Shown here: one piece after another, positions 1 through 64,000 of the stretch | Layout of the letters: every line of letters begins with the position of its first letter | How positions within the stretch are numbered: the first letter of the stretch is position 1 | DNA from: a virus | Lineage: Duplodnaviria > Heunggongvirae > Uroviricota > Caudoviricetes | Strand: one strand, 5' to 3' | IMG/VR virus record: IMGVR_UViG_3300022468_000772 | Coordinates: 86,224 to 150,223 of that record | DNA: 64,000 nucleotides | Notes under the pieces: model-generated | Database searches by the model: none | Told to the model about the DNA's origin: nothing | The model's input: only the letters and a program-made list of their open reading frames with translations | Program-made: the position numbers and the translations under genes

Positions 1-2
1 CT

Positions 3-185
3 ATCCAACAACTCGTTTCTTTGAACCTGATTCCAAAGACTGGCTACAAGATGGGTAAGGCATTCCCTGCCGGTTTTAAGCCTGCTGTTTCTGTCTCTAA
101 TGACATTTGGAAGAAGCTGCCTCTGTTTATTCAGGTGCGCTACGAATACAATCCTGTCAATGGTAGCCACATCTTTAAGGGATAA
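3..185 (+). CDS. 3' fragment of a gene starting upstream of the window (hypothetical protein)
   Basis: Frame open from the window edge to TAA at 183-185; no start codon in the window. Confidence 0.35.
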   Translation: MQQLVSLNLIPKTGYKMGKAFPAGFKPAVSVSNDIWKKLPLFIQVRYEYNPVNGSHIFKG

Positions 186-186
186 T

Positions 187-214
187 TTGACATACTGATC
201 TTTCATAGTAGAAT
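187..214 (+). promoter_or_regulatory. sigma70-type promoter upstream of the tRNA
   Basis: TTGACA (187-192), 16-nt spacer, TAGAAT (209-214), about 10 nt before the tRNA 5' end. Confidence 0.45.
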
Positions 215-224
215 TGATCTTGAT

Positions 225-300
225 GGGAGTTTAGTTAAGCGGTTATAACACAGAACTCATAATTCTGCAGTCTTGGGTTCGAATCCCGACGCTCCCACCA
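225..300 (+). tRNA. tRNA-Met (anticodon CAT; could be elongator Met or lysidine-modified Ile), CCA encoded
   Basis: Manual cloverleaf: acceptor GGGAGTT/CGCTCCC; D-stem GTTA/TAAC; anticodon stem CAGAA/TTCTG with loop CTCATAA; T-loop TTCGAAT; A73 then CCA at 298-300. Confidence 0.8.
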
Positions 301-312
301 TTTTAATTAACT

Positions 313-570
313 ATGAAAGAAAATATGAACTACACTCCACAAAATAACTACATCATTGTCCGTAAAGAGGCAGCAACTACAGCTACATCTTCTGGTATCA
401 TTCTTACTACAGCACAAGGTGCTGATAACGCTAAGGTTATTGCCGTTTCCGAAGATATCAAATCTGTTAATGTTGGCGACACACTGCTGATTCGTTGGTC
501 TAATGCTCTTAAAATCGATGGTGATTTGTATGCTGTTGACTTCAAAGAAGTCGTAACAAAGATTTGGTAA
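313..570 (+). CDS. GroES-like co-chaperonin (Cpn10 / T4 gp31 analogue)
   Basis: 85 aa. YIIVRKE...TSSGIILT...AKVIAV...VNVGDTLLI...KIDGDLYAV matches the GroES beta-barrel and mobile-loop layout. Confidence 0.5.
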   Translation: MKENMNYTPQNNYIIVRKEAATTATSSGIILTTAQGADNAKVIAVSEDIKSVNVGDTLLIRWSNALKIDGDLYAVDFKEVVTKIW

Positions 571-881
571 TCATGGGAATTTCAACAAGCGCTAGACTTA
601 TGGTTGGTTGTCAATATGACGAATTAACACAAACCCTTGATGATGAAGAACTTGAGCAACTGAATACTGATTTAAATGATGGTGTTTTAGATTACGCAAG
701 CCCTTGGTATGATGCTGATCGAGAAGACTGGTTTGTTGGTTATTGTGTTTCTAAGCAAACAGATGCTGATAAACTAGGTTTTTTGATTGGTGAGATTAAT
801 GTATCCACCAACGATTTTAAGAATCGATTTAAATCCGCATCACATCTGATTAAAATTAAGGCATGTGCTAATGTTATGTGA
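564..881 (+). CDS. hypothetical protein
   Basis: 105-aa ORF; start may be the M at 573; overlaps neighbours by 4-7 nt. Confidence 0.4.
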   Translation: MVIMGISTSARLMVGCQYDELTQTLDDEELEQLNTDLNDGVLDYASPWYDADREDWFVGYCVSKQTDADKLGFLIGEINVSTNDFKNRFKSASHLIKIKACANVM

Positions 882-889
882 AGGTTAAT

Positions 890-1378
890 ATGGCTAAAAT
901 ATTTTTTGATTCTGATGGCGTAGCTGCAGATATGGATGAATGGATTGACAATAATATGCCATCCATTCGTGGTATGGATGATGCTAACTTTTGGGGCGCA
1001 TTATCTGAGGTTCCAAATCTGTTCAGCAATTTTCCGCCACTGTATGGATTCCAGCAAGTGATTGACGCATGTTTGGATGCTGGTCATGATCTGGAATGGC
1101 TGACAGCGACTCCATATCCTACAAAACATTTATGTACTGCAGGTAATGACAAACGGAAATATCTCCATAAGTATTTCTTCCCTGCTCTTCCGGTTTCTAC
1201 TATCTCTGGTGGAAAGAACAAGGTAAATTTTCTCCACGTTTACCCCAAAGCAGTGTTGATTGATGATTACAAGCGTAACATCGATATGTGGAATGAAGCC
1301 GGTGGTATCGGTATTCTGCATGAGACTGGAAACACACAAAAAACTTTGGATATGTTGAAGATTCATGGCTTGATCTGA
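890..1378 (+). CDS. HAD-family 5'(3')-deoxyribonucleotidase-like nucleotidase
   Basis: IFFDSDGVAAD (HAD motif I DxDGV) and LIDDY (motif IV); RBS AAGG precedes the ATG at 890. Confidence 0.6.
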   Translation: MAKIFFDSDGVAADMDEWIDNNMPSIRGMDDANFWGALSEVPNLFSNFPPLYGFQQVIDACLDAGHDLEWLTATPYPTKHLCTAGNDKRKYLHKYFFPALPVSTISGGKNKVNFLHVYPKAVLIDDYKRNIDMWNEAGGIGILHETGNTQKTLDMLKIHGLI

Positions 1379-1641
1379 TATAATTTGTTTCATGCAAATA
1401 CATGAAATAACCTTTGGTCGATTCACAGATTATGTTTTGTTTATCATGGGCTTGAATGCTCGTGGTTACATTCATTTGAATGAGGGATTGACTAGACAAG
1501 CTATGAATCGTCTTGAACAAGAGAAAAGTTTTGTGACAAGTTTTGCAGGTCAAACAACGATGAAAATCAATTTTGTTGATGTATCAATCATCGACATGCA
1601 TAAAGAATTTAAAACAAGCGATAGAAAGAAATGGGGCCACA

Positions 1642-2061
1642 ATGAGCTTAATGGAACAGATCAAGCGTGATCAATTGGAATTTCGCAAGCAACGTCAATC
1701 GGTTGAAGTCAGTGTTCTGACTACACTGATTGGTGAGGCTTCGGCAATCGGTAAGAACAACGGTAATCGTGAAACTACCGATGCTGAAGTCATCGCACTG
1801 GTGAAGAAATTTCTGGATAACAATATTGCTACTATTAAACTATTAGCTATTGATAATACTCAGGTTGATGTGTTAAACACAGAAAATGCTGCTTTGCAGG
1901 TTTACTTGCCAAAGCAAATGTCTGAGCAAGAAATTCGTGATGCATTGGCGACATGTAGCAAGGAACTTGGAAAGATCATGGGACACTTTAAGAAGGCGTT
2001 CCCTGGCATGTATGATGGTACCCTTGTCTCTCGACTTGCTAAAGAATATGTAGCGAGTTAA
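1642..2061 (+). CDS. GatB/YqeY-domain protein
   Basis: MSLMEQIKRDQLEFRK ... GKIMGHFKKAFPGMYDGTLVSRLAKEYV matches the YqeY family; start taken at the internal M. Confidence 0.6.
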   Translation: MSLMEQIKRDQLEFRKQRQSVEVSVLTTLIGEASAIGKNNGNRETTDAEVIALVKKFLDNNIATIKLLAIDNTQVDVLNTENAALQVYLPKQMSEQEIRDALATCSKELGKIMGHFKKAFPGMYDGTLVSRLAKEYVAS

Positions 2062-2062
2062 T

Positions 2063-2284
2063 ATGAGTGAAGATGTTGCAATCTATGGGGTTAACAAATC
2101 CACAGGTGTTATGGAATTTTTAGGAAAAACATCAACACCACCAAGTATGAAACAACGAGAAATCGCTGTCGAATATTTTGGGAATTTTGAAGATGATGAT
2201 GGATCAGACGCAGAAATGATGTTTGGTGCATTGGAACAGTATCATAATTGGCTAGTCTCACAAGGTTGGAAAAAAGTTAATTAA
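2063..2284 (+). CDS. hypothetical protein
   Basis: 73-aa ORF tightly packed between yqeY-like and denV. Confidence 0.4.
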   Translation: MSEDVAIYGVNKSTGVMEFLGKTSTPPSMKQREIAVEYFGNFEDDDGSDAEMMFGALEQYHNWLVSQGWKKVN

Positions 2285-2685
2285 TGACCCGAATTAATTC
2301 AAATATTCCACCTTCGGAATTGACTAGAGTACATCTAGTTGCTGAACTGCGTGAAATCACTATGGTGCCTGCCAGTTTGAAACGTTCTTTGCGTACTAAA
2401 ACACCCAAAGACGTTTTGATTGGCATTCCTAAAAATTTCACATTAAATGCAGGTCATGTCAAGTTTTTCCATAACAAGTTAGGCTTTCTCCAGAAGCGCT
2501 TCCATGCACTGGCTGATGAAATGGAGCGGCGCGGTTATACACCTGATAGAAGCCGTGATGTTGCCTTTACAGGCTTCGATGAAGAGTGGATGAACGACTG
2601 GCAATCAACAAAGGTTGACGATGACATAGTTCGCGATAGAATAGCTCTTCGCATATCAGAAAAACCGCATCTGTATAAAGATTGA
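2284..2685 (+). CDS. denV: pyrimidine-dimer DNA glycosylase (endonuclease V)
   Basis: N-terminus MTRINSNIPPSELTRVHLVAELREI matches T4 EndoV [31 protein letters not shown] and LGFLQKR are conserved. Confidence 0.85.
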   Translation: MTRINSNIPPSELTRVHLVAELREITMVPASLKRSLRTKTPKDVLIGIPKNFTLNAGHVKFFHNKLGFLQKRFHALADEMERRGYTPDRSRDVAFTGFDEEWMNDWQSTKVDDDIVRDRIALRISEKPHLYKD

Positions 2686-2701
2686 CATAAGAAAGAATTA
2701 C

Positions 2702-3634
2702 ATGTTTGAAAATTTAGTTTGGGAACAACGCTATAGACCAAAGACTATTAGCGACACTATTTTGCCGCCATCCACCAAGAAAATGTTGAACGATATTATC
2801 AAGACCGGTAATATTCCCAATATGTTGTTTGCTGGCTCCGGTGGTATCGGTAAGACAACTGCAGCACGTGCTATTGCTGATGAAGTTGATGCAGAAATGC
2901 TTTACATTAACGCATCGCTTGAAGGTAATATCGATACGATCCGCACAACGCTCACACAGTTCGTGAGTACCGTTTCCATGGAAGACCGTCGCAAAATTGT
3001 TTTGCTTGATGAATCCGATTATCTCTCGAATTCCGCACAGCCTGCTTTACGTGGGTTTCTGGATGAATTCTCCAGTAATGCATCTTTCATTTTCACCTGC
3101 AACTTCCCACAGCGTATTATTGATCCGTTGATTTCTCGTTTGCAAGTTATCGACTTCAAATTTGCCAAGACCGAAAAGGTCGATGCAATGAAGCAGATGC
3201 TATCACGTGCGGAATATGTTCTCACAACCGAAGGCATCACCTATGATAAAAAGGCTGTCGCAACACTGGTTGGTAAGTATTTTCCTGATTTCCGTAAGAC
3301 TCTGGGCCAACTTCAGAAGTTCTCTACTTCCGGTGAGATTACATCCGATATCCTGAGTTTTGGGGATGGTTCTGACATTGATGAACTGATTGGCTACGTG
3401 AAGGATAAAAACTTCTCAAAATGCCGCCAGTGGGTCGCTAATAGCTCTCCAGACGCATCAACGTTCTATCGTGCTATCTACGACAAGCTGCTGCCTATTT
3501 TGGTACCTGCAAGCATTCCTCCTGTCATTTTGGCTATTGCTGAATCTCAGTATCGTGCAAGTGCTACAATCGATCCAGAAATCAACACGGTTGCTTTCCT
3601 GATCCAACTAATGTCAACAGCACAATTTAAATGA
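2702..3634 (+). CDS. 44: clamp-loader large subunit (RFC-like AAA+ ATPase)
   Basis: EQRYRPKTISD, Walker A GSGGIGKTT, LLDESD and SRLQVIDF are collinear with T4 gp44. Confidence 0.9.
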   Translation: MFENLVWEQRYRPKTISDTILPPSTKKMLNDIIKTGNIPNMLFAGSGGIGKTTAARAIADEVDAEMLYINASLEGNIDTIRTTLTQFVSTVSMEDRRKIVLLDESDYLSNSAQPALRGFLDEFSSNASFIFTCNFPQRIIDPLISRLQVIDFKFAKTEKVDAMKQMLSRAEYVLTTEGITYDKKAVATLVGKYFPDFRKTLGQLQKFSTSGEITSDILSFGDGSDIDELIGYVKDKNFSKCRQWVANSSPDASTFYRAIYDKLLPILVPASIPPVILAIAESQYRASATIDPEINTVAFLIQLMSTAQFK

Positions 3635-4083
3635 AATACACTAGATCGATATTAGGATTTTCTGGCGAGTATCGATTTCTTTCTAACTTCTACCCAATTG
3701 AGTTTGAAGTAGATGGTGAGTTGTATACATCATCAGAGCAATACTACATGGCTGCTAAATGTGCAGACCCTCTGGAACGTGCTAAGATAATGGCTTTCGA
3801 CAAACCAAGTCTAATCAAGAAATTGGGTAGCAAGGTTAAGCTGGTTGAAGGTTGGGATGATGGATTGCGCGACAAAGCGATGATGACTGCTTTGAAGGCT
3901 AAATTCTCGACCCACTTAAAAGGTAGTCTGTATATGACTACCGGTGCCTATCTAGAAGAAACCAATCATTGGAACGATACCTATTGGGGTGTCTGTGACG
4001 GTGTTGGTCAAAATAAATTAGGTCGCATGTTGATGTGGTTGCGTGACCATCATCTGTTTAAAAATTTCGAGGATTGTCCTTAA
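3631..4083 (+). CDS. NADAR / YbiA-like (DUF1768) domain protein
   Basis: FSGEYRFLSNFYPIEFEVDGELYTSSEQYYMAAK is the NADAR signature; ATGA overlap with gene 44 and 10-nt overlap with gene 62. Confidence 0.7.
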   Translation: MKYTRSILGFSGEYRFLSNFYPIEFEVDGELYTSSEQYYMAAKCADPLERAKIMAFDKPSLIKKLGSKVKLVEGWDDGLRDKAMMTALKAKFSTHLKGSLYMTTGAYLEETNHWNDTYWGVCDGVGQNKLGRMLMWLRDHHLFKNFEDCP

Positions 4084-4487
4084 TGCCCTCCCCATTTGAT
4101 TACGTAAAATCATTTACATCCACAAAGGTGAACCTGTATGAGACAGAATCACTTTTCATAAAGGATTATGTACCCTTTGTTGTCAATCGTGCCCTGTCAA
4201 ATGATCCTAGGTGCGCTTTATTCGTGGATGCCATAGCTACCTACCCAGACCTAGATAAAAAGCTGCAGCACGACTTCTATTTCTATGGCCTACCCAAGTT
4301 GAAGACTGGTAGCATGTGGACAAAGAAACAGGATGCCGAACTGAATATGGATCATGTCAAGATACTGGCAACTGATCTTAATGTATCGATAGAAAGAGCT
4401 ATTGAGCTACTACCTTTGATTGACGAAGAAGAATTGGTTAACTATGCCAAACTACAGGGTGGCAAAGTGGGTAAGCGCGGGAAATAG
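4074..4487 (+). CDS. 62: clamp-loader small subunit
   Basis: NRALSNDPRCALFVDAIATYP aligns with T4 gp62 ENALSQFPECMPAVYAM; position right after gene 44. Confidence 0.7.
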   Translation: MSLMPSPFDYVKSFTSTKVNLYETESLFIKDYVPFVVNRALSNDPRCALFVDAIATYPDLDKKLQHDFYFYGLPKLKTGSMWTKKQDAELNMDHVKILATDLNVSIERAIELLPLIDEEELVNYAKLQGGKVGKRGK

Positions 4488-4499
4488 TAGCATAAATAT

Positions 4500-4526
4500 G
4501 TTCATGTTAAACTCTATATCATGAAC
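4500..4526 (+). promoter_or_regulatory. hairpin in the regA 5' leader (possible translational operator)
   Basis: GTTCATG ... CATGAAC, 7-bp stem with AU-rich loop, 4 nt before the regA ATG. Confidence 0.25.
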
Positions 4527-4530
4527 TATT

Positions 4531-4926
4531 ATGTCAGAAAACTTTGAATACGGTGTTGAAATCACTCTTCCCAAACCAGACTCCTTTGCTATCATTGTCG
4601 AGTCATTGACTCGTATCGGCATCAAATCCAAAAAATCCAATACCCTGTATCAAAGCTGCAGTTTGCTTCATAGGCGTGGTAAGTATTACATCATGCACTA
4701 TAAGGAATTTTTCAAGATTGATGGTAAACATGCTGAGATTGATGAAGAAGATTTACGTAGGCGGAATGAGATTACCAAGCTACTTGCCAAATGGGGACTC
4801 TGTGTTATAGTTGATAAAGATTCGGTTGCACTGGCAACACCAGAAACTCCGATTGATATTATTCCATTCAAAGTTAAAAAAGAATGGGCATTAATTCCTA
4901 AATACACGGTAGGTAAAAAGAAATAA
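4531..4926 (+). CDS. regA: translational repressor of early genes RegA
   Basis: LTRIGI, LYQSC.LL...G.YYI.H.KE and KEW.L.PKYT.G are collinear with T4 RegA. Confidence 0.85.
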   Translation: MSENFEYGVEITLPKPDSFAIIVESLTRIGIKSKKSNTLYQSCSLLHRRGKYYIMHYKEFFKIDGKHAEIDEEDLRRRNEITKLLAKWGLCVIVDKDSVALATPETPIDIIPFKVKKEWALIPKYTVGKKK

Positions 4927-4941
4927 GGTGAAACAAATATT

Positions 4942-5391
4942 ATGATTGATGTGAAATTTTTAGAACAGTTTGTCAGTAAATTGGATTTAAAAAACCCAAC
5001 CTTGGATAACAACTTTTATATATCAAAGGTTCAGAAAATAGCGTCAACCAGACTTATTGGTATGAATTTACCAAGAATGAGCGGAAAGACTGATGCTCTT
5101 GAACAATATGCACTGACTCGATCTGCATTACGTTTTGATGGTGTTCGGTGTAGATTTGTAACCCGCTTTGGAAATGAAAGTTATTTTGATAATTCTTTCA
5201 CCATAGGTAGTTTCCGTGGGCAACGTAGCAACGGTTTGAAATATCAATGCTGTGTGGCTGACGAATTCAATCTTCATATGAGAAAAGAAGGGGTTAAAGA
5301 TTTTTTCTGGCAAACTATCATTGATCTAAATAATGCAAATATGTTGACCGATGATTTTTATATCCTATATCTTGGTACTGAATTAGTATGA
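4942..5391 (+). CDS. hypothetical protein
   Basis: 149-aa ORF. Confidence 0.4.
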   Translation: MIDVKFLEQFVSKLDLKNPTLDNNFYISKVQKIASTRLIGMNLPRMSGKTDALEQYALTRSALRFDGVRCRFVTRFGNESYFDNSFTIGSFRGQRSNGLKYQCCVADEFNLHMRKEGVKDFFWQTIIDLNNANMLTDDFYILYLGTELV

Positions 5392-5615
5392 TCGATGACG
5401 GAAAAGGCCCCATTAACCAGATGTTAGATTCTGCACCACCAAGAGTATTCGGTGGTCGGTTTTTAGTCAAAGGCTCGACCTTCGATAATGGTGTTGACAA
5501 ACCATCTATCATGATTATAGTTACTGATCTGATTGACAAAAACTTTAAGATCAAATTCTTTAAGGATGCTGAATCTGCTGCCAGCTACCTTAAACTTCTC
5601 GACGCAGCAAAATAA
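5388..5615 (+). CDS. hypothetical protein
   Basis: 75-aa ORF; ATGA overlap with the previous ORF. Confidence 0.35.
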   Translation: MIDDGKGPINQMLDSAPPRVFGGRFLVKGSTFDNGVDKPSIMIIVTDLIDKNFKIKFFKDAESAASYLKLLDAAK

Positions 5616-5629
5616 AAGGAAATATCATT

Positions 5630-5914
5630 ATGAGTATCGTGCAAACATCCCAAATCAACTTCCCTAACGATCCCGCAACCCTGAAGACCATTAAGGATGC
5701 ATTGTTTGAAATCAGCGCATCCATGACACGTGTAGAGGGTGAAAAAGATTTCCAGAAAGAAGCACTGAGTGATCTGGCTGAGAAAACCGAAGTGCCGGTC
5801 AAGTTTTTAAAGACATGTGCCTCCATTTACCATCGCCAGAATAAAGACCAAGTAGAAGGTGATAAAGAGGCAGTTTTTGAGCTTTATGACGCTATTTTTG
5901 GAGAGGCTTCTTAA
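5630..5914 (+). CDS. hypothetical protein
   Basis: 94-aa acidic ORF with RBS AAAGGAAAT. Confidence 0.4.
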   Translation: MSIVQTSQINFPNDPATLKTIKDALFEISASMTRVEGEKDFQKEALSDLAEKTEVPVKFLKTCASIYHRQNKDQVEGDKEAVFELYDAIFGEAS

Positions 5915-6836
5915 TAGCGTACCAACCTCTAAAAGGTACAACTTTATCTAAATGGTGGTTCATTTTAATAGGTGATCCACCATTTCTATATGATATTCGT
6001 AGTGCCGATTCTGGTAGACCATTTTCATTACAGTATTCGATAAAGTTACCGACTGCAGTGTGACGCAAAATACCAAGTTCATCAAAAATTTCAATAATCG
6101 AAGCAGTATTTGAGTTTGAACCTGATACCGCCAGTTTGTGATTTTCTTTATGTGTTTCTGACCATTCGTTAGGAATACCTATTTTAGAATCTGAGATTTT
6201 TTTTCTATGTTCTTGTGAAAGCGGCACACCTTTATTAGGATTTGAATATGATGGATTTAAATCAGACATCTTCTGATTTTTATTCCAAACAGGCTTTTCT
6301 TTGCGTGTCTTTTTAAATTTTTCGATTGTTTCTTCTGAATGTTTCTTACCTTTCATTCCAGAAACACGACCTTTGAGTGATGCACTTATCTTTTTCTTTG
6401 TTGCTTCCGAAGGCTTTCTACGTTTTTTGACACCTGCGCGAATATTTTCTAGTGCTGCTCCAGTTCTTTTTGGGTATTTCTTACCCTTTAATTTTGAAGC
6501 AACACCTTTGAGTGGATTATACTTTTCATCATATGCCATTTTTGATGCAAAGGCTCTGTTAATATAAAGTGGATTATTTGGAGCATTAACTGCTTTCTGC
6601 AACTTATTTTCTTTCTCTGTTGCCTCATCTCTCGTTTTAAATGTTTTTAAAATGATTGTTTTGAAAAGGTGAGGGCTTGTTGCTCTTTCTGAAGCCCAAA
6701 TGCTTTTAAACATTTTTGATGAAACACTACCGTTGTAGTTTTCATTTTGTATCCGGTTTACAGTTGTTGAGCCGATATAAAAAGGTGGAAGTTTGTTACC
6801 ACTATAGATAGTGAGATAGACGCAATAAATAGACAT
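5892..6836 (-). CDS. GIY-YIG homing endonuclease (Seg-like) with NUMOD3-type DNA-binding repeats
   Basis: IYCVYLTIY...FYIGST...R (GIY-x10-YIG-R); four repeats of S-E-x-x-K-K-I-S-x-S-x-K-G; opposite strand to flanking core genes. Confidence 0.75.
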   Translation of the reverse strand: MSIYCVYLTIYSGNKLPPFYIGSTTVNRIQNENYNGSVSSKMFKSIWASERATSPHLFKTIILKTFKTRDEATEKENKLQKAVNAPNNPLYINRAFASKMAYDEKYNPLKGVASKLKGKKYPKRTGAALENIRAGVKKRRKPSEATKKKISASLKGRVSGMKGKKHSEETIEKFKKTRKEKPVWNKNQKMSDLNPSYSNPNKGVPLSQEHRKKISDSKIGIPNEWSETHKENHKLAVSGSNSNTASIIEIFDELGILRHTAVGNFIEYCNENGLPESALRISYRNGGSPIKMNHHLDKVVPFRGWYAIKKPLQK

Positions 6837-6900
6837 GCTGATAGTTCCTTGTAAACTGTTAGAGGTCTTGGGTATTGGCGTACCGCGAAGACCATTTTTG

Positions 6901-6928
6901 TTGACTGTAGCGATTAGAGGGCTACAAT
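6901..6928 (+). promoter_or_regulatory. sigma70-like promoter for DNA polymerase gene 43
   Basis: TTGACT, 16 nt, TACAAT; followed by hairpin GTTTAC...GTAAAC and an AU-rich leader. Confidence 0.4.
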
Positions 6929-7001
6929 ATTATTTATTGTTTACGGAATGTCTACTCTGTAAACTTTGTGTAAAGTTTATGTAAAGGTGAAATAACTATT
7001 A

Positions 7002-9533
7002 ATGATCGAACAACAAATATATACACACGTTTCATCGCGATATGGAAAAATATTCTATCGTGGATATGAAATGAAGAATGGTAAAAAGGTTCGTGTACAT
7101 GGCAAGATTCCATTTTCTCCTACCATCTATCTTGAAACAGGTGAAGAGTCTGAATACAAGAGTATCTATGGTAAAAATCTGAAGCCAAAAAAGTTTGATA
7201 CCATTCCTGCAGCACGTGAGTATGTGAAGCAGTATAAGGATGTTCTCAAGCTGTACGGATATGAACCAAATCGTTGGCAGTATGAATTCATTGCCAAAAA
7301 CTATCCTAATCCAATGCAATCCATGGTGTCGGATTTGAAGGCTACAGGGTTCGATATTGAGACTCGTGTTGGGGTGAATGCGCCGCCGGGCGTACCTGAT
7401 CCCTACCTTGCCCTCGAAGAGATTACCCACATTGCTTTTGAGGATCATGCGACAGGTGAAATGGTCAGTTACACCACTGCACCTATCACCATCACAGAGC
7501 ATGAAGGCTGTAAACTGATTCGCTTCGATACTGAGGAAGAATTACTCGAAGCCATTATTCAATACATAGAGAAAGAAGACCCTGATATCATCTACGGTTT
7601 CTACTCCGAATTCTTTGATGTACCTTATCTTATCAACCGGATCAATCGGGTGTTGGGTGATGAAGTTGCAAATCGTCTGTCTCCATTTGGCATGATTGAC
7701 GAGCGTGAATACGAAGTGGATGAAGAGGTTCGTAAGGAATATACCATTGTTGGTAGAACACATTACGACATTCAAGCCATGTACCGAAAATTCGTTCTTC
7801 AGAAAGAAGAAAAGTACAGTTTGGATCATTTGGCAAAGGTGAATCTAGGCGTAGGTAAGCTGGAAAATCCATGCACGACATTCAAGCAGTTCAGTGAGTC
7901 CCCAGAGCATGTGAATCTGTTTGCACAGTACAACGTGATTGACACAAAACGTATGACACAGTTGGATAAGGCGAAGGGTCTGTTGGCTTTGGGTGTGATG
8001 CTGGCTTACACAATGAAATGCTCTTTTGAGGATGTGTATTCTCCGGTGCGGTATTGGGAGTGTAGTATCCAATCGATGCTGTTGAATGAGGGTAAGTTTG
8101 TTGCTATCAATCGGCAGAGCAATGGGAATGAGTCGATTCCGGGCGCGTATGTCTCAGAGCCAATTCCGGGCCTCTACGCATGGCTAATCTCCATCGATGC
8201 GGCATCGCTATACCCAAGCATTATGAAGGCTCTAAACCTGTCTCCCGAGACTCTGGTTGGTGTCAAGGATGGTGTCGATGTTGATCAACTTCTTTTGGGC
8301 AAAACACTCAAAGATTTTGGTATCACAGAAGACTATACACTGGCTGCTAACGGTGCCATGTTTAGAAAAGATGTGAAGGGTATCGTGCCACGTGTTGTTG
8401 ACTTTGCTCTGGGTGGTCGTAAGATTGCTAAGAACGAAATGTTGCGATTGAAGCAACTTTACGTTGATACCGGTGATGCGCAATACAAGGTTAAATCTGA
8501 CATTCAGAACGTGCTTCAGAACGCGCTTAAAACGGGCGCTAACAGTTTGTACGGAGTGTTCTTACAGCAAGGCTTCATGTTCTATGATCCTCGCCTTGGA
8601 AAGGCTATTACGCTGTCTGGTCAGTACATCATCATGAAGGTAGGTAGTCACTGTGATAAACGGTTCAATGAATTCTTCAAAACCGATAACCTGACATACA
8701 CTTTCTACAGCGATACCGATAGCTGCTACTTGAACATGCAGCCGGTGGTTGATAAGTATTGGAAGGATCAGCCCGACATGAAAATCGTGGATGCTCTGGA
8801 CAAGTTGATGGAAACAAAACTGCGACCATTTATCAACGAAGCTACTGATGAAATTGCAAGAGTGCAGAATCACTATGACAAGACCATCCACTTTAAACGT
8901 GAAGCAATTTCTTCTTCTGGTTTCTGGTGTGCAAAAAAGAAGTACGCTATCAAAGTGTATGACAACGAAGGTGTGCGATATCCAGAGGGTGATTACAAGA
9001 TCATGGGTATCGAAGTGGTGCGATCCAGTACACCACAGCTAGTGCGTGACAGATTGAAAGAAGCTGTTAAACTGATTATTGATGGCAAGTTGCAAGAGAC
9101 ACGAGATTTTGCAGCGGCTGTTAGAAAAGAGTTTGATGGATGCTCGGTTGCGGAGATTGCGTTTCCGGGTGGCGCTAACAATCTCGCCAAATGGCGTGAT
9201 CCTAACAAGATTTACAACAAGGGCACACCAATCGCTGCTAAGGCTTCTTTGCTCTACAACAAACTGTTGGCAGGTGTGGAGAATGGTCTTGAAAAATACG
9301 ATGCGATTGGTGAGGGTGACAAAATTAAGTTCATTTACATTGATGAACCTAATCCCATTAGAGAAAAAATCATCGGCTTCATAGATGACTTGCCGGTTGA
9401 ATTTGGTCTACACAAATACATTGATAGAGCAGTTCAATACGAGAAGACTTTTAAGAATCCGTTGAACAATATTTTTAAGGCTGTTGGTTGGCAATTGGAA
9501 GAGCAAGTAACGCTTGACGAGTTTTTTGGGTAG
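7002..9533 (+). CDS. 43: family B DNA polymerase
   Basis: 843 aa. Exo I FDIET, exo II YGFYSEFFDVPYL, DAASLYPS (motif A), KTGANSLYG (motif B), YSDTDS (motif C); collinear with T4 gp43. Confidence 0.92.
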   Translation: MIEQQIYTHVSSRYGKIFYRGYEMKNGKKVRVHGKIPFSPTIYLETGEESEYKSIYGKNLKPKKFDTIPAAREYVKQYKDVLKLYGYEPNRWQYEFIAKNYPNPMQSMVSDLKATGFDIETRVGVNAPPGVPDPYLALEEITHIAFEDHATGEMVSYTTAPITITEHEGCKLIRFDTEEELLEAIIQYIEKEDPDIIYGFYSEFFDVPYLINRINRVLGDEVANRLSPFGMIDEREYEVDEEVRKEYTIVGRTHYDIQAMYRKFVLQKEEKYSLDHLAKVNLGVGKLENPCTTFKQFSESPEHVNLFAQYNVIDTKRMTQLDKAKGLLALGVMLAYTMKCSFEDVYSPVRYWECSIQSMLLNEGKFVAINRQSNGNESIPGAYVSEPIPGLYAWLISIDAASLYPSIMKALNLSPETLVGVKDGVDVDQLLLGKTLKDFGITEDYTLAANGAMFRKDVKGIVPRVVDFALGGRKIAKNEMLRLKQLYVDTGDAQYKVKSDIQNVLQNALKTGANSLYGVFLQQGFMFYDPRLGKAITLSGQYIIMKVGSHCDKRFNEFFKTDNLTYTFYSDTDSCYLNMQPVVDKYWKDQPDMKIVDALDKLMETKLRPFINEATDEIARVQNHYDKTIHFKREAISSSGFWCAKKKYAIKVYDNEGVRYPEGDYKIMGIEVVRSSTPQLVRDRLKEAVKLIIDGKLQETRDFAAAVRKEFDGCSVAEIAFPGGANNLAKWRDPNKIYNKGTPIAAKASLLYNKLLAGVENGLEKYDAIGEGDKIKFIYIDEPNPIREKIIGFIDDLPVEFGLHKYIDRAVQYEKTFKNPLNNIFKAVGWQLEEQVTLDEFFG

Positions 9534-9542
9534 ACGATAAAT

Positions 9543-9573
9543 ATAAGCATGGTTACAGGTAGACCATGCTTAT
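9543..9573 (+). promoter_or_regulatory. perfect 11-bp stem hairpin after the gene 43 stop
   Basis: ATAAGCATGGT / ACCATGCTTAT around loop TACAGGTAG; no T-tract follows, so terminator function is uncertain. Confidence 0.35.
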
Positions 9574-9599
9574 TAATCAACACTACCAAAAGGAAACTT

Positions 9600-10499
9600 A
9601 TGTTTAGACTACTCGTTAAAACCCATAACAAAACGGGTTTAAATTATCTCTGCGTGACAGAGAAAGAAAATTATGAAAAGTATGCTGGCTCTGGTCTTTA
9701 CTGGAAGCGTCATATTAAAGAACATGGAAGCGACATAACTACTGTTGTTCTTTATGAATCTGAAACTAAAACACAAGATTTTATAGATACATGTCTATAC
9801 TACTCTACTATTTTAAATGTAGTTGAATCATCCGAATGGGCGAACCTAATACCTGAAAATGCTAATTCTGTTGGATATAGAAGTTCTTCTAATGAAGAAA
9901 CTATATTCAAGATAAAAAGTGGTTTAAAAAGATTTTATGAGTCTGAAGAATCTATCAAAACTCGTGATTCCATTTCCAAAAGAATGAAACATCTATGTTC
10001 CGATCCGGTATATAGAGAAGAGATGGCTTTACGTCGATCTGAATATGTTGCCAATATCGAAAATCGTGAGACAATATCTAAGCAAATGAAAGATTTTTGG
10101 AAAAATGCAGATTCAGAATTTAAACACTCGCATAGCGAGAAAACATCTATAGGCCGTTTGCTGATGTCTGAAGATGCTAAGAAATCTAGAGCAGACAAAA
10201 TCACAAAAAGTTTTGCTAATTCTGAAAAGAGAAAAGAATTTGAGCTAACGATGAAAACTGACAGATTGGGTGGCAAAAACCCATATGCTAGGCAAGTTTA
10301 TTATTATGGTAAAATTTTTGATACTCGAACATCTTTTTATGACTATATAAAATCAATAGGTGTAAGTAAAAATTCAGTTATTATGAAGCTCAGATATAAA
10401 ACCGATCCTGAATGCTATTTAGTAGATAGAGTTAACGATAGTCTCTCCAAAACTATCAACCAAACTAAGGAAATAAAATATGAATCCACTAATGAGTAA
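9600..10499 (+). CDS. second GIY-YIG (Seg-like) homing endonuclease
   Basis: GLNYLCVTEKENYEKYAGSGLYWKRHIKEHG fits GIY-x11-YIG-x-R-x-H; C-terminal NUMOD-like repeats; RBS AAAAGGAAA before the ATG at 9600. Confidence 0.6.
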   Translation: MFRLLVKTHNKTGLNYLCVTEKENYEKYAGSGLYWKRHIKEHGSDITTVVLYESETKTQDFIDTCLYYSTILNVVESSEWANLIPENANSVGYRSSSNEETIFKIKSGLKRFYESEESIKTRDSISKRMKHLCSDPVYREEMALRRSEYVANIENRETISKQMKDFWKNADSEFKHSHSEKTSIGRLLMSEDAKKSRADKITKSFANSEKRKEFELTMKTDRLGGKNPYARQVYYYGKIFDTRTSFYDYIKSIGVSKNSVIMKLRYKTDPECYLVDRVNDSLSKTINQTKEIKYESTNE

Positions 10500-11541
10500 A
10501 TTAATGAAAGCAACATCAGTTGTTGGAGCGTCTGTTTTAGCAGACTCTTCATTTTTTAATGCAAAAAATCAGGTCACAACAAGTATGCCGATTTTGAATG
10601 CAGCTTTTTCTGGAGAATTGGATGGTGGGTTTGCGCCGGGGATTACCGTTATCTCTGGTGAATCAAAAACATTTAAATCTGCATTGACATTGTTTTCTTT
10701 GAAAGCATATCTAGACAAATACGAAGACTCTGTTGGTATTATCTATGACAATGAATACGGTATTACACCAGCATATATCAAATCTTTTGGTATTGACCCT
10801 TCGCGAGTTATCCATATTCCCTTTGAGCATATCGAACAACTTAAATTTGATTTTGTTAAAAAACTGGAAGAGTTGAAGGCGGGTGATCATGTATTTTTTA
10901 TGGTTGACTCTATTGGTCAAGCAAGCTCTAAAAAAGAAGTTGAAGATGCTCATGATGAAAAATCCGTGGCTGATATGACTCGTGCCAAAGCTATTCGATC
11001 CTTTTTGCGACTTATTACTGTTCAATTAACAAAGAAAGAATTGCCTTGTTTCTTGATTAACCACGTGTATGTTGAAATCGGTGCCATGTATCCGAAGACG
11101 ATTATTCCGGGCGGCACTGCCATGACCTACGTTGCTAACCAAATTTTTGTGATTACAAAGTCACAAGAAAAAGGTAGTGATGGTGAAATTGAAGGTTGGC
11201 ATTTCAATATCAATATTCACAAATCACGAAGTGTAAAGGAAAAATCTAAGTTCACCTTTACAGTTATGTATGAGCAGGGTATTGTGCGGTATTCTGGTTT
11301 GTTAGACTTGGCTTTAGAATCTGGTCTTGTACAAAAACCAAAACAGGGTTGGTATGTTCTTGTAAACCCCGAGACAGGTGAATTGGGTGAAAAGAATTTC
11401 CGTGCAAAAGAGTTTGATACAGTGTATGCTCCTAAGCTGGTTAAAGAGACAAAATTTAAAGAATTTGTGAAAAATAGGTTTCAACTCACTGCTATGCACG
11501 TAGTAGATGCGGAGCCTGAAGCGGAAGATTTGGAAGACTAA
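10480..11541 (+). CDS. uvsX: RecA-like recombinase UvsX
   Basis: N-terminus MNPLMSKLMKATS aligns with T4 UvsX MSDLKSRLIKAST; Walker A GESKTFKS; DSIGQASSKKE.EDA...KSVADMTRAK conserved. Confidence 0.9.
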   Translation: MNPLMSKLMKATSVVGASVLADSSFFNAKNQVTTSMPILNAAFSGELDGGFAPGITVISGESKTFKSALTLFSLKAYLDKYEDSVGIIYDNEYGITPAYIKSFGIDPSRVIHIPFEHIEQLKFDFVKKLEELKAGDHVFFMVDSIGQASSKKEVEDAHDEKSVADMTRAKAIRSFLRLITVQLTKKELPCFLINHVYVEIGAMYPKTIIPGGTAMTYVANQIFVITKSQEKGSDGEIEGWHFNINIHKSRSVKEKSKFTFTVMYEQGIVRYSGLLDLALESGLVQKPKQGWYVLVNPETGELGEKNFRAKEFDTVYAPKLVKETKFKEFVKNRFQLTAMHVVDAEPEAEDLED

Positions 11542-11564
11542 CCACTTCTTTACAAAATGGGAAA

Positions 11565-11600
11565 GGGGCTTAGAATAAAACACTAAGCCCCCTTGTAGTT
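11565..11600 (+). terminator. rho-independent terminator-like hairpin between uvsX and gene 41
   Basis: GGGGCTTAG / CTAAGCCCC (9 bp), loop AATAAAACA, then TTGTAGTTTAT. Confidence 0.45.
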
Positions 11601-11621
11601 TATGCATAAGAAAGATAATGA

Positions 11622-13040
11622 ATGTCAGTTGAAAACTTGATCTTTTCCCAACTCCTGTCTAACGAAGAATACGCAAGAAAAGTGCTTCCTCATTTGAAAG
11701 AGGAATACATGTCCACTAACGAAGCAAAGATTTTTCTGAAAATCTATCACCGCTTCTTTTCGAAATACAACAAACCTCCAGCGAAGCAAAGCATGCTTCT
11801 GGAAATTGAAAAACTCAAGGCATCGGCTGACACATATCAGGCCATGGTTGAATTCGTTAACCACAAAGAAGAATTTACAGAAAGCCTCGAATACCTTGTA
11901 GATAAAACAGAAGAGTATTGCAAAGAACGTGCTTTGTACAATGCTCTGCGCGATAGCGTTTTGATCATGGATGGGTCGAACGCAAAAGAGTCACGCACAC
12001 CAGAAATGATCCCTAGTTTGCTCACTCAGGCACTGGCTGTCTGTTTTGATACTACCGTGGGTCACAACTATGGCGAAGATTATGAAGAGCGATATGAATA
12101 CTACCATGATGATGTAGCACGTATCCCTACAGGCATTCCATACATCGACAAGATCACACGTGGTGGATTCCCACGTAAAACATTGAACGTGTTGCTTGCG
12201 CCTCCGCACGGTGGTAAATCGTTTGCCATGGTGAACATGGCTGCTGGTGCATTGAAGCAAGGCCAAAACGTTTTGTACATCACAATGGAAATGGCTGAGA
12301 AAGAAATCGGCAAACGTTTCGATGTGAATTTGCTTGATGTTGACTTTGATATGCTTGAAGATATCCCGAAAGATATTTACATGAAGAAGATGGCGAAACT
12401 CAAAACATCTTCCAATGGCAAGCTGGTGATCAAAGAGTATGGCACTGGTATGGCTAGTGCGGCTAACTTCCGTCAGCTTTTGAGCGAACTGAAGACCAAG
12501 CAGAATTTTGTTCCTGACTTGATTGTCATCGACTACATGAATATCTGCGCATCCGAGTTTTACAAGACTGGTAGCAATCACAATTCATACACAATCGTTG
12601 GCTCTGTCGGTAAAGAATTACGCGCACTTGCAAAAGAGGCAGATGCTGCTATTCTGACTGCTACACAAACAAACCGTTCTGGTGTTGAATCAAGCGAACT
12701 GGACATGACCACAGTTTCTGACTCCGCATCTACAAGTATGATTGCTGACTTTTTGTTGGGTGTGATCAATACCGGCGAACTGCGTGATTTGAATCAAATT
12801 CTGTTTGTTCAGATCAAGAATCGCTACGATGGTGTAAGCACTCACACTAAGCACATCATGGGAACCACATATTCGAAAATGCAAATGTATGATTTGGATG
12901 AAAACGTTGAGAAATTCACTCCAAAGAAAGCTGCAGCGAATAAGTTAAATAAGAAACCAGACTCCATACCAGTTGATATGAGTCACACAATTAAACCAAC
13001 AACAGCGTCATTTGACGACTTCACATACGAAGATGAGTAA
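11622..13040 (+). CDS. 41: DnaB-like replicative helicase
   Basis: Collinear with T4 gp41; Walker A PPHGGKSF; IVIDYMNI; TATQTNRSG. Confidence 0.9.
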   Translation: MSVENLIFSQLLSNEEYARKVLPHLKEEYMSTNEAKIFLKIYHRFFSKYNKPPAKQSMLLEIEKLKASADTYQAMVEFVNHKEEFTESLEYLVDKTEEYCKERALYNALRDSVLIMDGSNAKESRTPEMIPSLLTQALAVCFDTTVGHNYGEDYEERYEYYHDDVARIPTGIPYIDKITRGGFPRKTLNVLLAPPHGGKSFAMVNMAAGALKQGQNVLYITMEMAEKEIGKRFDVNLLDVDFDMLEDIPKDIYMKKMAKLKTSSNGKLVIKEYGTGMASAANFRQLLSELKTKQNFVPDLIVIDYMNICASEFYKTGSNHNSYTIVGSVGKELRALAKEADAAILTATQTNRSGVESSELDMTTVSDSASTSMIADFLLGVINTGELRDLNQILFVQIKNRYDGVSTHTKHIMGTTYSKMQMYDLDENVEKFTPKKAAANKLNKKPDSIPVDMSHTIKPTTASFDDFTYEDE

Positions 13041-13770
13041 TCTAGGTACTTTTGCAGAATTAATGCAGCAAGCGGCTAAACAAAAGGCCGATAAATTAGC
13101 TGCGGAAAAGGCGCGGAGAGAAAAAGAAGTAGCGCCTTTGCTTTCGGAATTGTTTAAGACAGTTAAGGAAGCAAAGGATGTTGTCAACAAAGAAGTCGTG
13201 GAAAAGCACGAAAAAGTTGTTGAACTGGTTAAGAACCTTGAAACTAAGGTCGAGGAAGCCACCAAAACCACTCAGGAAGCGATTTCTGACGAAAGTGATA
13301 GCGAGGTACCAGAGCCTGATGAAAACGCTGTAATGCGCGTTATAAAGCAGCTTCAAAAAGACTTTGCGGCACTCAAGCAACATGTGGATGCTGCAAAGCA
13401 ACAGACTGCATCAGTTTCTTTTGGTGGTGGTGGTTCTGGTGAAGTTCAAATTACCCGAATGGATGACGTTGAAAAGGCCACTCCAAAAACAGGTGACACT
13501 CTTGTCTGGGATGAATCCTTGGGTAGGTTTGTTTACAAGCCAATAAATACATCAGAGGAAGATATGCCATACGCTAAACGTGTAGATTTTGTTAACGATA
13601 GCTTGATTTACAAAGGTGAAGCACCTGTTGGGTCGTTTGAAACTGATCCTGTCTGGAGAATTCACCGATTGGTTTTGTCACCGGATGGTGATTTAGTTGA
13701 AACATGGGCTAGTGGTGACGCTTCTTTTTCCTATTCATGGTCAGATAGAGCAACATACCCATATCAATAA
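13033..13770 (+). CDS. coiled-coil fibrous protein with C-terminal beta domain (possible fibritin or fibre-like)
   Basis: K/E-rich heptad region, a GGGGSG linker, then DTLVWDESLGRFVYKP...; ATGAGTAA overlap with the helicase stop. Confidence 0.35.
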   Translation: MSNLGTFAELMQQAAKQKADKLAAEKARREKEVAPLLSELFKTVKEAKDVVNKEVVEKHEKVVELVKNLETKVEEATKTTQEAISDESDSEVPEPDENAVMRVIKQLQKDFAALKQHVDAAKQQTASVSFGGGGSGEVQITRMDDVEKATPKTGDTLVWDESLGRFVYKPINTSEEDMPYAKRVDFVNDSLIYKGEAPVGSFETDPVWRIHRLVLSPDGDLVETWASGDASFSYSWSDRATYPYQ

Positions 13771-13772
13771 AA

Positions 13773-14780
13773 ATGTCAGATAATATACAATTACCAAATA
13801 GCCAGATCGTCGCAGCGACAGACGATGTTAATGGCGTACAGTTCCAACGAGTCAAGCTGGCTCTTGGTTCTGATGGTGTTCATGATGGTGATGTGAACAC
13901 ATTCAATCCATTACCGGTTAAGCTGGATGCTGCGTCACTTGCTGCTTTGGAAAATATCACAGTTCACGTTGATAATCCATCAAATGCAGGTTTAACTGAT
14001 GCACAGTTGAGAGCAGCACCACTCACAGTTTCTGTTGATAATCAGTATGGTTTGACCAATACTCAGTTGCGGTCTGCTCCAATCGAAGTGAATGTGATGT
14101 CGGTTGAGACACAGCCACTACCATCTGGTGCTTCTACAGAATTGACACTTGCTGGTCTGAAAACTGTTGTTGAAAACCTGAAGACAGTTATTGATACATT
14201 GAATGGTAAGATAACTGAAGTCAATACAAACGCAGTAACTGTGACCAATCCTACTGCGTTGGGATTAACAAATACTGAATTACGCTCTGCACCACTGGAT
14301 TTACCAACTGGCGCATCAACTGAATCAACACTTTCAGCATTGAAAACTGCTATTGATTCATTAAATGCGAAAGTGACTGCTGTTAATACTGGTGCAGTGA
14401 CGGTAACCAATCCAACTCCTGCAGGTCTAACGAATACTGAATTACGGGCTTCCGAAATTCCGGTTGCTGATATTATCACTCAGAGTATTTTGTATGACAT
14501 GGCTAATGTGACTGACGCTATTAAAGATATGTCTGATTCTATGCTTTACATGCAATCTGCCATTCTTGAAAAGATGGGAAGATTAGATAGATTTGATCGA
14601 ATGACTGTTCAAGTTTCTGATAGTGGTGGTAATGAAATTAACTCACCTTATTATGGTGTTTCATTGAATTTTGCTGGTGAATCAAGTGGCGGTAGATCAT
14701 ATTCAAGAATTTTTGAACCATTTCAATTCTCAAACGTTGGCGCAAATCATCTTTACAATCAATTAACAATTACAGGCTAA
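13773..14780 (+). CDS. tail-fibre-like protein with GLTNTELRSAP repeats
   Basis: Six or more copies of G-L-T-(D/N)-(A/T)-(Q/E)-L-R-(A/S)-A-P spaced by 10-30 aa; T/S/A/N-rich. Confidence 0.45.
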   Translation: MSDNIQLPNSQIVAATDDVNGVQFQRVKLALGSDGVHDGDVNTFNPLPVKLDAASLAALENITVHVDNPSNAGLTDAQLRAAPLTVSVDNQYGLTNTQLRSAPIEVNVMSVETQPLPSGASTELTLAGLKTVVENLKTVIDTLNGKITEVNTNAVTVTNPTALGLTNTELRSAPLDLPTGASTESTLSALKTAIDSLNAKVTAVNTGAVTVTNPTPAGLTNTELRASEIPVADIITQSILYDMANVTDAIKDMSDSMLYMQSAILEKMGRLDRFDRMTVQVSDSGGNEINSPYYGVSLNFAGESSGGRSYSRIFEPFQFSNVGANHLYNQLTITG

Positions 14781-14783
14781 GTC

Positions 14784-16481
14784 ATGGCAATCACTAATAA
14801 TTTAAGAAAACTGGTTCATCGCAAATCTTGGGAACTGGTAACACCAGCTGTTTCAAACACCGGCAATGGATCATTTGTAGACACTATTAAAGACCCGACA
14901 CATCCATTTTATAATATGGTGTTTTTTGTTAACGGTTCTTCCGGTATATATTTTTATGATGCCAATGAAGACGCTTGGCAACAGTTAATAAATTCCGGTA
15001 TCACTGGTGCATTTGCTAGTGGTTCATGTGGTGATATGCATGAAATTGGAACAATGGGCGGTGTCCCTGTTCAAACTGCTACTGCAGGAACAACTTCTAC
15101 TATTACAACCAATAGAACAATTGTCCGTTCCTTGGTAAATGCTAAAGTCCGTGTAATTGCCGGTGCCGGTATGGGTTATGAAGGTAAAGTATCAGCAAAT
15201 ACTATTGGTGCTAACGCTGTACTTACAGTAACTCCAGTATCTGGAACCGCCTTTAACTCAACAACTATGTTTGAGGTCTATTCTGGATCATTACAATTTT
15301 TTAATGCTGGATCAACTGCAGTTGGATATTCAATTTATGACATTGCAACCAATACATGGACAGCAAAATCTGTTACAGGGTTACCAACCGCATTCGGAAC
15401 TGATGGTCAATTAGTCACTACAACAAATATACCCGCTGCAATTATAAATGGTACTGCAACTGCTGGTGCATCAACTACAATCACAACCAATAAAACTCTA
15501 CTTCTCAATCAAGTTTCCAATTTTGCAATCCGTATTGTTTCAGGTACTGGTGCTGGTCAAACCAGAGTCATTGCATCTAACACTGCTGGTGCCAACTCGG
15601 TACTTACAACGTCATCTGCTACAACGGCACTTTCTGCAATGACTCGCGCAGCAACTGGTATTGTTACTGCCACTGTTGCTTCTGCGGCAGCACCAAATTT
15701 GATCCCCGGTCGTGGCTACACGATTACCGCAGCAACTGACGCAACTTTCAACGCAACATACACGATCCTTACCATTTCAGGCACAACTGTGACTATGTTG
15801 GGTTCCAATACTACAGTTCAAGCCACTGTTCAAACTGGTACTGGACAAGACACATGGATTACAAACCCTGATGCAACATCTGTGTATGCTATTGAAGGTG
15901 ATTATAATGCTACATATCTTGGTGGTAATGCTGCAGTAACACTTTACAAATATAATATTGGAGCCAATACATGGACAACTGTTGCTCCAAGTGCCGCACG
16001 TTCCGGTGCATCGGGTGCAGGGTTTACAATGGATGTTGTTAATTCAGTACCTAGTTGGACAGAAAGCACAATCGGAACGTCACTTCTTCAAACTGCCGGT
16101 ATTGTAAAACAAAATGGTCGCTATATATACTCACTCCGTGGCTCTGGCAGCGCTATTTTAGATGTATATGATATTGCTCTGAATACTTGGATTTCAAGTG
16201 TTTCATATGGTAACCAGACAGAAACATTCAATACTGGTTCTGTTTCATGGGAAGATGATTCTAAGCTGTATATTCAAAAAGAAGGTACAGGTCGTGTTTT
16301 CCAATTTGATATTGATAAAAATGAATTAACACCTTTTGCAACACTGGTTTATCCACAATCAACAACTTCTGCTGGTGACAAAATGTTTACCAAGAAATTT
16401 GTTGATGGTGCAAACTCTGTGAACTTCTTCTATTCTATGTTCCATTCACGTGGTGAAATGGTTCGTATGATGGTGATCTAA
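14784..16481 (+). CDS. T/S/G/A-rich beta-structure fibrous or adhesin-like protein with internal repeats
   Basis: Repeated units TAGTTSTITTNRTIV, TAGASTTITTNKTLL, VRVIAGAGMGYEGKVSANTIGANAVLTV and IRIVSGTGAGQTRVIASNTAGANSVLTT. Confidence 0.4.
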   Translation: MAITNNLRKLVHRKSWELVTPAVSNTGNGSFVDTIKDPTHPFYNMVFFVNGSSGIYFYDANEDAWQQLINSGITGAFASGSCGDMHEIGTMGGVPVQTATAGTTSTITTNRTIVRSLVNAKVRVIAGAGMGYEGKVSANTIGANAVLTVTPVSGTAFNSTTMFEVYSGSLQFFNAGSTAVGYSIYDIATNTWTAKSVTGLPTAFGTDGQLVTTTNIPAAIINGTATAGASTTITTNKTLLLNQVSNFAIRIVSGTGAGQTRVIASNTAGANSVLTTSSATTALSAMTRAATGIVTATVASAAAPNLIPGRGYTITAATDATFNATYTILTISGTTVTMLGSNTTVQATVQTGTGQDTWITNPDATSVYAIEGDYNATYLGGNAAVTLYKYNIGANTWTTVAPSAARSGASGAGFTMDVVNSVPSWTESTIGTSLLQTAGIVKQNGRYIYSLRGSGSAILDVYDIALNTWISSVSYGNQTETFNTGSVSWEDDSKLYIQKEGTGRVFQFDIDKNELTPFATLVYPQSTTSAGDKMFTKKFVDGANSVNFFYSMFHSRGEMVRMMVI

Positions 16482-16682
16482 TGCTTCTTATTTTACTTCA
16501 TAGCTTTTTCTCAAAGCCAACAAGAATAGCGAAACAGAGACTTCTAAAGACATTTTCTAGTCTCTCTATTGTTGTCTCCTATCCTGAAATAAAACTATAT
16601 AAACAATTTACAAAAAGTGACATAAAAGTGGGCTTGACAAAAGCCAAAATTGTACAAAAATACACATATATGCGAGTAGAAA

Positions 16683-16967
16683 TTGATTAATACTTTCGAA
16701 CCAAAATTGGTCGGTAACACGATCACAATGACCACTAAGTTTTACGATTCTGCGAACACAGAAGTGATTCCAGATAGCGTGACTCTAAAGTACAAGAAAC
16801 CAGATGGCACAGTGACAACTCAAGGTGTTTTGCTAGTTTCTGATAAATACTCTTCATCAGTCTTGCTGAATGTAGCAGGTATTTGGTACTTCAGGTGGGA
16901 AAGTTCTGGTAACTACGCATCGGCTGAAGAGTTTAGTGTCAACGTCAGACCTTCTGCTTTAGATTAA
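16683..16967 (+). CDS. hypothetical protein (small beta-rich, structural context)
   Basis: 94-aa ORF after a roughly 200-nt intergenic gap. Confidence 0.35.
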   Translation: MINTFEPKLVGNTITMTTKFYDSANTEVIPDSVTLKYKKPDGTVTTQGVLLVSDKYSSSVLLNVAGIWYFRWESSGNYASAEEFSVNVRPSALD

Positions 16968-17043
16968 ATAGATCAACATCATATTGTGGGTTTGCGCGAT
17001 TCACAGTATTTCATAATGCATAGCGCGATTAAAGGAATTAAAA

Positions 17044-17424
17044 ATGGCCGTAACTTACTCTTCTACTACAAAACAAAACCGCATGAATGCTGTTGTGACT
17101 ACTATTGGTGCCTCTGGTAAACTGAAGTTGTTCACTGCTGCTGATGCACTCTTGGCAACTTTCACTTTGGCTGCAACTGCTGGTACCGTTTCTGGTTCCA
17201 CTTTGACTTTCTCTGATGCTAACGGTGCAACTGCAGGTATCTTGAATACTACTGCTTCTGCTGCGGGTACAGCAACCAAAGCATCTATTACTACATCGGC
17301 TGATGTGGATGTGATTACTGGTTTGACAGTGGGAACTACTGGTACTGATTTGGTGTTGGATAACAACGTGTTGGCATCTTCACAGGCTATCACAATCAAC
17401 TCTGCAACTATCACTCACGCTTAA
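17044..17424 (+). CDS. T/A/G-rich structural protein
   Basis: 126 aa of low-complexity beta composition; RBS AAAGGAAT. Confidence 0.4.
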   Translation: MAVTYSSTTKQNRMNAVVTTIGASGKLKLFTAADALLATFTLAATAGTVSGSTLTFSDANGATAGILNTTASAAGTATKASITTSADVDVITGLTVGTTGTDLVLDNNVLASSQAITINSATITHA

Positions 17425-17430
17425 TAGATC

Positions 17431-17724
17431 ATGGCGTTTTCTACAGGTACAGCAACGATTGATTTTGGGGCCAATCCGGGCTCCAATGAAGCGTCTGTTG
17501 CTGTCACTGGTCAGAGTGGTATCTTAGGCACCTCAAAGGTCGAAGCCTTTGTGATGGCAGACGACACAACTTCAGACCACACAGCAAACGATCATCGTTA
17601 TCTTCCACAGTTTGTATCTTTCACTTGCTCTTCTCCGGTGGCAGGTGTTGGTTTCACAATCTATGGGCGTTCTATTCATAAAATGACAGGCACATATCAG
17701 ATTCGTTTTGTGTGGTCTGACTAA
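17431..17724 (+). CDS. hypothetical structural protein
   Basis: 97-aa ORF in the operon. Confidence 0.35.
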   Translation: MAFSTGTATIDFGANPGSNEASVAVTGQSGILGTSKVEAFVMADDTTSDHTANDHRYLPQFVSFTCSSPVAGVGFTIYGRSIHKMTGTYQIRFVWSD

Positions 17725-17734
17725 GGATTAATAA

Positions 17735-19237
17735 ATGGCATTAGATTCTAATATTCGTGGTGTATCTTCCGGCGTTGGTGCTGAAGTTGATGCATCAAAT
17801 CAACTGAAAGTTGCTTTGGGTACAGACCCAACAAAAGCAGGTTTTATTCGTAACGCTTGGCTGCGCGATTCAACAACTGCACGTGAGATGCGTGTAACAG
17901 AAGAGGGAGAAAGTTTCTCTGCGTCTGGTCGTCTTTTGTTCTATTCGGATTTCAACGGTGCCACACTTTTGAATAACCAATGGAACACTCAAGCAACTAC
18001 TATGGCTGTTGCTTTGTCTGGTGGTTTTGTTCGATTAAATTCAGGTTCTATTGTAACTACCAACACTGGTGTGGCAATTAACTCTGCTCGGACATTTTCA
18101 TTGGAAGATGGTATTCAGCTACGAATAAAAGCAAAGATTCGACATAGTAATGGTGCGATTGCTAATAAGCAGTTTGAATTTGGTGTTGGAATGTATCAAG
18201 TTGCCGCTAACCAAGCCGGTGCATCTACTGAATTTATTGGATTCCGTTGGACACAGGCTGGTAACTTGATTGGTGTTATTGAGTATTCTACCGGTGGCGC
18301 ACCTACTGCTCTCACTACTGGAACAACTATCAACGGTGGTGTACCTTTGAGTGATAACGTGTCTCGTGAGTATGAGATTGTTATTTCTACATCAAGGGTT
18401 GAATTCTATATTGATGGAGTTTATCAATCCACTATTGAAGAACCTGCGGATGGGCCAGGTTTACTGAAGGGTGCATCTTATCCTATATTGAATCGCTTGT
18501 TTATCACAACTGCGACTGCTCTAGCACCAGTGTTTGATATTAGTGATGTGACTGTTTTGAAAATCGGTGCTGAAGCTGATATTCCAATCAGCTATCGCCA
18601 AGCACTGATGGGTCGTCACTCGGCATATCCACAAACTGGTCTTACTGGTACTAACGGCAACACTGCTGTCGCTGTTGCTAATGCCACTGCTCCTACTGCC
18701 ACTGCCGGTTCTAACACTGCTGCTGCATCTACTGGATTGGGTGGTTACTATGCGCTGACTGCTACTAACATTGGTACAGCAAATAATAACACAATAATCA
18801 ATGCATTTCAAAATCCTGCAATTCCAATCACTGCTGGTGCAGGTACTCATGGTCGTAATTTGATTATCACCGGCATTCGTATTAGCCCAATGGTGGTTAC
18901 TACTGCATTGACTGGTGGCGGTGCTGTTTTGAACTGGTTTGTGGCTGTTGGTAATACTGCCGTATCATACGCAACAACAGACGCTGCAGGTACTACTGCA
19001 CTCGGTTCTAAGTCACCACGTATTATTCCATTGTCTGTTGTCGATAGCATTGCTGCTGCTGCTGCTGTCGGTGTTGTTGCTACTCGTGTGGGTGATAGTT
19101 ACTATGCTCTGGAAACACCTCTGGTGGTGCATCCGGGCGAGTTTATTTCCGTTGGTGTTAGAACCATTCAAGCAACTGCTGCCGTGACTGCTGGTGTTAT
19201 TAGTGGCGGTATCGGTTTCGGCGGTTATTGGGATTAA
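17735..19237 (+). CDS. large fibre or receptor-binding-like protein (possible concanavalin/LamG-like domain)
   Basis: 500 aa; N-terminal LLFYSDFNGATLLNNQW...GGFVRLNSG; T/A/G-rich C-terminus. Confidence 0.35.
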   Translation: MALDSNIRGVSSGVGAEVDASNQLKVALGTDPTKAGFIRNAWLRDSTTAREMRVTEEGESFSASGRLLFYSDFNGATLLNNQWNTQATTMAVALSGGFVRLNSGSIVTTNTGVAINSARTFSLEDGIQLRIKAKIRHSNGAIANKQFEFGVGMYQVAANQAGASTEFIGFRWTQAGNLIGVIEYSTGGAPTALTTGTTINGGVPLSDNVSREYEIVISTSRVEFYIDGVYQSTIEEPADGPGLLKGASYPILNRLFITTATALAPVFDISDVTVLKIGAEADIPISYRQALMGRHSAYPQTGLTGTNGNTAVAVANATAPTATAGSNTAAASTGLGGYYALTATNIGTANNNTIINAFQNPAIPITAGAGTHGRNLIITGIRISPMVVTTALTGGGAVLNWFVAVGNTAVSYATTDAAGTTALGSKSPRIIPLSVVDSIAAAAAVGVVATRVGDSYYALETPLVVHPGEFISVGVRTIQATAAVTAGVISGGIGFGGYWD

Positions 19238-19242
19238 TATAA

Positions 19243-21183
19243 ATGTCCCTGTTACTTGCAGGGTCGCAAGGCGGATCAGGTTCTGCAGTTAACGGGAACC
19301 TATCTGGTTTTGAGAGTGGAATAGATGTTTCGGCAATTGCGGGTAATACTTCAATTGCCGGTTCTTTTTCTGCAACTGAATCTGGTGTCGATTCGTCATC
19401 AATATCTGCGACTCTTTTAATATCATCTACAAGTTTCTCTGCATCCGAAATTGGTTCGGATAGTTTAACTGCGTCTGTTGCATTGATAGTTGCTGGTAGC
19501 ACAGTATTGACGGAAACTGGCAACGACACTGCGGTAATTTCTGCTAATGCAACAGCAACTGCATCAATTGCTATAAATGAAACTGGTTTGGACACAACAT
19601 CCGGTTCTGGTGTTGCTAACATTACTGGATCATTGATTTCAACAGACACTAATGATACTGCGACAATTTCCGGTGTGGTTCCTATTGTAGCAAATTTGGC
19701 TTCAAATGAAGCAGGAAATGATACACTTGCAGCTACAGGTTCGGTATTGATTTCTGCGTCATTGGCTGTATCCGAAGTTGGTTCTGATTCAGTATTAATG
19801 AGTGGTTCTGTTCCTGTCTCGGCTACTTTGGTAGCAACTGAAACAGGTAACGACACAATTTTTATTTCTGCTTCTCAAGTAGCTGTAGGTGTATTTTCTT
19901 CAAGTGAAACTGGTACTGATACTGTTACATCATCTGGTAATGTCATCATTGTGGGAACAATTACATCTAATGAAACTGGTGTTGATATCAGCACAATTTC
20001 TGGTGGTGTTTTAGTTACAGGTTCCGAAATTGGTATTGAAATTGGTAATGACACTGCAGCTTCTGGCGGATATGTTACTGCTACAGCTAGTGGAAATTGG
20101 CTTGAAACTGGTTCTGATAGTGCTGCTTCAAGTGGTGTGGTATTAGCACTTGGTAATATACTGACTAATGAAATCGGAAGTGATGTTGCAGCATTTTCTG
20201 GCTCCACTTCACCGGTAGATCGATTCGGTACAATGATCAGTAATGAATCTGGTGTTGACACTGCAGTTTCTACTGGTCTGGTATTTGTTTCTGGTTCTGC
20301 GGCTGGTACTGAAACTGACAGTGATTTGTTTGGTGTGACTGGCTCGGTAACTCCTGTTGGTTCGATGATTGCTACTGAAACCGGTAGTGACACATCAACT
20401 TTAATTGGCGTGGTTCCTGTGTCAGGAAATATCAATCAACTTGAAAGTGCTATTGATACACTTATTATTTCTGGTTCAGCTTTAGTCTCTGTTTCTTTTG
20501 CAGGTATTGAGACTGGCAATGATGCTATATTTGGTAATGGTAATGCATTTGTATTAGCATCAGCTTTCTTAAATGAAACAGGTACTGATACAATTAGTTC
20601 TTTTGGTGGTGTTTCTATCACCAGTAGCGGTTCGATGACAGAGATTGGTTCTGATTCCATTGCGTCATCTGGTTATTCTGTTTCATCTGGTTCTGTTGGT
20701 GCCGTTGAATCTGGCTCTGATTCTTCTGGAATTATTGGTGTTGTTTATACTGTTGGCAATTTGAGTGCTACTGAAACTGGTAGCGACACATTTAGCTTGT
20801 CAGGCACATTTACACCAATCAATGGTACAATTGTTGCAGTTTCTAACGGTGTTGATGGTTTTGTTTCCGTTGGAAATTCCAGAGTCTCAATTACTGCACT
20901 TATTCAAGAGTCTGCAAATGACAGTTTTTACTGCGAAGGAACATCTGGTAACTCAGGCAGAATGGAAGTCATCGAAAGTTCTGATACAATATCACCTTTG
21001 GAGTTGGCGGATGCCTACTACAGGGATGGTAGATCGATGACGATCAATAAATACATAGCAGGCGCGGGTAAGGTTTCTGGTGTTACTGGAACTCCCCACA
21101 CACCACAGATACAGCAGATTTTGGATGATATTTTCGAAGACCCAAGATCGTTTACCCCGAAGAAATATATAGGATTGAAATGA
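19243..21183 (+). CDS. tandem-repeat fibrous protein (about 27 copies of a 22-23-aa unit E-T/S-G-x-D-T/S)
   Basis: Units such as ETGNDTAVISANATATASIAIN and ETGSDSAASSGVVLALGNILTN repeat from about aa 40 to 540, then a unique C-terminal domain. Confidence 0.5.
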   Translation: MSLLLAGSQGGSGSAVNGNLSGFESGIDVSAIAGNTSIAGSFSATESGVDSSSISATLLISSTSFSASEIGSDSLTASVALIVAGSTVLTETGNDTAVISANATATASIAINETGLDTTSGSGVANITGSLISTDTNDTATISGVVPIVANLASNEAGNDTLAATGSVLISASLAVSEVGSDSVLMSGSVPVSATLVATETGNDTIFISASQVAVGVFSSSETGTDTVTSSGNVIIVGTITSNETGVDISTISGGVLVTGSEIGIEIGNDTAASGGYVTATASGNWLETGSDSAASSGVVLALGNILTNEIGSDVAAFSGSTSPVDRFGTMISNESGVDTAVSTGLVFVSGSAAGTETDSDLFGVTGSVTPVGSMIATETGSDTSTLIGVVPVSGNINQLESAIDTLIISGSALVSVSFAGIETGNDAIFGNGNAFVLASAFLNETGTDTISSFGGVSITSSGSMTEIGSDSIASSGYSVSSGSVGAVESGSDSSGIIGVVYTVGNLSATETGSDTFSLSGTFTPINGTIVAVSNGVDGFVSVGNSRVSITALIQESANDSFYCEGTSGNSGRMEVIESSDTISPLELADAYYRDGRSMTINKYIAGAGKVSGVTGTPHTPQIQQILDDIFEDPRSFTPKKYIGLK

Positions 21184-22046
21184 CAGTAATTAAAACAGTA
21201 ACAGAAGCATACATGCAAATGTATCAGATTATTTCTGAGGAACTACACCCAGAAATTAAATCTATTCTCGATTCTGAGAGTATTCCTACACATCAAATCT
21301 TCAAATCAGTTTCTAAGAAATTGAGTGATTTGGGTAAACAAGGTCAAGACTCTGGTATCGAGAATAGTAAGCCTAAGAAAGGTTCCTCTCGTGCTGTCTA
21401 CTTCCCAAAGGATCATAAAGAAATTACAGTTGATGGTACTAAGACCAAGACTCCAACTGCAATTAAAATTGCCTTTGAAGGTCAATTGGATAAACATCAC
21501 GGCGAAGATACTTTGTTAGGTCAGGATCAAAACCGTCTTGAATCTGATCATTACATCAATCGCCATTATGGTGTTTTGGGTCATGATGAAAATGGCAACT
21601 TCAAAACAAATCATGATGGTGTTTTGGCTCCAGTATTTGAATCACATGCAGAAGGTCATCATCTGGAAATGGGCCGAGTTGAAAAGTACAACGCTAAAGA
21701 CTTGGCTAACCATACAAAGAATAAAGAATTTCCAAAGGGTTTGACACATCATCAAATCATTGATTCAATGGAGTATGAACATAAGTGCGCTCATGGTCAG
21801 CATGCATTAGAACCAAAAGATCACGACAAGGTTATTGAACATCCATATGTCAGTAACATGGTTAGCATGATGCATGATTCGGGAATGCATCCGGGCGATC
21901 TTGATCCACGAAATATGGGTGTGTATGTTCACCCTGTAACTGGTCATCGTCATCCTGTTATTATCGACTATGGTTTCTCGAACGATATTGCCAAAAAATA
22001 TCGCAAAGCTCGCCATAATATGGCTTTCGGTAAAAATAACTGGTAA
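21180..22046 (+). CDS. His-rich protein-kinase-like fold protein
   Basis: GSSRAVYF (Gly loop), TAIKIAFEG (beta3 Lys), MHPGDLDPRNMGV (HxDxxxxN catalytic loop), IIDYGFS (DFG-like); His-rich insert. Confidence 0.35.
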   Translation: MTVIKTVTEAYMQMYQIISEELHPEIKSILDSESIPTHQIFKSVSKKLSDLGKQGQDSGIENSKPKKGSSRAVYFPKDHKEITVDGTKTKTPTAIKIAFEGQLDKHHGEDTLLGQDQNRLESDHYINRHYGVLGHDENGNFKTNHDGVLAPVFESHAEGHHLEMGRVEKYNAKDLANHTKNKEFPKGLTHHQIIDSMEYEHKCAHGQHALEPKDHDKVIEHPYVSNMVSMMHDSGMHPGDLDPRNMGVYVHPVTGHRHPVIIDYGFSNDIAKKYRKARHNMAFGKNNW

Positions 22047-22330
22047 TGAGCGCAGTAGCGTTACTGACATCAATTTGTACAGGTCATGGTGGGTTTCCAC
22101 CTAGACTTGCTACATCTGCATCCACTAATACTTTCATAGAAGGTATCGGTGTGCATTGTGTCGGTGATACATGGGCTGAACATAGTGATGGTCATTCATC
22201 ACATTCTTCTGTACTGGCTACAGGATCGCCCAAAACGTTCCTCAAAGGGCTTCCAATAGGTCGGGTAGGGGATGCTATAGCATGTGGTAGTTTAGTGGCT
22301 ACAGGAGCCAATAGGACAGAAATAGGATGA
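22046..22330 (+). CDS. PAAR-repeat spike-tip protein (T4 gp5.4-like)
   Basis: GIGVHCVGDTWAEH ... LKGLPIGRVGDAIACGS ... ATGANRTEIG: three PAAR-like (K/L)P(A/I)(A/G)RVGD units in 94 aa. Confidence 0.6.
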   Translation: MSAVALLTSICTGHGGFPPRLATSASTNTFIEGIGVHCVGDTWAEHSDGHSSHSSVLATGSPKTFLKGLPIGRVGDAIACGSLVATGANRTEIG

Positions 22331-23031
22331 CTAATTTAGTTTTAGAAGCGATGCGCGACGGTGGATTGTATAATCCTATTCGATCCGCAGTAACAAGTAA
22401 ATTGGGTTCATTTAGTATTCCAAGTGTTTCGGAATTACAAACCTTGGCTACAGGACAGAATTTGATTACAGGTTTACCAGTTCCACCTGCACCGGAGATT
22501 ACTGCAGCGCAAGAGGCTATTGTAAACTCATATAACAAAATCAATGAATTACTTGGTCATACGGATCGTCTGTCCGGTGTTGATTTGACAGGAAACACCA
22601 CTCTGGCAACGATTGCGAAGACTATGGGTGCAGCGCGTAACGCAAACGGTGAATTAAGTTGTAGCAGCGTTTTAGCAGCTTTTGGCGCACTTAATAAAGC
22701 AACTGAGTTTATCAAGAAAATCGAAGACTACATTCAGATGGTTGAAGACTTCAAACAGAATGTCGCTGCTAAAATTGTTGAAACTGTTGTTGGTGCTACC
22801 GCATTGGCTGCAGCCATAACCGAACAAATTGCTAACGATGTTGGTGCTTATGCGGCAGCACAGGTAAGACTGGCTGAAGAGTTTGTTGCAAATTCAATCG
22901 CATCACTTGTGCAGGATGAATGCACTGGTGCCATTCTAACAAATATCATGACGCAACAAATGAAAAATGTTGTTAATACACAAATTGAACAAACTGCTAC
23001 GGAATTAAGGAAAGCAAGATATGGATACTAA
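22327..23031 (+). CDS. hypothetical protein (Ala-rich, helical)
   Basis: 234-aa ORF overlapping the PAAR gene by ATGA. Confidence 0.4.
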   Translation: MTNLVLEAMRDGGLYNPIRSAVTSKLGSFSIPSVSELQTLATGQNLITGLPVPPAPEITAAQEAIVNSYNKINELLGHTDRLSGVDLTGNTTLATIAKTMGAARNANGELSCSSVLAAFGALNKATEFIKKIEDYIQMVEDFKQNVAAKIVETVVGATALAAAITEQIANDVGAYAAAQVRLAEEFVANSIASLVQDECTGAILTNIMTQQMKNVVNTQIEQTATELRKARYGY

Positions 23032-23353
23032 AGAAAAAGTCTTTCAGCGATTGGATCAAATCAAAGAAGAATGGGTTGGATTGGATCGCAATCCTGATGC
23101 AGAGACTGTCGCCCGTAACGATAAACTGCGTGATATATGGAAGAAAACTCTTTCAATGTCTCATGGTGAATACATGAAGAAAATGTCTCAACAAGCGAAT
23201 GCAAAAGACCCAAGTTCACATGCAGCTAAGGCTTTGCGAAGTGTTGTTGATCAGCATGAGGAAAACCCAGATGCTGATGCCGAAAACAAAAAGAAAGTTG
23301 CAAAAGGGTTAAAAGATGGCTCTCTTTCCCCTAAGCAAAACGTATATCAATAA
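23021..23353 (+). CDS. hypothetical protein
   Basis: 110-aa ORF, K/D/E-rich. Confidence 0.35.
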   Translation: MDTKEKVFQRLDQIKEEWVGLDRNPDAETVARNDKLRDIWKKTLSMSHGEYMKKMSQQANAKDPSSHAAKALRSVVDQHEENPDADAENKKKVAKGLKDGSLSPKQNVYQ

Positions 23354-23514
23354 AGAGGTTTGAACTTTTCGGAGTTCATAACCACCTTCTGGCCTTCTTG
23401 GAGATTGTGCATGTACTGTGCATACAACAAGAAGGCTTCATGCATTTTGGATTCAGGATATGTTGTTGTTACGGAATCTTTTTTGTTGAAGTGCAGGGTT
23501 ACAGAGATTTCCAT
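23347..23514 (-). CDS. small hypothetical protein (55 aa)
   Basis: ATG 7 nt after RBS AAAGGTG, directly downstream of a conserved promoter/leader copy; below the 60-aa ORF cutoff. Confidence 0.35.
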   Translation of the reverse strand: MEISVTLHFNKKDSVTTTYPESKMHEAFLLYAQYMHNLQEGQKVVMNSEKFKPLY

Positions 23515-23520
23515 TTGAAT

Positions 23521-23556
23521 CACCTTTTGAATTTCGATGATTGAATTATAGCACAG
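23521..23556 (-). promoter_or_regulatory. early promoter plus conserved leader motif (copy)
   Basis: rc: CTGTGCTATAATTCAATCATCGAAATTCAAAAGGTG. Confidence 0.5.
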
Positions 23557-23559
23557 TTT

Positions 23560-25194
23560 TTAAGAAAACAACCACTTTATAAATGGGTCGCCACCACCGC
23601 CGAATTTATTCAAATCCAGTTCATGTGGTTTTAAATCAATAGAATCTCTTCCATCATCAATAAAGCCAAATGGCAGCATGTTTTCATCAATGTATTGCTC
23701 TGTCCTTTTAGCCAGAATTGCTCGAATGTTTGTATCGGTCAATTCGGCAAAAAGAGGCTGCTTTGTCAACCAAGCAAACAACCACAAACAGGTCATCAAA
23801 TCATCGTTAATTTGTTCGTCTTCGGCAGCATATGATGCACCTTTCTGAGCGAAAACACCAAACTCTTGCAGAATTTTGTGGGAGTTGATAATCATCTGAT
23901 CCAGTTCGACAAGACCTTTCAAAGTTGCGCAGCCGATTGATTTAACTTTCTTTGTGGTACGAACGCCCGGATACCCTCTCCCCTCATTCAGAACATCCTT
24001 GTACGTGAAATACAAATTCTCATACTCAAACTCGTAGAACAAATTCGAAGAAACCATCTCACCTAGATCATTCACTTCGATCAACACATATGCATCATTA
24101 TAGCTCTTCGCCACGGTGTAAATCAGATACGGATAGCTCTCAGGTGAAATTTCGTTATCCTTGTAGATAGCAACAATCTTATATGGAATTGTAGTGATAT
24201 CGAACACCACAAACGCAGAATAATCCAAGTGGCGACCACGTGAAGTATCCACTGTAATAACGTAGCTATGACCTTTTTGAGGCTGTTCGAAATACTCCAA
24301 TTTATCCTTTACGAAAATTGGTTCTTGTGTTGTCAAACGAGTTAGTGTAGCACCATTCAAAAGTGTTTTACTCGAACCTTGGAACTGGCATTCAACTTCC
24401 TGCAAATACTTCAATTCACCCAATGTCTGAAGCTGATCCACACGCCATTTTTCATCACGTGTTGGGTTCTCATACCACTCAGCAGCAACAGGGAAAAATC
24501 CGTTGGTACCTTTCTCGGCTTCGACCCACATTTTGTGATAGTGGTTCAAACCTTTAGGGGTTGATGACAGATATATACGGGTGTCTTTACCAGACGAAAT
24601 TGTAGGGAAAACGGATGTGAAGAATTCTTCCGCAATGTTTGGCGGAATGAAGGCTGTTTCATCGATATACAGGGCAGATACGGAGAAACCACGGATCGCG
24701 TTTGGAGAGGTTGCTGCAGTGATGATGCCGCTACCGTTGGAGAGTTCGATGGAGCCTTTGTTCCACTCTTTCACGCCGGGCTGCATCCAGAATGGTAAAT
24801 TCTCATACGAGAATTGGATACGACTCAAAATTTCACGCGCCACCGCAGCCTTGTTAGCCATGATACCGACCAACTTCACATCATTGAAAATAATGAACCA
24901 CAGGAAGAATGCTGCAGTCGTTTGTGTCTTACCTTGCTGGCGACCAATCTTACAGATCACTTTACGGTTATTCACATAAGCGTCAATAATTCGCTCTTGG
25001 AATGGATACAACTGGAAAGGGATAACCCCACGATCCACGTGTACGATTTTTACATAGGTCTTGATAAAGTAAATTGGATCAGCAGCACATTTAGCCCATT
25101 CATCTAATTGCCATTGTGTGTAGTTCATGACTACGCCATGGTTCTTTAAATTCTTGTTGCCGTTGTAATATAAATTTTGATTCTGAGTTGCCAT
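23560..25194 (-). CDS. 17: terminase large subunit
   Basis: Collinear with T4 gp17: EWAKCAADPIYFIKTY, Walker A GRQQGKTQT, YIDETAF, nuclease-domain VDTSRGRHLDYSAFVVFD; start at the M of MATQNQ. Confidence 0.88.
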   Translation of the reverse strand: MATQNQNLYYNGNKNLKNHGVVMNYTQWQLDEWAKCAADPIYFIKTYVKIVHVDRGVIPFQLYPFQERIIDAYVNNRKVICKIGRQQGKTQTTAAFFLWFIIFNDVKLVGIMANKAAVAREILSRIQFSYENLPFWMQPGVKEWNKGSIELSNGSGIITAATSPNAIRGFSVSALYIDETAFIPPNIAEEFFTSVFPTISSGKDTRIYLSSTPKGLNHYHKMWVEAEKGTNGFFPVAAEWYENPTRDEKWRVDQLQTLGELKYLQEVECQFQGSSKTLLNGATLTRLTTQEPIFVKDKLEYFEQPQKGHSYVITVDTSRGRHLDYSAFVVFDITTIPYKIVAIYKDNEISPESYPYLIYTVAKSYNDAYVLIEVNDLGEMVSSNLFYEFEYENLYFTYKDVLNEGRGYPGVRTTKKVKSIGCATLKGLVELDQMIINSHKILQEFGVFAQKGASYAAEDEQINDDLMTCLWLFAWLTKQPLFAELTDTNIRAILAKRTEQYIDENMLPFGFIDDGRDSIDLKPHELDLNKFGGGGDPFIKWLFS

Positions 25195-25195
25195 A

Positions 25196-25230
25196 AAAAA
25201 AGCCCCGAGGCTTTCGACCAAGGGGCTTAC
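25196..25230 (-). terminator. rho-independent terminator after gene 32
   Basis: Minus strand: AGCCCC...GGGGCT stem followed by TTTTTTT. Confidence 0.5.
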
Positions 25231-25257
25231 ATAGTGAAAGTTAATAGTATTTAACTA

Positions 25258-26232
25258 TTAATCCTCAATCAGCGATTTAAAAAACTCGTCGTCATCACCA
25301 GCATCAGACATTGTTGGTACAGGTGGAGCCGACTTAGCTTTGGCAGGAGTTTCCTTAGCCTTAGATGGTGCTTCAGAGGCTTGTTTTGCAAGCCCTTCCA
25401 TTTCATCCAAAACGCCTTCTACGCCTTTTTCTTCAGGTGCAGCAGCCTTGGCCTTACCTTTACCTTTAGGATTGGATGCTACCTCTCCAGTGACCACCAG
25501 ATAACGTTGCTTCAGGTCATCGTAAGACTTGAATTTATCAGGTGCGATTTCAAGGTTAATGTCATACAGACCCTTGAACAATTCTTCAATCTTATCTTCA
25601 TCGCCTTCAAACAAAGGCTTACGCTTCAGGAATGTAGAACCGTCAAAGTTAGGAAACTTTTCAACGATGGTTTGCTTCAGAGAGAATGCAGCACCTTCGT
25701 AAGGATCGAAAGCATTAACTGCTTCAGCGGTTTCCATTTCTCCATCTTCGTTTTCTACAGCTTCAGGTTTAGCTGCGGCAACGATCTTGTCAAAAATAGT
25801 TTTGCCATATTTGAACAAGAAGACCTTACCGTTATTTTCTGGGTTTGCAGGGTCTTTCACAACCAGAATGTTGGAAATGTATTGCAGCTTACGCTTTTGA
25901 CGCTGAACAATTTTCTTGTTTGCATCAATACCAGTGTTCCAAAGCTCACGGTTCACTTCCGCAATGTAATCGGTTTCACCAATCGTGGAGAGAGAATTTT
26001 CGATATACCATTGTTGGGTACTTGGGTCTTTGAACGCATGGGAGTACATACGCACAAATGGGAAGTCTTCGATATTTTTAGAAGGCAAAAATCGGATAAT
26101 AGCAGAACCATTTCCTTCTTTGTCTTTGGTCAATTTCCAATAATTTTTAGAGTCTTCACTGTAATCCTTTTTCGCATTGACAGTATCAATTTGAGAAAGC
26201 AAAGAAGCGAAGTTCATTCCGAATTTAGACAT
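25258..26232 (-). CDS. 32: single-stranded DNA-binding protein
   Basis: [22 protein letters not shown] aligns with T4 gp32 [41 protein letters not shown] aligns with [19 protein letters not shown]; acidic C-tail. Confidence 0.92.
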   Translation of the reverse strand: [324 protein letters not shown]

Positions 26233-26300
26233 GTAATATTTCCTTAATGTATGTAGTATTAAAAAGTATGTTTAAGTGCCGGTACAATACATACCGGTCA
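26233..26300 (-). promoter_or_regulatory. gene 32 5' leader: hairpin plus AU-rich unstructured tract (candidate gp32 autoregulatory operator)
   Basis: mRNA: GACCGGUAUGUAUUGUACCGGC hairpin, then ACUUAAACAUACUUUUUAAUACUACAUACAUUAAGGAAAUAUUAC AUG. Confidence 0.35.
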
Positions 26301-26373
26301 CATGTATTTATGGGTAAAAATTTCCCCACAAATTAGTTTACTATTGACCTTTTATTTGTCAACAGTGATACAA

Positions 26374-26856
26374 TCACAAAGGTGGATTGCTCAATTCAGT
26401 AACGTCGATACCAACAAAGTTTGATAGGTCAGCTTTGTAATATGTGTCTGGGTTCTTTGCGATCTTGCCATTTGCATCAAAGACAGCCTTACCATCTTTG
26501 AATTTGGAATAGTTAGAGCCATTGATTTCATTCAGGCCACCGACGATATCCATACCTTGCAAGAAACCGGTACCGGATGCAGTAACGATTTGATCAACCA
26601 TGGCGTCAAGGAATTCCTTACGATCAGTGATAATAAATCCAGTTGCATTTTTCTTCAAGTGGTCGGCAATTCCAGTCAGCAAATCAATAGCTTGTGCGAT
26701 CTGGGTATCCACACCTTGAACGCGAATTGTTTCAAGCATTTCGACAAATTCTTCAACATGTACACCGAGTTGCACAGCTTGTTTTTTCTTGGTGATGGTT
26801 GATTGTGGGATTGCTTCTGCAAACCAGTTGATGGTGTTGAGTAGGGTGTTGGTCAT
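26374..26856 (-). CDS. MazG-like all-alpha nucleoside triphosphate pyrophosphohydrolase (possibly dCTPase-type)
   Basis: HVEEFVEMLE (EExxE) and AIDLLTGIADHL resemble MazG/HisE motifs; start at the M of MTNTLL. Confidence 0.35.
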   Translation of the reverse strand: MTNTLLNTINWFAEAIPQSTITKKKQAVQLGVHVEEFVEMLETIRVQGVDTQIAQAIDLLTGIADHLKKNATGFIITDRKEFLDAMVDQIVTASGTGFLQGMDIVGGLNEINGSNYSKFKDGKAVFDANGKIAKNPDTYYKADLSNFVGIDVTELSNPPL

Positions 26857-26863
26857 AATTTCC

Positions 26864-27097
26864 TTAGTTAAAGTTAAAGTTAGCCATATCAGAATAATCC
26901 TGATGCAGCAGAGGGGAATCGAAAGGGATATTTGTGAGTTCAACCGCTTCAGATTCAGTTCTAACGCTATGAAACGGTACTCGGGTATGATCTGTCCTAT
27001 TGAAGACAGAAAGGGCGTCTGGAAGGGTTTCACCCTCTTCCAGAGCATAATATGTTGTGTGAGTTTCTTTTACTACAATCGTGCGTACTTCATTCAT
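26864..27097 (-). CDS. hypothetical protein
   Basis: 77-aa ORF filling the gap in the minus-strand array. Confidence 0.35.
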   Translation of the reverse strand: MNEVRTIVVKETHTTYYALEEGETLPDALSVFNRTDHTRVPFHSVRTESEAVELTNIPFDSPLLHQDYSDMANFNFN

Positions 27098-27100
27098 TAA

Positions 27101-27385
27101 TCAAAAATTTCTTGGCAGTTGCCACCCTGTCACAGTAAACTGTGTAGCAGGGTCTTCTTCAAAGCAAAGACCTTTTGATTCTAAGTATGCTTGATTTTCG
27201 AGAGCGAGGTTAATAATAGCAGATGATACATCAAGAGGAAATCCTTGTCGAGTACCATCACGAGTATCACCCATAAGATGTTCCAGATATTCCTTTAGTC
27301 TAACAGTTCCCCACGACATGTCAACAAATTGCTGAATCTTGGGGTACTTGTCCAGTTTGACAAGCAAATGAGCAGGTGCAAACAT
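27101..27385 (-). CDS. hypothetical protein
   Basis: 94-aa ORF. Confidence 0.4.
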   Translation of the reverse strand: MFAPAHLLVKLDKYPKIQQFVDMSWGTVRLKEYLEHLMGDTRDGTRQGFPLDVSSAIINLALENQAYLESKGLCFEEDPATQFTVTGWQLPRNF

Positions 27386-27386
27386 T

Positions 27387-27767
27387 TCAGGTAAAGATTT
27401 CTTTCACTGTAAATGGAGCTAGACCCGACCAATCACGTTCTAGGTGCTGGATATATTCTTGCGATGGAACATCATTTTCAATAATTTGACCATAGAAACT
27501 TTTTGACTTTGGTACAAATGTATATGGTATACCGTCGCGATCAAGAATAACCCAACCAACAAGAGTGGTTTTATTGGATTCTCTCAGTTCTTCAATTTCT
27601 GCCTGCAATTCTTTCACCTTACCAATCGCAATGATAACATCAGCCAGAGTTTTAGAGAAATTTATGCCTTTGGCAAAAGAACCAGCTTTTACATTGTTTT
27701 CTAAGCATTCCGCAGATTTTTCCAGCGTAGCGATTAGAAAACTTAATATTTCTTTTTTATTTCCCAT
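27387..27767 (-). CDS. hypothetical protein
   Basis: 126-aa ORF; TAATG coupling with the upstream small ORF. Confidence 0.4.
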   Translation of the reverse strand: MGNKKEILSFLIATLEKSAECLENNVKAGSFAKGINFSKTLADVIIAIGKVKELQAEIEELRESNKTTLVGWVILDRDGIPYTFVPKSKSFYGQIIENDVPSQEYIQHLERDWSGLAPFTVKEIFT

Positions 27768-27943
27768 TACCGAGGCTGTGCCAAACGTGTACGCATGTTC
27801 GAAGGGTGCAGCAGGTATTTAGAACCCATAGCTTTCTTTGCTTCTTCAACACGCGCACGGTTGCGTTCCTGCAGTTCCTTCAAAGAGTCTGTATTGATAT
27901 TCACGTTAACATATTCGCCAAATGCATTGTAAAGAGTGATCAT
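27767..27943 (-). CDS. small hypothetical protein (58 aa)
   Basis: MITLYNAFGEYVNVNIN...; stop overlaps the downstream ATG. Confidence 0.3.
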   Translation of the reverse strand: MITLYNAFGEYVNVNINTDSLKELQERNRARVEEAKKAMGSKYLLHPSNMRTRLAQPR

Positions 27944-27965
27944 TTTGATTTCCTATCTAAAGTTA

Positions 27966-28115
27966 TTACCAGTGTCGGATGACGCCTGCTACGATTACCA
28001 AGTTAGTGATTATACTCGAAATAACAATGACTGAACGAATTGTTGCAATTTTATTTGCTTCGGAGTCATTGTTACCAGACTTCTCACCTAGGGCTTTCGC
28101 CCATAGTCTCCACAT
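27966..28115 (-). CDS. small C-terminally membrane-anchored protein (about 49 aa; coordinates approximate)
   Basis: MWRLWAKALGEKSGNNDSEANKIATIRSVIVISSIITNLVIVAGVIRHW; its ATG sits 4 nt after the vWA gene stop. Confidence 0.3.
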   Translation of the reverse strand: MWRLWAKALGEKSGNNDSEANKIATIRSVIVISSIITNLVIVAGVIRHW

Positions 28116-28118
28116 CGA

Positions 28119-30146
28119 TTAGACTTCCTTGTCAACCAATTCAGCAGTGGCCTTGATTTTCTTGGACAGACCGAAGTTCATTTCCAGAGTTGTATTTTCA
28201 TACGAACCCAAATCAGTGAACCACTTGCGACCCAAAATTACACCAAACTTGGCCTTGATGATCTTGTCACGCAGTGTAGCGATGTTACCCTTCAGGAGCT
28301 TTAGAGCAGTTTCGTTATCGGTCACAGGTGCCAAATCCTTCAGTACATTAGCAACCACTTCCTTAGAAGGGGTCAGGCTCTTGCCAGCAGCGATATCGGC
28401 TTCCACATCGGAGATTTTGGGGATGCTGTTCAGACCAGACAAACCAATCTCCAGTGCCTTAGCAACGTATGCATCGACACTTTCGCCTTTGACAGACTTG
28501 GGGGAAAACCCGCTTGGCGTCACACCATACTGTTTCAGGAACAAAGCACCTTCTGCACCGTACTTCTTAGCGAAGTCTTCGGAGAATTCAGGTTTCTCAA
28601 TTCGCGAATTCAGAATCTTCTGTGCAACACGCAATTTGTACAGGTCAAACTGCCATGTAAACATGTCTTTAGCGGTCACAGGAGCCGCCATGGAGCGATT
28701 GATGACAGGCATGTTGGATACATCGATCACATACGTTGCATTGATCTTGAAAGGCTCCAGAGGAATGCCATTTTGAACCAACAGATCGTATGTTGCTTTG
28801 GTCAACACCACAGGCAACTTCTTCACATTCACAATACCATCACGAATGATAGCATAGTTGCGCCAGATGAAACTTTCCACAGAGTTACCAAAGCCCAATT
28901 CATTGTCAGGCAGAGAAACAGTACCATCACGGCGAGTCAGGATCGACACGTTAGGCCGGTCTTCATCAAATTTCAATGTGCTGATAGCAGCCTTCACTTC
29001 ACCTTCTTTGGAAGAGAATTCTGGCTTGAAACCGCCTTCATCAGCCACCACTTCACGCTTGCCACCGATAGCATTGTAGCTGAATTCGGGGTGAGAAATG
29101 TGCAACAGGTTACCTTCGGTGTCTGCCAAATCCATCAACAAAGTCAGCACGTTGTATGCATTGGGGTCTTGCTTCAGCTTCAGATTGCGTGGCTTATCCT
29201 TGAACGGTTCGTAGTCACCAACAAAGGATACCACACGGTTGAAGTCTTGCTTTGAGAATGCATTCTGTACAACATTGAACAGAGATTCATCACCGATCAG
29301 ACCAGACAGTTCCAAAGCCTTGTCAGATTCACCACGTTGGATCAATGCACCCACCACTTGAACAGCAGCGAATTCATCTTCAACGGTTTCAATATCACCG
29401 GAACCTTGGAAGAAAGAGTAAGCAATGCAATTCGAGGGGAATGCTGCTTTACCGGATGCGTCAGGCTTGACAGTCACATAGCTTTGATCCATATGACCCA
29501 CAATCAGGGTGTCCAGAGGCAAACCTTCAACCACTTTGCGCTTACCAGAAGAACGAGTAGTCAAAGAACGTGTCAGAACGTCAGTATAGGATTGGAAGTC
29601 ACCAGCACCGATCATTTCACCACCCATTTCTTCAGCCATTTGGGTCAGGAAAGCATCATCGGCATAGTAGCCATAGGAAACCACCACAGAGCTTGCAACA
29701 TGGTCAGCGACCTTGGTACACACCTTGATGATTTCGGAGCGTGAGGATTGGTTTTCGCCACCGTCAGACATGAATGTCATGGATACTGGTCGGTCAGTGC
29801 TATCGATAGCCAACTGTACCACCTTTTCCAGAGGGTCTTTGAAACCGGTCAGGCCACGTGCAACCAAGAAACGGTCAATAGCGGTATTGACGCTTTGCAG
29901 GTCTTTGGCAGTCGAGATTTGCAGGTTTTCGAAGATGGTGCCGCAATCGCCACGTGAAGAGAACCAAATCAGTGTCAGCGTGTCTTCTGGTTCGACCAAT
30001 GTAGGCAGCTTGTTTTTCAGGTGATTGCGCAGCTTAGGTAGTTCGCCATACATGCTTCCAGAGCAGTCAACCACCACAATACGATGCATAGGAATGACAA
30101 CTGCTACTTCAGCCTTGTCTTCGAAATGTTTTGTCACAAGTTTCAT
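28119..30146 (-). CDS. large von Willebrand factor A (vWA) domain protein with long C-terminal extension
   Basis: VVVVDCSGSM (MIDAS DxSxS) at the N-terminus, then TLIWFSS...G and MSDGGEN; 675 aa from the M of MKLVTKH (RBS AAGGAAA). Confidence 0.6.
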   Translation of the reverse strand: MKLVTKHFEDKAEVAVVIPMHRIVVVDCSGSMYGELPKLRNHLKNKLPTLVEPEDTLTLIWFSSRGDCGTIFENLQISTAKDLQSVNTAIDRFLVARGLTGFKDPLEKVVQLAIDSTDRPVSMTFMSDGGENQSSRSEIIKVCTKVADHVASSVVVSYGYYADDAFLTQMAEEMGGEMIGAGDFQSYTDVLTRSLTTRSSGKRKVVEGLPLDTLIVGHMDQSYVTVKPDASGKAAFPSNCIAYSFFQGSGDIETVEDEFAAVQVVGALIQRGESDKALELSGLIGDESLFNVVQNAFSKQDFNRVVSFVGDYEPFKDKPRNLKLKQDPNAYNVLTLLMDLADTEGNLLHISHPEFSYNAIGGKREVVADEGGFKPEFSSKEGEVKAAISTLKFDEDRPNVSILTRRDGTVSLPDNELGFGNSVESFIWRNYAIIRDGIVNVKKLPVVLTKATYDLLVQNGIPLEPFKINATYVIDVSNMPVINRSMAAPVTAKDMFTWQFDLYKLRVAQKILNSRIEKPEFSEDFAKKYGAEGALFLKQYGVTPSGFSPKSVKGESVDAYVAKALEIGLSGLNSIPKISDVEADIAAGKSLTPSKEVVANVLKDLAPVTDNETALKLLKGNIATLRDKIIKAKFGVILGRKWFTDLGSYENTTLEMNFGLSKKIKATAELVDKEV

Positions 30147-30377
30147 AATTAAAGTTTCCTTTGTTGTTGAGTTTAATATTCTACCACGGTTTTTTGGTTT
30201 GTACAGTGCGTTCGTCAAACAGTTTTTAGGTCTATACCAAAATGCTTTTCTAGATCATTACTGATGATGTCAACTCCGTAATTATCAGCATGTACAAAAA
30301 CACATTCCTGAATAAGTAGTTTTGCAAACTCATTTTGTTCAGGTGTAAATTCGATATTCGCAATTAGAGCAATCTTC

Positions 30378-30806
30378 TCAATTGGTGTCAGCATTTATAA
30401 CTTCTTTCAAGAAATTATGACCAGTAATACACCCAATCATAAACCAATTTTCGCCACTAAAACTCTCCACAGTTGTTTGCTGTAGCAATTTATTAAACAT
30501 GAAATTAATAGTGATATCGGAAATTTCAGTATTCACTCGACGCAATTTTGCTTCTGCATTCAATGCTCTTTCGCGTGACCAGTTCGCGTCTTCCCTCCAC
30601 CGAGATAATTCGGTTTGAGTTTCTTTCAGTTTTGCTTCTGCTTCGAGGGCACGTTTTTTCCAGATATCCAAATCTTCACGCGCACCTTCATATGCCAGAG
30701 ACATATCGGGTTTGGTTGCAATGCACCTTTCGCAACTACCACAGTTGTTGCCGAGTGCCCAACAGCCTCTGCAGACTGCACCTTTGTATACATTTTGATT
30801 AGGCAT
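30378..30806 (-). CDS. zinc-ribbon (4 Cys) plus coiled-coil protein
   Basis: CRGCWALGNNCGSCERC at the N-terminus; heptad-rich middle. Confidence 0.4.
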   Translation of the reverse strand: MPNQNVYKGAVCRGCWALGNNCGSCERCIATKPDMSLAYEGAREDLDIWKKRALEAEAKLKETQTELSRWREDANWSRERALNAEAKLRRVNTEISDITINFMFNKLLQQTTVESFSGENWFMIGCITGHNFLKEVINADTN

Positions 30807-31059
30807 TTTTATCTTCCTGCATTTTGTCTAGAACCAGACGGATATCGCTCTGAACACCTATCGGCGCAAAGAATACCCACATGTTATGAGTTTTAGATAG
30901 GTTACCGGTGATCCAATCCACATTCTCGCGATAGAAAAAGTTTTGATTGAGGTAATCAAGACGTTCTTTGTCTCGCTCATACACTCGCACCTTTTCTCGT
31001 GGAACGAGCATGGTATTGATATCCTTGATATCACCCGTAATTTCGTAAAGTGTTTTCAT
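30799..31059 (-). CDS. hypothetical protein
   Basis: 86-aa ORF. Confidence 0.4.
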   Translation of the reverse strand: MKTLYEITGDIKDINTMLVPREKVRVYERDKERLDYLNQNFFYRENVDWITGNLSKTHNMWVFFAPIGVQSDIRLVLDKMQEDKNA

Positions 31060-31085
31060 TTTTCCTCGCTATTTTCTTGTATCAA

Positions 31086-31511
31086 TTACATGCAACGCCA
31101 CATCATAACACACCATTGTGTATCAGTTACATCGACTGGTGCATACAGCGCACCTTCTCCATCCCAACCATCTTGATCATGCAAAGGGTGTTCAAAAGAT
31201 GCACGTTTGAATTTTACCACAACACCAGTGATGTTGGAAGTGATTTCCAATTCATCGGGCCAAGAACCGCCATCATAGTGAAAAGACATCACCTTGATTT
31301 TCTTGTTCAGTTTTGCATCAGCCATGTTCAACTTTTCAACAGTTTTCTTTGGTGCTGATTCAATCATTTTCTGTGCAATCTTTTCCAGTGTACGAATTTC
31401 TGTGGAGTAGAAGTCGTTCATCTGATCAACCGAACCAACACGGACATCTTCACCGTTGATTTTGGCCCAAACTTCGGTTTGCATGTTGGCGGCTGGCTTT
31501 TGGAAGATCAT
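31086..31511 (-). CDS. hypothetical protein
   Basis: 141-aa ORF downstream of a promoter/leader copy. Confidence 0.45.
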   Translation of the reverse strand: MIFQKPAANMQTEVWAKINGEDVRVGSVDQMNDFYSTEIRTLEKIAQKMIESAPKKTVEKLNMADAKLNKKIKVMSFHYDGGSWPDELEITSNITGVVVKFKRASFEHPLHDQDGWDGEGALYAPVDVTDTQWCVMMWRCM

Positions 31512-31520
31512 GTTAATTTA

Positions 31521-31556
31521 CCTCTTTTGCGTTTCGATGGAAGAATTATAACATAG
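31521..31556 (-). promoter_or_regulatory. early promoter plus conserved leader motif (copy)
   Basis: rc: CTATGTTATAATTCTTCCATCGAAACGCAAAAGAGG; lies immediately after the terminator. Confidence 0.5.
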
Positions 31557-31580
31557 AAAAAGGCCCCGAAGGGCCTTTTG
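31557..31580 (-). terminator. bidirectional rho-independent terminator
   Basis: AAAA AGGCCCCGAAGGGCCT TTTT. Confidence 0.6.
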
Positions 31581-31594
31581 CAATCTTTTTGAGA

Positions 31595-32392
31595 TTATTT
31601 GCCAATATTCATTACTGACATACCATGTGGAATCAGAATTGTCTGAACTTTTCCGTTTGAAACTGCTTCCGCTACCTTCAAATTGGCTTGAGCATTCATG
31701 TAAGCAATGCTTTGTCCAGAGTTCGATGCCAGTGCAGCCATACGCTCAGATTCCAGCTTTGCCAACTTGACTTCGTTTTCCTTGATCTTCAATTCGTTTT
31801 GGCTACGCACAAATTCAGTAGCAGAGGCCAAGATTTGATCATTAGGGACAACACTTCGAACTTGAACCACGGTCAGTGTCAATGACGAGTTCAATTTCTC
31901 ACGACTCAATTGATCATTAACTTCTGCCAAGATTTCTGCTTCCATCTTTTGGCGATTGTCTGCGACTTCAAGTGACTTGTAGTTACGAACCACTTTGTAT
32001 GCGGCATTTGTTACCAACACATTCATGTAGTCATACATCAGCAAGGTGTCACCATCATCACGTGCGTGGAACGACTTGCTCTTGGTCGAATACAACTCAG
32101 CAACAGAACTTGGATTGATACTGTAAACAACAGTCATGTCGAAGTCTTTCAGTGGAGAGTTATCCGCTGTCATGGGAGTTTTGTCATTGATCTTGATGGT
32201 CAAGTCTTTGACAGGGAAAGTCAAAACATGTCCAACCAAAGTTTGATTCCAAGAACCGGGAGGTAGTTCAGCACCTTGAATCTGTTTGGATGCATCTACC
32301 CGAACGCCAACCTCGCCTGTTTCGATACGGGTACAACCAGTCATCAAGACAGAAGCTGCCATCACCAAACCAATCAAAATTTTCTTCATCAT
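31595..32392 (-). CDS. SPFH (band-7 / HflK/C / prohibitin-like) domain lipoprotein
   Basis: Signal peptide plus lipobox LMTGC; SPFH core TADNSPLKDFDMTVVYSI ... LTLTVVQVRSVVP... then a coiled-coil tail. Confidence 0.65.
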   Translation of the reverse strand: MMKKILIGLVMAASVLMTGCTRIETGEVGVRVDASKQIQGAELPPGSWNQTLVGHVLTFPVKDLTIKINDKTPMTADNSPLKDFDMTVVYSINPSSVAELYSTKSKSFHARDDGDTLLMYDYMNVLVTNAAYKVVRNYKSLEVADNRQKMEAEILAEVNDQLSREKLNSSLTLTVVQVRSVVPNDQILASATEFVRSQNELKIKENEVKLAKLESERMAALASNSGQSIAYMNAQANLKVAEAVSNGKVQTILIPHGMSVMNIGK

Positions 32393-32406
32393 ATAAATTT
32401 TCCTTT

Positions 32407-32577
32407 AAAAAAGAATTACAAAACCACTAACAAAAAGAACCGCTGCAACGATTGTAAGAATGATCTTAAAGAATCGTTGACCAATGAATTGTAGCACAGT
32501 TTTATGGTTGTTGTTCAGAAAAGTGATCAAAAAATAAAAACCAGCCACAACCAACCCAATAAACACAAACATCTTAA
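32407..32577 (-). CDS. small two-TM membrane protein (56 aa; approximate)
   Basis: MFVFIGLVVAGFYFLITFLNNNHKTVLQFIGQRFFKIILTIVAAVLFVSGFVILF, immediately upstream of the SPFH gene. Confidence 0.3.
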
Positions 32578-32783
32578 TCACTATATTTTCTCCATTTCTT
32601 CAAACATGTGTGGCAGGTATAATCCCTCCAATAACTATTACGTTCAAAATAATTACCTGTATCTGCACCGAATGTATGCGTTTTATTAAAATGTTCGCAA
32701 GACTCTTGAATTGTCTTAATCCGATCATTCAGAATAGAAATTTGAGCCTGCAGTTCAGGGACAGACATCTTTTTAATTTTCAT
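32574..32783 (-). CDS. small Cys-containing protein (putative Zn-binding)
   Basis: CEHF...CHTCLKKW; start uncertain (ORF extends to 32831). Confidence 0.3.
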   Translation of the reverse strand: MKIKKMSVPELQAQISILNDRIKTIQESCEHFNKTHTFGADTGNYFERNSYWRDYTCHTCLKKWRKYSD

Positions 32784-33045
32784 ATTCTGATTTCCAATAC
32801 TCTTCGGGCAGAGGGAATTCCCAGAACCCATACTCGCTCACTTTACCATACCCACATGTTGTATTACCTTCGATATCGGAGCTATAACTTGGGTTGTGTC
32901 CACGCTTATAAAGAGAGATAGCAACATTCTTGGCTGTGTCAGAAACAATACGCCGACCAATCGAGATTTCTTGGCGTAACTCTTTTTCATACAGTTGCCG
33001 CGCACGTTCACAAATCAAAGCAACCAACTGTTCTTCTGTCATCAT
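32773..33045 (-). CDS. hypothetical protein
   Basis: 90-aa ORF; ATGA overlap with the cd gene. Confidence 0.4.
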   Translation of the reverse strand: MMTEEQLVALICERARQLYEKELRQEISIGRRIVSDTAKNVAISLYKRGHNPSYSSDIEGNTTCGYGKVSEYGFWEFPLPEEYWKSEYEN

Positions 33046-33488
33046 ACACTTGTTTCCTTGTAATGTTGAAAATAGATAAATTTACCCATCTTGTCTAATA
33101 CTTCATTATGCAGTCGATATTCTTCTTTGAAGATAGCCTGACGGATACCAGCCTGAATCATACGAGAGCAGCATTTAATACATGGTGACAAGGTAGTAAT
33201 CATTATAGCATGCTCTAGAGGAAGGCCACGCTTCGCAGCATGTAACATAGCATTTTCTTCTGCATGGATAACAGTGTCCAGAGTTTTAAGTTCTGTCTTA
33301 TCAGCAGACAGTACAACAACCTCTTCGCAGCAGTTGTCAGCACCATTATGCGTACCGTTATATCCTGTAGAGATTATCCGACCAAAGCTGTCAACAATTA
33401 CTGCACCCACCTTACTTCGAACCGCATGGGATCGTTCGGCGGATGCAGATGCTACTTTGAAAAGAAATGGTAGCTCTTTTTCAAGCAT
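33042..33488 (-). CDS. cd: dCMP deaminase
   Basis: HAEENAM (HxE zinc motif) and SPCIKCC (PCxxC) of the cytidine/dCMP deaminase fold. Confidence 0.8.
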   Translation of the reverse strand: MLEKELPFLFKVASASAERSHAVRSKVGAVIVDSFGRIISTGYNGTHNGADNCCEEVVVLSADKTELKTLDTVIHAEENAMLHAAKRGLPLEHAIMITTLSPCIKCCSRMIQAGIRQAIFKEEYRLHNEVLDKMGKFIYFQHYKETSV

Positions 33489-33498
33489 TCTTATTCAT

Positions 33499-33609
33499 TT
33501 AAAAATATTTTAGAACACAGGCAACAATAATTGCGATTGCTGCTATATAAACAATACCCTTTACAAGGGCTTTTGTGGCACGTGCCTCTTCTTCATCATA
33601 CCAATCCAT
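33499..33609 (-). CDS. small single-TM protein (36 aa)
   Basis: MDWYDEEEARATKALVKGIVYIAAIAIIVACVLKYF. Confidence 0.25.
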   Translation of the reverse strand: MDWYDEEEARATKALVKGIVYIAAIAIIVACVLKYF

Positions 33610-34042
33610 TTTTATCCTCCCATGGTAATACAGGGTCAGCGATCCAGCGCCGACGCATACGATCCATTGCCTCTGCAGGCACATTGTGAATAGAACCGAA
33701 AGAGCCATGCACGGAAATCACTTGCGGGATAATTCCAAGTTGCAGTGCAATTTCAAAGTAAGGGTTCAGTTCACGCTGAGTAGTGAAAGTGTTGGATACA
33801 ACAACACTCCAACCTTCTTGCAGCTTTTGCGCCACATTAGACTCACACCAGTGATGTGCAGCACCGAGCTTATTCAGGTCGAAGTTGTAGTTACCTTGCT
33901 TGTCATAGAAGTACATGTCAGCTTCATAATGACGCCATCCACCATCCATAGCAATCTTTCGGGCAATGGTACTTTTACCCGAGCCCGGCAAACCCCTCAC
34001 AATCACAAAGTAGGGTTTGGTCTTACCATCCGATGCTTGCAT
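33596..34042 (-). CDS. P-loop kinase (candidate polynucleotide 5'-kinase)
   Basis: Walker A VRGLPGSGKST directly at the N-terminus, as in the T4 Pnk kinase domain; 148 aa. Confidence 0.5.
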   Translation of the reverse strand: MQASDGKTKPYFVIVRGLPGSGKSTIARKIAMDGGWRHYEADMYFYDKQGNYNFDLNKLGAAHHWCESNVAQKLQEGWSVVVSNTFTTQRELNPYFEIALQLGIIPQVISVHGSFGSIHNVPAEAMDRMRRRWIADPVLPWEDKNGLV

Positions 34043-34238
34043 AATAAATTTCCTTCTTGTAGTTGAAAGCAGCACGAACTGCTTCTGGATATACGACATA
34101 CCACAAATTGTCCAATGCAGACATTGTGGTTCCACGAACTGTGCAACGACCTTTACTGTCTGTCTCACGCATCAACTCTTTGTGCATTGCTTCAATGATT
34201 TGTTCGCCAATTTTGATTGCGTCAGACTTAGTGATCAT
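34023..34238 (-). CDS. hypothetical protein
   Basis: 71-aa ORF. Confidence 0.35.
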   Translation of the reverse strand: MITKSDAIKIGEQIIEAMHKELMRETDSKGRCTVRGTTMSALDNLWYVVYPEAVRAAFNYKKEIYYASIGW

Positions 34239-34269
34239 TTTGAACCTCGTTTGAATTTAGATGTATGGA

Positions 34270-35232
34270 TTATACACCAATTTTGTACGGTTTCAAAATA
34301 TCTGTCTTATTTTCCACAAACAAGAAGTCATCCAAGAAATCTCGTTTCACTTCAGACAGTCGCAAATAATTAAGTGACGCATATTCACGAAACCAGCCGG
34401 ATGTCAGAGTCGTACAAATCTTCTGCAACGCTTTCCGGTACAGTTCTTGCATGTAATCACCATCAAATCCAACACCATCTTCCCGATAGCGGTTAATTCG
34501 AATACTTTTGCGGTAAGGCAAATACCCACGCTCCAAAGCAATCACCCAAGCCTCTTCCATGACACATGCATCTTTGACAGCATCAGGTGCATTCTCAAAC
34601 AGATCACCAGATGATAAAACTTCACCCTTAGCGATATGCATATACGCAGGCTTTTCGCCTATAGCAATAGCAGCATGAATTGAGTCATGATCATAGATAT
34701 ATTGTACACCATCATTCGAAAAGAATTCAGATTTACTGACATTCAGTTTGATAGGTGGTCGATTATATGTCTCTTTCTCTCGCAACTCCAGAATCTGTTT
34801 CAGCGGTTCAGAAACTCTAGACTTGTACTGCTTTGACATGTAGGTTTTCAGCTTCTCCATATTTTTATGGAAATGCATAGAATCCCGATACCGGTGTGAT
34901 TCACGGATAACATACATCAAGCTAAGTGGTGCCACATTATAAAGTTTTTCAGGATTCCCTACAGAATCCATCAAATCAAGAATTGCAGCACCAGAAGAAC
35001 CTTTGAAAGCCAGTTCAACTTCGATAATACTAATCTTGTTTGTTTCGTGTTTGACCCGAATAACAAGATGGTTGCTGCTAATCGGATATTGTTCGATGAT
35101 CTTTCCACCAAAGCCATCGAGTAATTGCTTCACAGCATTAGGCCGAACAATAAAATCCCAATCCCGATTTTCATCGATATCGAAATAGTTGTATTCAGCA
35201 CGTGATCCGATTAGAACAGCAGTATTTTTCAT
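34270..35232 (-). CDS. putative pol-beta-superfamily nucleotidyltransferase-fold protein
   Basis: LIGSRAEYNYFDIDENRDWDFIV fits hG[GS]-x7-DxD, with a later IIEVELA acidic strand; 320 aa with a helical C-terminal domain. Confidence 0.3.
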   Translation of the reverse strand: MKNTAVLIGSRAEYNYFDIDENRDWDFIVRPNAVKQLLDGFGGKIIEQYPISSNHLVIRVKHETNKISIIEVELAFKGSSGAAILDLMDSVGNPEKLYNVAPLSLMYVIRESHRYRDSMHFHKNMEKLKTYMSKQYKSRVSEPLKQILELREKETYNRPPIKLNVSKSEFFSNDGVQYIYDHDSIHAAIAIGEKPAYMHIAKGEVLSSGDLFENAPDAVKDACVMEEAWVIALERGYLPYRKSIRINRYREDGVGFDGDYMQELYRKALQKICTTLTSGWFREYASLNYLRLSEVKRDFLDDFLFVENKTDILKPYKIGV

Positions 35233-35690
35233 TAGTAACCTGACGAAGACCAGTATTGATCCGAGTTATTGTAAGAAGATGTAGTGGAGTCACCGAAGTT
35301 ATAAGAGAAGCCCACATAAACAATTTTTGGATCGACGCTGTTAACCAGACGCTCAATTTCGCTTTCCAGACTATTCAGTTGGTTGCGAATTTCAGAAAGT
35401 CGAACGTTGACTGCAGCAGCCTTTTCTTGTTCTTTATCTTCCTTGCGCGCCTTTTCTTCAGCAATACGCTGTGCTTCCTTACGGGCTTGCTCTTTGCGCT
35501 CTTCTTCCTTACGGGCTTCTTCAGCCTTATCCGCTTCCTGCTTCAGTTTAGCGCGGCGTTGTTTTTCGGCATTGGCAGTTTTCAACAAAGCAGCAATCGC
35601 TTTGTCGTTCAATTGGCTCATATCCAATTCAACATCCTGAAGAGTAGATGCGGAAGTGGTGAGTTGCGAAGTTGTTCTACGAGTTACCAT
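35232..35690 (-). CDS. K/E-rich coiled-coil protein
   Basis: EKQRRAKLKQEADKAEEARKEEERKEQARKEAQRIAEEKARKEDKEQEK. Confidence 0.4.
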   Translation of the reverse strand: MVTRRTTSQLTTSASTLQDVELDMSQLNDKAIAALLKTANAEKQRRAKLKQEADKAEEARKEEERKEQARKEAQRIAEEKARKEDKEQEKAAAVNVRLSEIRNQLNSLESEIERLVNSVDPKIVYVGFSYNFGDSTTSSYNNSDQYWSSSGY

Positions 35691-35714
35691 TTCAGTTTCC
35701 TTAAATTAAATGCA

Positions 35715-36284
35715 TCAGTCTCCGTGATGCGTTGACCTTGTTTCAAATTGGAGACACTTACGAATTTCTTCCAGAGAATATGGTTTCATATCCCCTGCAG
35801 CACGTGTATCAATACCAACATCCATACACTTTCCGGTGTTTGGCTGTTGATAGTTTGAATGCCGATGACCATGCAGATGTGTTGAACCGTATCTTGACGA
35901 ATCCCATGATTCAATCGGGAAATGACACAGGATGTAAGAAGTCTTCCCAATCTTCAATTTCTTGTAGTCTTGGATAGACGCAAACACGCCCATGAATCGC
36001 AATTCGCTTTCATCATCATGGTTACCGAGAATCAGATGATGGTTGCAATGATCAGAAATCCGGCGCAGCAGCTTTTTGGTTTCATCATATTTGCCAAAGG
36101 TAATGTCGCCCAGATTCCACAGGTCGCCACCCTCTGGAACGGTGTTAATCACATTATAAATGATCAGTTCATTCATTTCTTCGAGGGTCGAACCCTTACG
36201 CGAGAATGGGCAGAATTGCTGAATTCTTTTATGGAAAAGATGCCAATCCGAAGTGAAGTATGGTTGTTGTTCAATTTTATTCAT
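35715..36284 (-). CDS. calcineurin-like metallophosphoesterase
   Basis: TSDWHLFH (DxH), LGDITF (GDxx), LGNHDD (GNHD/E), HGHRH; start at the M of MNKIEQQ. Confidence 0.6.
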   Translation of the reverse strand: MNKIEQQPYFTSDWHLFHKRIQQFCPFSRKGSTLEEMNELIIYNVINTVPEGGDLWNLGDITFGKYDETKKLLRRISDHCNHHLILGNHDDESELRFMGVFASIQDYKKLKIGKTSYILCHFPIESWDSSRYGSTHLHGHRHSNYQQPNTGKCMDVGIDTRAAGDMKPYSLEEIRKCLQFETRSTHHGD

Positions 36285-36291
36285 ATGTTGA

Positions 36292-36597
36292 TTATACACC
36301 AAAAATCTTGTTGTATTCACTTTTTGAAATTTTTTTGTAGTAGCCATGTTCAGAAAGTGATACATATTCCCCATTTAAAATTTTCTCTCTTAGGGGTTTA
36401 AACAATTCCTCAACAGTGAATTCCTCATATGCGCGATATTGTACCATATCATGAGCATCCTGTAATGTTATCTCATTTTTTGCCATACATTCTCGCGTTA
36501 AAGCACCAATAAATGATTGAACAATTAGTAATGTAGTTTGATCTAAACGTGATCCAACAACCTTTTTGTCAAATTCTTCGCGGAGTCTTGACTCCAT
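36292..36597 (-). CDS. hypothetical protein
   Basis: 101-aa ORF. Confidence 0.4.
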   Translation of the reverse strand: MESRLREEFDKKVVGSRLDQTTLLIVQSFIGALTRECMAKNEITLQDAHDMVQYRAYEEFTVEELFKPLREKILNGEYVSLSEHGYYKKISKSEYNKIFGV

Positions 36598-36598
36598 T

Positions 36599-36916
36599 TC
36601 AAGACTCCAAAACTTTAATCATGTGATCAACCCAAGCGTGGCGGTATGCTTGACGCTTTTCATACGTGCTAAGGTCGATATCTTTATTAAGATATAACCA
36701 TCCAGTAATAAACATTTCACCTTTAAGTTGTTTTCGAATCCAACCTTTAACCAATGCCTTTGATATTACATCACAATCCGTGTCATCAACTGCCCAACAT
36801 ACATATATTTGCTTGTCACTTTTTATGTCGAAGAAATTTCCAGATAATAGTTTTTTCTTCGCTTCCTTCAAGCATTGAGCCATAGCCAAATGTTGTTCAC
36901 GTGTTAAATTTGCCAT
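36599..36916 (-). CDS. hypothetical protein
   Basis: 105-aa ORF. Confidence 0.4.
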   Translation of the reverse strand: MANLTREQHLAMAQCLKEAKKKLLSGNFFDIKSDKQIYVCWAVDDTDCDVISKALVKGWIRKQLKGEMFITGWLYLNKDIDLSTYEKRQAYRHAWVDHMIKVLES

Positions 36917-36923
36917 AATAGCC

Positions 36924-37859
36924 TCACAGAGTAGAGTTCAACAGATTGCGCATGTATTCCAGACGGTCTTGCTCAGGCATTACCTTAAACAATTCATCAT
37001 TACGCAGTTTTTCAATCAGAGGATAAAATTCTTCCTCAACACGAGCCATGTTCAGTGCCATGATATCAGCCTTACGAGCCACCATCTTTTGGAACAGGTA
37101 AGCCTTAGACTTGATCTTGATCATTTCACCTTTAGTGTAGTTGAAGATCACATAACCTTCATGTGGTGCCTCACGTGCCATTTTCACAGCATCTACGAAC
37201 CGCATATCAGGAATAGGGTCATACCACTCAGACACTTCAGCATACTTTGCAATTTCTTGAAAAGCAGAATCACCATAGGTCAGCATCAATCGTGCATTGT
37301 CGAACGAATAGAATTCGGTACCTTGGTAAATAATTGAGAGTAGATAAGCACCATACTTTTCAGGAATGATGTGTGGATCGTCAGGATGGCAAATCTCAAA
37401 CATATAGGTAGTTTCAGGGCACAGGGTTGATGGATCAATATCCTTCAGATACGTTTCGGCATATCCAACAAAATCAGAATCCAGAGAGCCAGTAGTACCA
37501 ATGAGCAGCTTACCGTTGTAAACACTCAAGGATGCCATGAATCCATTCACCTTGCGAGAAACACCCACAAATGTCCGTGGATGCCAGTCTACACCAGCAC
37601 CGTTTTCTTGGTAGTTGTAGATTTTCTTGAATGGTAATTGAACCACATTGAAATCAGCATCCACAACCAAACCACGGCAGTGACGCAGCATTTCGTTTTG
37701 ATCCCACAAATTGTTGAAAAATACACGACGAGTGTACTTCAGTACAGACAGACCTTGATAGCGCTTAGACTCTTTACGAGTCACCAGACGAGGATTGTTC
37801 AGAACGAATTCTTTGAGATTTTCACGGTCAATACCGTAGTTGTGCGAAGTGAGTTCCAT
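36924..37859 (-). CDS. rnlA: RNA ligase 1 (T4 Rnl1 / gp63-like)
   Basis: LRHCRGLVVD aligns with T4 LECRGIMFE; LPFKKIYNY with RPMEKFFNL; motif I SRKVNGFMASLSVYNGKLLIGTTGS with [24 protein letters not shown]. Confidence 0.7.
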   Translation of the reverse strand: MELTSHNYGIDRENLKEFVLNNPRLVTRKESKRYQGLSVLKYTRRVFFNNLWDQNEMLRHCRGLVVDADFNVVQLPFKKIYNYQENGAGVDWHPRTFVGVSRKVNGFMASLSVYNGKLLIGTTGSLDSDFVGYAETYLKDIDPSTLCPETTYMFEICHPDDPHIIPEKYGAYLLSIIYQGTEFYSFDNARLMLTYGDSAFQEIAKYAEVSEWYDPIPDMRFVDAVKMAREAPHEGYVIFNYTKGEMIKIKSKAYLFQKMVARKADIMALNMARVEEEFYPLIEKLRNDELFKVMPEQDRLEYMRNLLNSTL

Positions 37860-37864
37860 GATTT

Positions 37865-37900
37865 ACCTTTCGAGTTTCGATAAACGAATTATAACACATG
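37865..37900 (-). promoter_or_regulatory. early promoter plus leader motif (copy)
   Basis: rc: CATGTGTTATAATTCGTTTATCGAAACTCGAAAGG. Confidence 0.5.
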
Positions 37901-37903
37901 TTT

Positions 37904-38113
37904 CTAGCGTTTTACAACGGGGACACAAAATTCCTCAGTTTGCCTCTTTGCTAAAAACTGAGACTGTCCAGCAGGAATTTTTGTTTCGCATTCTTGCTTT
38001 GTTGGGTATATCTCTACATAAGTCGGTACACAAAATCGTGTACATGCAACAAAAATAAGTGCCCAACCCATATCAGAACAGAAACTTGTCTGGTGAACCG
38101 TTTTTGTAATCAT
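37904..38113 (-). CDS. small Cys-rich hypothetical protein
   Basis: 69-aa ORF. Confidence 0.3.
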   Translation of the reverse strand: MITKTVHQTSFCSDMGWALIFVACTRFCVPTYVEIYPTKQECETKIPAGQSQFLAKRQTEEFCVPVVKR

Positions 38114-38657
38114 TCCAATTTGTGGGAGTTACTTGAATGGAATGCTTACGTTTATACCAAACGTTGTCGAGTTCGCGCCATGCAGGAACATCCAGTTGAT
38201 AGAAAACACGTTCACCGGCAAATACCTTGTCTTCAACGATTTGCATCCGTGGCTTCTCCACAAGACCAAGCAATTCAATCACCACTTCCTTCGGAATATT
38301 GATTTTGACATCACCGAATTTATTGGTAATCTGAAGGTTTCCGCCATCAAGAGCTACAGTTGCTTTAGACACTCCATAAAAATCCGACTCAACTTCAACT
38401 TCAAATGTCTTGACTGTAGCATCGTCATAAACAATTTCCGGTTCTGGTTCGACATAATCTTCGAACATCACAGAATTGTAGTAACCATTAATACCTTGGA
38501 AGTATACATCGGTACTGCTACTATGAACTACCGTGTGATCCACTGTGTAAACTTGACCTTTTACAAATCCGTTTGCACGTGCATAGTCTTTTTCACACTT
38601 GTATCCACCTTCATCAAGGTAGACAACCTTGTCACCACTTTTTGCCCAGATGTTCAT
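38073..38657 (-). CDS. hypothetical protein
   Basis: 194-aa ORF. Confidence 0.45.
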   Translation of the reverse strand: MNIWAKSGDKVVYLDEGGYKCEKDYARANGFVKGQVYTVDHTVVHSSSTDVYFQGINGYYNSVMFEDYVEPEPEIVYDDATVKTFEVEVESDFYGVSKATVALDGGNLQITNKFGDVKINIPKEVVIELLGLVEKPRMQIVEDKVFAGERVFYQLDVPAWRELDNVWYKRKHSIQVTPTNWNDYKNGSPDKFLF

Positions 38658-38798
38658 ATTTTTTACTCCATTTTGTTAATTTCAGAAACAGACCTTCTAC
38701 CAAGACGATAGCGAGAATCCAGAAAGCCATAAAGACCGACACAAAGCCGACAACAATTATGCCAACGATAAAATAAACCAGATCAAACAATGTTCGCA

Positions 38799-39059
38799 TC
38801 ATACCACACGTTTACTGAATGGTTTTGAATTTGAAGTTTTGAATAATTCGAGTCGAGTTTTTGCCTCTTCCAAAGTTGCGAAAGATGCGAATTCATGTAT
38901 ATAGGATTTTCCGTACCACCAATAATTATCGTTCTGAGACATCTTGGAAGTCAGATAACTCCACCCAATATCGTTCAATTTTCGAATAACAAATTCACCA
39001 CTCCGCAACTGTGCGATATGTGGCTTGAATGGGTTGTAAAAGAATTTAAATAATTTCAT
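38799..39059 (-). CDS. hypothetical protein
   Basis: 86-aa ORF, Trp/Tyr-rich. Confidence 0.4.
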   Translation of the reverse strand: MKLFKFFYNPFKPHIAQLRSGEFVIRKLNDIGWSYLTSKMSQNDNYWWYGKSYIHEFASFATLEEAKTRLELFKTSNSKPFSKRVV

Positions 39060-39060
39060 C

Positions 39061-39306
39061 TTAACCGCTCTTTAAAAGTTGTTCATGATAGGCTTCGCGC
39101 AAAAGTTTTTGACCCTTCTTAGTCACTCTCCATGTCTTTTCGCCAATTAGCCCCAATTGTACCATAATCATTGTGATAGTGTGACCACAATGATATCCGA
39201 CAGCACGTTTAAACACTGAAGCATTCAAAAGTTCGCGTTTATCAGCACCACCAAAGTTTGTGTTGCGGAAAGCTAATTCCAATTCTTCGTCAGAGACTAT
39301 AGACAT
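39061..39306 (-). CDS. hypothetical protein
   Basis: 81-aa ORF. Confidence 0.4.
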   Translation of the reverse strand: MSIVSDEELELAFRNTNFGGADKRELLNASVFKRAVGYHCGHTITMIMVQLGLIGEKTWRVTKKGQKLLREAYHEQLLKSG

Positions 39307-39742
39307 AAATTTTTAAATCCTGTTTTTGCCACTTATCAAACATTGGTTCGATCTTACTCCAATCACACCCACCAAGACCGCACCCGATTTTAGGAATGAC
39401 AATTGTATTGAACATCTTCATGACGAATGCGAGATTACTTTCAATAGCTTCATAAGAAGCATACTGCTTTCCATCTTTTCCGTAGAATTCCTGAGTGATT
39501 GCAGACGCGAGATAGATGTCTGTTTTATAGTCTTTTGATAAAGAGCAGTCTCCGAGTCCAAGACCTGAAGCAAGATCGTCCACGTAATGTTTGAATGCTT
39601 TTGGATATCTTTCTTTAAACTCTTTAGCAACACCGCTACCCATGACACCTTGTTTGTTGCAACCATGCATGAATACTTTTCTTCCGTGGTCTTTGGAAAA
39701 ATCATGATCAAACATGTTACCTTTACGATATTCAATCTGCAT
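39290..39742 (-). CDS. macro-domain (ADP-ribose binding/processing) protein
   Basis: VFMHGCNKQGVMGSGVAKEFKERYP (compare VNAAN...GGGVAGAI) and IPKIGCGLGGCDW (compare IPxIGTGIxG); 150 aa. Confidence 0.6.
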   Translation of the reverse strand: MQIEYRKGNMFDHDFSKDHGRKVFMHGCNKQGVMGSGVAKEFKERYPKAFKHYVDDLASGLGLGDCSLSKDYKTDIYLASAITQEFYGKDGKQYASYEAIESNLAFVMKMFNTIVIPKIGCGLGGCDWSKIEPMFDKWQKQDLKIYVYSL

Positions 39743-40118
39743 AATCTTCGTCTGTGTATTCTTGAATAGCTCGGTTAATTTCAGCCTGCAAATTGCGCAG
39801 TCGTTTCATTACCGATTCGTTTACCAAATCTTCAAGTGGTTTATCCATTTTCTTGAATACGGTATCATTGACCATGCTACGAACTGTCTGTTCGCTAACC
39901 TTTGTCAACTCTTCCCGCACGGCTGCTTCGATACCATCGACACCCGCAAAATGATGTGCCATTGTGTAATTTTTTGCCTGTAAGTTGGCTTCATTCTTTA
40001 CAGCGTCTTGGAAAGCTGTGAATGTCTCATTCTGCGCAATAGCAGTAATCATCTTATGCAACAGACGATTTGCGATATCTTCTTTATCCTTATCGGACAA
40101 TTCAATTTGAATGTTCAT
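39732..40118 (-). CDS. hypothetical protein
   Basis: 128 aa from the M of MNIQIEL; RBS AAGAGG. Confidence 0.4.
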   Translation of the reverse strand: MNIQIELSDKDKEDIANRLLHKMITAIAQNETFTAFQDAVKNEANLQAKNYTMAHHFAGVDGIEAAVREELTKVSEQTVRSMVNDTVFKKMDKPLEDLVNESVMKRLRNLQAEINRAIQEYTDEDYAD

Positions 40119-40335
40119 TTTTATACCTCTTAAACAATACACCACCTGAACAATTTTCTACAAAAACTCCAATTGCTACAAATTCGCGTACTACCGGCAC
40201 CAAAGCCGTTAAAACCATTGCAAAAAAATCATATACATTAATATCACTTTTTTTTCGTTGAAAATGTACAAAAATAGCCGCCATAACTGGAATCCCAACC
40301 AACCAATAAAGAAAAAACATGATGCTTCCTTTCAA
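40102..40335 (-). CDS. small membrane protein
   Basis: Two hydrophobic helices, FFLYWLVGIPVMAAIFVHF and AMVLTALVPVV. Confidence 0.35.
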   Translation of the reverse strand: MKGSIMFFLYWLVGIPVMAAIFVHFQRKKSDINVYDFFAMVLTALVPVVREFVAIGVFVENCSGGVLFKRYKNEHSN

Positions 40336-40613
40336 AAAGAGTTTACAAATTCACGGAGTCGTTGCATTGCTTCTACTCCGCGCTGCATGACAGGATCAAA
40401 TTCCATTTTCTTCTTGTGAACTAATCGGATAATTGCTTCAGCGGAAACTTGTTGATGTTCTGTTAGGTCGTGATTGATACCAAAGTACATCAGAGCAACG
40501 GCTTTTGCACCGTTTTGAACTTGCTCATGTGTTGTTCCTGGTTCATTTGCCATTTTGAAGAATTCTCCGCTCTGCTTGTAGAATTCGTCGTATGTTACGC
40601 TGAATGTGGTCAT
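40332..40613 (-). CDS. hypothetical protein
   Basis: 93-aa ORF. Confidence 0.4.
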   Translation of the reverse strand: MTTFSVTYDEFYKQSGEFFKMANEPGTTHEQVQNGAKAVALMYFGINHDLTEHQQVSAEAIIRLVHKKKMEFDPVMQRGVEAMQRLREFVNSF

Positions 40614-40622
40614 GGATAATCC

Positions 40623-40862
40623 TTAGACGTTGATCTGAATATCGAAGCCATCAATTGTAGCACACAAACCAGTGGCGCATGCAGTAATGTCATCGCTATT
40701 GCGCATACGTTCAAGTTCAGCGAGGGCTTTCTGCACAGCAAGGTTAAAGAATACCGCACTACCTACACCGTCACGAATTTGCGCAACTGTAGTGTAGAAC
40801 GATACTTTGCCCGTGATGATTCGAACTTGGCGAGTCTTGGAGAATTTAAATGGTTTTGTCAT
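40623..40862 (-). CDS. hypothetical protein
   Basis: 79-aa ORF downstream of a promoter copy. Confidence 0.4.
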   Translation of the reverse strand: MTKPFKFSKTRQVRIITGKVSFYTTVAQIRDGVGSAVFFNLAVQKALAELERMRNSDDITACATGLCATIDGFDIQINV

Positions 40863-40871
40863 GTGTTAGTA

Positions 40872-40907
40872 CCTCTTTTGTGTTTCGATGGGAGAATTAT
40901 AACACAG
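40872..40907 (-). promoter_or_regulatory. early promoter plus leader motif (copy)
   Basis: rc: CTGTGTTATAATTCTCCCATCGAAACACAAAAGAGG. Confidence 0.5.
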
Positions 40908-40909
40908 TT

Positions 40910-41578
40910 TTAAAACATGTTGTAATATTCTCCAATATTTTTATTTGCCTTTTCTTCCCACATTTCGCGACCAGCCGATGTACGATAGATGTATTTGCGT
41001 TTGTGCCCCACAAACATCTGTAGAAAATTTGCCGACTTCTTATAGTTTTCTTTGGTCAACTCAGCGCCATTTTCCAAAATGATGTTTTCTTGATTGGTGA
41101 GAAAAACGCTCCACTCAGCAGCCAAAGAAGAAAGATCGGCATCGAGTAAAGCATTGAATTCATCAGGGACACTGATATCCATATCCCAATCACGTTGAAC
41201 ATGAACTTCGAGTGAAGTTTTTTCGATGTACTCTTGTGCGCAGTTTACCACATTCTTTTCGTATTCGGAAAAGGGTGATTGTTTGTTCAGGTCACGTGCA
41301 AAAATTCCAAGAAGAGTAGCAGAACACCGTTCATTAGCATCACTACCTGCCATTGGAAAGTAAACCAGATCATGATATGCAGCCGCCAGCAAAACGGTAG
41401 GTGATCTGTATCCGATAGACACGAGTGCATCAATCACATTTTGTGCATGTGTCGCGTTGTGGTATGGTGTTGCATGGCGCAGACGTTGCTCATGATATGC
41501 ATTGCCAAACGAATTGAACAATGTCAGGATGTTCGGTGCGTCTTTGAAAAATTGGTTTGTTTTTGTCATGATGGTCAT
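40910..41578 (-). CDS. HD-domain metal-dependent phosphohydrolase
   Basis: YHNATHAQNV ... LLAAAYHDLVY (H...HD signature). Confidence 0.5.
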   Translation of the reverse strand: MTIMTKTNQFFKDAPNILTLFNSFGNAYHEQRLRHATPYHNATHAQNVIDALVSIGYRSPTVLLAAAYHDLVYFPMAGSDANERCSATLLGIFARDLNKQSPFSEYEKNVVNCAQEYIEKTSLEVHVQRDWDMDISVPDEFNALLDADLSSLAAEWSVFLTNQENIILENGAELTKENYKKSANFLQMFVGHKRKYIYRTSAGREMWEEKANKNIGEYYNMF

Positions 41579-41581
41579 GGT

Positions 41582-41791
41582 TTATACCAGTTTAGAGAGG
41601 TAGTGTTTTTCGACCCATTCGCGCTGGCTTTGAACCATATCACGATCAAGTGGATCACCTTTGCGACCCATGGAAGACTTTTTATTTGTCTTCAGGTTGT
41701 AGTACCAGAAAGTCTGCTTGGTTTTGGTAAATCCGTAAACAGTCTCAATGACTTCGATTACGTCTGTATCAGAAAACCGGATTTGCAGCAT
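41582..41791 (-). CDS. hypothetical protein
   Basis: 69-aa ORF downstream of a promoter copy. Confidence 0.4.
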   Translation of the reverse strand: MLQIRFSDTDVIEVIETVYGFTKTKQTFWYYNLKTNKKSSMGRKGDPLDRDMVQSQREWVEKHYLSKLV

Positions 41792-41800
41792 ATTTGGATA

Positions 41801-41836
41801 CCTCTTTTGTGTTTCGTTAAACGAATTATACCACAG
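41801..41836 (-). promoter_or_regulatory. early promoter plus leader motif (copy)
   Basis: rc: CTGTGGTATAATTCGTTTAACGAAACACAAAAGAGG. Confidence 0.5.
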
Positions 41837-42225
41837 ATTCTTTTGGTACCAACAAAATAAAAGTTGTACTCATGCTGCAGGCCCGTAGAGGTCTTCGTAC
41901 TTTCTCTCTAACCACTCCACATCTTCAATCGTTGTGGGGTTGGCTGCTTCGATAAATTCTTGCAGTGTCGGCTGTGTCGGGAAAATATTCTTCAAAATAG
42001 CAAGTAAGTTCATTTTGATTTCTTTCTGTTGTTAATAAACAATGGCAAAACCTTTACCTCTGTTCTTTTTCTCTTCATATTCATCATCATCCATACTAAT
42101 GTCTTTCCTTTTGTTTTTCGTGAAGGAGAAGCGTCTTTAAAAATTCCAGTTCACTAATCTGAACTGGAATTTCCGAAACCTTTTGACCTTCAATCAAAGA
42201 TTGAAGATATTCCAGTGCAGACATT

Positions 42226-43275
42226 TTAGTACCCCCGCTTTAGCAAATAACTGTTGGAAACTGACTTAAAGGTAAAGCGATCACCCTTGTTTGACTTAAA
42301 TACAACACCTTCGCGCATCAGATTCTTCAGATCACCGATTCGGCTAGGCTCAGAAGCTGCATAGTTCAGGAAATCATCAGAAGTCATTCCACGGATATCA
42401 AAATCCGTTTCCAATACTGGCACGGTCTTGATTTGCAAAAAGTCAGCCAATGCCTGCATTTCTTTTGGTGTGTAGTATTTCTGTGCATCAATGTCATAAA
42501 CATCGAACAGACGGTATTCCCACGCACCTAGATTGTAGTAGTTGCCCTGGACAGCAGGCCCGATTGTTTCGAACTGCAGTGCAATATTAGGACAGAAACT
42601 AGCCAGCTTCTCTTTTAGATTATTAGCGAAAGCAGGCTGCGTGAAAGGTGAATTCATGATCACATCTTGATCTTCCAGCTTCAGGCGCAGGTTGCGAGAG
42701 CAGATACCAAAATCACCGTCACGTTGGAAAACAGTCACAGAGGAACCTTCAGCCTTTTCTTCGATAGTGAAAGTGGCATCGGGGTTCTTTTCCAGATAGT
42801 TTTCCACGGAACGCATGAAGTTCTGAATACGTTCTTGGTCGGTCTTTGGAATGAAGCTAGGGAATGAACCCATGGCATTCACAGGTACACGCTCTGGCTC
42901 TGGTTCCCACTTGATGATACCAAGCAGTTCCGTAACATCTAGACCTTCAACGAATTGTGTTGGATCATTGAATTCTGCAGGAATAGGTAGCAGCAAACCT
43001 TGACTCAGTGCGCCTTTCAGCTTGATGGTCTTCAGACGCTCACCGTCGATACCCTTGTAGTTCTTGGGGTATTTGTCGGCTTTGGTCAAGAATGGTGCAA
43101 TAGTGTTTGGCATCCATGAGTCACACTCACAGTAGACAACCAAGTCACCAACAGCGTACTTGTCCTTCTGGTCAATCACGCGCCACCCACCGATCCGATA
43201 CTGCACAATGCGGTCAGCACCTTCGATGGCAATTACTTCTTCAATTCGTGCAATATATGCAAGTTTACGTGTCAT
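42226..43275 (-). CDS. ATP-dependent RNA ligase, Rnl5-like (N-terminal OB-like domain plus adenylyltransferase)
   Basis: N-terminus MTRKLAYIARIEEVIAIEGADRIVQYRIGGWRVIDQKDKYAVGDLVVY parallels NgrRnl MGVRKLATIR...PIAGAEAIECCHVDGWTCVIKKGEFKQGD; motif I EEKAEGSS (KxxG). Confidence 0.5.
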   Translation of the reverse strand: MTRKLAYIARIEEVIAIEGADRIVQYRIGGWRVIDQKDKYAVGDLVVYCECDSWMPNTIAPFLTKADKYPKNYKGIDGERLKTIKLKGALSQGLLLPIPAEFNDPTQFVEGLDVTELLGIIKWEPEPERVPVNAMGSFPSFIPKTDQERIQNFMRSVENYLEKNPDATFTIEEKAEGSSVTVFQRDGDFGICSRNLRLKLEDQDVIMNSPFTQPAFANNLKEKLASFCPNIALQFETIGPAVQGNYYNLGAWEYRLFDVYDIDAQKYYTPKEMQALADFLQIKTVPVLETDFDIRGMTSDDFLNYAASEPSRIGDLKNLMREGVVFKSNKGDRFTFKSVSNSYLLKRGY

Positions 43276-43286
43276 ATTCGTTTCCT

Positions 43287-43589
43287 TTATTGGCAGCTAT
43301 ATACCTGTTTCACCTTAGTGACAGACTTTTTTGTGGGATTGAAAGAACCTTGATACCAACGCGAGTCGGATGCCAGCACGTTGCCGACAACAGCTTCACT
43401 CTTTGGGAGAACCGCTCCGAAGCATTGCTCACCCATTTTGTCTTGAATATGTTTAAACGGATCAAGACTCCAGCGACTCAGCTTGTTACAAAGTTGAACG
43501 TTGCAGGTCTGCGGAATTTGAGCAAAAGCCGATGTAGTTGCAAAAGCAGCAACTACCAAAGCCATAATAACGCGAGTTTTCATTTTCAA
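43287..43589 (-). CDS. small secreted Cys-containing protein
   Basis: Signal peptide MKTRVIMALVVAAFATTSAFA; four Cys in the mature part. Confidence 0.45.
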   Translation of the reverse strand: MKMKTRVIMALVVAAFATTSAFAQIPQTCNVQLCNKLSRWSLDPFKHIQDKMGEQCFGAVLPKSEAVVGNVLASDSRWYQGSFNPTKKSVTKVKQVYSCQ

Positions 43590-43591
43590 TT

Positions 43592-43625
43592 CCTTTTAAG
43601 TTTCGGTAGATGAATTATACCACAA
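43592..43625 (-). promoter_or_regulatory. early promoter plus leader motif (copy)
   Basis: rc: TTGTGGTATAATTCATCTACCGAAACTTAAAAGG. Confidence 0.45.
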
Positions 43626-43968
43626 TTTCTGGGCCGTAGTATTGTCCGGTATAAACAATTTCAGTTCTAGGCTCACGTTTGGAGTAAAGATTTGGAAATT
43701 CTTTGATGTTATCTAAGTGTTTACGAAAATAAACCTTTTGTGGCTCATCTTCGGTATGCCACCACAAACATTTATCATCATCCTCGGGGTCTAGCCAGTA
43801 GCCATCCGCCAATTTGATTCTGTTTTCAAAACTAGCAATCCTGTATTCTGTGGTTTCATCCCAAGTTGGTGTCGTTGCGGCCAACCATGCACCTGTTAGC
43901 TCACACTGATATTCGATCACCGCACCATCAGCCCATGCCTTGATCAATTGTCGATGTTTATTTGCCAT
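43615..43968 (-). CDS. hypothetical protein
   Basis: 117-aa ORF, Trp-rich. Confidence 0.4.
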   Translation of the reverse strand: MANKHRQLIKAWADGAVIEYQCELTGAWLAATTPTWDETTEYRIASFENRIKLADGYWLDPEDDDKCLWWHTEDEPQKVYFRKHLDNIKEFPNLYSKREPRTEIVYTGQYYGPEIVV

Positions 43969-43971
43969 GGT

Positions 43972-44298
43972 TTAGTCTTTCTTGACAGGAATAACAGGAG
44001 TATTCAATATTGCAAACAGTGCGTCAAAGGTTCCGCGCAAAAGATTTGGTGCAGAAACAAACACAGCTTTTAGCAAATTTACAACAGGTGTTACTGTCTG
44101 CAGAGTGTAAAGAACAATATCACCAACAGTGTAACGTGAATAGTTTCGAGTGCGTTCATTAATATCACTGCGAATATCGATGTACGATTGTTTAATCGCA
44201 TCAATTGCAGTAATCACCAGCGGAACCCAATACAGCAGGATGCCGAGTAGAGAGTTAAATTCAAAATCCAATATAAATTTGGGGATATATTCAGTCAT
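43972..44298 (-). CDS. membrane protein
   Basis: Two hydrophobic segments. Confidence 0.4.
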   Translation of the reverse strand: MTEYIPKFILDFEFNSLLGILLYWVPLVITAIDAIKQSYIDIRSDINERTRNYSRYTVGDIVLYTLQTVTPVVNLLKAVFVSAPNLLRGTFDALFAILNTPVIPVKKD

Positions 44299-44548
44299 TT
44301 TTCTTTCCTTTTATAACGGTGAAATCTAAGTTTATTACTCTGTTCAAAACATGCTTGTTGTCTAAAACCCACGACATGTTGAGAATTGGTAACAAAGATA
44401 TAGCAGTAGCTAACAATATCTCAAAAAACGTGATATCTTTTCCACGTTCATGCTCTTCTTTGAATTCAACATAACAGATGATAGCTGAGAATATAACAGG
44501 CACCACATAGAAAAGAAAAGCGGTTAAGCCAATAAGAAATAGTAGCAT
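44291..44548 (-). CDS. membrane protein
   Basis: Three hydrophobic segments in 85 aa. Confidence 0.4.
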   Translation of the reverse strand: MLLFLIGLTAFLFYVVPVIFSAIICYVEFKEEHERGKDITFFEILLATAISLLPILNMSWVLDNKHVLNRVINLDFTVIKGKKND

Positions 44549-44578
44549 ATGGTTTTCCTTTTTAATTCAATTAATTGA

Positions 44579-44854
44579 TTATAACAAAGAAATTTCTTTT
44601 TCGATCATAGTCTTTGCCAGTTCGATATCTTTTTGATTCAGACATTCCAATATCTCACGAAGCACCACCTGACCCGTTTTTGCAACACAACGTGCAACGA
44701 CAGGATCAAACTTACCAAGGTGAAGGCGAAACCATCCACGCTCATACAGATTGAATTCTGTAGCCATGGGCAGAGGCAACCCACGAGAGCGGCATGTATG
44801 CTCTACCAAGTTGCCAAATTGCATGTGGATGTTTTCTAGTTTACCGTCTTTCAT
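44579..44854 (-). CDS. hypothetical protein
   Basis: 91-aa ORF. Confidence 0.4.
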   Translation of the reverse strand: MKDGKLENIHMQFGNLVEHTCRSRGLPLPMATEFNLYERGWFRLHLGKFDPVVARCVAKTGQVVLREILECLNQKDIELAKTMIEKEISLL

Positions 44855-45045
44855 GATACCAAGCCCATGATAATACCCCAGATAGGGAAAAAGACGCCAA
44901 TGATGCGAGAAACCAACAGAATACTATATTCTTCTGTTTTGAATGCAGCCACAATTCGAAGTATGTTTGTAATGTAGAGTAGAACCAGAGCAACCAGAAC
45001 CAGCACTATGATACCCACTCCGACCATGCCAAAAAATTCGTTCAT
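44851..45045 (-). CDS. small membrane protein
   Basis: Two hydrophobic helices in 64 aa. Confidence 0.35.
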   Translation of the reverse strand: MNEFFGMVGVGIIVLVLVALVLLYITNILRIVAAFKTEEYSILLVSRIIGVFFPIWGIIMGLVS

Positions 45046-45542
45046 TGCACACCCAACACTTTCTTTTCTTCGTCGGTCAACTTACTGATTGCTGTATTGC
45101 GGATTTCGCGAACACGAGCAGCTTCGGCTTCAGCCGCACGTTTTGATTCAAGCATTTGTTCCAGTATGATTTTTAACTGCTCAAAATCGTGTTCAAATTG
45201 TTCAAAATCTTTTTTTGTATAACCACACAGCAATTTTGAAAAACAGATATTGTTAAAATCACCCCACAGGTAATAAAAGATATCTAGAGAATCGAAATCA
45301 ATCGAATCTTTTTCCGACCAGTTATAATCACCGATATGTGGCGCACCAGCTTGAACTGCAATAAACTGCATATGTTTTGCAGTTTCCAAAAGATTCAAAA
45401 CCATAGATGGGCGATTTTTCTCAAATTCAGCTTGCTCTTGTTGCTGTCGCAAAATATTTTTCTGACGATTTTCTTCATCGACCCGCTTACGTTCAGTACG
45501 TGCTGCAGCCAATTCTTCGGGAGTTTTCTTTGTACGAGCCAT
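45042..45542 (-). CDS. hypothetical protein
   Basis: 166-aa ORF downstream of a promoter copy. Confidence 0.45.
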   Translation of the reverse strand: MARTKKTPEELAAARTERKRVDEENRQKNILRQQQEQAEFEKNRPSMVLNLLETAKHMQFIAVQAGAPHIGDYNWSEKDSIDFDSLDIFYYLWGDFNNICFSKLLCGYTKKDFEQFEHDFEQLKIILEQMLESKRAAEAEAARVREIRNTAISKLTDEEKKVLGVQ

Positions 45543-45548
45543 GAGATA

Positions 45549-45582
45549 CCTTTCGTGTTTCGATAAACGAATTATATCAGAA
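45549..45582 (-). promoter_or_regulatory. early promoter plus leader motif (copy)
   Basis: rc: TTCTGATATAATTCGTTTATCGAAACACGAAAGG. Confidence 0.45.
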
Positions 45583-45584
45583 AT

Positions 45585-46382
45585 TTAAACTTCTACAACT
45601 TCAATCGAGAAATATTTTGGTAGTGTCTCATAAATCACATATCCACGTGGGTTGCTAAGAATCCGAGTACCGTGAATGAAGTAATCAACCGGAAAGTGTG
45701 TATGACCATGAATCCAAACACTAGGCCATCCAGCACTGATTACATCTTCCATATCGGTACAGCAATAGAATGGTGTCAAACGTGTAATATTTGACTCCGA
45801 GCGATAATGTGGTGCATGATGTGTAAAAACAACACGATTCTTCATGCCAGTATTGTGATCAGTCAAACGCTCATATAAAAAGTTTTTATGCTCGTAATGC
45901 TTTTCAATACCTTTTACTGGTGTAAATGTACTTTCATCAATTTCCCTGTAATCATTCATTGCATTACCAGAGATAATAGCCATTGGATCAGATTTGTTCA
46001 AATCTGTCCAGAGAGTGGCACCAATTAGATGACAGTCACCTTCCATATGCTCAAGCATTTCTCCAAAGTCGATATTTGTAATACCAGCCTCTCGGAAATA
46101 ATCGTAAACAATATTTTTTGCTTCGAAGAATGAGGAACCGTAATACTCGTGATTCCCAGAAATCCAAAGGACACGTTTGTATTTGGTTGAAACACGATCT
46201 AAGAAATCTCGAATGCTGTGACTCATATATGTGTCGTACATACCGGGTCGAAGAAAACGTATTTCGCCCACATCACCAGCCAGAATCAAAACATCCGCCT
46301 CTGGAAATTCAAAGTCGGTTGGTATGCCTGCAGTTTTATCAATGTCCAAATGCAGGTCTGAACAATAAGCAATTTTAATCAT
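45585..46382 (-). CDS. calcineurin-like metallophosphoesterase (second copy)
   Basis: YCSDLHLD (DxH), LAGDVGE (GDxxE), ISGNHEYY (GNHE), GHTH. Confidence 0.6.
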   Translation of the reverse strand: MIKIAYCSDLHLDIDKTAGIPTDFEFPEADVLILAGDVGEIRFLRPGMYDTYMSHSIRDFLDRVSTKYKRVLWISGNHEYYGSSFFEAKNIVYDYFREAGITNIDFGEMLEHMEGDCHLIGATLWTDLNKSDPMAIISGNAMNDYREIDESTFTPVKGIEKHYEHKNFLYERLTDHNTGMKNRVVFTHHAPHYRSESNITRLTPFYCCTDMEDVISAGWPSVWIHGHTHFPVDYFIHGTRILSNPRGYVIYETLPKYFSIEVVEV

Positions 46383-46385
46383 AAT

Positions 46386-46682
46386 TTACCAACTAATAGG
46401 CATGTAGAGTTTAAACCGGTTACGAAAGTATTCAGTGTATTGAACGATTGACATTTCAAGCCCCTCGTCTACCGAAGGGTCGTTCTCAAAGATAACATGG
46501 GTGCAGTTACCCTCTTTAATAAATACATTACCTTTTTCTTCGTCAATCACCAACGATTTTGGAGAAATCATTTCACCATCAAATGCGATAACCATATTTG
46601 AACCACGATGTTCAGCAGCATTTTTCAGGTCTGTTGCAAGACGAATAGCGTTTTTGACACGTGCAGCATAATATTTTGACAT
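46386..46682 (-). CDS. hypothetical protein
   Basis: 98-aa ORF in the tightly coupled array. Confidence 0.4.
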   Translation of the reverse strand: MSKYYAARVKNAIRLATDLKNAAEHRGSNMVIAFDGEMISPKSLVIDEEKGNVFIKEGNCTHVIFENDPSVDEGLEMSIVQYTEYFRNRFKLYMPISW

Positions 46683-46691
46683 TCGACTTCC

Positions 46692-46973
46692 TTATGGTGC
46701 TGGTTTCAATACAGCTTCATTTTCGATTGCCATATTATAACACGCCAAATGGTACTCACGCAGAAATTTTTCTATATCAATTGAGTTAGAACGCAGAAAA
46801 TCGAATGGTCGAACTTTCAATGCGAAACTGCCGCCATATGATGCTTCGCCATCATCCATATATGCGCCTTTGACACTCTGAATGCAAATGATCCTACGCA
46901 ACTTGCGAATTTCTCTCTGGTAATCTTCTGGTGAATAATATCCATCAGGATCGTTACCGTAGTCAATTTCCAT
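46692..46973 (-). CDS. hypothetical protein
   Basis: 93-aa ORF. Confidence 0.4.
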   Translation of the reverse strand: MEIDYGNDPDGYYSPEDYQREIRKLRRIICIQSVKGAYMDDGEASYGGSFALKVRPFDFLRSNSIDIEKFLREYHLACYNMAIENEAVLKPAP

Positions 46974-46974
46974 T

Positions 46975-47268
46975 TTAACCCTCTCTCACTCGATAAACGA
47001 TTGACTCACGAACAGGCAACTTCTGTTGCAGCTTGCGAATGTGGTGTTCCATTTCTTCAACCAGTTCAGGATAAGTGGTTACACCATAGAAATGACACAA
47101 TTGAGGGTCTGGTTCCGGTGTCATCTTAGTGACAATATCATGCCCTTGAAGTTTATTCACTTCCATCTGTGCAGTGGCTAATACAGTGACACATCCACTG
47201 TCATCCTGTTTCATGACAGTAGTGAATAATTTGCCATCACTGATGGTGGCTCCAATATGTAAACTCAT
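46975..47268 (-). CDS. hypothetical protein
   Basis: 97-aa ORF. Confidence 0.4.
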   Translation of the reverse strand: MSLHIGATISDGKLFTTVMKQDDSGCVTVLATAQMEVNKLQGHDIVTKMTPEPDPQLCHFYGVTTYPELVEEMEHHIRKLQQKLPVRESIVYRVREG

Positions 47269-47312
47269 TTAAACACCTTATCACATTTTGAAATATCATT
47301 GCTGCACCGATG

Positions 47313-47636
47313 TCACAATGTTTGTGTAGGATCGCATTTTGTCTCGCACAATCCAACATTGCATTCTTCGAGAGAATCCAAGAATTGATCCATTTCATCC
47401 CAACCCTGCCATGCGGCAACTGCACCCAATTGCTCTACAACTCCCCAACCCTCTTTGACATTCGAAGACATCCACCTTTGGAGTTTACGGTACCGCAATG
47501 CATCAGTCTCTAGAGTCTCGACAGTCTGCTTGTCAAAGAGTGGTTCCCATGCTTTAGCAAAAGGTCGTTCACCATTTACAGGTATACAAAATTGTTCCGC
47601 AGCAGGAACCCAATAAACTACAGGTTTAATTTTCAT
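47313..47636 (-). CDS. hypothetical protein
   Basis: 107-aa ORF. Confidence 0.4.
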   Translation of the reverse strand: MKIKPVVYWVPAAEQFCIPVNGERPFAKAWEPLFDKQTVETLETDALRYRKLQRWMSSNVKEGWGVVEQLGAVAAWQGWDEMDQFLDSLEECNVGLCETKCDPTQTL

Positions 47637-47962
47637 GCTGATAGACCGTCCTCGTTAACGAGAGCAAGATTCAAATCCAAGTCAGTCACATCGTCTTCGT
47701 CCAGTGGCTCAGGCTTGATAGGCGTCAACCATGTGTCAGGCAGATATGCATAGTCAGATTTACCGTATTGTGTCTCGATAGACTTGGAATCAGATGTCAC
47801 GTGCCACCAGTGATCAGTCGTGTGAGCAACCAATAACTGGTCAATGATAATCTCGCCTTCAATAAAGTAGCCAAGATATTTGCTACAGTTCACCACGCGA
47901 CCAATATTTTCTGGTCGTAGAGCCTTGTTAATAAAGGCCAGATCACCCTGTTTACACCGCAT
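47633..47962 (-). CDS. hypothetical protein
   Basis: 109-aa ORF with ATGA coupling. Confidence 0.4.
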   Translation of the reverse strand: MRCKQGDLAFINKALRPENIGRVVNCSKYLGYFIEGEIIIDQLLVAHTTDHWWHVTSDSKSIETQYGKSDYAYLPDTWLTPIKPEPLDEDDVTDLDLNLALVNEDGLSA

Positions 47963-48227
47963 TTACATCCCCTGTTGTGGAGTAAAGAATAGGCAATCCG
48001 TCTGCAGCATAAATCCCATCTGGATCGTAGGTATGCGTTTTTGCAAGGCGTTGGAAAGCCACAGTATTGTTTTCCAATCCTACTTTTGCCATGACTACCT
48101 GATTCGCAATACCGACATGGCTTGGTTCACGATGGAAATATAGATCACCAGATTCATCAGAGTTAGCAATTTGACTTGCGAAAATCTTGTGAATCAAGGG
48201 AACGTTAAGTGCAGACAGTTGTTTCAT
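47952..48227 (-). CDS. hypothetical protein
   Basis: 91-aa ORF. Confidence 0.4.
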   Translation of the reverse strand: MKQLSALNVPLIHKIFASQIANSDESGDLYFHREPSHVGIANQVVMAKVGLENNTVAFQRLAKTHTYDPDGIYAADGLPILYSTTGDVNAV

Positions 48228-48608
48228 TTATGGTCTTCCGTTATTTTTGGCCCAAGAATAAAAATGTTTGGGGAAATTACATTCTACCACATGTGTGTCA
48301 ATATCTTCACACTTCATGATTTCCAGCGTCTTGCGGTAGTATGTAATTTTGTCGATTTCAACTTTGTATTTTGACAGATAGTTTTCAGCAATATTCAATT
48401 CATCGAAAATTTCATCGAACGGCGAATATTCATATTTGCCAAAGGATTTCCATCCAAACTTCTTGAACAGAATTTTATACCAAAAAGACTTTTCATGCAA
48501 CTCTTGGTTTTTTCGCATGAAAGCATTTGTGTCATCGATGACCTTTTGATGTGCAGCAGCACGATCATTCAAAAAATCAAGATAGTCTTTTAAAAAAACA
48601 TTGTTCAT
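48228..48608 (-). CDS. hypothetical protein
   Basis: 126-aa ORF. Confidence 0.4.
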   Translation of the reverse strand: MNNVFLKDYLDFLNDRAAAHQKVIDDTNAFMRKNQELHEKSFWYKILFKKFGWKSFGKYEYSPFDEIFDELNIAENYLSKYKVEIDKITYYRKTLEIMKCEDIDTHVVECNFPKHFYSWAKNNGRP

Positions 48609-48865
48609 ACTTTTACCTCAAAAGAGATTACAGAATCCTTACGGAAAGAGCGCCATGCACTGTTCTGGTAGTCATAAACAGCCACAATTGCAGGCCCATT
48701 CAGTTTGAAGTCATCCTTACCCTCTTGTGGTACGTCACCAGACTTACGAGAACAGTGCATAGTGCGATTTGTTCCTCGCTTGGTAGAGAATGTCACGTAG
48801 ACATCTTTAAACGATTCTAGAGCGTTTTGGAGGCTTTCGATCAAGGCTTCATTTTTCATTTTCAT
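48605..48865 (-). CDS. hypothetical protein
   Basis: 86-aa ORF. Confidence 0.4.
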   Translation of the reverse strand: MKMKNEALIESLQNALESFKDVYVTFSTKRGTNRTMHCSRKSGDVPQEGKDDFKLNGPAIVAVYDYQNSAWRSFRKDSVISFEVKV

Positions 48866-49202
48866 TTTCCTTTAATTTTCTTTTGAGTGATGCAATTTGG
48901 GCTTTATAGCCACTTATTTCGTATTGCAGATTTCCAACTTCCTTCTGCAATTGACGAATCGTTTCCGGTGACATGTCATAGTCTTCGACCAGCATAACAG
49001 GCTTTTCTGGATTGATAAACAGTTTACCATTGTCCCAATCAAAGCCTGCATTTATGCTGACGACACTAACAATCGGAGTTCCACCTATTGTAGCATGTAA
49101 TTTCTTGACTGGAATGACAACTTCTAAACTATCTCGTTTCCATGAACTGCATATTTCCAGCACACGTTCCAGACGTGTCAAAAAATCAGATGCATTTAGC
49201 AT
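48849..49202 (-). CDS. hypothetical protein
   Basis: 117-aa ORF with a C-terminal coiled coil. Confidence 0.4.
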   Translation of the reverse strand: MLNASDFLTRLERVLEICSSWKRDSLEVVIPVKKLHATIGGTPIVSVVSINAGFDWDNGKLFINPEKPVMLVEDYDMSPETIRQLQKEVGNLQYEISGYKAQIASLKRKLKENENEK

Positions 49203-49543
49203 AGGTATGGCGCGTTTGGATCATCCCAACGCCTGATAGGATGGTCAAATGGTCTATATGGCAGAGGATCAACAGGCACTTTCTTTTTTGGAGGGAATAA
49301 CTTATTGATATCATCAAGAGTCAAACCCTGTTGTTTAGGCGCGGGAGTTTTCGGATCATCCTTTTTGACAGGGTTCAGGATATTCCCGAGAGAAATCCAA
49401 AGATCACGTGCGTCATCCATGGACAGGTTGTGTACAACACCATCCAACTCAATTGTTACTGTAGCTTTTACCGACATATAAGTTCCCCTGTAATATCTTC
49501 TAATATAACTTCGATTGTTTCCATCATTACTTGATTTCATCAA
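49196..49543 (-). CDS. hypothetical protein
   Basis: 115-aa ORF. Confidence 0.4.
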   Translation of the reverse strand: MMKSSNDGNNRSYIRRYYRGTYMSVKATVTIELDGVVHNLSMDDARDLWISLGNILNPVKKDDPKTPAPKQQGLTLDDINKLFPPKKKVPVDPLPYRPFDHPIRRWDDPNAPYLC

Positions 49544-50939
49544 ATGAATTTGCTTCCAGCTTGTCGTGGCGCACCTTCTCGAAACGTGGCAAGAAAAGAG
49601 AGTAAACGGTAGAGTCGCGTTTGAGAATCTTTTCGTTGTAGGTCAATTCCACGATGGAGCCAAGATTGATTTCAGTATCACCTGGATATGCCTCATACGT
49701 CATCCACAAAGACTCACCACTTGGGCTTGTACCTGCAGCAAGACTATATTCAACACACTTATTGAAGATATTGGCAGTGATTTCAGCACGTAGCTTCAGT
49801 GTGAAACCAGACATATTCACGACTACTTTATCATCGCGGGATGTCATTGTCAAAGAGCCAACATAACCTTCAAACTCACCTTGACCATCAATGTATCCAG
49901 TGACTTTCAATTCGCAGGTTTCTTCAGCCTTCATCTTCAAGATTTTCTTGGAACGACGGTCTTCCCACAATACGGAAGAGTCTTTCAGCATTGCACCTTC
50001 CTCACCAGCATCACGGTACTTTTGGTAGATTGCCTGTGCTTCTTCCAGACTGTAAACAACATCATGTTCAATTGGTCGGATCAAAGGTTTGACATTTTCG
50101 TCAGAAACAAAACGTAATAGTTGACTAAAACGTTCTGCCGCATCCAGCATACATTTTTCGCCACCAAAGAAAACTTCTTCATGAATGACATCCCATGACA
50201 CGGCAACCATGCGCAGAGATTCTTCTTTCGACAGCGTACCTTTGATAGCCTTCGAGCAAATGCCGTTACCGGTCTTACGATCTTCAAATTTACCATTAGG
50301 CTTCAGTACCATCAACTCAGCATCAAAAACGCGCCCAACGCATTCTGGTGCGTTTAGGAGTGCATCGAAGCGACCATGCAGATCAAGAATGTTTCCAGCA
50401 CGAGAATAAATCGTAACAGAATCTTCCTGCACGTGGATAGAGATACGCAGACCATCAGACTTGCGTTCAACGATAACACCACGTTTCCAATCTAGCGCAT
50501 CAGCCAGCTTTTGGCTATATGGGGAAGCCAGCAGGTTTGGATGTTCAGGAATCAGTTTGGGCCAAACATCGTTAGCAGAAGAATCAACACCACAACCGGT
50601 TTTCTTCTTCAGAATTCGCTGGAGAACTTCTGCATCATCTGGATGAACAATACTAAGTGTATTAGCGATTACATCACGAGCAGCATGACCAGTGATCTTT
50701 CTGGTAGCAATCAGTTCATCTAATTCTTTCATTGCCAGAAATAAGGGGTACCATTGACCTGTTGTTGCTGTAGATTCAAATACAATCTCTTTCTTTTGGA
50801 AGAAATTGATGCGCGGATGCAAACACAGACGGAAAAAGTCTTTCAGATCAACATTGTCTTTATGCTGAGTCATGATAGCAACCTTTTCCTTCTTAGAACG
50901 TGTTGCATCGATTTGATTTAGGATTTCGAGGATTGTCAT
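49527..50939 (-). CDS. 30: ATP-dependent DNA ligase
   Basis: N-terminus MTILEILNQIDATRSKKEK aligns with T4 gp30 MILKILNEIASIGSTKQKQ; motif I ERKSDGLR (KxDG); 470 aa. Confidence 0.85.
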   Translation of the reverse strand: MTILEILNQIDATRSKKEKVAIMTQHKDNVDLKDFFRLCLHPRINFFQKKEIVFESTATTGQWYPLFLAMKELDELIATRKITGHAARDVIANTLSIVHPDDAEVLQRILKKKTGCGVDSSANDVWPKLIPEHPNLLASPYSQKLADALDWKRGVIVERKSDGLRISIHVQEDSVTIYSRAGNILDLHGRFDALLNAPECVGRVFDAELMVLKPNGKFEDRKTGNGICSKAIKGTLSKEESLRMVAVSWDVIHEEVFFGGEKCMLDAAERFSQLLRFVSDENVKPLIRPIEHDVVYSLEEAQAIYQKYRDAGEEGAMLKDSSVLWEDRRSKKILKMKAEETCELKVTGYIDGQGEFEGYVGSLTMTSRDDKVVVNMSGFTLKLRAEITANIFNKCVEYSLAAGTSPSGESLWMTYEAYPGDTEINLGSIVELTYNEKILKRDSTVYSLFLPRFEKVRHDKLEANSFDEIK

Positions 50940-50952
50940 TGTTTGTTCTTTC

Positions 50953-51336
50953 TCAATATGAAACTTCACCGGCTCGATCAAAGTATTTCTTGCCAGTTTT
51001 CTTTGCATCGATAGTATACACGATTTTCCTGCGCCAGTCGCCTGATTTGATATCTTTTTCAGTCACAAACTGATTCGGTTCCCAATGATGATACTTTTTA
51101 TAGCAACGCTCAATATCAACCATGTCTTCATCGGTCAGTTGCGCGTCTTTGTTGTTTGTGTCTATGCGCTTTTCATAGAGGCATCCCTTTTTCATACCCT
51201 CAAAAGAGTATTTGTAAAGAGGCATAGCAGTAACACCATCAACAGGCATCACATCACCAACAATCCCATTCCAGATAGTGATTTCTGGATTACCTTTGAT
51301 CTTGGAAAGAATCTCGATTAGTTTATTCTTTCTCAT
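50953..51336 (-). CDS. hypothetical protein
   Basis: 127-aa ORF. Confidence 0.4.
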   Translation of the reverse strand: MRKNKLIEILSKIKGNPEITIWNGIVGDVMPVDGVTAMPLYKYSFEGMKKGCLYEKRIDTNNKDAQLTDEDMVDIERCYKKYHHWEPNQFVTEKDIKSGDWRRKIVYTIDAKKTGKKYFDRAGEVSY

Positions 51337-51719
51337 AGATTCTTTTCGATGAAGTCAGCCATTTGGTTGAAGGTGTGTGGGATAAATTGACCACCACCAT
51401 CGTTACGCATCCAAAGATGTGCAACCATATTGTCGAGTCTATCTACACAGATATATTTGTTGTAGATACCAGCCCATTTCAGAACTGCGACTGGCGGCAA
51501 TACTGAAGAACCACCATAATTATAAAAATCTTTTCCCTTTACAGAATCCTTGATCAAATGATTGTTTGGATTCTCTTGAGCATGGATATTGCACAGGACA
51601 CCGAGACAACAGAAGTTGTTATTCCTATCGCGCAAGTGGCCTCTACCTTGTTTGTAGTCACCAGAGCGCAGTGCTTTGACCCAAAGGTCTTTGACTTTTT
51701 TATTCATACGTTTTGGCAT
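51333..51719 (-). CDS. hypothetical protein
   Basis: 128-aa ORF containing a CCLGVLC motif. Confidence 0.4.
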   Translation of the reverse strand: MPKRMNKKVKDLWVKALRSGDYKQGRGHLRDRNNNFCCLGVLCNIHAQENPNNHLIKDSVKGKDFYNYGGSSVLPPVAVLKWAGIYNKYICVDRLDNMVAHLWMRNDGGGQFIPHTFNQMADFIEKNL

Positions 51720-51730
51720 GTTGTTTTTCT

Positions 51731-52384
51731 TTATTGTGTTGCTTGCCAGCGACGGAAGTTTTCTTCGGCCTTCTTATTGTACTCGACAAAAGCGCCAGTG
51801 TATAGATTTTCCCATGTTTGGAAACTAACTTTGATACCCTCTTCTACACTCCAGATGTCGGCAAACATTGTTTCATCGACAGCAGGTGTGTACACAAATG
51901 TGGTGCAATAAAAATCTCGTCCATCACCACCAACCACAATCTCGCTGAAGATGGGTACGAACAATTCAGAACGCAGGTTCAGACCAGTTTCTTCAGCAGT
52001 CTCACGCACGATGGCTTGATGGATAGTCTCACCAGCGTCTTGTTTACCGCCCGGCAGCGCAAGAATATCCGTGTTTCGGCGTGTTGTTGTCAACACCTTA
52101 CCGGATGTGCTATGAATGATCACGGCTGCAGAGTTAGCGAGTGTACGCTTACTTGTATCTACATAAGTTTGTTGAGGGATAGCCGGTGTCTCAGATTTAG
52201 CCAAGACAAAGTAGACTTCAATATTGTCTTCGCGCTGAAAATCTGCGCATGCGATACCTTCACAAAAGTTTTTTCTTTCACCAGTAGTATCAAAATGACA
52301 GATACTACATGGATTTGGTGTGCTTCCAACGACAATTGGGATTACTTTAACTCCACCCCAAGTTTCAACAGCTAAATTTTTCAT
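51731..52384 (-). CDS. Nudix hydrolase with N-terminal Cys cluster
   Basis: Nudix box GGKQDAGETIHQAIVRETAEETGL (Gx5Ex7REUxEExGU); N-terminal CSICH...CEGIAC. Confidence 0.75.
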   Translation of the reverse strand: MKNLAVETWGGVKVIPIVVGSTPNPCSICHFDTTGERKNFCEGIACADFQREDNIEVYFVLAKSETPAIPQQTYVDTSKRTLANSAAVIIHSTSGKVLTTTRRNTDILALPGGKQDAGETIHQAIVRETAEETGLNLRSELFVPIFSEIVVGGDGRDFYCTTFVYTPAVDETMFADIWSVEEGIKVSFQTWENLYTGAFVEYNKKAEENFRRWQATQ

Positions 52385-52398
52385 ATTTCTCTCCAAAA

Positions 52399-52424
52399 GA
52401 AAAGGCACCGGTTAGGATGCCTTT
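52399..52424 (-). promoter_or_regulatory. hairpin plus U-tract in the Nudix 5' leader, after the TAXI gene stop
   Basis: Minus strand: -10-like TGTGATATAAT, then AAAGGCATCCTAACCGGTGCCTTT + TCTTTT, then RBS GGAGAG and the ATG. Confidence 0.3.
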
Positions 52425-52442
52425 ATTATATCACAATTTTGA

Positions 52443-53357
52443 TTACTTCTTAGCTGCTACTGTAGGCAACTGGTACATGGGCCACTTGGCTTCTGCACCC
52501 ACAACCACTTTTGTCCATGCAGCATGAGTACCAGTGGTTTCTGCCAATTCAGGAGCCTTCGCATTGAAACATGCACGGAACTTGGACAGAGCTTCAACCA
52601 TCTTGGGTGTCTTGTACTCTCGTACCACCAGAATGGCATCTGTAGACACAGTGGTGATGCCGGTAGAACCCATGTTGGTGTAGTTCAGAGTCGAAGGCTT
52701 GTATACATTCTTCAACTTAGCAATCATTGGTTCAGGAATACTCAACAGCTTATGTGCCTTGTTCAGGGTCTTCAAGTTATCCATGGGTTGACCACCAACA
52801 AACAAGGCAGCGGCAGCAGTTCCAGCATTCACAGCTTCAATTGCAGCTTTGGCATCAGCAACTTCCACCACGTTGAAATTGATTTCTGTCTGAAGACGAA
52901 TTACTTGGGCAGTGATATAAGAACCACCAGACGCCACGACAGTTCGCCCTGCAAGGTCATTGATGGTATTAAAGACCACTTGTTTACCGCCAAACCCCAT
53001 AACACCGCCTTCTTTTCCTGCACCTGCTGCAAGTGCAACTAGATGCACCTGTTCAGGATGCAGGGTCACCAAGGTCTTGATGTTGCTCAAGTCTTCAGTG
53101 TTTCCACGGAACTTGATCACATCGGTTTGCACGAATGCGCCTTGAACTTCATTTCCAGTCAGACGATCCATATTCTGCATAGAACCGGAAGAGTTCAATT
53201 CCTGCAGTTGAATGTCGTTGGCACATACATTGCCGATTTCCTTAGCCATGCGGGAGTATGTCGCACCGGCACCACCAGTGGATACCTTGAAGGTATTTTG
53301 AGCCAGCACCGAGAATGCAGCAGCACCGAGAATGATAGCGAGAATGAATTTTTTCAT
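52443..53357 (-). CDS. secreted periplasmic solute-binding protein, TAXI (TRAP-associated) family-like
   Basis: Signal peptide MKKFILAIILGAAAFSVLAQ; FKVSTGGAGATYSRMAKEIGNV resembles the TAXI N-terminal TGGTGGxYY motif; 304 aa, typical SBP size. Confidence 0.45.
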   Translation of the reverse strand: MKKFILAIILGAAAFSVLAQNTFKVSTGGAGATYSRMAKEIGNVCANDIQLQELNSSGSMQNMDRLTGNEVQGAFVQTDVIKFRGNTEDLSNIKTLVTLHPEQVHLVALAAGAGKEGGVMGFGGKQVVFNTINDLAGRTVVASGGSYITAQVIRLQTEINFNVVEVADAKAAIEAVNAGTAAAALFVGGQPMDNLKTLNKAHKLLSIPEPMIAKLKNVYKPSTLNYTNMGSTGITTVSTDAILVVREYKTPKMVEALSKFRACFNAKAPELAETTGTHAAWTKVVVGAEAKWPMYQLPTVAAKK

Positions 53358-53389
53358 GATGTTAATTTCCTTTTCAGTTTCAGATTGAT

Positions 53390-53533
53390 TTAGAGAGACA
53401 GTGCTTTCAATGCTGCGTCATTGTTAGCGGGAGCCACAGAAGGTACGCTTGGCGACGAGTCTTTCTCGAAGACAACTGCCAAGCCGCAGACCACAAGAAT
53501 AACCAAAATAGAACCAATGATTCGAGCTTTCAT
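53390..53533 (-). CDS. small secreted or lipo-peptide (47 aa)
   Basis: MKARIIGSILVILVVCGLAVVFEKD...; sits between a promoter copy and the TAXI gene. Confidence 0.3.
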   Translation of the reverse strand: MKARIIGSILVILVVCGLAVVFEKDSSPSVPSVAPANNDAALKALSL

Positions 53534-53541
53534 TTCAATTT

Positions 53542-53576
53542 CCTTTTGTTGTTTAGAAGACCAGATTATATCACCG
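53542..53576 (-). promoter_or_regulatory. early promoter plus leader motif (degenerate copy)
   Basis: rc: CGGTGATATAATCTGGTCTTCTAAACAACAAAAGG. Confidence 0.4.
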
Positions 53577-53855
53577 TTTGGTGGTAACTTTTGTCTCGGA
53601 GCGAATATTGTTGAAAATAAATGCCAAGATCAAGTACACAACAAATGCTTCCCAGAATGTGATTTCTCGGCTAAAGCCAAAGATACCAACTACCACAATA
53701 CTCCATGCATGCATAGTCAGCCAAGCCATGACGGATGCAATAGCAGCCGCAATCGCCAGAACTATGCTAAACGCGCCGATGTAGACAGCCGCTAAAGCAC
53801 CCAGATTCCCCCACTTCCAAGAGTTGTTTTTCCAGTATTTTTTGAACTTTTCCAT
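53571..53855 (-). CDS. membrane protein (2-3 TM)
   Basis: Hydrophobic stretches LGALAAVYIGAFSIVLAIAAAIASVMAWL and IVVVGIFGF. Confidence 0.45.
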   Translation of the reverse strand: MEKFKKYWKNNSWKWGNLGALAAVYIGAFSIVLAIAAAIASVMAWLTMHAWSIVVVGIFGFSREITFWEAFVVYLILAFIFNNIRSETKVTTKR

Positions 53856-53856
53856 T

Positions 53857-54588
53857 TTAAGCCTTCACTTTCGTTTGTACATCCAAGGTGGTGCCCATAA
53901 AGGTAGGGCTAGGGTCATTTTCGATTTGCTCAATTGTAATTGCATCTGCAACTTCCATTTCAGCACATGCACTCGCAAGGGATTCATAGATTGCGTCATA
54001 TGAAGTATCTGCTTTCAGCTTTTCATATACATCACCGACATCACCTGCCGCTGCATCTGCAGCATGAAACGCTTGAGCAACATCCCAATATGCCTTCATT
54101 TCTTCCAGTGTTTCTTCTGCCTTCACAATTCTATCACTCATATTGTCAAGAGCAACTTTTTTCTTTTCGACTTTTTTCGCCAATAGTTCTTTCTTTTGAG
54201 CAAACTCGGCAGCACGTGCAGGATATCGCTTCACTAGCCCATCAAACTTTCTAAATGCTGTATCCCTTGCAGCAACAGCATTCACGGTTCCTTCCTTGGC
54301 ACCTTCAAATGCTTTCTTTGAATCAATGATCAGATTGGTCAGTGTTTCAATCGGATTTGCTTTGGCTTCAGCAACGATGGATTTGATCTTCCAGTTTGCC
54401 AGCTTCATAGAAACCCATGGAGCAGCGTTAACAGCTACCAGACCGATTACAGCAGCAGCAATCAAGCCCACCATACCAGTGACGACTGTGAAGATGATTG
54501 GAGCCACTACAAAGGCTGCGATTGCGATCAAACCAACTTTGAAGATGGTGTTGTATTTTGCGCGTTTTTGTTCGACAATGTTTGACAT
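53857..54588 (-). CDS. membrane-anchored coiled-coil protein
   Basis: Two N-terminal TM helices, then a long Ala/Lys/Glu-rich helical cytoplasmic domain. Confidence 0.45.
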   Translation of the reverse strand: MSNIVEQKRAKYNTIFKVGLIAIAAFVVAPIIFTVVTGMVGLIAAAVIGLVAVNAAPWVSMKLANWKIKSIVAEAKANPIETLTNLIIDSKKAFEGAKEGTVNAVAARDTAFRKFDGLVKRYPARAAEFAQKKELLAKKVEKKKVALDNMSDRIVKAEETLEEMKAYWDVAQAFHAADAAAGDVGDVYEKLKADTSYDAIYESLASACAEMEVADAITIEQIENDPSPTFMGTTLDVQTKVKA

Positions 54589-54589
54589 T

Positions 54590-54997
54590 TTATTTCCTTA
54601 AAGATTTAGGGGTTGGTGGATTGAATTTCAGGTTGAATTCTGTGGCGATATATTGAAGACCTTCTGCCCATTCAATGGTAAGAAATTTACGGTATTTTGT
54701 TGCACTGATTTTAACAGCATTGCCATCATGTAATCGCTGAAGATTGCGAAGGAAAGTTTCTACTTCTGCAGTAACTTCGATTCCGCTTTTCTCCAGTGCA
54801 GCATGGACATCAATGTCAGTTGAAAGTTTTTGTTCCAAACCATCATAATAAAATTCATCTTTGATAAGACATCCAACAGCACACATTGTACCATTAGGGC
54901 CACGATAAAGACAAACTTTACCTTCTTTGGATTGCTTATTCTGAGTCAACAGGTGTGTAGTAACCTTGTCAAAAATTTCTTGGATTGTCAATGACAT
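54590..54997 (-). CDS. hypothetical protein
   Basis: 135-aa ORF. Confidence 0.4.
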   Translation of the reverse strand: MSLTIQEIFDKVTTHLLTQNKQSKEGKVCLYRGPNGTMCAVGCLIKDEFYYDGLEQKLSTDIDVHAALEKSGIEVTAEVETFLRNLQRLHDGNAVKISATKYRKFLTIEWAEGLQYIATEFNLKFNPPTPKSLRK

Positions 54998-55104
54998 TTT
55001 CTATTCCTTACCAATTTTGATGATGCGATAACGCTTACCCCAGATGTTCAAATAAAGACCTGCCCATCTGAACATTTTTGGTGATTGCCAAACGAATGGA
55101 TTCT

Positions 55105-55353
55105 TCATACTCGAACCCACTTCGGATAAATCTCACCGGCTTCAATTATACCACGGTATTCTGGTATTAGTTGTCCTACAGGGCAATAATCAAAATCTTT
55201 ATGAATGGCTACATATTCGATCTTGCCAGTGGCAAAGTTTTCCTGTGCCCGTAGAACAAACATACCATGGAATAGGTTTGACCCCTCACCCTCATGCAAA
55301 GTTCGCACGAAATCTTGAGGCAGTTCAAACCGACCAAATTTACGCATCGTCAT
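55105..55353 (-). CDS. hypothetical protein
   Basis: Start chosen at an internal M to limit overlap with the upstream gene. Confidence 0.35.
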   Translation of the reverse strand: MTMRKFGRFELPQDFVRTLHEGEGSNLFHGMFVLRAQENFATGKIEYVAIHKDFDYCPVGQLIPEYRGIIEAGEIYPKWVRV

Positions 55354-55531
55354 ATTTTTGCTCTTTTTTATTTTTTCGATTGTCATCAACAATCATGGTA
55401 TTACCAATTATCTTTATTGGGGCTTCCATGGCAAGTTCCATAGCAGCCTGTACCATTAGGTATTGGTTTGGTTTAGCTTGTAATGGCATATCAACAATTT
55501 TCAAACTATCAGGTGTTGCGATCAGTTTCAT
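55340..55531 (-). CDS. hypothetical protein (64 aa)
   Basis: MKLIATPDSL...; RBS GGAG; downstream of a promoter copy. Confidence 0.35.
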   Translation of the reverse strand: MKLIATPDSLKIVDMPLQAKPNQYLMVQAAMELAMEAPIKIIGNTMIVDDNRKNKKEQKYDDA

Positions 55532-55763
55532 GTTTAACTCCGTAAATTGTGGTAATAAGATTATAACACGATTTGATGGTTTGGGTTTGGGCATCATATT
55601 GCTTTTGTGTCAAATAACGCTTCAAACCCATACAGCTATCTTTCAGAACATATGATGGCTGCTTTGCATACATGTCGTTGATCAACAGAAGACCAGCTTT
55701 AACCTTTTCTTCTGCAGGCTTCTTCGATTCGAAAATAAGCCTTAGATCATTCAGCGTAGTCAT
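55509..55763 (-). CDS. hypothetical protein
   Basis: 84-aa ORF. Confidence 0.35.
   Translation of the reverse strand: MTTLNDLRLIFESKKPAEEKVKAGLLLINDMYAKQPSYVLKDSCMGLKRYLTQKQYDAQTQTIKSCYNLITTIYGVKHETDRNT
55539..55570 (-). promoter_or_regulatory. early promoter -10 (partial leader copy)
   Basis: rc: CGTGTTATAATCTTATTACCACAATTTACGGAG. Confidence 0.35.
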
Positions 55764-55984
55764 CAGTAGCCCTTGTTGATATGCTGATCAATAGTTGCGT
55801 ATTGAAGAGCAGAACAGTCGATCCACACAGGCGATGGTCGGCGTGTGATACCAACAGTATTGGGAACCATTTCTTGGATGCGAACATCACCACCCTTTTG
55901 GATTTCAACCACTTCGTAAATGGTTGCTTCGGGGCTGGAGTTGGTTACAACTTGGTCGCCAATTTTGATTTGATTGATTTTCAT
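55763..55984 (-). CDS. hypothetical protein
   Basis: 73-aa ORF. Confidence 0.35.
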   Translation of the reverse strand: MKINQIKIGDQVVTNSSPEATIYEVVEIQKGGDVRIQEMVPNTVGITRRPSPVWIDCSALQYATIDQHINKGY

Positions 55985-56260
55985 TTAAGCCTCCAAAATA
56001 ATTACATCTTCAAAATCGAGAAGTGTTGTGCTTTCTACAAGATCACCGGCATTAAATCCTGATTGAACAAATCTTGAAGCCCACTTAATTTCCAACTGGT
56101 AAATCCAACGTCCCAACGTATTCCATTCATCTTTGTCACGTGAACACATGTGGTAACCGATCACATAACCAATGTGTTCACCGGAGTGAGAAACCACCAT
56201 TGTGCCAAGTTTGAACTTCAGTAGTTGGGCACGAATTTCTGGTGTGAGAGATTGTTTCAT
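55985..56260 (-). CDS. hypothetical protein
   Basis: Start at the M of MKQSL with RBS AAAGGTAGC. Confidence 0.4.
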   Translation of the reverse strand: MKQSLTPEIRAQLLKFKLGTMVVSHSGEHIGYVIGYHMCSRDKDEWNTLGRWIYQLEIKWASRFVQSGFNAGDLVESTTLLDFEDVIILEA

Positions 56261-56270
56261 TTTGCTACCT

Positions 56271-56498
56271 TTAAATGAGTGAATATGTGTAGTTGGTATT
56301 ACCAACTTGATTGTTCCAACTCTCGATAATCATCTTTGCTGCAGAAAACCTTACACTACCGTCATCAGCTACGATAACAGAAGGATGTTGCCGAAATTGA
56401 ATTTGTCGGAATTTTTCAACGCGAGTGACAATTTTTCCATCGAAACACTTAGCGTTGACTTTGTATCCGGCAACTCGTGGCTCACGTTGAATTTTCAT
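56271..56498 (-). CDS. hypothetical protein
   Basis: 75-aa ORF downstream of a promoter copy. Confidence 0.4.
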   Translation of the reverse strand: MKIQREPRVAGYKVNAKCFDGKIVTRVEKFRQIQFRQHPSVIVADDGSVRFSAAKMIIESWNNQVGNTNYTYSLI

Positions 56499-56506
56499 AT
56501 TCAGTA

Positions 56507-56543
56507 CCTCTTTTGTGTTTCGATGGGATGAATTATAACACAG
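56507..56543 (-). promoter_or_regulatory. early promoter plus leader motif (copy)
   Basis: rc: CTGTGTTATAATTCATCCCATCGAAACACAAAAGAGG. Confidence 0.5.
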
Positions 56544-56547
56544 AAAA

Positions 56548-56585
56548 CGGGGGAATTTTCTTTATTTTCGAAAATTCCCCGTTTT
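56548..56585 (-). terminator. rho-independent terminator-like hairpin (bidirectional)
   Basis: GGGGAATTTT / AAAATTCCCC stem around loop CTTTATTTTCG; T-runs on both sides. Confidence 0.5.
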
Positions 56586-56589
56586 ATTT

Positions 56590-57573
56590 TTAAGCTGCCA
56601 GAGCCAGCATGTCTTCCAGCACTTCGGTCTTCAGATCATCACCCTTACCGAAAGAGCTATCCATGAACTTGCGACCAGCATCCACCTTGCGAACACCGTA
56701 GTGGTCTTGGAATTCAGTCACAGCATTCAGCACGTTGTATGCAGTGTTGGGAGCGAATTCTGCACCACGACCACCCTTAAACAGGGACATCAAAGATGCC
56801 ACAGTCTTCACAGCACCCCAAGTTTGGTCTTCGGCTGTCTTGTTCTTGTCGTAGAACTTGTTCACGAAGTATGCGTTAGCATCCATGTCGCTGATTTCGA
56901 CAGTAGCCAGCTTCTTCATGTTGTCAGCAAACTTGCCCCAACCGTCAGAAATCAAGCCCATGTCCAGCTTAACTTGGGTAGCATCCCAAGTGGAGCGGTG
57001 AGTCACTTTCACCAGATTCTTGCTATTTTCACCGATAGCAGCAGTCAGAGTGTTTTGGCACACTGTGCGGGTAGAAACAACCTTGGCGATGGTAGCCAGA
57101 GTACCGTCGATAGAGGTAGCCAACAAAAGTTGACCATTGATGGTATCACCGGAAACAGTCTCGAAACCGTTGCCCAGATCAGCAGTTGCCCAGAAACGGC
57201 GACCACCCATGATGGTACCAGCAGCAGACAGCTTCAAACCATGGATGCCAACCAGATCAGAGAAGAAGTCGATCACTTGAGCAGGCTGAACAATCTTGTA
57301 GTCAGAACCAACCACAGACATTGCTTCGGAACTGTCGGAACGGAACAACACTTTCTTGTCATCCATGGTTTTGGTTTCCAGACCGGCTTGGTACATGACT
57401 TGGCTGGAGAAAACTTCCCAATCCATACCAGCTTCAGTCTTCCACTGATCCAGAGTCATGTCGTCAGACATTGCTTGGCCCAACGAATGCCAAATTTCTT
57501 TGCGACCTTCTTCGCCGCCTGCGAATGCGAACTCTACTTTGCCGTCTTTACGAATAGTCAAATTGTGGGACAT
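56590..57573 (-). CDS. DUF932-family (phage/plasmid-associated) protein
   Basis: N-terminus MSHNLTIRKDGKVEFAFAGGEEGRKEIWHSLGQAM resembles the M-x-H-N-L...PWHGLG start of DUF932/TIGR03299 proteins; about 330 aa as for the family. Confidence 0.4.
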   Translation of the reverse strand: MSHNLTIRKDGKVEFAFAGGEEGRKEIWHSLGQAMSDDMTLDQWKTEAGMDWEVFSSQVMYQAGLETKTMDDKKVLFRSDSSEAMSVVGSDYKIVQPAQVIDFFSDLVGIHGLKLSAAGTIMGGRRFWATADLGNGFETVSGDTINGQLLLATSIDGTLATIAKVVSTRTVCQNTLTAAIGENSKNLVKVTHRSTWDATQVKLDMGLISDGWGKFADNMKKLATVEISDMDANAYFVNKFYDKNKTAEDQTWGAVKTVASLMSLFKGGRGAEFAPNTAYNVLNAVTEFQDHYGVRKVDAGRKFMDSSFGKGDDLKTEVLEDMLALAA

Positions 57574-57580
57574 GATAAAT

Positions 57581-57638
57581 TACCTTTCGATTTAAGTTAA
57601 ATTCTGCATCGTTTGCAGTGATTGAATTATAACACAGT
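57581..57638 (-). promoter_or_regulatory. early promoter plus extended leader (copy)
   Basis: rc: CTGTGTTATAATTCAATCACTGCAAACGATGCAGAATTTAACTTAAATCGAAAGGTA. Confidence 0.45.
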
Positions 57639-57725
57639 TTTTAGCGTTAAACAAAATTATTTTAAAAATCTTTTGTCTCAATCACCGCATCGCTACAGTA
57701 ATCGTATTGTACCACACATTTTTTC

Positions 57726-57926
57726 TTATTTACAAGAATATTCAACAAAATTAACTATAGCAGATGCCAGAAGCATCACAAACCCGAAAATAACTGTGAC
57801 CAAAGCGGGTACAGTCATGATATCACCTCTACTGAATTCGAAAATTTTCATCAGAAAGAATCCACCCCATAGCTCTACAAATGCTGCTACAAAGGACAGA
57901 ATAGCGTATTTCAAATGTTTATTCAT
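57726..57926 (-). CDS. small membrane protein
   Basis: Two hydrophobic helices in 66 aa. Confidence 0.4.
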   Translation of the reverse strand: MNKHLKYAILSFVAAFVELWGGFFLMKIFEFSRGDIMTVPALVTVIFGFVMLLASAIVNFVEYSCK

Positions 57927-58162
57927 AGCGGGTTACACGCATCTTCTGCATCCTGTTTTAAATGTTCAATGATGACCTTTAGACTTTCGATTTGTTTTTC
58001 CAACTGATTCGTAGTGTCACAATATGTTGTAAATTTGACCCACTCACCTTCTCTGTCGTGATTCATCTTTACATCAGCAGATGGATGCTCACTGTCCCAC
58101 CCATATTGCTCATATACAAGATATGCATGTGGATTAAACCGCTGTACCATCATTTTCTCCAA
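57923..58162 (-). CDS. hypothetical protein
   Basis: 79-aa ORF. Confidence 0.4.
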   Translation of the reverse strand: MEKMMVQRFNPHAYLVYEQYGWDSEHPSADVKMNHDREGEWVKFTTYCDTTNQLEKQIESLKVIIEHLKQDAEDACNPL

Positions 58163-58325
58163 AAACAGCCTTTACGACTTCAGCATGCCAAATTACTGCT
58201 TCTTTCTCAAATATTTTACGCAATTTATATCTAAACTCAGGGTCGGTAAAGTCAACGTCTTCTATATTAACATCTTTACTTGTGATTGTCGTTTTAAATC
58301 CAATACCGATGATAGTTAACACCAT
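58134..58325 (-). CDS. hypothetical protein
   Basis: 63-aa ORF. Confidence 0.3.
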   Translation of the reverse strand: MVLTIIGIGFKTTITSKDVNIEDVDFTDPEFRYKLRKIFEKEAVIWHAEVVKAVFGENDGTAV

Positions 58326-58702
58326 AACAAATAGCTTTTGAACTTTTCGTATTGTACCATGAAATCTTTGAATTCTTGAGATTCTCTCACACCTTTTTTG
58401 CTGATCAGGTCATGTACCTCTTTATGTACGTATTCTGGCATGTATTCCATTTTTGAATAATCTTGATACGCTTTCAACACAGTGCGAACAATTTCTGGAG
58501 TGATGGAAGGAGTAACCACCAAACGAAATTCTGGATCATCAGCGAAAAAATATGATGGTGAATCTTTAAAATCGCTTTCCCATTTACACCATACTTCAGT
58601 ATCGCCACTAGCATTCACAAGAACTTCTGTGACAACACCGCGATCTGTGACTATACCATCTTCAACTTGCTCAACTTTATCACCGACTTTGTATTCGCTC
58701 AT
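58316..58702 (-). CDS. hypothetical protein (paralogue of 61495..61872)
   Basis: MSEYKVGDKVEQ...ITPEIVRTVLKAYQD parallels MTTEYSVGDKVAY...ITKEIVEVILKAFVT. Confidence 0.45.
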   Translation of the reverse strand: MSEYKVGDKVEQVEDGIVTDRGVVTEVLVNASGDTEVWCKWESDFKDSPSYFFADDPEFRLVVTPSITPEIVRTVLKAYQDYSKMEYMPEYVHKEVHDLISKKGVRESQEFKDFMVQYEKFKSYLLWC

Positions 58703-58738
58703 GATTTTTCCTTAAAAAGGTTTTGCACACGTTTCATT

Positions 58739-59260
58739 TCAAACCTCGATTTTCGATTGATTAACTTGACGCGCAGACATGCGGTATTTGGCACCGGTAT
58801 CAACATCAGTGACATACCAGCCACGACGACCAACATTTTCATCAAGTTTGTACTTGGAATTGTTGTAGGAAATAACTGTACCAACATTCATTTTCACTTT
58901 GGCTTTCTTGTCTGCGTGATATTCACGAACCTTTTCACGCCACTTCAAAGCATATCCACCCTCACCTTCGAGTTCGCTTGCTTGGCTCAGAAGACTCAGA
59001 GGACAGTCGTAGTGGTATGGGCCAGAAAATTCATCCATAGACTTGTAGCCCCAACCCATGTTGCGACCACCACCCATCATCAGACCCAACCAGATGTATT
59101 TCTTGCCGGTAGCAATGGTTTCCACCAAGCCCCAGAAGTGATTACCCACGACACGACTGTCAACCAGACGATACCCCTCAGAGAAAAACTTATCGCTGCG
59201 GAAACGTGCCACTTGATCAGCACGTTTGAAACCTGTAGACATCGCGAAAGAGTAACCCAT
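58739..59260 (-). CDS. hypothetical protein
   Basis: 173-aa ORF downstream of a promoter copy. Confidence 0.45.
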   Translation of the reverse strand: MGYSFAMSTGFKRADQVARFRSDKFFSEGYRLVDSRVVGNHFWGLVETIATGKKYIWLGLMMGGGRNMGWGYKSMDEFSGPYHYDCPLSLLSQASELEGEGGYALKWREKVREYHADKKAKVKMNVGTVISYNNSKYKLDENVGRRGWYVTDVDTGAKYRMSARQVNQSKIEV

Positions 59261-59268
59261 GTTTATTT

Positions 59269-59302
59269 CCTTTTGAATTTCGATGAATGAATTATAGCAT
59301 AG
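59269..59302 (-). promoter_or_regulatory. early promoter plus leader motif (copy)
   Basis: rc: CTATGCTATAATTCATTCATCGAAATTCAAAAGG. Confidence 0.5.
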
Positions 59303-59642
59303 ATTTTTCTTGATTTATCTTATCTGAGATAAATTTTAAAAAATCGTTGTCATTCAGTTTGTCATTTTTCCTTTGAATTTCGTACAACTCAGTGCCTGTA
59401 AAACCATATTTTATCAATTTCATAAGGATACGCTGGATCGTGCCATTTGAAGATTGAATGTTTAACGTCATGCTTCCAGTGCGATCTAGATAATCCAATT
59501 CATTTTCATCCAACAAGCAACCTAGTGCGCAGTAGCATAATTGATCTTTTTCATAGTTGAACCGGCGATAAAAATATGATACTCTGTTCCCACTCAGGGT
59601 AAGTTCCAAAATTTTCTTGAGTGCTTCGATTTTAGTTGACAT
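59292..59642 (-). CDS. hypothetical protein
   Basis: 116-aa ORF. Confidence 0.4.
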   Translation of the reverse strand: MSTKIEALKKILELTLSGNRVSYFYRRFNYEKDQLCYCALGCLLDENELDYLDRTGSMTLNIQSSNGTIQRILMKLIKYGFTGTELYEIQRKNDKLNDNDFLKFISDKINQEKSML

Positions 59643-60684
59643 TGTTAATTACCTCTTTCATTTGCTTCAAACGTTCTTCGATGGTTCCGGTAAGAATTGT
59701 GTATTCTAACCCAAAATCCTGCAAAACATCACAGTAATAATTATGAACACTCTGACGGAAGTTTTCATCACGGCGTGTTCCATCCTGATCAAATGGGATA
59801 TCTGGAACACAGATAAAGATATGCGCGTAACGATGCATGTCTTGAAAGTTGTATGACCTTAGAAAACGGTCTACACGACCAAATATAACCTCAGAATAAA
59901 CGGAAGTAGTAACCGAACATGTGTCACAGATCACAAAGTCTTTACTCGTGTCATAGGCTCGTTGAGCAGCAATGTATTCCTGTTGGCGTTGAACCTCTGC
60001 AATTTGGCGCATATTTTTGAACACGAGTTTACCATCGGTTTGTTCCCACAATTCGCGACCATATTCAAAGACAGGCACAATATCAAATTTCTTAGAAGCA
60101 CGTTGCACGATGGTTGTCTTTCCAGAAGATTCGCCACCGAGGATCAGAATGCGCGGAATAAAGGTAGCAAACACTTCTGGATGCACCCAATCTTCGATAT
60201 CACGGTAGTTCTTTTCAATCATTTCACGCAGCATTGTACCGGATACTTTGTTCACTTCGCGGTCTTCATCAACCATAGAGAACTGGCATTCTGGAGAAAT
60301 TGTTCCAGCCAACATATAACCATATGACTCAGAAGCAAAAACAACATCAACACCATCACCATCAGGGAAATATTCTCTGATCTTGTCACGGCAGAATTCA
60401 CGATGGATGAATGCCGGTTCGTCATCAAGTGGAATTGAATCAATTTCTGGATTCAATACAACTGCTTCCAGACGCCCAGAATCAATTTCATTCTTGTAAA
60501 TTGTGTCGAGCCAGTATTGGCGTGTCGTGCTGTCACAGCCGAAGAATTCTTCAGATGTGTAGCTCAAAACAAACACTTGTTCGCAGCGTTCCAGTGCAGT
60601 TTCGATCACATATTGATGCCCTTTGTGCAGTGGTGCAAATTTACCAACCACAAAGCCACGTTTGAATTCTTTATTTGTTGTCAT
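59632..60684 (-). CDS. nadR: NadR-like bifunctional NMN adenylyltransferase / ribosylnicotinamide kinase
   Basis: N-terminal (H/T)xGH nucleotidyltransferase motif VGKFAPLHKGHQ; C-terminal Walker A GGESSGKTT as in NadR RNK domains; 350 aa, no HTH. Confidence 0.65.
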   Translation of the reverse strand: MTTNKEFKRGFVVGKFAPLHKGHQYVIETALERCEQVFVLSYTSEEFFGCDSTTRQYWLDTIYKNEIDSGRLEAVVLNPEIDSIPLDDEPAFIHREFCRDKIREYFPDGDGVDVVFASESYGYMLAGTISPECQFSMVDEDREVNKVSGTMLREMIEKNYRDIEDWVHPEVFATFIPRILILGGESSGKTTIVQRASKKFDIVPVFEYGRELWEQTDGKLVFKNMRQIAEVQRQQEYIAAQRAYDTSKDFVICDTCSVTTSVYSEVIFGRVDRFLRSYNFQDMHRYAHIFICVPDIPFDQDGTRRDENFRQSVHNYYCDVLQDFGLEYTILTGTIEERLKQMKEVINNVN

Positions 60685-60687
60685 ATT

Positions 60688-60870
60688 TTAATCACCACGT
60701 TTTAACAGGTTTCGAATCTCATAGATGCGTTGCTCTATTCCTCTGCGAACCATATCAGCTTCAGCACTTCCACCGATAGCATCATTCTGGCGTTCTAGGA
60801 ATTTCAGAGCGCGTTGCATGGCTACTACATGTGTTTTGGTTATTCCGAGTTTCGGTTCAGCAGAGTTCAT
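60688..60870 (-). CDS. hypothetical protein
   Basis: 60-aa ORF downstream of a promoter copy. Confidence 0.3.
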   Translation of the reverse strand: MNSAEPKLGITKTHVVAMQRALKFLERQNDAIGGSAEADMVRRGIEQRIYEIRNLLKRGD

Positions 60871-60876
60871 CTGGTA

Positions 60877-60904
60877 CCTTTACTTCAACTAGATTATACC
60901 ACAG
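60877..60904 (-). promoter_or_regulatory. early promoter -10 (copy)
   Basis: rc: CTGTGGTATAATCTAGTTGAAGTAAAGG. Confidence 0.4.
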
Positions 60905-61475
60905 ATTCCAGTCGTTGAATCTTCCGCCACTGGAAATAAGAGACAATTGCGTTGATCCAGAAGAAACCATACAGGATCGAAGTCAGATACAACTCACGTG
61001 ACCAGAACAAAGGTACGCTGATAGTGTTCACAATCAACCAAATACCCCAAGATTCAATACGCTTGCGCATCAGCATAAATTGACCAACAACACTCATTGT
61101 CAGTACAACAGAGTCTACAAAGGGTGCATAGGCGTCTGTAAACTTGTGCAGGAGCATTCCATAAGCGACAGCAACCAAAATTGCCGATACCAGATACGTC
61201 ACAAGTTGGTCAGATGGTGTATTGGTGATCTTGAGTACACCATTGTCGTTCTTTGCATTCCAGCCGATCCAGCCAATCACGCCTGTGATCAGGAAGAATA
61301 CCTGCAGAGTCGCATCCGCATATAGCTGGTTGTTGAAAAACAACACACCGAACAAAGCAGACGAAACAATACCTGTCCACCAAGTGTGGATGTTATTGCG
61401 ACCAGCCAAAAAGATACACAATGCAGTCATGATGTTGGCTGCAAGTTCGAGGGGTGTCCAAGTAAAAATGTTCAT
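60894..61475 (-). CDS. pnuC: PnuC-like nicotinamide riboside transporter
   Basis: Polytopic membrane protein; LYADATLQVFFLITGVIGWIGW matches the PnuC signature LYA...LQ.FF...YGWY.W; adjacent to nadR as in bacteria. Confidence 0.6.
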   Translation of the reverse strand: MNIFTWTPLELAANIMTALCIFLAGRNNIHTWWTGIVSSALFGVLFFNNQLYADATLQVFFLITGVIGWIGWNAKNDNGVLKITNTPSDQLVTYLVSAILVAVAYGMLLHKFTDAYAPFVDSVVLTMSVVGQFMLMRKRIESWGIWLIVNTISVPLFWSRELYLTSILYGFFWINAIVSYFQWRKIQRLESVV

Positions 61476-61494
61476 GATAAATTTCCTTTTGATT

Positions 61495-61872
61495 TCAGTT
61501 AGTTTCAAATTTAGATTTCAATCGCAGGTATTCTGCATACTCAGGGTCATTATCTCGCTTGATAGTTGCAATAGTTTTTTCAACAACACTATCGGTGATA
61601 AAAGAACTATTATAGCTCATGACAGTGGTAACAAACGCTTTGAGAATCACTTCAACAATTTCTTTGGTGATTTCTGGCTTTACAGCGTGTTCCAGAATAG
61701 ATGCGGATTCATCATCCACTTCAAACCATGTCTCTTCGCCATAATTTATACTTGTCTTTGTATCCCATAACGCCCAAATTTTATGCCTATCGATACGAGT
61801 GACTGTACCTGTATCTATATTGGTAGGCATCTTGTAAGCTACTTTGTCACCTACACTATATTCTGTTGTCAT
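61495..61872 (-). CDS. hypothetical protein (paralogue of 58316..58702)
   Basis: See paralogue entry at 58316..58702. Confidence 0.45.
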   Translation of the reverse strand: MTTEYSVGDKVAYKMPTNIDTGTVTRIDRHKIWALWDTKTSINYGEETWFEVDDESASILEHAVKPEITKEIVEVILKAFVTTVMSYNSSFITDSVVEKTIATIKRDNDPEYAEYLRLKSKFETN

Positions 61873-61873
61873 A

Positions 61874-62092
61874 TCAATCTTTCAAGTTAAATGGAGTTTG
61901 ATCAATAGAAGAAATTGTTTCGTTCACGAATTCCACAGCGATTTCCATGGATTCTGCATCATCTTCGAGTTTATTCACATAAAGACCGGATAAGGTGCTT
62001 TCTGGAATGTAGTAGTAGCCACGACCACGAACCAGACGTTCGGTGCGACCAGACTTCTTCAGGAGTTTGTTAATAGTGGCAAGTGTTCCCAT
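61874..62092 (-). CDS. hypothetical protein
   Basis: Start at the M of MGTLATINK, immediately after a promoter copy at 62093-62110. Confidence 0.35.
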   Translation of the reverse strand: MGTLATINKLLKKSGRTERLVRGRGYYYIPESTLSGLYVNKLEDDAESMEIAVEFVNETISSIDQTPFNLKD

Positions 62093-62110
62093 GATTGAAT
62101 TATACCACAG
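62093..62110 (-). promoter_or_regulatory. early promoter -10 (copy)
   Basis: rc: CTGTGGTATAATTCAATC then ATG. Confidence 0.4.
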
Positions 62111-62351
62111 TTTCGACTTTTTCATAGAATTCAATACCGCGCCAGCCGCCACCAACAAGGGCCATGTCACCATCAATCTTTTTTACGATACCTGTCCAGA
62201 TACCACCATGACCAGTGTGCATGAGATACTTACCATCAACCAATTGTTCAGGTAAGTAACGGCAGACGACTTTTCCGTAAGTTGGGTTATATCCAACCAT
62301 CTTGTCACCACGGATTGCAACGGTATCACCAACTTGGATTTGAGCCATCAT
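62100..62351 (-). CDS. hypothetical protein
   Basis: 83-aa ORF downstream of a promoter copy. Confidence 0.4.
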   Translation of the reverse strand: MMAQIQVGDTVAIRGDKMVGYNPTYGKVVCRYLPEQLVDGKYLMHTGHGGIWTGIVKKIDGDMALVGGGWRGIEFYEKVETVV

Positions 62352-62355
62352 TTTA

Positions 62356-62389
62356 CCTTTTGAATTTCGATAATTGAATTATACCACGG
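62356..62389 (-). promoter_or_regulatory. early promoter plus leader motif (copy)
   Basis: rc: CCGTGGTATAATTCAATTATCGAAATTCAAAAGG. Confidence 0.5.
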
Positions 62390-62390
62390 T

Positions 62391-62903
62391 TTATTCGTCG
62401 CGGTTAATAATTTCAAACATTTTCCAAAACAAAGGAAAATCAGAAGCACGTTTCAATGTTGGCATCATCAGACGCTTCTCTGGAAAGTACGTGCCATAGG
62501 CAAACTTCGGATCGTAGCGTTCAATCGACTTGGTGTTGTCGAAAATATCGCAAATACGAATCTCTAGAACATCGCGAAATTGATCAGAAAGCCACTGTCG
62601 GTCAATAGCTTGACGAGTAGCGCGATTGCCATCTTCTGGCTTTGATGGATTTGTCATGCCTTTGACCATGCGCAACACATCATTACCAAAGGCAGCAATA
62701 TCTTTTTCTGGGCAATTAGTATCTTCCAATACGTCATGCATCCATGCTGCGCAGATTTGATCTTCGGTGCCGCCATTGTCTCGAATCAGTTTTGCAACTG
62801 CAGCGGGATGAACGATGTAAGGTTCACCTGTGTACTTACGTACTTGATGTTGGTGCCAAAATGTGGCGAGTTCACGTGCCCGTTTTATTTTTAGAGTTTT
62901 CAT
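62391..62903 (-). CDS. small alarmone hydrolase (SpoT/Mesh1-like HD-domain (p)ppGpp hydrolase)
   Basis: YIVHPAAVAKLI ... ICAAWMHDVLEDT matches the RelA/SpoT HD motif Y..HP..VA..L...AALLHDVVEDT; 170 aa. Confidence 0.6.
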   Translation of the reverse strand: MKTLKIKRARELATFWHQHQVRKYTGEPYIVHPAAVAKLIRDNGGTEDQICAAWMHDVLEDTNCPEKDIAAFGNDVLRMVKGMTNPSKPEDGNRATRQAIDRQWLSDQFRDVLEIRICDIFDNTKSIERYDPKFAYGTYFPEKRLMMPTLKRASDFPLFWKMFEIINRDE

Positions 62904-62905
62904 AA

Positions 62906-63148
62906 TTAAAGAATTGCGAGAATGTCAGATGGAAGCATATGTGGGTGTGGATTACTATCACACCGGAGAATCCAATTATCAGGTTTGTCCAACGCTACGA
63001 CGATGCGACCTCTCCCAGAAAAAGTTGACACCAACCAATTTTGCTTATACCAATAGAAATGATCCTCAAAACAAACAATTGTGCCATCGCCCAATTTGGT
63101 TTTGACACGTTCACCGAGGCGTAGTGTTTTGATGATGTTTTTGTTCAT
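62906..63148 (-). CDS. hypothetical protein
   Basis: 80-aa ORF downstream of a promoter copy. Confidence 0.4.
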   Translation of the reverse strand: MNKNIIKTLRLGERVKTKLGDGTIVCFEDHFYWYKQNWLVSTFSGRGRIVVALDKPDNWILRCDSNPHPHMLPSDILAIL

Positions 63149-63152
63149 TCTT

Positions 63153-63187
63153 CACCTTTTGAATTTCGATGGATGATTATAGCACAG
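63153..63187 (-). promoter_or_regulatory. early promoter plus leader motif (copy)
   Basis: rc: CTGTGCTATAATCATCCATCGAAATTCAAAAGGTG. Confidence 0.5.
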
Positions 63188-63194
63188 TTTTATT

Positions 63195-63926
63195 TTACAA
63201 ATCTTCTTCATGAACGTTTGTCGGATAGTGACCAGTAATATGAGCGTCCCATACGTTGATCATATCACCATTATGATCTTGATATCGCTGCGGTTTGTGA
63301 TGAATTCGCAACTCATGACCACGGTGAAGAAGAATTTCTTTTTCACCTGGATTGAAACTGTGTTTCATCATAGAAATCGCATGTGTCCCCTTTGGTACAT
63401 GAATGCGTAACATATGTCTAGCAGTGTCTTCATCACCAATCTTTATAGCTCCATGTTTTTCATCATCTGGATGTGGATACTGTAAAGACGCAAATCCTGC
63501 AGCCTGCTTAATACTCGTTGATGTGGATGTGTATGCTGGCATATGAACATCCACATGTGATTCACCTTCAGCCTTGTTTTTCATGTGCTGACTAGGCGAC
63601 CAGTTAATACCCGAGTACACATGAAAATCTTTTTTGGTCTTATGTTTTTCCAAAACTTTATCCAAATGCTCTACACTCTTGGAAGCAGATTCTTTCCAAG
63701 AGTGTCCATTGTGGTAATTAATAAGTGGTAAATTTGTTGGCTTACTATCATCAGCATAATCACTCAAAACTACCTTTTCTGGTTCGGAAATTTTTTTCTG
63801 ATCTACTTTATTTTCTGAATGAATTTCAGTGTGTTCAGCTTGACTACGCTCAACATCATCCGCCATACGACCTTCTGACAAAGACTTTTTCTTGTCGTCT
63901 TTTAACTTAGAAGCCTTCTCAGTCAT
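63195..63926 (-). CDS. putative ADP-ribosyltransferase-like protein (Alt/Mod-like); frame stays open to the window end, so the gene may start beyond 64000
   Basis: K/E/D-rich N-terminus; FHVYSG ... AYTSTSTS ... PGEKEILLHRG resembles the (R/H)-STS-ExE order of R-S-E class ARTs. Confidence 0.3.
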   Translation of the reverse strand: MTEKASKLKDDKKKSLSEGRMADDVERSQAEHTEIHSENKVDQKKISEPEKVVLSDYADDSKPTNLPLINYHNGHSWKESASKSVEHLDKVLEKHKTKKDFHVYSGINWSPSQHMKNKAEGESHVDVHMPAYTSTSTSIKQAAGFASLQYPHPDDEKHGAIKIGDEDTARHMLRIHVPKGTHAISMMKHSFNPGEKEILLHRGHELRIHHKPQRYQDHNGDMINVWDAHITGHYPTNVHEEDL

Positions 63927-64000
63927 TGTCAGGCTATGTTTACCGTGACCAACAAATACCGATGGTAATTTAAGGCTACGCGCTTTTTTCTTCTCGTATT

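Follow-up and report, generated by a model that had tools for sequence, protein, structure and literature searches.

The 64,000-nucleotide stretch of phage DNA analyzed here (the window) carries a pnuC-orf60-nadR cassette which is probably, at odds we put near 70%, a phage nicotinamide riboside (NR) salvage module of the NARP3 type, restoring NAD+ against NADase defense. What is observed for this module is the identity of its genes, their motifs, a predicted fold, operon-like packing, linkage of the two main genes in phages and bacteria, and purifying selection. All three genes lie on the minus strand in the order pnuC, orf60, nadR: pnuC (60894..61475) encodes a Pnu-family transporter of 193 aa, counted from the ATG; orf60 (60688..60870) encodes 60 aa; and the NadR-like gene (59632..60684) encodes 350 aa. 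A first-pass annotation had placed PnuC-like and NadR-like genes side by side on the minus strand at 59632-61475, and both open reading frames (ORFs) are found there, near one another on the same strand, although they are not strictly adjacent, as the 60-aa ORF fills the 209-bp gap between them. With spacers of 23 nt between pnuC and orf60 and 3 nt between orf60 and nadR, the pair is a compact cassette on one strand, and the window genes around it are tightly packed on one strand as well.

The window encodes the phage hallmarks gp43 polymerase, UvsX, gp41, gp32, TerL, RegA and a clamp loader. The phage is T4-like and belongs to an uncultivated lineage of roughly 198 kb with no close isolate; it is new at the DNA level, since neither the locus nor window positions 1-25000 had any megablast match among 50,697 phage records. 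A pattern scan of IMG/VR with NadR likewise found no relatives. Upstream of the gene block 62351..58739, a match to the sigma-70-like promoter consensus at 62378..62407 (minus strand; TTAACC-18-TATAAT, TG extended, scoring 10/12) is a weak candidate for the promoter of that block. Because promoter-like sites fitting the consensus are fewer in the region than in shuffled controls, the promoter and terminator scan is uninformative; it gave no convincing terminator between this match and nadR. An Rfam scan found neither an NAD+ riboswitch nor a pnuC motif 5' of pnuC, and its sole match was a tRNA-Met elsewhere in the window.

The transporter matches Pfam PF04973 (1.2e-49) and phrog_1880 (4e-31), passes the cutoff of the NR-transporter equivalog TIGR01528 (93.9 bits, cutoff 42.45) and aligns with N. 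mucosa PnuC 4QTN (7.8e-10). Six hydrophobic segments are over threshold and a seventh (aa ~140-158), which holds the WxxW, is just under; the protein is predicted to be an NR facilitator consisting of the 7-TM core only. A WxxW(x)3D/N motif in TM6 has been defined for Pnu transporters, with N in PnuC and D in the thiamine transporter PnuT (PMC5749112). By alignment this ligand-binding motif is WGIWLIVN in the window protein (aa 143-150; 61026..61049, minus strand), where W143, W146 and N150 are invariant among homologues, and N150 aligns with N180 of Bas30_87, a residue essential for NR binding (PMC13464706). The pnuC ATG at 61475 is favored over an upstream TTG at 61508 because an AAGGA ribosome-binding site precedes it by 7 nt and because the homologue (69% identical) in the closest relative, L002, starts at the corresponding position.

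The NadR-like protein is predicted to combine an NMN adenylyltransferase (NMNAT; aa ~7-170) with a ribosylnicotinamide kinase (RNK; aa ~175-350). It matches Pfam AAA_28 (1.6e-27), TIGR01526 nadR_NMN_Atrans (1.8e-33 over aa 9-334) and, over its full length, phrog_3462 (2e-41). Its scores are far below the equivalog cutoffs of TIGR01526 (116.2 bits vs 341) and PRK08099 (77.8 vs 201), and it is a member of a divergent subfamily. The NCBI name for its bacterial relatives is only “AAA family ATPase”. The two motifs singled out in the first-pass annotation are intact: the HxGH-type nucleotidyltransferase motif GKFAPLHKGHQ (aa 14-24; 60613..60645, minus strand) and the RNK Walker A P-loop GGESSGKTT (aa 183-191; 60112..60138, minus strand). 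Their key residues, G14, K15, F16, P18, H20, G22 and H23 in the former and G183, E185, S186, G188 and K189 in the latter, are invariant across 70 homologues. The same holds for R153, the last residue of a second nucleotidyltransferase motif, VSGTMLR (aa 147-153; ISSTxxR / SGTxxR type), in which at least 90% of the 70 share S148, G149 and T150, as well as for E207, G209 and R210 of EYGR, the Walker B Asp254 and the lid DGTR (aa 301-304). The RNK motifs agree with published descriptions of the L. lactis and H. influenzae NadR proteins.

An AlphaFold (AF2) model of this protein (pLDDT 94.3) is predicted to have the two-domain NadR fold: in a Foldseek search of the PDB, the best 8 matches were all full-length NadR (8x7f, 1lw7, 6gzo, 6gyf, 6gye), over ~360 columns with E-values of 5e-19 to 2e-11 and TM scores of 0.49-0.63. 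The PDB set ran to April 2026 without 9X6F/9X6H, and Bas30_86 was compared by sequence alone; that comparison matched 9x6f at 8.5e-15, with 8x7f and 1lw7 also found. The protein begins 13 residues ahead of the GKF motif with no N-terminal extension, PRK08099 matches it only from model position 192, and the N-terminal HTH domain of the enterobacterial trifunctional NadR is absent. The repressor reading of the name “NadR” was rejected on the lack of an HTH domain, and for the same reason the protein is taken to be purely enzymatic, as are Bas30_86 and L. lactis NadR. Family models, catalytic motifs, predicted fold and gene linkage agree with the initial proposal of an NR importer paired with a bifunctional NadR that makes NAD+, as a predicted function.

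A search of relatives for the same gene pair, suggested at the outset as a check, placed pnuC upstream of a NadR homologue in 7 of 8 genomic contexts examined, and at least 121 deposited phage records have nadR after pnuC with this order and orientation preserved; the pairing is therefore not due to chance. In bacterial relatives (L006, L009 and L010, which are metagenomic Betaproteobacteria-like loci, and the P0054 locus), pnuC is immediately upstream of nadR, often with a 4-nt overlap. Such bacterial operons contain the closest cellular relatives, at 37-42% identity for NadR and 47% for PnuC. Phage relatives L002-L005 likewise have pnuC upstream of nadR. In L002 the two are 1.6 kb apart with four unrelated genes between them, so tight operon coupling is not maintained. 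In L005 the pair directly adjoins NARP2-like NMNAT/Nudix and NAMPT genes, a neighborhood that fits an NAD+-reconstitution theme. Both window genes are under purifying selection, with dN/dS of 0.19 for pnuC against the L002 homologue (69% identity) and 0.12 for nadR against the 78%-identical homologue P0002, measured in a relative 22-31% diverged at the protein level.

The slot between the two genes varies in content, holding the four unrelated genes in L002, a 73-aa ORF in L005 and three small ORFs in a Lysinibacillus phage. In the window it holds orf60, which has an AAGG 8 nt ahead of its ATG and a stop codon 3 nt before the nadR ATG, and which is possibly a real small gene. It has no family match in Pfam or PHROG and no tblastn homologue in L002, L005 or L006, and it is dissimilar to the L005 ORF in the same slot.

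In the proposed mechanism, PnuC would reside in the host inner membrane and external NR would diffuse in through it. The C-terminal kinase domain would then convert NR and ATP to NMN, trapping NR in the cell, and the N-terminal adenylyltransferase domain would form NAD+ from NMN and ATP, the NadR-like protein acting as an enzyme and not, lacking an HTH domain, as a repressor. Facilitated diffusion plus metabolic trapping is the scheme described for Pnu transporters and NadR (PMC5749112, PMC7221760). During infection, the NAD+ pool would be raised or restored free of host regulation, and the phage would replicate despite the destruction of NAD+ by SIR2, TIR or SEFIR-type effectors, given external NR. 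Transport specificity, both enzyme activities, expression timing and the anti-defense benefit are what we infer for the module, and an anti-defense role of the window pair is plausible.

Osterman et al. 2024 (bioRxiv 10.1101/2024.02.11.579819, Discussion and Fig. S3) put forward a PnuC-NadR pair as a route by which phages reconstitute NAD+, and NARP3 was shown experimentally with the Bas30_86/87 pair of the T5-like phage Bas30 (Yan et al., Sci Adv 2026, PMC13464706). The pair is also annotated in KVP40 and many further deposited phage genomes, and the transporter-based route is not the new variant suggested in the first-pass annotation. The NARP3 pair consists of NadR-like Bas30_86 and PnuC-like Bas30_87, from Escherichia phage TrudiRoth/Bas30 and other T5-like Epseptimavirus (PDB 9X6F/9X6H; PMC13464706). 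It imports NR and makes NAD+ from it, and with NR supplied it enables T7 and lambda to overcome Sir2-HerA and DSR1, an NR-dependent rescue with an EC50 of about 4-6 uM NR (PMC13464706); these anti-defense data come from outside its native phage (PMC13464706, Discussion).

Like NARP3, the window pair is a two-gene phage module joining a Pnu-family NR transporter to an HTH-less bifunctional RNK/NMNAT NadR, and both pairs contain GKF...xGH, SGT/SAT..R, Walker A GxESSGKTT, EYGR, the Walker B Asp, the DGxR lid and the TM6 WxxWxxxN. Each window protein is, however, only 24% identical to its Bas30 counterpart. The order is pnuC then nadR in the window and nadR then pnuC in Bas30, the 60-aa ORF is intercalated only in the window pair, and the carrier phage is T4-like rather than T5-like. 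Whereas Bas30_87 (225 aa) has been described as a trimer with nine helices (PMC13464706), the 193-aa window PnuC comprises the 7-TM core only, without the extra N-terminal segment, and the window NadR has a canonical HxGH where Bas30_86 has TxGH.

Among 14 residues highlighted in Bas30_86 by Yan et al., seven are identical in the window NadR (K10, F11, S37, P84, F110, S112 and E230), one is conservatively replaced (K168 to R) and six differ (E80, G89, D115, K163, R167 and D275), while only one of the three NR-binding residues of Bas30_87 is kept in the window PnuC (N180; N45 is T and Q94 is G); several of the non-conserved Bas30_86/87 residues had been picked from docking models. The identical residues include K10 and F11, aligned with K15 and F16 of the window protein, which are required for Bas30_86 activity (PMC13464706). 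Because the window pair is nearer to bacterial operons (37-47% identity) than to Bas30 (24%), sequence comparison suggests that it was acquired independently of the Bas30 pair. Counted against the NARP3-type reading were the 24% identity to the validated pair, the partial residue conservation, the NadR scores below equivalog cutoffs, the dependence on external NR in the phage's habitat, and the presence 1.7 kb away of an NAD+-consuming ADP-ribosyltransferase as another reason to boost NAD+.

A parallel in gene layout on a T4-like backbone is found in the Vibrio phage KVP40 and related schizo-T4-like phages, where nadR follows pnuC on one strand, as it does in the window; both genes are named in the KVP40 annotation (AY283928). 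In KVP40, several small unrelated genes separate the two, as in relative L002, and the pair is about 27% identical to that of the window over the fused query. KVP40 also has the NadV/NatV (NARP2) route, in keeping with PMC11662467; the window ORFs scanned included no NAMPT or NMNAT-Nudix gene. Bacterial HTH-less pnuC-nadR operons (L. lactis NadR, PDB 6GYE; L006, L009 and L010) share with the window pair its domain architecture, motifs, upstream pnuC and the logic of facilitated diffusion and metabolic trapping (PMC7221760, PMC5749112). The window pair differs from them in its location on a lytic-type phage genome, its non-overlapping genes, the small ORF between them and the lack of an NAD+ riboswitch or pnuC motif upstream. 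The predicted outcome, NAD+ restored after immune depletion, is also that of NARP1 (Adps and Namat) and NARP2 (Nampt and NMNAT/Nudix) (Osterman et al. 2024). These pathways recycle NADase breakdown products inside the cell, using ADPR and nicotinamide in NARP1 and nicotinamide and PRPP in NARP2, whereas the PnuC-NadR route requires NR from outside the cell.

Several other genes in the window are associated with NAD+ or ADP-ribose. A Nudix hydrolase proposed in the first-pass annotation to process ADP-ribose is encoded 7 kb from the module, at 51731..52408 from a GTG start or to 52384 from an ATG start (PF00293, 1.7e-11). The gene is real and its Nudix box, GKQDAGETIHQAIVRETAEETGL (aa 121-143), is canonical, but the family models and PDB entries that fit it best are of the generic MutT-like Nudix kind, every one of them scoring far under its cutoff. 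The ADP-ribose pyrophosphatase signature, reportedly from Dunn et al. 1999, is a Nudix box with a proline about 16 residues downstream. In the window ORF a single Pro follows the box, at +9, positions +16-18 hold no Tyr, and SQPWPFPxS is absent; with neither the signature nor a specific family match, the ADP-ribose pyrophosphatase reading was rejected, and a link of this gene to the PnuC-NadR module is unsupported. The gene block of the module also includes, 1.7 kb upstream of it, an ADP-ribosyltransferase gene (63195..63926; PF03496, 2.9e-16) whose product has STS and ExE motifs, and in relative L002 an ADP-ribosylglycohydrolase adjoins the corresponding gene. The window also contains a Macro gene (39290..39742) and a NADAR gene (3631..4083).

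These neighbors bear on an unlikely alternative, in which the pair would be a general auxiliary metabolic module whose NAD+ feeds the phage's NAD+ consumers, above all the ADP-ribosyltransferase, or host metabolism in a large-genome infection, regardless of NADase immunity. Its biochemistry is identical to that of the NARP3-type reading and only the selective benefit differs; metabolic and anti-defense roles are not mutually exclusive. The ADP-ribosyltransferase in the same gene block, the ADP-ribosylglycohydrolase added in L002 and the Macro and NADAR genes are all consistent with such a module, but ADP-ribosyltransferases use catalytic amounts of NAD+, which are small relative to the cellular pool. 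The NAD+ synthesis genes of KVP40 and many jumbo phages have been read as metabolic support (PMC11662467), whereas the sole experimental data on a phage PnuC-NadR pair show an anti-defense phenotype (PMC13464706).

That the transporter and the AAA_28 kinase act on a different substrate (another vitamin or nucleoside, such as thiamine or an NR analogue), with NAD+ not the product, is very unlikely. The Pnu family does include carriers of thiamine (PnuT) and other vitamins (PMC5749112), but the TM6 motif WxxWxxxN has the N of PnuC and not the D of PnuT, and the TIGR01528 cutoff is passed, even though the window protein has Gly65 in place of the Gln on the helix named alpha5 by Yan et al. (Q94 in Bas30_87, with its N. 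mucosa equivalent). Against the sub-cutoff equivalog score of NadR and the “AAA family ATPase” name of its bacterial relatives stand top structural matches that are all NadR and the fusion of the kinase to a complete NMNAT domain with HxGH and SGTxxR, a fusion sensible only if the product is NMN. It is extremely unlikely that the two are recently acquired passenger (moron) genes of no benefit to the phage. The slot between them is an insertion hot spot, and a horizontal origin is indicated because identity to the nearest cellular homologues reaches only about 40%; yet both genes are intact and syntenic in a relative at 69-78% protein identity with dN/dS of 0.12-0.19, and many phage lineages unrelated to one another have the pair.

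A broader scenario, which we consider unlikely, has this T4-like lineage taking its pair from bacteria separately from the T5-like NARP3 and using it as the supply arm of a larger NAD+/ADP-ribose toolkit. Alongside the ADP-ribosyltransferase and the Macro, NADAR and Nudix genes, the toolkit would include the ADP-ribosylglycohydrolase of relatives, and NR would both fuel ADP-ribosylation of host targets and buffer NADase immunity. Lineage-specific modulation of the pathway could then fall to the small ORFs that vary in the slot between pnuC and nadR. For the NARP3-type reading that we favor, the gene pair, its biochemistry and its anti-defense role are all in the literature already, and no concept is changed. 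The divergent, minimal 7-TM PnuC and the HTH-less, HxGH-bearing NadR would be useful comparators for the residues that matter in NARP3. The window pair widens the range of NARP3 beyond the T5-like phages of Enterobacteriaceae to an uncultivated T4-like lineage, and its sequence relationships suggest that NR salvage was recruited repeatedly and independently by phages.

A minus-strand pair of genes in the window, pnuC (60894..61475, 193 amino acids from its ATG) and a nadR-like gene (59632..60684, 350 amino acids), encodes a predicted pathway from nicotinamide riboside (NR) to NAD+. The first-pass annotation had placed a PnuC-like and a NadR-like gene here, and family models (PF04973, TIGR01528, TIGR01526 and PHROG) confirm both. 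The window PnuC matches Pfam PF04973 NMN_transporter (1.2e-49) as well as PHROG 1880, and passes the NCBIfam PnuC equivalog TIGR01528 (93.9 bits; cutoff 42.45). We preferred the ATG at 61475 over a TTG at 61508 because an AAGGA ribosome-binding site lies upstream of it and the homologue on a related contig, 69% identical, starts at the same place. Six hydrophobic segments rise above threshold and a seventh falls just under it, in accord with the seven transmembrane segments of the Pnu core (PMC5749112). The ligand-binding motif WxxW(x)3D/N reads WGIWLIVN (aa 143-150), with the Asn of PnuC rather than the Asp of the thiamine carrier PnuT (PMC5749112). Residues 11-188 align with the crystal structure chain of N. 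mucosa PnuC, whose extra N-terminal transmembrane helix is absent from the window protein. Such a helix, found in some Pnu members, is thought to be required for trimerisation.

The NadR-like protein, with the N-terminal sequence MTTNKEFKRGFVVGKFAPLHKGHQ, is matched by Pfam AAA_28 (1.6e-27, aa 178-338), by TIGR01526 nadR_NMN_Atrans (1.8e-33, aa 9-334; 116 bits where the equivalog cutoff is 341) and, over its full length, by PHROG 3462 "nicotinamide-nucleotide adenylyltransferase" (2e-41). Both motifs previously read from it, the GKF...H20/G22/H23 motif and GGESSGKTT (aa 183-191), are intact. Across an alignment of 70 homologues, the invariant positions comprise G14, K15, F16, P18, H20, G22 and H23 of the NMNAT nucleotidyltransferase motif; R153 of the second NMNAT motif, in which S148, G149 and T150 are kept in at least 90%; and, in the kinase domain, G183, E185, S186, G188 and K189 of Walker A, the EYGR residues E207, G209 and R210, the Walker B aspartate D254 and the lid DGTR (aa 301-304). 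The same motifs have been described in NadR of H. influenzae and L. lactis (PMC7221760). An AlphaFold2 model built from this alignment has a mean pLDDT of 94.3 and a pTM of 0.89, and all eight of its top PDB hits by Foldseek are full-length NadR structures (8x7f, 1lw7, 6gzo, 6gyf and 6gye; E 5e-19 to 2e-11). Just 13 residues precede the GKF motif and the protein is therefore without an HTH domain, which rules out a repressor role and leaves an enzyme.

Both genes sit among tightly packed small minus-strand genes (58.7-64 kb). They share a strand and lie close together, but the strict adjacency first described does not hold: a 60-aa ORF (60688..60870, minus strand), preceded by AAGG and ending 3 nt before the nadR ATG, separates them. 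This ORF has no match in Pfam or PHROG and no homologue in related loci. The contents of the slot vary among phages. The closest relative, represented by 183-kb JGI contigs (L002-L004; NadR 78% and PnuC 69% identity), has the window's gene order (ADP-ribosyltransferase, HD hydrolase, three small genes, pnuC, nadR, DUF932, TAXI-like binding protein, Nudix, ATP-dependent ligase), with four unrelated genes between pnuC and nadR (NinX-like, DUF5406 and two hypotheticals; L002 7287..8829). The slot holds three tiny ORFs in a Lysinibacillus phage (L008 2575..3004) and several small genes in KVP40-like phages; wherever comparison was possible, slot ORFs were not homologous across phages. In a phage-like metagenomic contig (L005 2257..6784), NARP2-like NMNAT/Nudix and NAMPT genes are followed immediately by a NARP3-like pnuC-orf73-nadR, whose NadR is 47% identical to the window's, and two predicted NAD+ reconstitution routes thus share one cluster. 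Among bacterial relatives (L006, L009, L010 and the P0054 locus; 37-42% identity) pnuC and nadR overlap by 4 nt, while locus L011 has a nadR relative without pnuC. Values of dN/dS against L002 (0.19 for pnuC and 0.12 for nadR, approximate as dS is ~1.0-1.2) indicate that both genes are under purifying selection.

Reading the two genes as a PnuC-NadR module was essentially right but not new, since this kind of module has been published as NARP3. The idea was stated by Osterman et al. 2024, and the name was given by Yan et al. (Sci Adv 2026, PMC13464706), who studied experimentally the same arrangement in the T5-like phage Bas30, consisting of Bas30_87 (PnuC) and Bas30_86 (NadR-like). The Bas30 pair binds NR and converts it to NAD+, restores NAD+/NADH pools depleted by Sir2-HerA and DSR1, and gives T7 and lambda a 10^3- to 10^4-fold rescue that depends on NR; both genes are needed (PMC13464706). 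By analogy with the protein families (PMC5749112, PMC7221760), the window PnuC would act as a facilitator through which NR equilibrates across the membrane, the NadR kinase domain would convert NR to NMN, trapped metabolically as it cannot exit the cell, and the NMNAT domain would adenylate NMN to NAD+. With a NadR copy devoid of the HTH domain, the pathway would escape host regulation.

We compared the window pair with the Bas30_86-identical gene and neighbouring pnuC of Salmonella phage bastian. Identity is 24% for each of NadR and PnuC, and the order in T5-like phages, nadR then pnuC, is reversed in the window. Yan et al. drew attention to a set of Bas30_86 residues, among which the window NadR keeps K10, F11, S37, P84, F110, S112 and E230, has Arg in place of K168, and differs at E80, G89, D115, K163, R167 and D275. 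One of the three NR-binding residues of Bas30_87 is kept (N180, window N150), and the ~30-residue N-terminal extension of Bas30_87 is missing. Several of the non-conserved residue positions in this comparison derive from docking to AlphaFold models and not from a crystal. Bacterial pnuC-nadR operons share 37-47% identity with the window proteins, far above the 24% of Bas30, and because of this much greater closeness the comparison suggests capture independent of the Bas30 pair. The window pair is a distant NARP3-type member, and a NARP3-type pathway is the best explanation for it. Its identity, motifs, predicted fold, linkage and selection are established by the analysis, and its activities and an anti-defence benefit are inferred.

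The main rival keeps the same biochemistry and changes the benefit, with NAD+ feeding the phage's own NAD+-consuming enzymes. It fits an exoenzyme/toxin-type ADP-ribosyltransferase 1.7 kb upstream in the same gene block (63195..63926, minus strand; PF03496 2.9e-16; STS aa 134-136, EKE aa 195-197), an additional ADP-ribosylglycohydrolase in the relative, and two further window genes encoding a Macro-domain protein (39290..39742, minus strand; PF01661 6.6e-11) and a NADAR domain (3631..4083, plus strand; PF08719 4e-19). Such a supply and an anti-defence role are compatible. Action of the transporter and kinase on another substrate is unlikely: the binding motif carries Asn as in PnuC, the TIGR01528 cutoff is passed, and the kinase is fused to a complete NMNAT domain. 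A selectively neutral passenger is contradicted by the synteny and dN/dS values.

NADAR proteins are ADP-ribose-processing enzymes, some of which reverse DNA-guanine ADP-ribosylation, and the window's NADAR gene, which separates the clamp-loader genes for the gp44-like and gp62-like subunits, may have a counter-defence role as well. The glycohydrolase (PF03747; L002 3235..4940) directly adjoins the transferase in the relative; the window stops short of the corresponding position. Together, the ADP-ribosyltransferase, NADAR, Nudix, PnuC, NadR and Macro genes form an unusually dense NAD+/ADP-ribose set for 64 kb. A stand-alone SpoT/RelA-type HD hydrolase domain (62391..62903, minus strand; PF13328 1e-13, TIGR00691 4e-22), 77% conserved in the relative, is a possible phage-encoded small alarmone hydrolase.

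The Nudix gene (51731..52408) does encode a hydrolase of this class (PF00293 1.7e-11; canonical Nudix box at aa 121-143), but the proposed action on ADP-ribose and link to the module found no support. ADP-ribose pyrophosphatases are marked by a proline 16 residues after the Nudix box, and the window protein lacks it; generic MutT-like Nudix proteins account for its top model and solved-structure matches, all far under cutoffs. The gene lies 7 kb from nadR, with ~15 genes in between, and any tie to PnuC-NadR is speculation. Its Cys-rich N-terminal ~90 residues (51731..52000 region; CxxCH...C...C) look like a zinc ribbon and are conserved in the L002 homologue, which is 57% identical and has a loop inside the Nudix box two residues longer. 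An adjoining gene (52443..53357, minus strand) encodes a predicted secreted solute-binding protein (TAXI/NMT1_3 TIGR02122 3e-17; phrog_6856, unknown function, 2e-46) with a signal-like N-terminus, MKKFILAIILGAAAFSVLAQ, and 76% conservation in the relative; we saw no membrane components that could partner it.

The source is an uncultivated, distant T4-like phage of ~200 kb, because the window encodes T4-type DNA polymerase, UvsX, gp41-like helicase, gp32, large terminase, RegA and gp44/62 clamp-loader subunits; megablast of the locus and window 1-25000 against 50,697 phage records found no DNA-level relative among deposited phages; the polymerase's best isolate match is 41% (a Synechococcus myovirus); and an identical NadR protein occurs on JGI metagenome contigs up to 198 kb. 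A single tRNA-Met (CAT; 225..300, plus strand) lies at the window start, and a NUMOD3-containing homing-endonuclease-like gene (5892..6836, minus strand) lies just upstream of the polymerase gene on the opposite strand. Other minus-strand genes encode a 699-aa VWA-domain protein (28119..30218), an SPFH/Band-7 protein (31595..32392) and a dCMP deaminase (33042..33488); SPFH genes also flank the bastian NARP3 pair (L001 1292..2235). An RNA ligase (42226..43275, minus strand; PF09414 and PHA02142 OB domain) and a calcineurin-like phosphoesterase (45585..46382, minus strand) may together make up a T4-like set for RNA repair. The DNA ligase (49527..51008, minus strand) is ATP-dependent rather than NAD-dependent and therefore places no demand on NAD+.

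NARP3 has been described as largely limited to Enterobacteriaceae phages (PMC13464706). The same gene pair, which the first-pass annotation proposed to seek in relatives, was found in L002-L005, in bacterial loci (L011 without pnuC) and, by tblastn with window PnuC and NadR fused in window order, in 121 phage records where a single place spans at least 80% of the fused query. Among them are KVP40 and its relatives (whose genes are annotated as nadR and pnuC, with several small genes lying between them), ICP1, phages of Bacillus, Caulobacter, Rhizobium and Lysinibacillus, and metagenomic phages of 630-735 kb, so that the pair reaches far beyond Enterobacteriaceae phages. The distribution of NARP3-type modules now extends to a novel T4-like lineage, whose divergent, minimal version is useful for comparison.

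Follow-up and report, generated by a model that had tools for sequence, protein, structure and literature searches.

Described small alarmone hydrolases and the phage gene

Phage infection is known to be hindered both by toxic alarmone synthetases, CapRel and PhRel among them, and by the stringent response, and phage-encoded small alarmone hydrolases (SAHs) are an obvious enzymatic countermeasure. PaSpo from phage SSU5 and PbcSpo from phage PVP-SE1 neutralise all five toxic small alarmone synthetases (toxSASs) against which they were tested, namely CapRel, PhRel, PhRel2, FaRel2 and FaRel (Jimmy et al. 2020, PMC7229694), and SSU5 PaSpo is reported to strip the tRNA modification installed by FaRel2 (bioRxiv 10.1101/2024.07.05.602228). 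In vitro, pyrophosphorylated tRNA can be aminoacylated again after treatment with the SAHs ATfaRel or MESH1, and substrate ranges within the group vary by member, some preferring (p)ppApp and some also dephosphorylating NADPH. The phage-SAH evidence that we found is limited to co-expression assays of two Salmonella-phage enzymes; we found no published proof of a phage-encoded SAH beating a toxSAS defence in a real infection.

Here, we describe an SAH gene in a 64,000-nucleotide stretch of a viral genome (the window; positions 86,224 to 150,223 of IMG/VR record IMGVR_UViG_3300022468_000772):

62391..62903, minus strand: SAH coding sequence, 170 residues, a single RSH-type HD domain, PaSpo-like and stand-alone (ORF, Pfam, TIGR00691, AF2, Foldseek, dN/dS, identity to SSU5 PaSpo)

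The original prediction of an SAH at this position named toxSAS reversal and damping of the stringent response as its roles, both of which are already proposed, and partly demonstrated, for phage SAHs. The SAH reading is therefore correct yet not new, the idea having been published. The 170-residue ORF runs from ATG to stop at exactly the coordinates predicted, on the minus strand, a detail that was missing. The HP..VA/AAWMHD motif quoted in support is genuine, since the translation contains YIVHPAAVAKLIRDNGGTEDQICAAWMHDVLEDT; its dots are schematic, the spacing from VA to AAWMHD being 14 residues, not 6.

Domain and predicted fold

Pfam HD_4 (PF13328), the sole Pfam domain of the protein, scores 51.8 bits against a gathering cut-off of 27.2 bits (E=1e-13). 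In TIGR00691 (spoT_relA) the match covers the N-terminal hydrolase part, positions 3-124 (E=4e-22); PHROG 990 'metal-dependent phosphohydrolase' is hit at E=1e-25, and RSH hydrolases of solved structure give E values as low as 1.5e-13. By profile and pairwise scores, the family match is thus far beyond chance. The AF2 model (pLDDT 96.8) contains eleven helices, and model and Foldseek agree that the HD fold spans the protein end to end, with a Foldseek probability of 1.00 and TM scores up to 0.84 to Mesh1, RelH, PaSAH and the Rel NTD, those to Mesh1, RelH and PaSAH lying at 0.79-0.84. All of the top 50 Foldseek matches are RSH-family chains, nearly all of them hydrolase domains, with Mesh1, RelH, PaSAH and Rel/SpoT in the lead. 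Against its relatives the gene has dN/dS of 0.10-0.24, with dS near-saturated, and is under purifying selection. The SAH is a stand-alone enzyme, because the protein has a single domain and there is no RSH synthetase adjoining it or among the ~50 window ORFs scanned.

Catalytic residues

Alignment with the hydrolase domain of RelSeq (1vj7) places the catalytic residues in three stretches of the gene:

62808..62840, minus strand: codons R22-H32 (RKYTGEPYIVH), with the HD1 Arg, K23, the SAH loop insertion T25 and the first metal-ligand His
62721..62738, minus strand: codons H56-D57-V-L-E60-D61, with the HD dyad that binds metal and the catalytic ED dyad
62526..62549, minus strand: codons D119-I-F-D-N123-T-K-S126, with the HD5 Asp (metal ligand), the HD6 Asn and a Ser replacing RelSeq T151

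The RelSeq equivalents are R44 (R22), K45 (K23), H53 (H32), H77-D78 (H56-D57), E81-D82 (E60-D61), D144 (D119), N148 (N123) and T151 (S126), and all six RSH hydrolase motifs are intact. The conserved His/Asp metal ligands, whose loss had been named beforehand as evidence against an SAH, are all kept (H32, H56, D57 and D119). In an alignment of 33 homologues at 40-94% identity, R22, K23, H32, H56, D57, E60, D61, D119 and N123 are invariant (33/33), and at least 90% of the sequences keep S126. The loop that follows HD1 reads R22-K-Y-T-G-E-P-Y29, where RelSeq has R44-K-S-G-E-P-Y50, and thus contains the one-residue insertion described for monofunctional SAHs in the study that also sets out the HD motif definitions and the roles of RelSeq R44 and K45 (PMC9293644). 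According to the same work, the HD1 Arg stacks on the base, and Ser in place of Thr at RelSeq T151 is typical of bacterial RelH SAHs (PMC9293644).

Comparison with characterised enzymes

The best-matching characterised protein is SSU5_099 (41% identity over 153 residues, 100 bits, E=1e-31), which we take to be the published PaSpo because it is the sole RSH-HD match in the 100 kb searched of SSU5's 103 kb. Both proteins are phage-encoded, stand-alone and built of a single HD domain, and they have in common all catalytic residues as well as the family-specific blocks PEDGNR...R and DPxF. Nevertheless, 59% of the aligned residues differ, and the 170-residue window protein is without the C-terminal tail of SSU5_099 (213 residues). 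The phages also differ, that of the window being a T4-like lytic myovirus of ~198 kb while SSU5 is a 103-kb phage with ParA/ParB-like partition genes, and their SAH genes lie in unlike neighbourhoods. PVP-SE1 gp220, presumably the tested PbcSpo from its annotation and match, is likewise a phage-encoded stand-alone SAH of 169 residues with the HP...HD..ED core. Just the N-terminal 67 residues of gp220 align with the window SAH, however (39% identity, 38.5 bits, E=7e-9), and its C-terminal half has no detectable similarity; it belongs to a different SAH subfamily. The window SAH is thus nearer to SSU5 PaSpo (100 bits) than to PbcSpo (38.5 bits) or to RelH, Mesh1, PaSAH and Aph1 in the PDB (E 1e-13 or weaker). 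In the classification of Jimmy et al. (2020) it appears closest to the PaSpo subfamily, and with identity to any characterised SAH of 41% at most it could instead form a sister group to PaSpo.

Bacterial RelH-type SAHs (Listeria Lmo0812, 4YF1; Corynebacterium RelH, 7QOC/7QOD; Leptospira RelH, 7QOE) and Pseudomonas PaSAH (6YVC) agree with the window SAH in fold (TM 0.75-0.84) and in motifs HD1-HD6, at 20-26% identity in structural alignments. They also have in common with it the one-residue insertion that follows HD1 (RK-x-T-GEPY, the form seen in Lmo0812) and a Ser at the RelSeq T151 position. These bacterial proteins are chromosomal housekeeping or self-protection enzymes whereas the window SAH is a phage gene, and at HD1 the window SAH keeps an Arg that is Leu in PaSAH. 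The best structural matches are Mesh1 and human MESH1 (3NQW, 3NR1 and 5VXA; TM 0.81-0.84, identity ~21%). Mesh1 is a single-domain SAH that hydrolyses (p)ppGpp and is also able to clear toxSAS-modified tRNA; it differs from the window SAH in loop geometry after HD1 and dephosphorylates NADPH efficiently, carrying a motif for recognition of nicotinamide riboside. The hydrolase domains of long RSHs (RelSeq 1VJ7, T. thermophilus Rel 6S2T and SpoT 7QPR) are homologous and have identical catalytic residues. HD5 in the window SAH nevertheless reads D-I, with a hydrophobic second residue, where long RSHs have a D-R/K pair (D-R versus D-I), and the protein is without their synthetase, TGS and ACT domains and therefore has no allosteric hydrolase/synthetase switch.

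Two further families were rejected as homes for the window SAH, which belongs to neither. The Aph1-type (p)ppApp hydrolase 7SMG is a weak match (E=0.0038, TM 0.55-0.57). Atd1 is a phage-encoded alarmone degrader of unrelated fold, which we take to be the MazG-like (MazG-family) pyrophosphatase of the Ho et al. study and thus a member of another family. The name 'ATD1', cited as that of a phage alarmone-degrading enzyme, stems from this anti-TIR/STING study of Ho et al.

Putative function in the infected cell

We consider it probable that the gene encodes an active stand-alone SAH of the RSH superfamily, closest to PaSpo, which protects infection by removing alarmones or the products of toxSASs. 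Direct support is given by the domain identity, the intact catalytic residues, the predicted fold, purifying selection, the stand-alone architecture with neither a synthetase domain nor a synthetase partner, and the T4-like phage context. The metal, the substrates and the benefit to the phage we infer as follows. The mechanism would be of the RSH hydrolase domain type, with a divalent metal (Mn2+ in characterised members) held by H32, H56, D57 and D119, catalysis by the E60-D61 dyad and N123, and R22 stacked on the purine base. The 3'-pyrophosphate would be removed from (p)ppGpp to give GDP/GTP and PPi, and, by analogy with the closest tested relative, (p)ppApp and tRNA pyrophosphorylated at its 3' CCA end are probably also substrates. 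Made by the phage in the infected cell, the SAH would hold alarmones at a low level and clear what is made by toxic small alarmone synthetases (abortive-infection effectors of the CapRel, PhRel and FaRel type), allowing translation and nucleotide synthesis to continue for phage production.

The SAH could instead hydrolyse only the (p)ppGpp made by host RelA/SpoT, so that the infected cell goes on making rRNA, tRNA and nucleotides, with no link to toxSASs; we hold this narrower role to be possible but somewhat unlikely. The RelSeq counterparts of R22 and K23 contact the guanine nucleotide, and both residues are conserved; a large lytic T4-like virus, too, has heavy biosynthetic demands. Phage infection can moreover be restricted by the stringent response, which phages counter by other means, for example a portal protein that inhibits RelA/SpoT. 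Against such a restriction, the closest tested relative neutralises toxSASs that produce ppApp or modify tRNA, so the family is not confined to (p)ppGpp, while nothing in the sequence separates a stringent-response role from a toxSAS role. The two accounts overlap, and their sole difference lies in the selective benefit.

As an addition to a known family, the gene is sound but ordinary and leaves current understanding unchanged. It contributes a well-conserved, intact PaSpo-like SAH from an uncultivated T4-like lineage (~198 kb) to a family that viral contigs encode very commonly, with relatives in at least 588 contigs of IMG/VR and 208 phage records of GenBank. It is also a reasonable candidate for probing toxSAS immunity in real infections and the substrate range of SAHs, including (p)ppGpp, (p)ppApp, pyrophosphorylated tRNA and NADPH.

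Gene neighbourhood

A megablast search of window positions 60-64 kb against 50,697 GenBank phages gave no match, and the DNA polymerase shares no more than 41% identity with those of cyanomyoviruses; judged by these comparisons, the phage represents a distant T4-like lineage not described before. The genes around the SAH all lie on the same strand:

63195..64000, minus strand: ADP-ribosyltransferase (ART), cut by the window end (Pfam ADPrib_exo_Tox, E=2.9e-16)
62906..63148, minus strand: 80-residue ORF upstream of the SAH (ORF list; no Pfam or PHROG match)
62100..62351, minus strand: 83-residue ORF downstream of the SAH, PHROG 5289 (ORF list, PHROG)
60894..61508, minus strand: PnuC-type nicotinamide riboside/NMN transporter (Pfam NMN_transporter, E=1.4e-49; PHROG 1880)
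59632..60684, minus strand: NadR-like NMN adenylyltransferase/ribosylnicotinamide kinase (PHROG 3462, E=2e-41; Pfam AAA_28 and a weak cytidylyltransferase match)

The 80-residue ORF stops 2 nt before the SAH start codon, indicating tight packing, and in 5 of the 9 loci of close relatives, as in L097 and L098, it adjoins the SAH. The 83-residue ORF is kept downstream in close relatives. The ART reading frame is open to the window edge; the full-length protein in L097 has 278 residues and is preceded by an ADP-ribosylglycohydrolase (ARH). The PnuC start codon is uncertain, the window ORF having 204 residues against 196 in a relative. Promoter-like sites are fewer in the 59-64 kb region (4) than in shuffled controls (12.4) when scanned for promoters and terminators. 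While the SAH is kept in all close relatives, its neighbouring genes vary.

The SAH of the window and of its nearest relatives is flanked on one strand by ART (with ARH in L097 and L003) and by the NAD-salvage pair PnuC and NadR, raising the idea that it acts mainly as a Mesh1-like NADP(H) 2'-phosphatase in a phage NAD module (ARH, ART, PnuC, NadR), converting NADPH/NADP+ to NADH/NAD+ and thereby supplying the phage ART or refilling NAD+ depleted by host defences. Mesh1 structures, the MESH1-NADPH complex included, do lead the fold matches (TM 0.81-0.84), and one bacterial SAH shows measurable NADPH phosphatase activity (PMC9765508). This activity is, however, ~1000-fold less efficient than alarmone hydrolysis by the same enzyme (PMC9765508), and sequence similarity is higher to bacterial RelH and long RSH hydrolases than to Mesh1. 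When the window ART, PnuC, NadR, Nudix, RNA ligase and other proteins were compared by tblastn with 80 IMG/VR SAH loci (flanks up to 10 kb, ~1 Mb), ART, PnuC and NadR homologues were found in none of the 80, and Nudix gave one match. SAH relatives at 72-73% identity are without PnuC and NadR, and one P0003 contig is without ART beside the SAH. Phage PVP-SE1 also has PnuC and NadR-like genes, but far from its SAH. A family-wide coupling of SAH and NAD genes was accordingly rejected, the NAD-gene neighbourhood being confined to the lineage of the window phage, and we consider a main role as NADP(H) phosphatase improbable. It is equally a long shot that in this lineage the SAH was recruited into an NAD-centred host-takeover block (ARH, ART, SAH, PnuC and NadR), where it would release NAD(H) from NADP(H). 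If true, this would add a third enzymatic route to the phage pathways known to reconstitute NAD+, feeding ADP-ribosylation or resisting NAD+-depleting defences. Less exotically, the SAH may serve as a dedicated repair enzyme for tRNA 3'-CCA pyrophosphate beside the RNA ligase, kinase and phosphoesterase genes of the phage.

Since the HD superfamily is functionally diverse, the protein might also be a catalytically dead or repurposed member, such as a nucleotide-binding regulator or another phosphohydrolase (for example a dNTPase), rather than an alarmone hydrolase. We regard this as highly improbable given the intact and invariant motifs, the exclusively RSH-family fold matches, and sequence matches that point to RSH hydrolases in particular and away from generic HD families (PF01966 is not reported, and TIGR03276 Phn-HD reaches just E=0.007). 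Least credible, and close to refuted for the 64-kb window, is an antitoxin of a phage-borne toxSAS module (compare ATfaRel of Cellulomonas marina) that neutralises the phage's own synthetase: SAHs do act as type IV antitoxins in the FaRel operon and toxSASs are carried by some phages and prophages (PMC7229694), but the flanking ORFs have no RSH synthetase match, the upstream one being too short for a toxSAS synthetase domain, and the RelA_SpoT synthetase domain is absent from the ~50 window ORFs scanned against Pfam and from the gene tables of relatives.

A second, unrelated HD protein had been proposed at 40910..41578, a proposal that is partly borne out. Its ORF of 222 residues had no Pfam match at E<=1e-3, and tblastn (E<=1e-5) with the protein matched none of the loci that carry an SAH, as would be expected if it is no homologue of the SAH. 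The HD assignment does find support in an H...HD pattern (HNATHAQ...AAAYHDLVY) and in a match to PHROG 19425 'phosphohydrolase' (E=2.5e-11).

A predicted small alarmone hydrolase and its family

The original prediction of a small alarmone hydrolase (SAH), a single-domain, hydrolase-only RelA/SpoT homologue (RSH), was borne out at the level of the gene, as a 170-aa ORF runs from ATG to stop at 62391..62903 on the minus strand. The motif it quoted is real, reading YIVHPAAVAKLIRDNGGTEDQICAAWMHDVLEDT in the window protein, the dot spacing of the quoted version being schematic. The protein matches Pfam HD_4 (PF13328) at 51.8 bits, with a cut-off of 27.2 bits (E=1e-13), the NCBIfam model TIGR00691 (RelA/SpoT) across the N-terminal hydrolase positions 3-124 (E=4e-22), and PHROG 990, ‘metal-dependent phosphohydrolase’ (E=1e-25). 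A PDB sequence search returned RSH hydrolases only: Listeria Lmo0812, the reference long RSH RelSeq, Rel from M. tuberculosis, T. thermophilus and B. subtilis, SpoT, Mesh1, RelH and, weakly, Aph1. Judged from these sequence matches, the similarity to RSH hydrolases lies far past chance level.

An identical protein (P0123) is recorded on contigs of up to ~198 kb, and metagenomic relatives share 71-94% identity. Measured against those that are 72-77% identical in amino acids, dN/dS comes to 0.10-0.24, synonymous sites being close to saturated, which indicates purifying selection on the protein. A promoter-like site at 62378..62407 (minus strand; TTAACC, 18 nt spacer, TATAAT, upstream TG) overlaps the last SAH codons and faces the downstream 83-aa ORF; it is weak evidence, because promoter-like sites in the whole region are fewer than in shuffled controls.

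Gene neighbourhood

The window is phage genome with a T4-type core for replication and packaging (gp44-like clamp loader, gp43-like DNA polymerase, UvsX, gp41-like helicase and gp32) together with a large terminase, an RNA ligase and an ATP-dependent DNA ligase. Its GC content is 41%, the identity of its DNA polymerase to those of cyanomyoviruses does not exceed 41%, and no close DNA relative was found among 50,697 GenBank phage records. The SAH gene belongs to a long series of short genes on the minus strand, with the transcription order ADP-ribosyltransferase (ART), 80-aa ORF, SAH, ORFs of 83, ~72-100 and 125 aa, PnuC, 60-aa ORF and NadR-like gene:

63195..64000, running past the window end, minus strand: ART (Pfam ADPrib_exo_Tox, E=2.9e-16), directly upstream of the SAH block
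60894..61508, minus strand: PnuC transporter, forming an NAD-salvage pair with the NadR-like gene
59632..60684, minus strand: NadR-like NMN adenylyltransferase/ribosylnicotinamide kinase

In the near-identical locus L097 the ART is 278 aa long and immediately preceded by an ADP-ribosylglycohydrolase (ARH, PF03747; L097:3128-4838), a predicted writer/eraser pair in a T4-like phage.

NADPH is dephosphorylated by Mesh1 and, weakly, by a Xanthomonas SAH (PMC9765508); we therefore examined whether SAH genes are consistently linked to NAD genes. A Mesh1-like NADP(H) phosphatase acting inside an NAD module would fit the ART-SAH-PnuC-NadR order of the window, which is retained in the nearest clade (22 contigs, 77% SAH identity) save for one contig type that lacks the ART next to SAH. 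Within contigs sharing one SAH (77% identical to that of the window), locus L004 differs upstream from L003, L006 and L007, with ARH-ART in some and unrelated 220-aa and 141-aa ORFs in others, indicating fast gene turnover in an accessory region in which the SAH is kept. Relatives at 72-73% identity are without PnuC and NadR, one having an RNA ligase upstream of SAH and an ART 2 kb downstream, and homologues of the window ART, PnuC or NadR occur in none of 80 further viral SAH loci (flanks of up to 10 kb, ~1 Mb). The adjacency is therefore a lineage-specific trait of a mosaic accessory region. The linkage is likewise absent from the annotated phages PJ16 and Viktualia, and in PVP-SE1 the annotated PnuC and NadR pair (gp031, gp025) is ~115 kb from the SAH; over these phages and the 80 loci, SAH and NAD genes do not form a conserved functional module. 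NADPH phosphatase activity of the window SAH is thus possible but unsupported, and we consider it improbable.

Catalytic residues and predicted fold

HMMER alignment to RelSeq (structure 1vj7) maps the window residues one to one.

Residues of the window protein, RelSeq equivalents and roles
R22: R44, HD1, base stacking
K23: K45, substrate contact
H32: H53, metal ligand
H56-D57: H77-D78, metal ligands
E60-D61: E81-D82, catalytic dyad
D119: D144, metal ligand
N123: N148, HD6
S126: T151, keeps the HD1 Arg positioned

We take the metal-ligand roles (H53, H77-D78, D144) and the catalytic-dyad role (E81-D82) to be established for RelSeq. The roles of R44, K45, N148 and T151 are described in PMC9293644. 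Across 33 homologues (40-94% identity) the His/Asp metal ligands H32, H56, D57 and D119, on whose retention the original prediction hung, are invariant, as are R22, K23, E60-D61 and N123, and S126 is present in at least 90%. The window protein has a one-residue insertion after HD1 (RKYTGEPY vs RKSGEPY) and, at S126, Ser for Thr, both typical of monofunctional bacterial SAHs (PMC9293644). Two family-specific blocks, SKPxDGNRAxRxAIDR (residues 87-102) and DPxF (131-134), are also conserved in this alignment.

The AlphaFold2 model built from the same alignment is all-helical (mean pLDDT 96.8, pTM 0.91). Its top 50 Foldseek matches in the PDB are RSH-family chains only, nearly all hydrolase domains, led by Drosophila and human Mesh1 (TM 0.81-0.84), RelH of Corynebacterium (0.80-0.84) and Leptospira (0.79) and the P. 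aeruginosa SAH (~0.75), with Rel and SpoT hydrolase domains below. Since a single HD domain makes up the entire polypeptide, the protein is by definition an SAH, and RSH-specific matches, intact catalytic residues, predicted fold and single-domain architecture all support that identification. An inactive or repurposed HD protein is very hard to reconcile with the invariant RSH residues and the uniformly RSH-family Foldseek matches.

Known phage SAHs and proposed function

Stand-alone SAHs have been described in many phages and prophages (Jimmy et al. 2020, PMC7229694), where those of Salmonella phage SSU5 (PaSpo subfamily) and PVP-SE1 (PbcSpo subfamily) neutralised the toxic small alarmone synthetases (toxSASs) CapRel, PhRel, PhRel2, FaRel2 and FaRel on co-expression, and SAHs were proposed to let incoming phages bypass alarmone-mediated defence. 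Two other SAHs, ATfaRel and MESH1, were later shown to strip tRNA of the 3'-CCA pyrophosphate installed by toxSASs, and SSU5 PaSpo reportedly removes the FaRel2 modification (bioRxiv 10.1101/2024.07.05.602228); PaSpo is in routine use for detoxifying CapRel during its expression. Over 153 aa the window SAH shares 41% identity (E=1e-31) with SSU5_099, which we take as PaSpo and which is the only RSH-HD match in the searched 100 kb of SSU5's 103 kb, and the two share the PEDGNR and DPxF blocks, whereas alignment to PVP-SE1 gp220 (presumably PbcSpo) is limited to 67 N-terminal residues. By pairwise similarity it is therefore PaSpo-like, and may belong to the PaSpo clade itself or to a sister group. 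Many viruses encode the family, with at least 588 IMG/VR contigs and, in GenBank, 208 phage records; among the latter are jumbo Erwinia and Pseudomonas phages, and the usual annotation there is ‘metal-dependent phosphohydrolase’. The window SAH is a well-preserved new case of a phage gene kind already known and tested.

The best-supported explanation is that the window SAH is, very probably, an active Mn-dependent 3'-pyrophosphohydrolase. Its substrate would be (p)ppGpp, with (p)ppApp and pyrophosphorylated tRNA as probable further substrates, and during infection it would forestall or undo shutdown by alarmones or toxSASs. A protective role in infection, whether as counter-defence or by anti-stringent action, seems likely. 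That it serves as antitoxin to a toxSAS of the phage itself is the least credible reading, as no RelA_SpoT synthetase domain was found in ~50 window ORFs scanned and the flanking ORFs, too small for one, gave no synthetase match, so the SAH is stand-alone and not part of a toxSAS operon. The gene is chiefly of use as a candidate with which to demonstrate SAH counter-defence in an actual infection and to establish which substrates SAHs accept.

Other window genes

The separate HD protein also predicted, at 40910..41578 (minus strand, 222 aa), looks HD-superfamily and distinct from the SAH: it has an H...HD pattern (H43, H69-D70) and matches PHROG 19425 ‘phosphohydrolase’ (E=2.5e-11), but has no Pfam match at E<=1e-3, and a tblastn search with it (E<=1e-5) found nothing in the loci that carry an SAH. 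A Nudix hydrolase (51731..52408, minus strand; PF00293, E=1.7e-11), for which nucleotide signals or NAD derivatives are further possible substrates, adjoins an NMT1-like substrate-binding-type protein (52443..53357, minus strand; PF16868, E=2e-9). An RNA ligase (PHROG 968), an AAA_33-type kinase and two calcineurin-like metallophosphoesterases (33596..34168, 35715..36374, 42226..43275 and 45585..46382, all minus strand) possibly form an RNA/tRNA repair toolkit; in the SAH-bearing relative L008 a T4 Rnl1-type RNA ligase lies just upstream of SAH.

NUMOD3 motifs are typical of homing endonucleases, and a 314-aa ORF with this motif (5892..6836, minus strand) is likely a mobile endonuclease insertion; it sits immediately upstream of the DNA polymerase gene, in a replication module whose other genes are on the plus strand. 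Two large ORFs (500 and 646 aa; 17735..21183, plus strand) gave no match in Pfam or PHROG. Also present are a 699-aa von Willebrand A domain protein (28119..30218, minus strand; PHROG 2426), an SPFH/Band-7 protein (31595..32392, minus strand) and, near the window start, a single tRNA-Met gene (CAT anticodon; 225..300, plus strand) with a YqeY-like protein close by (1573..2061).
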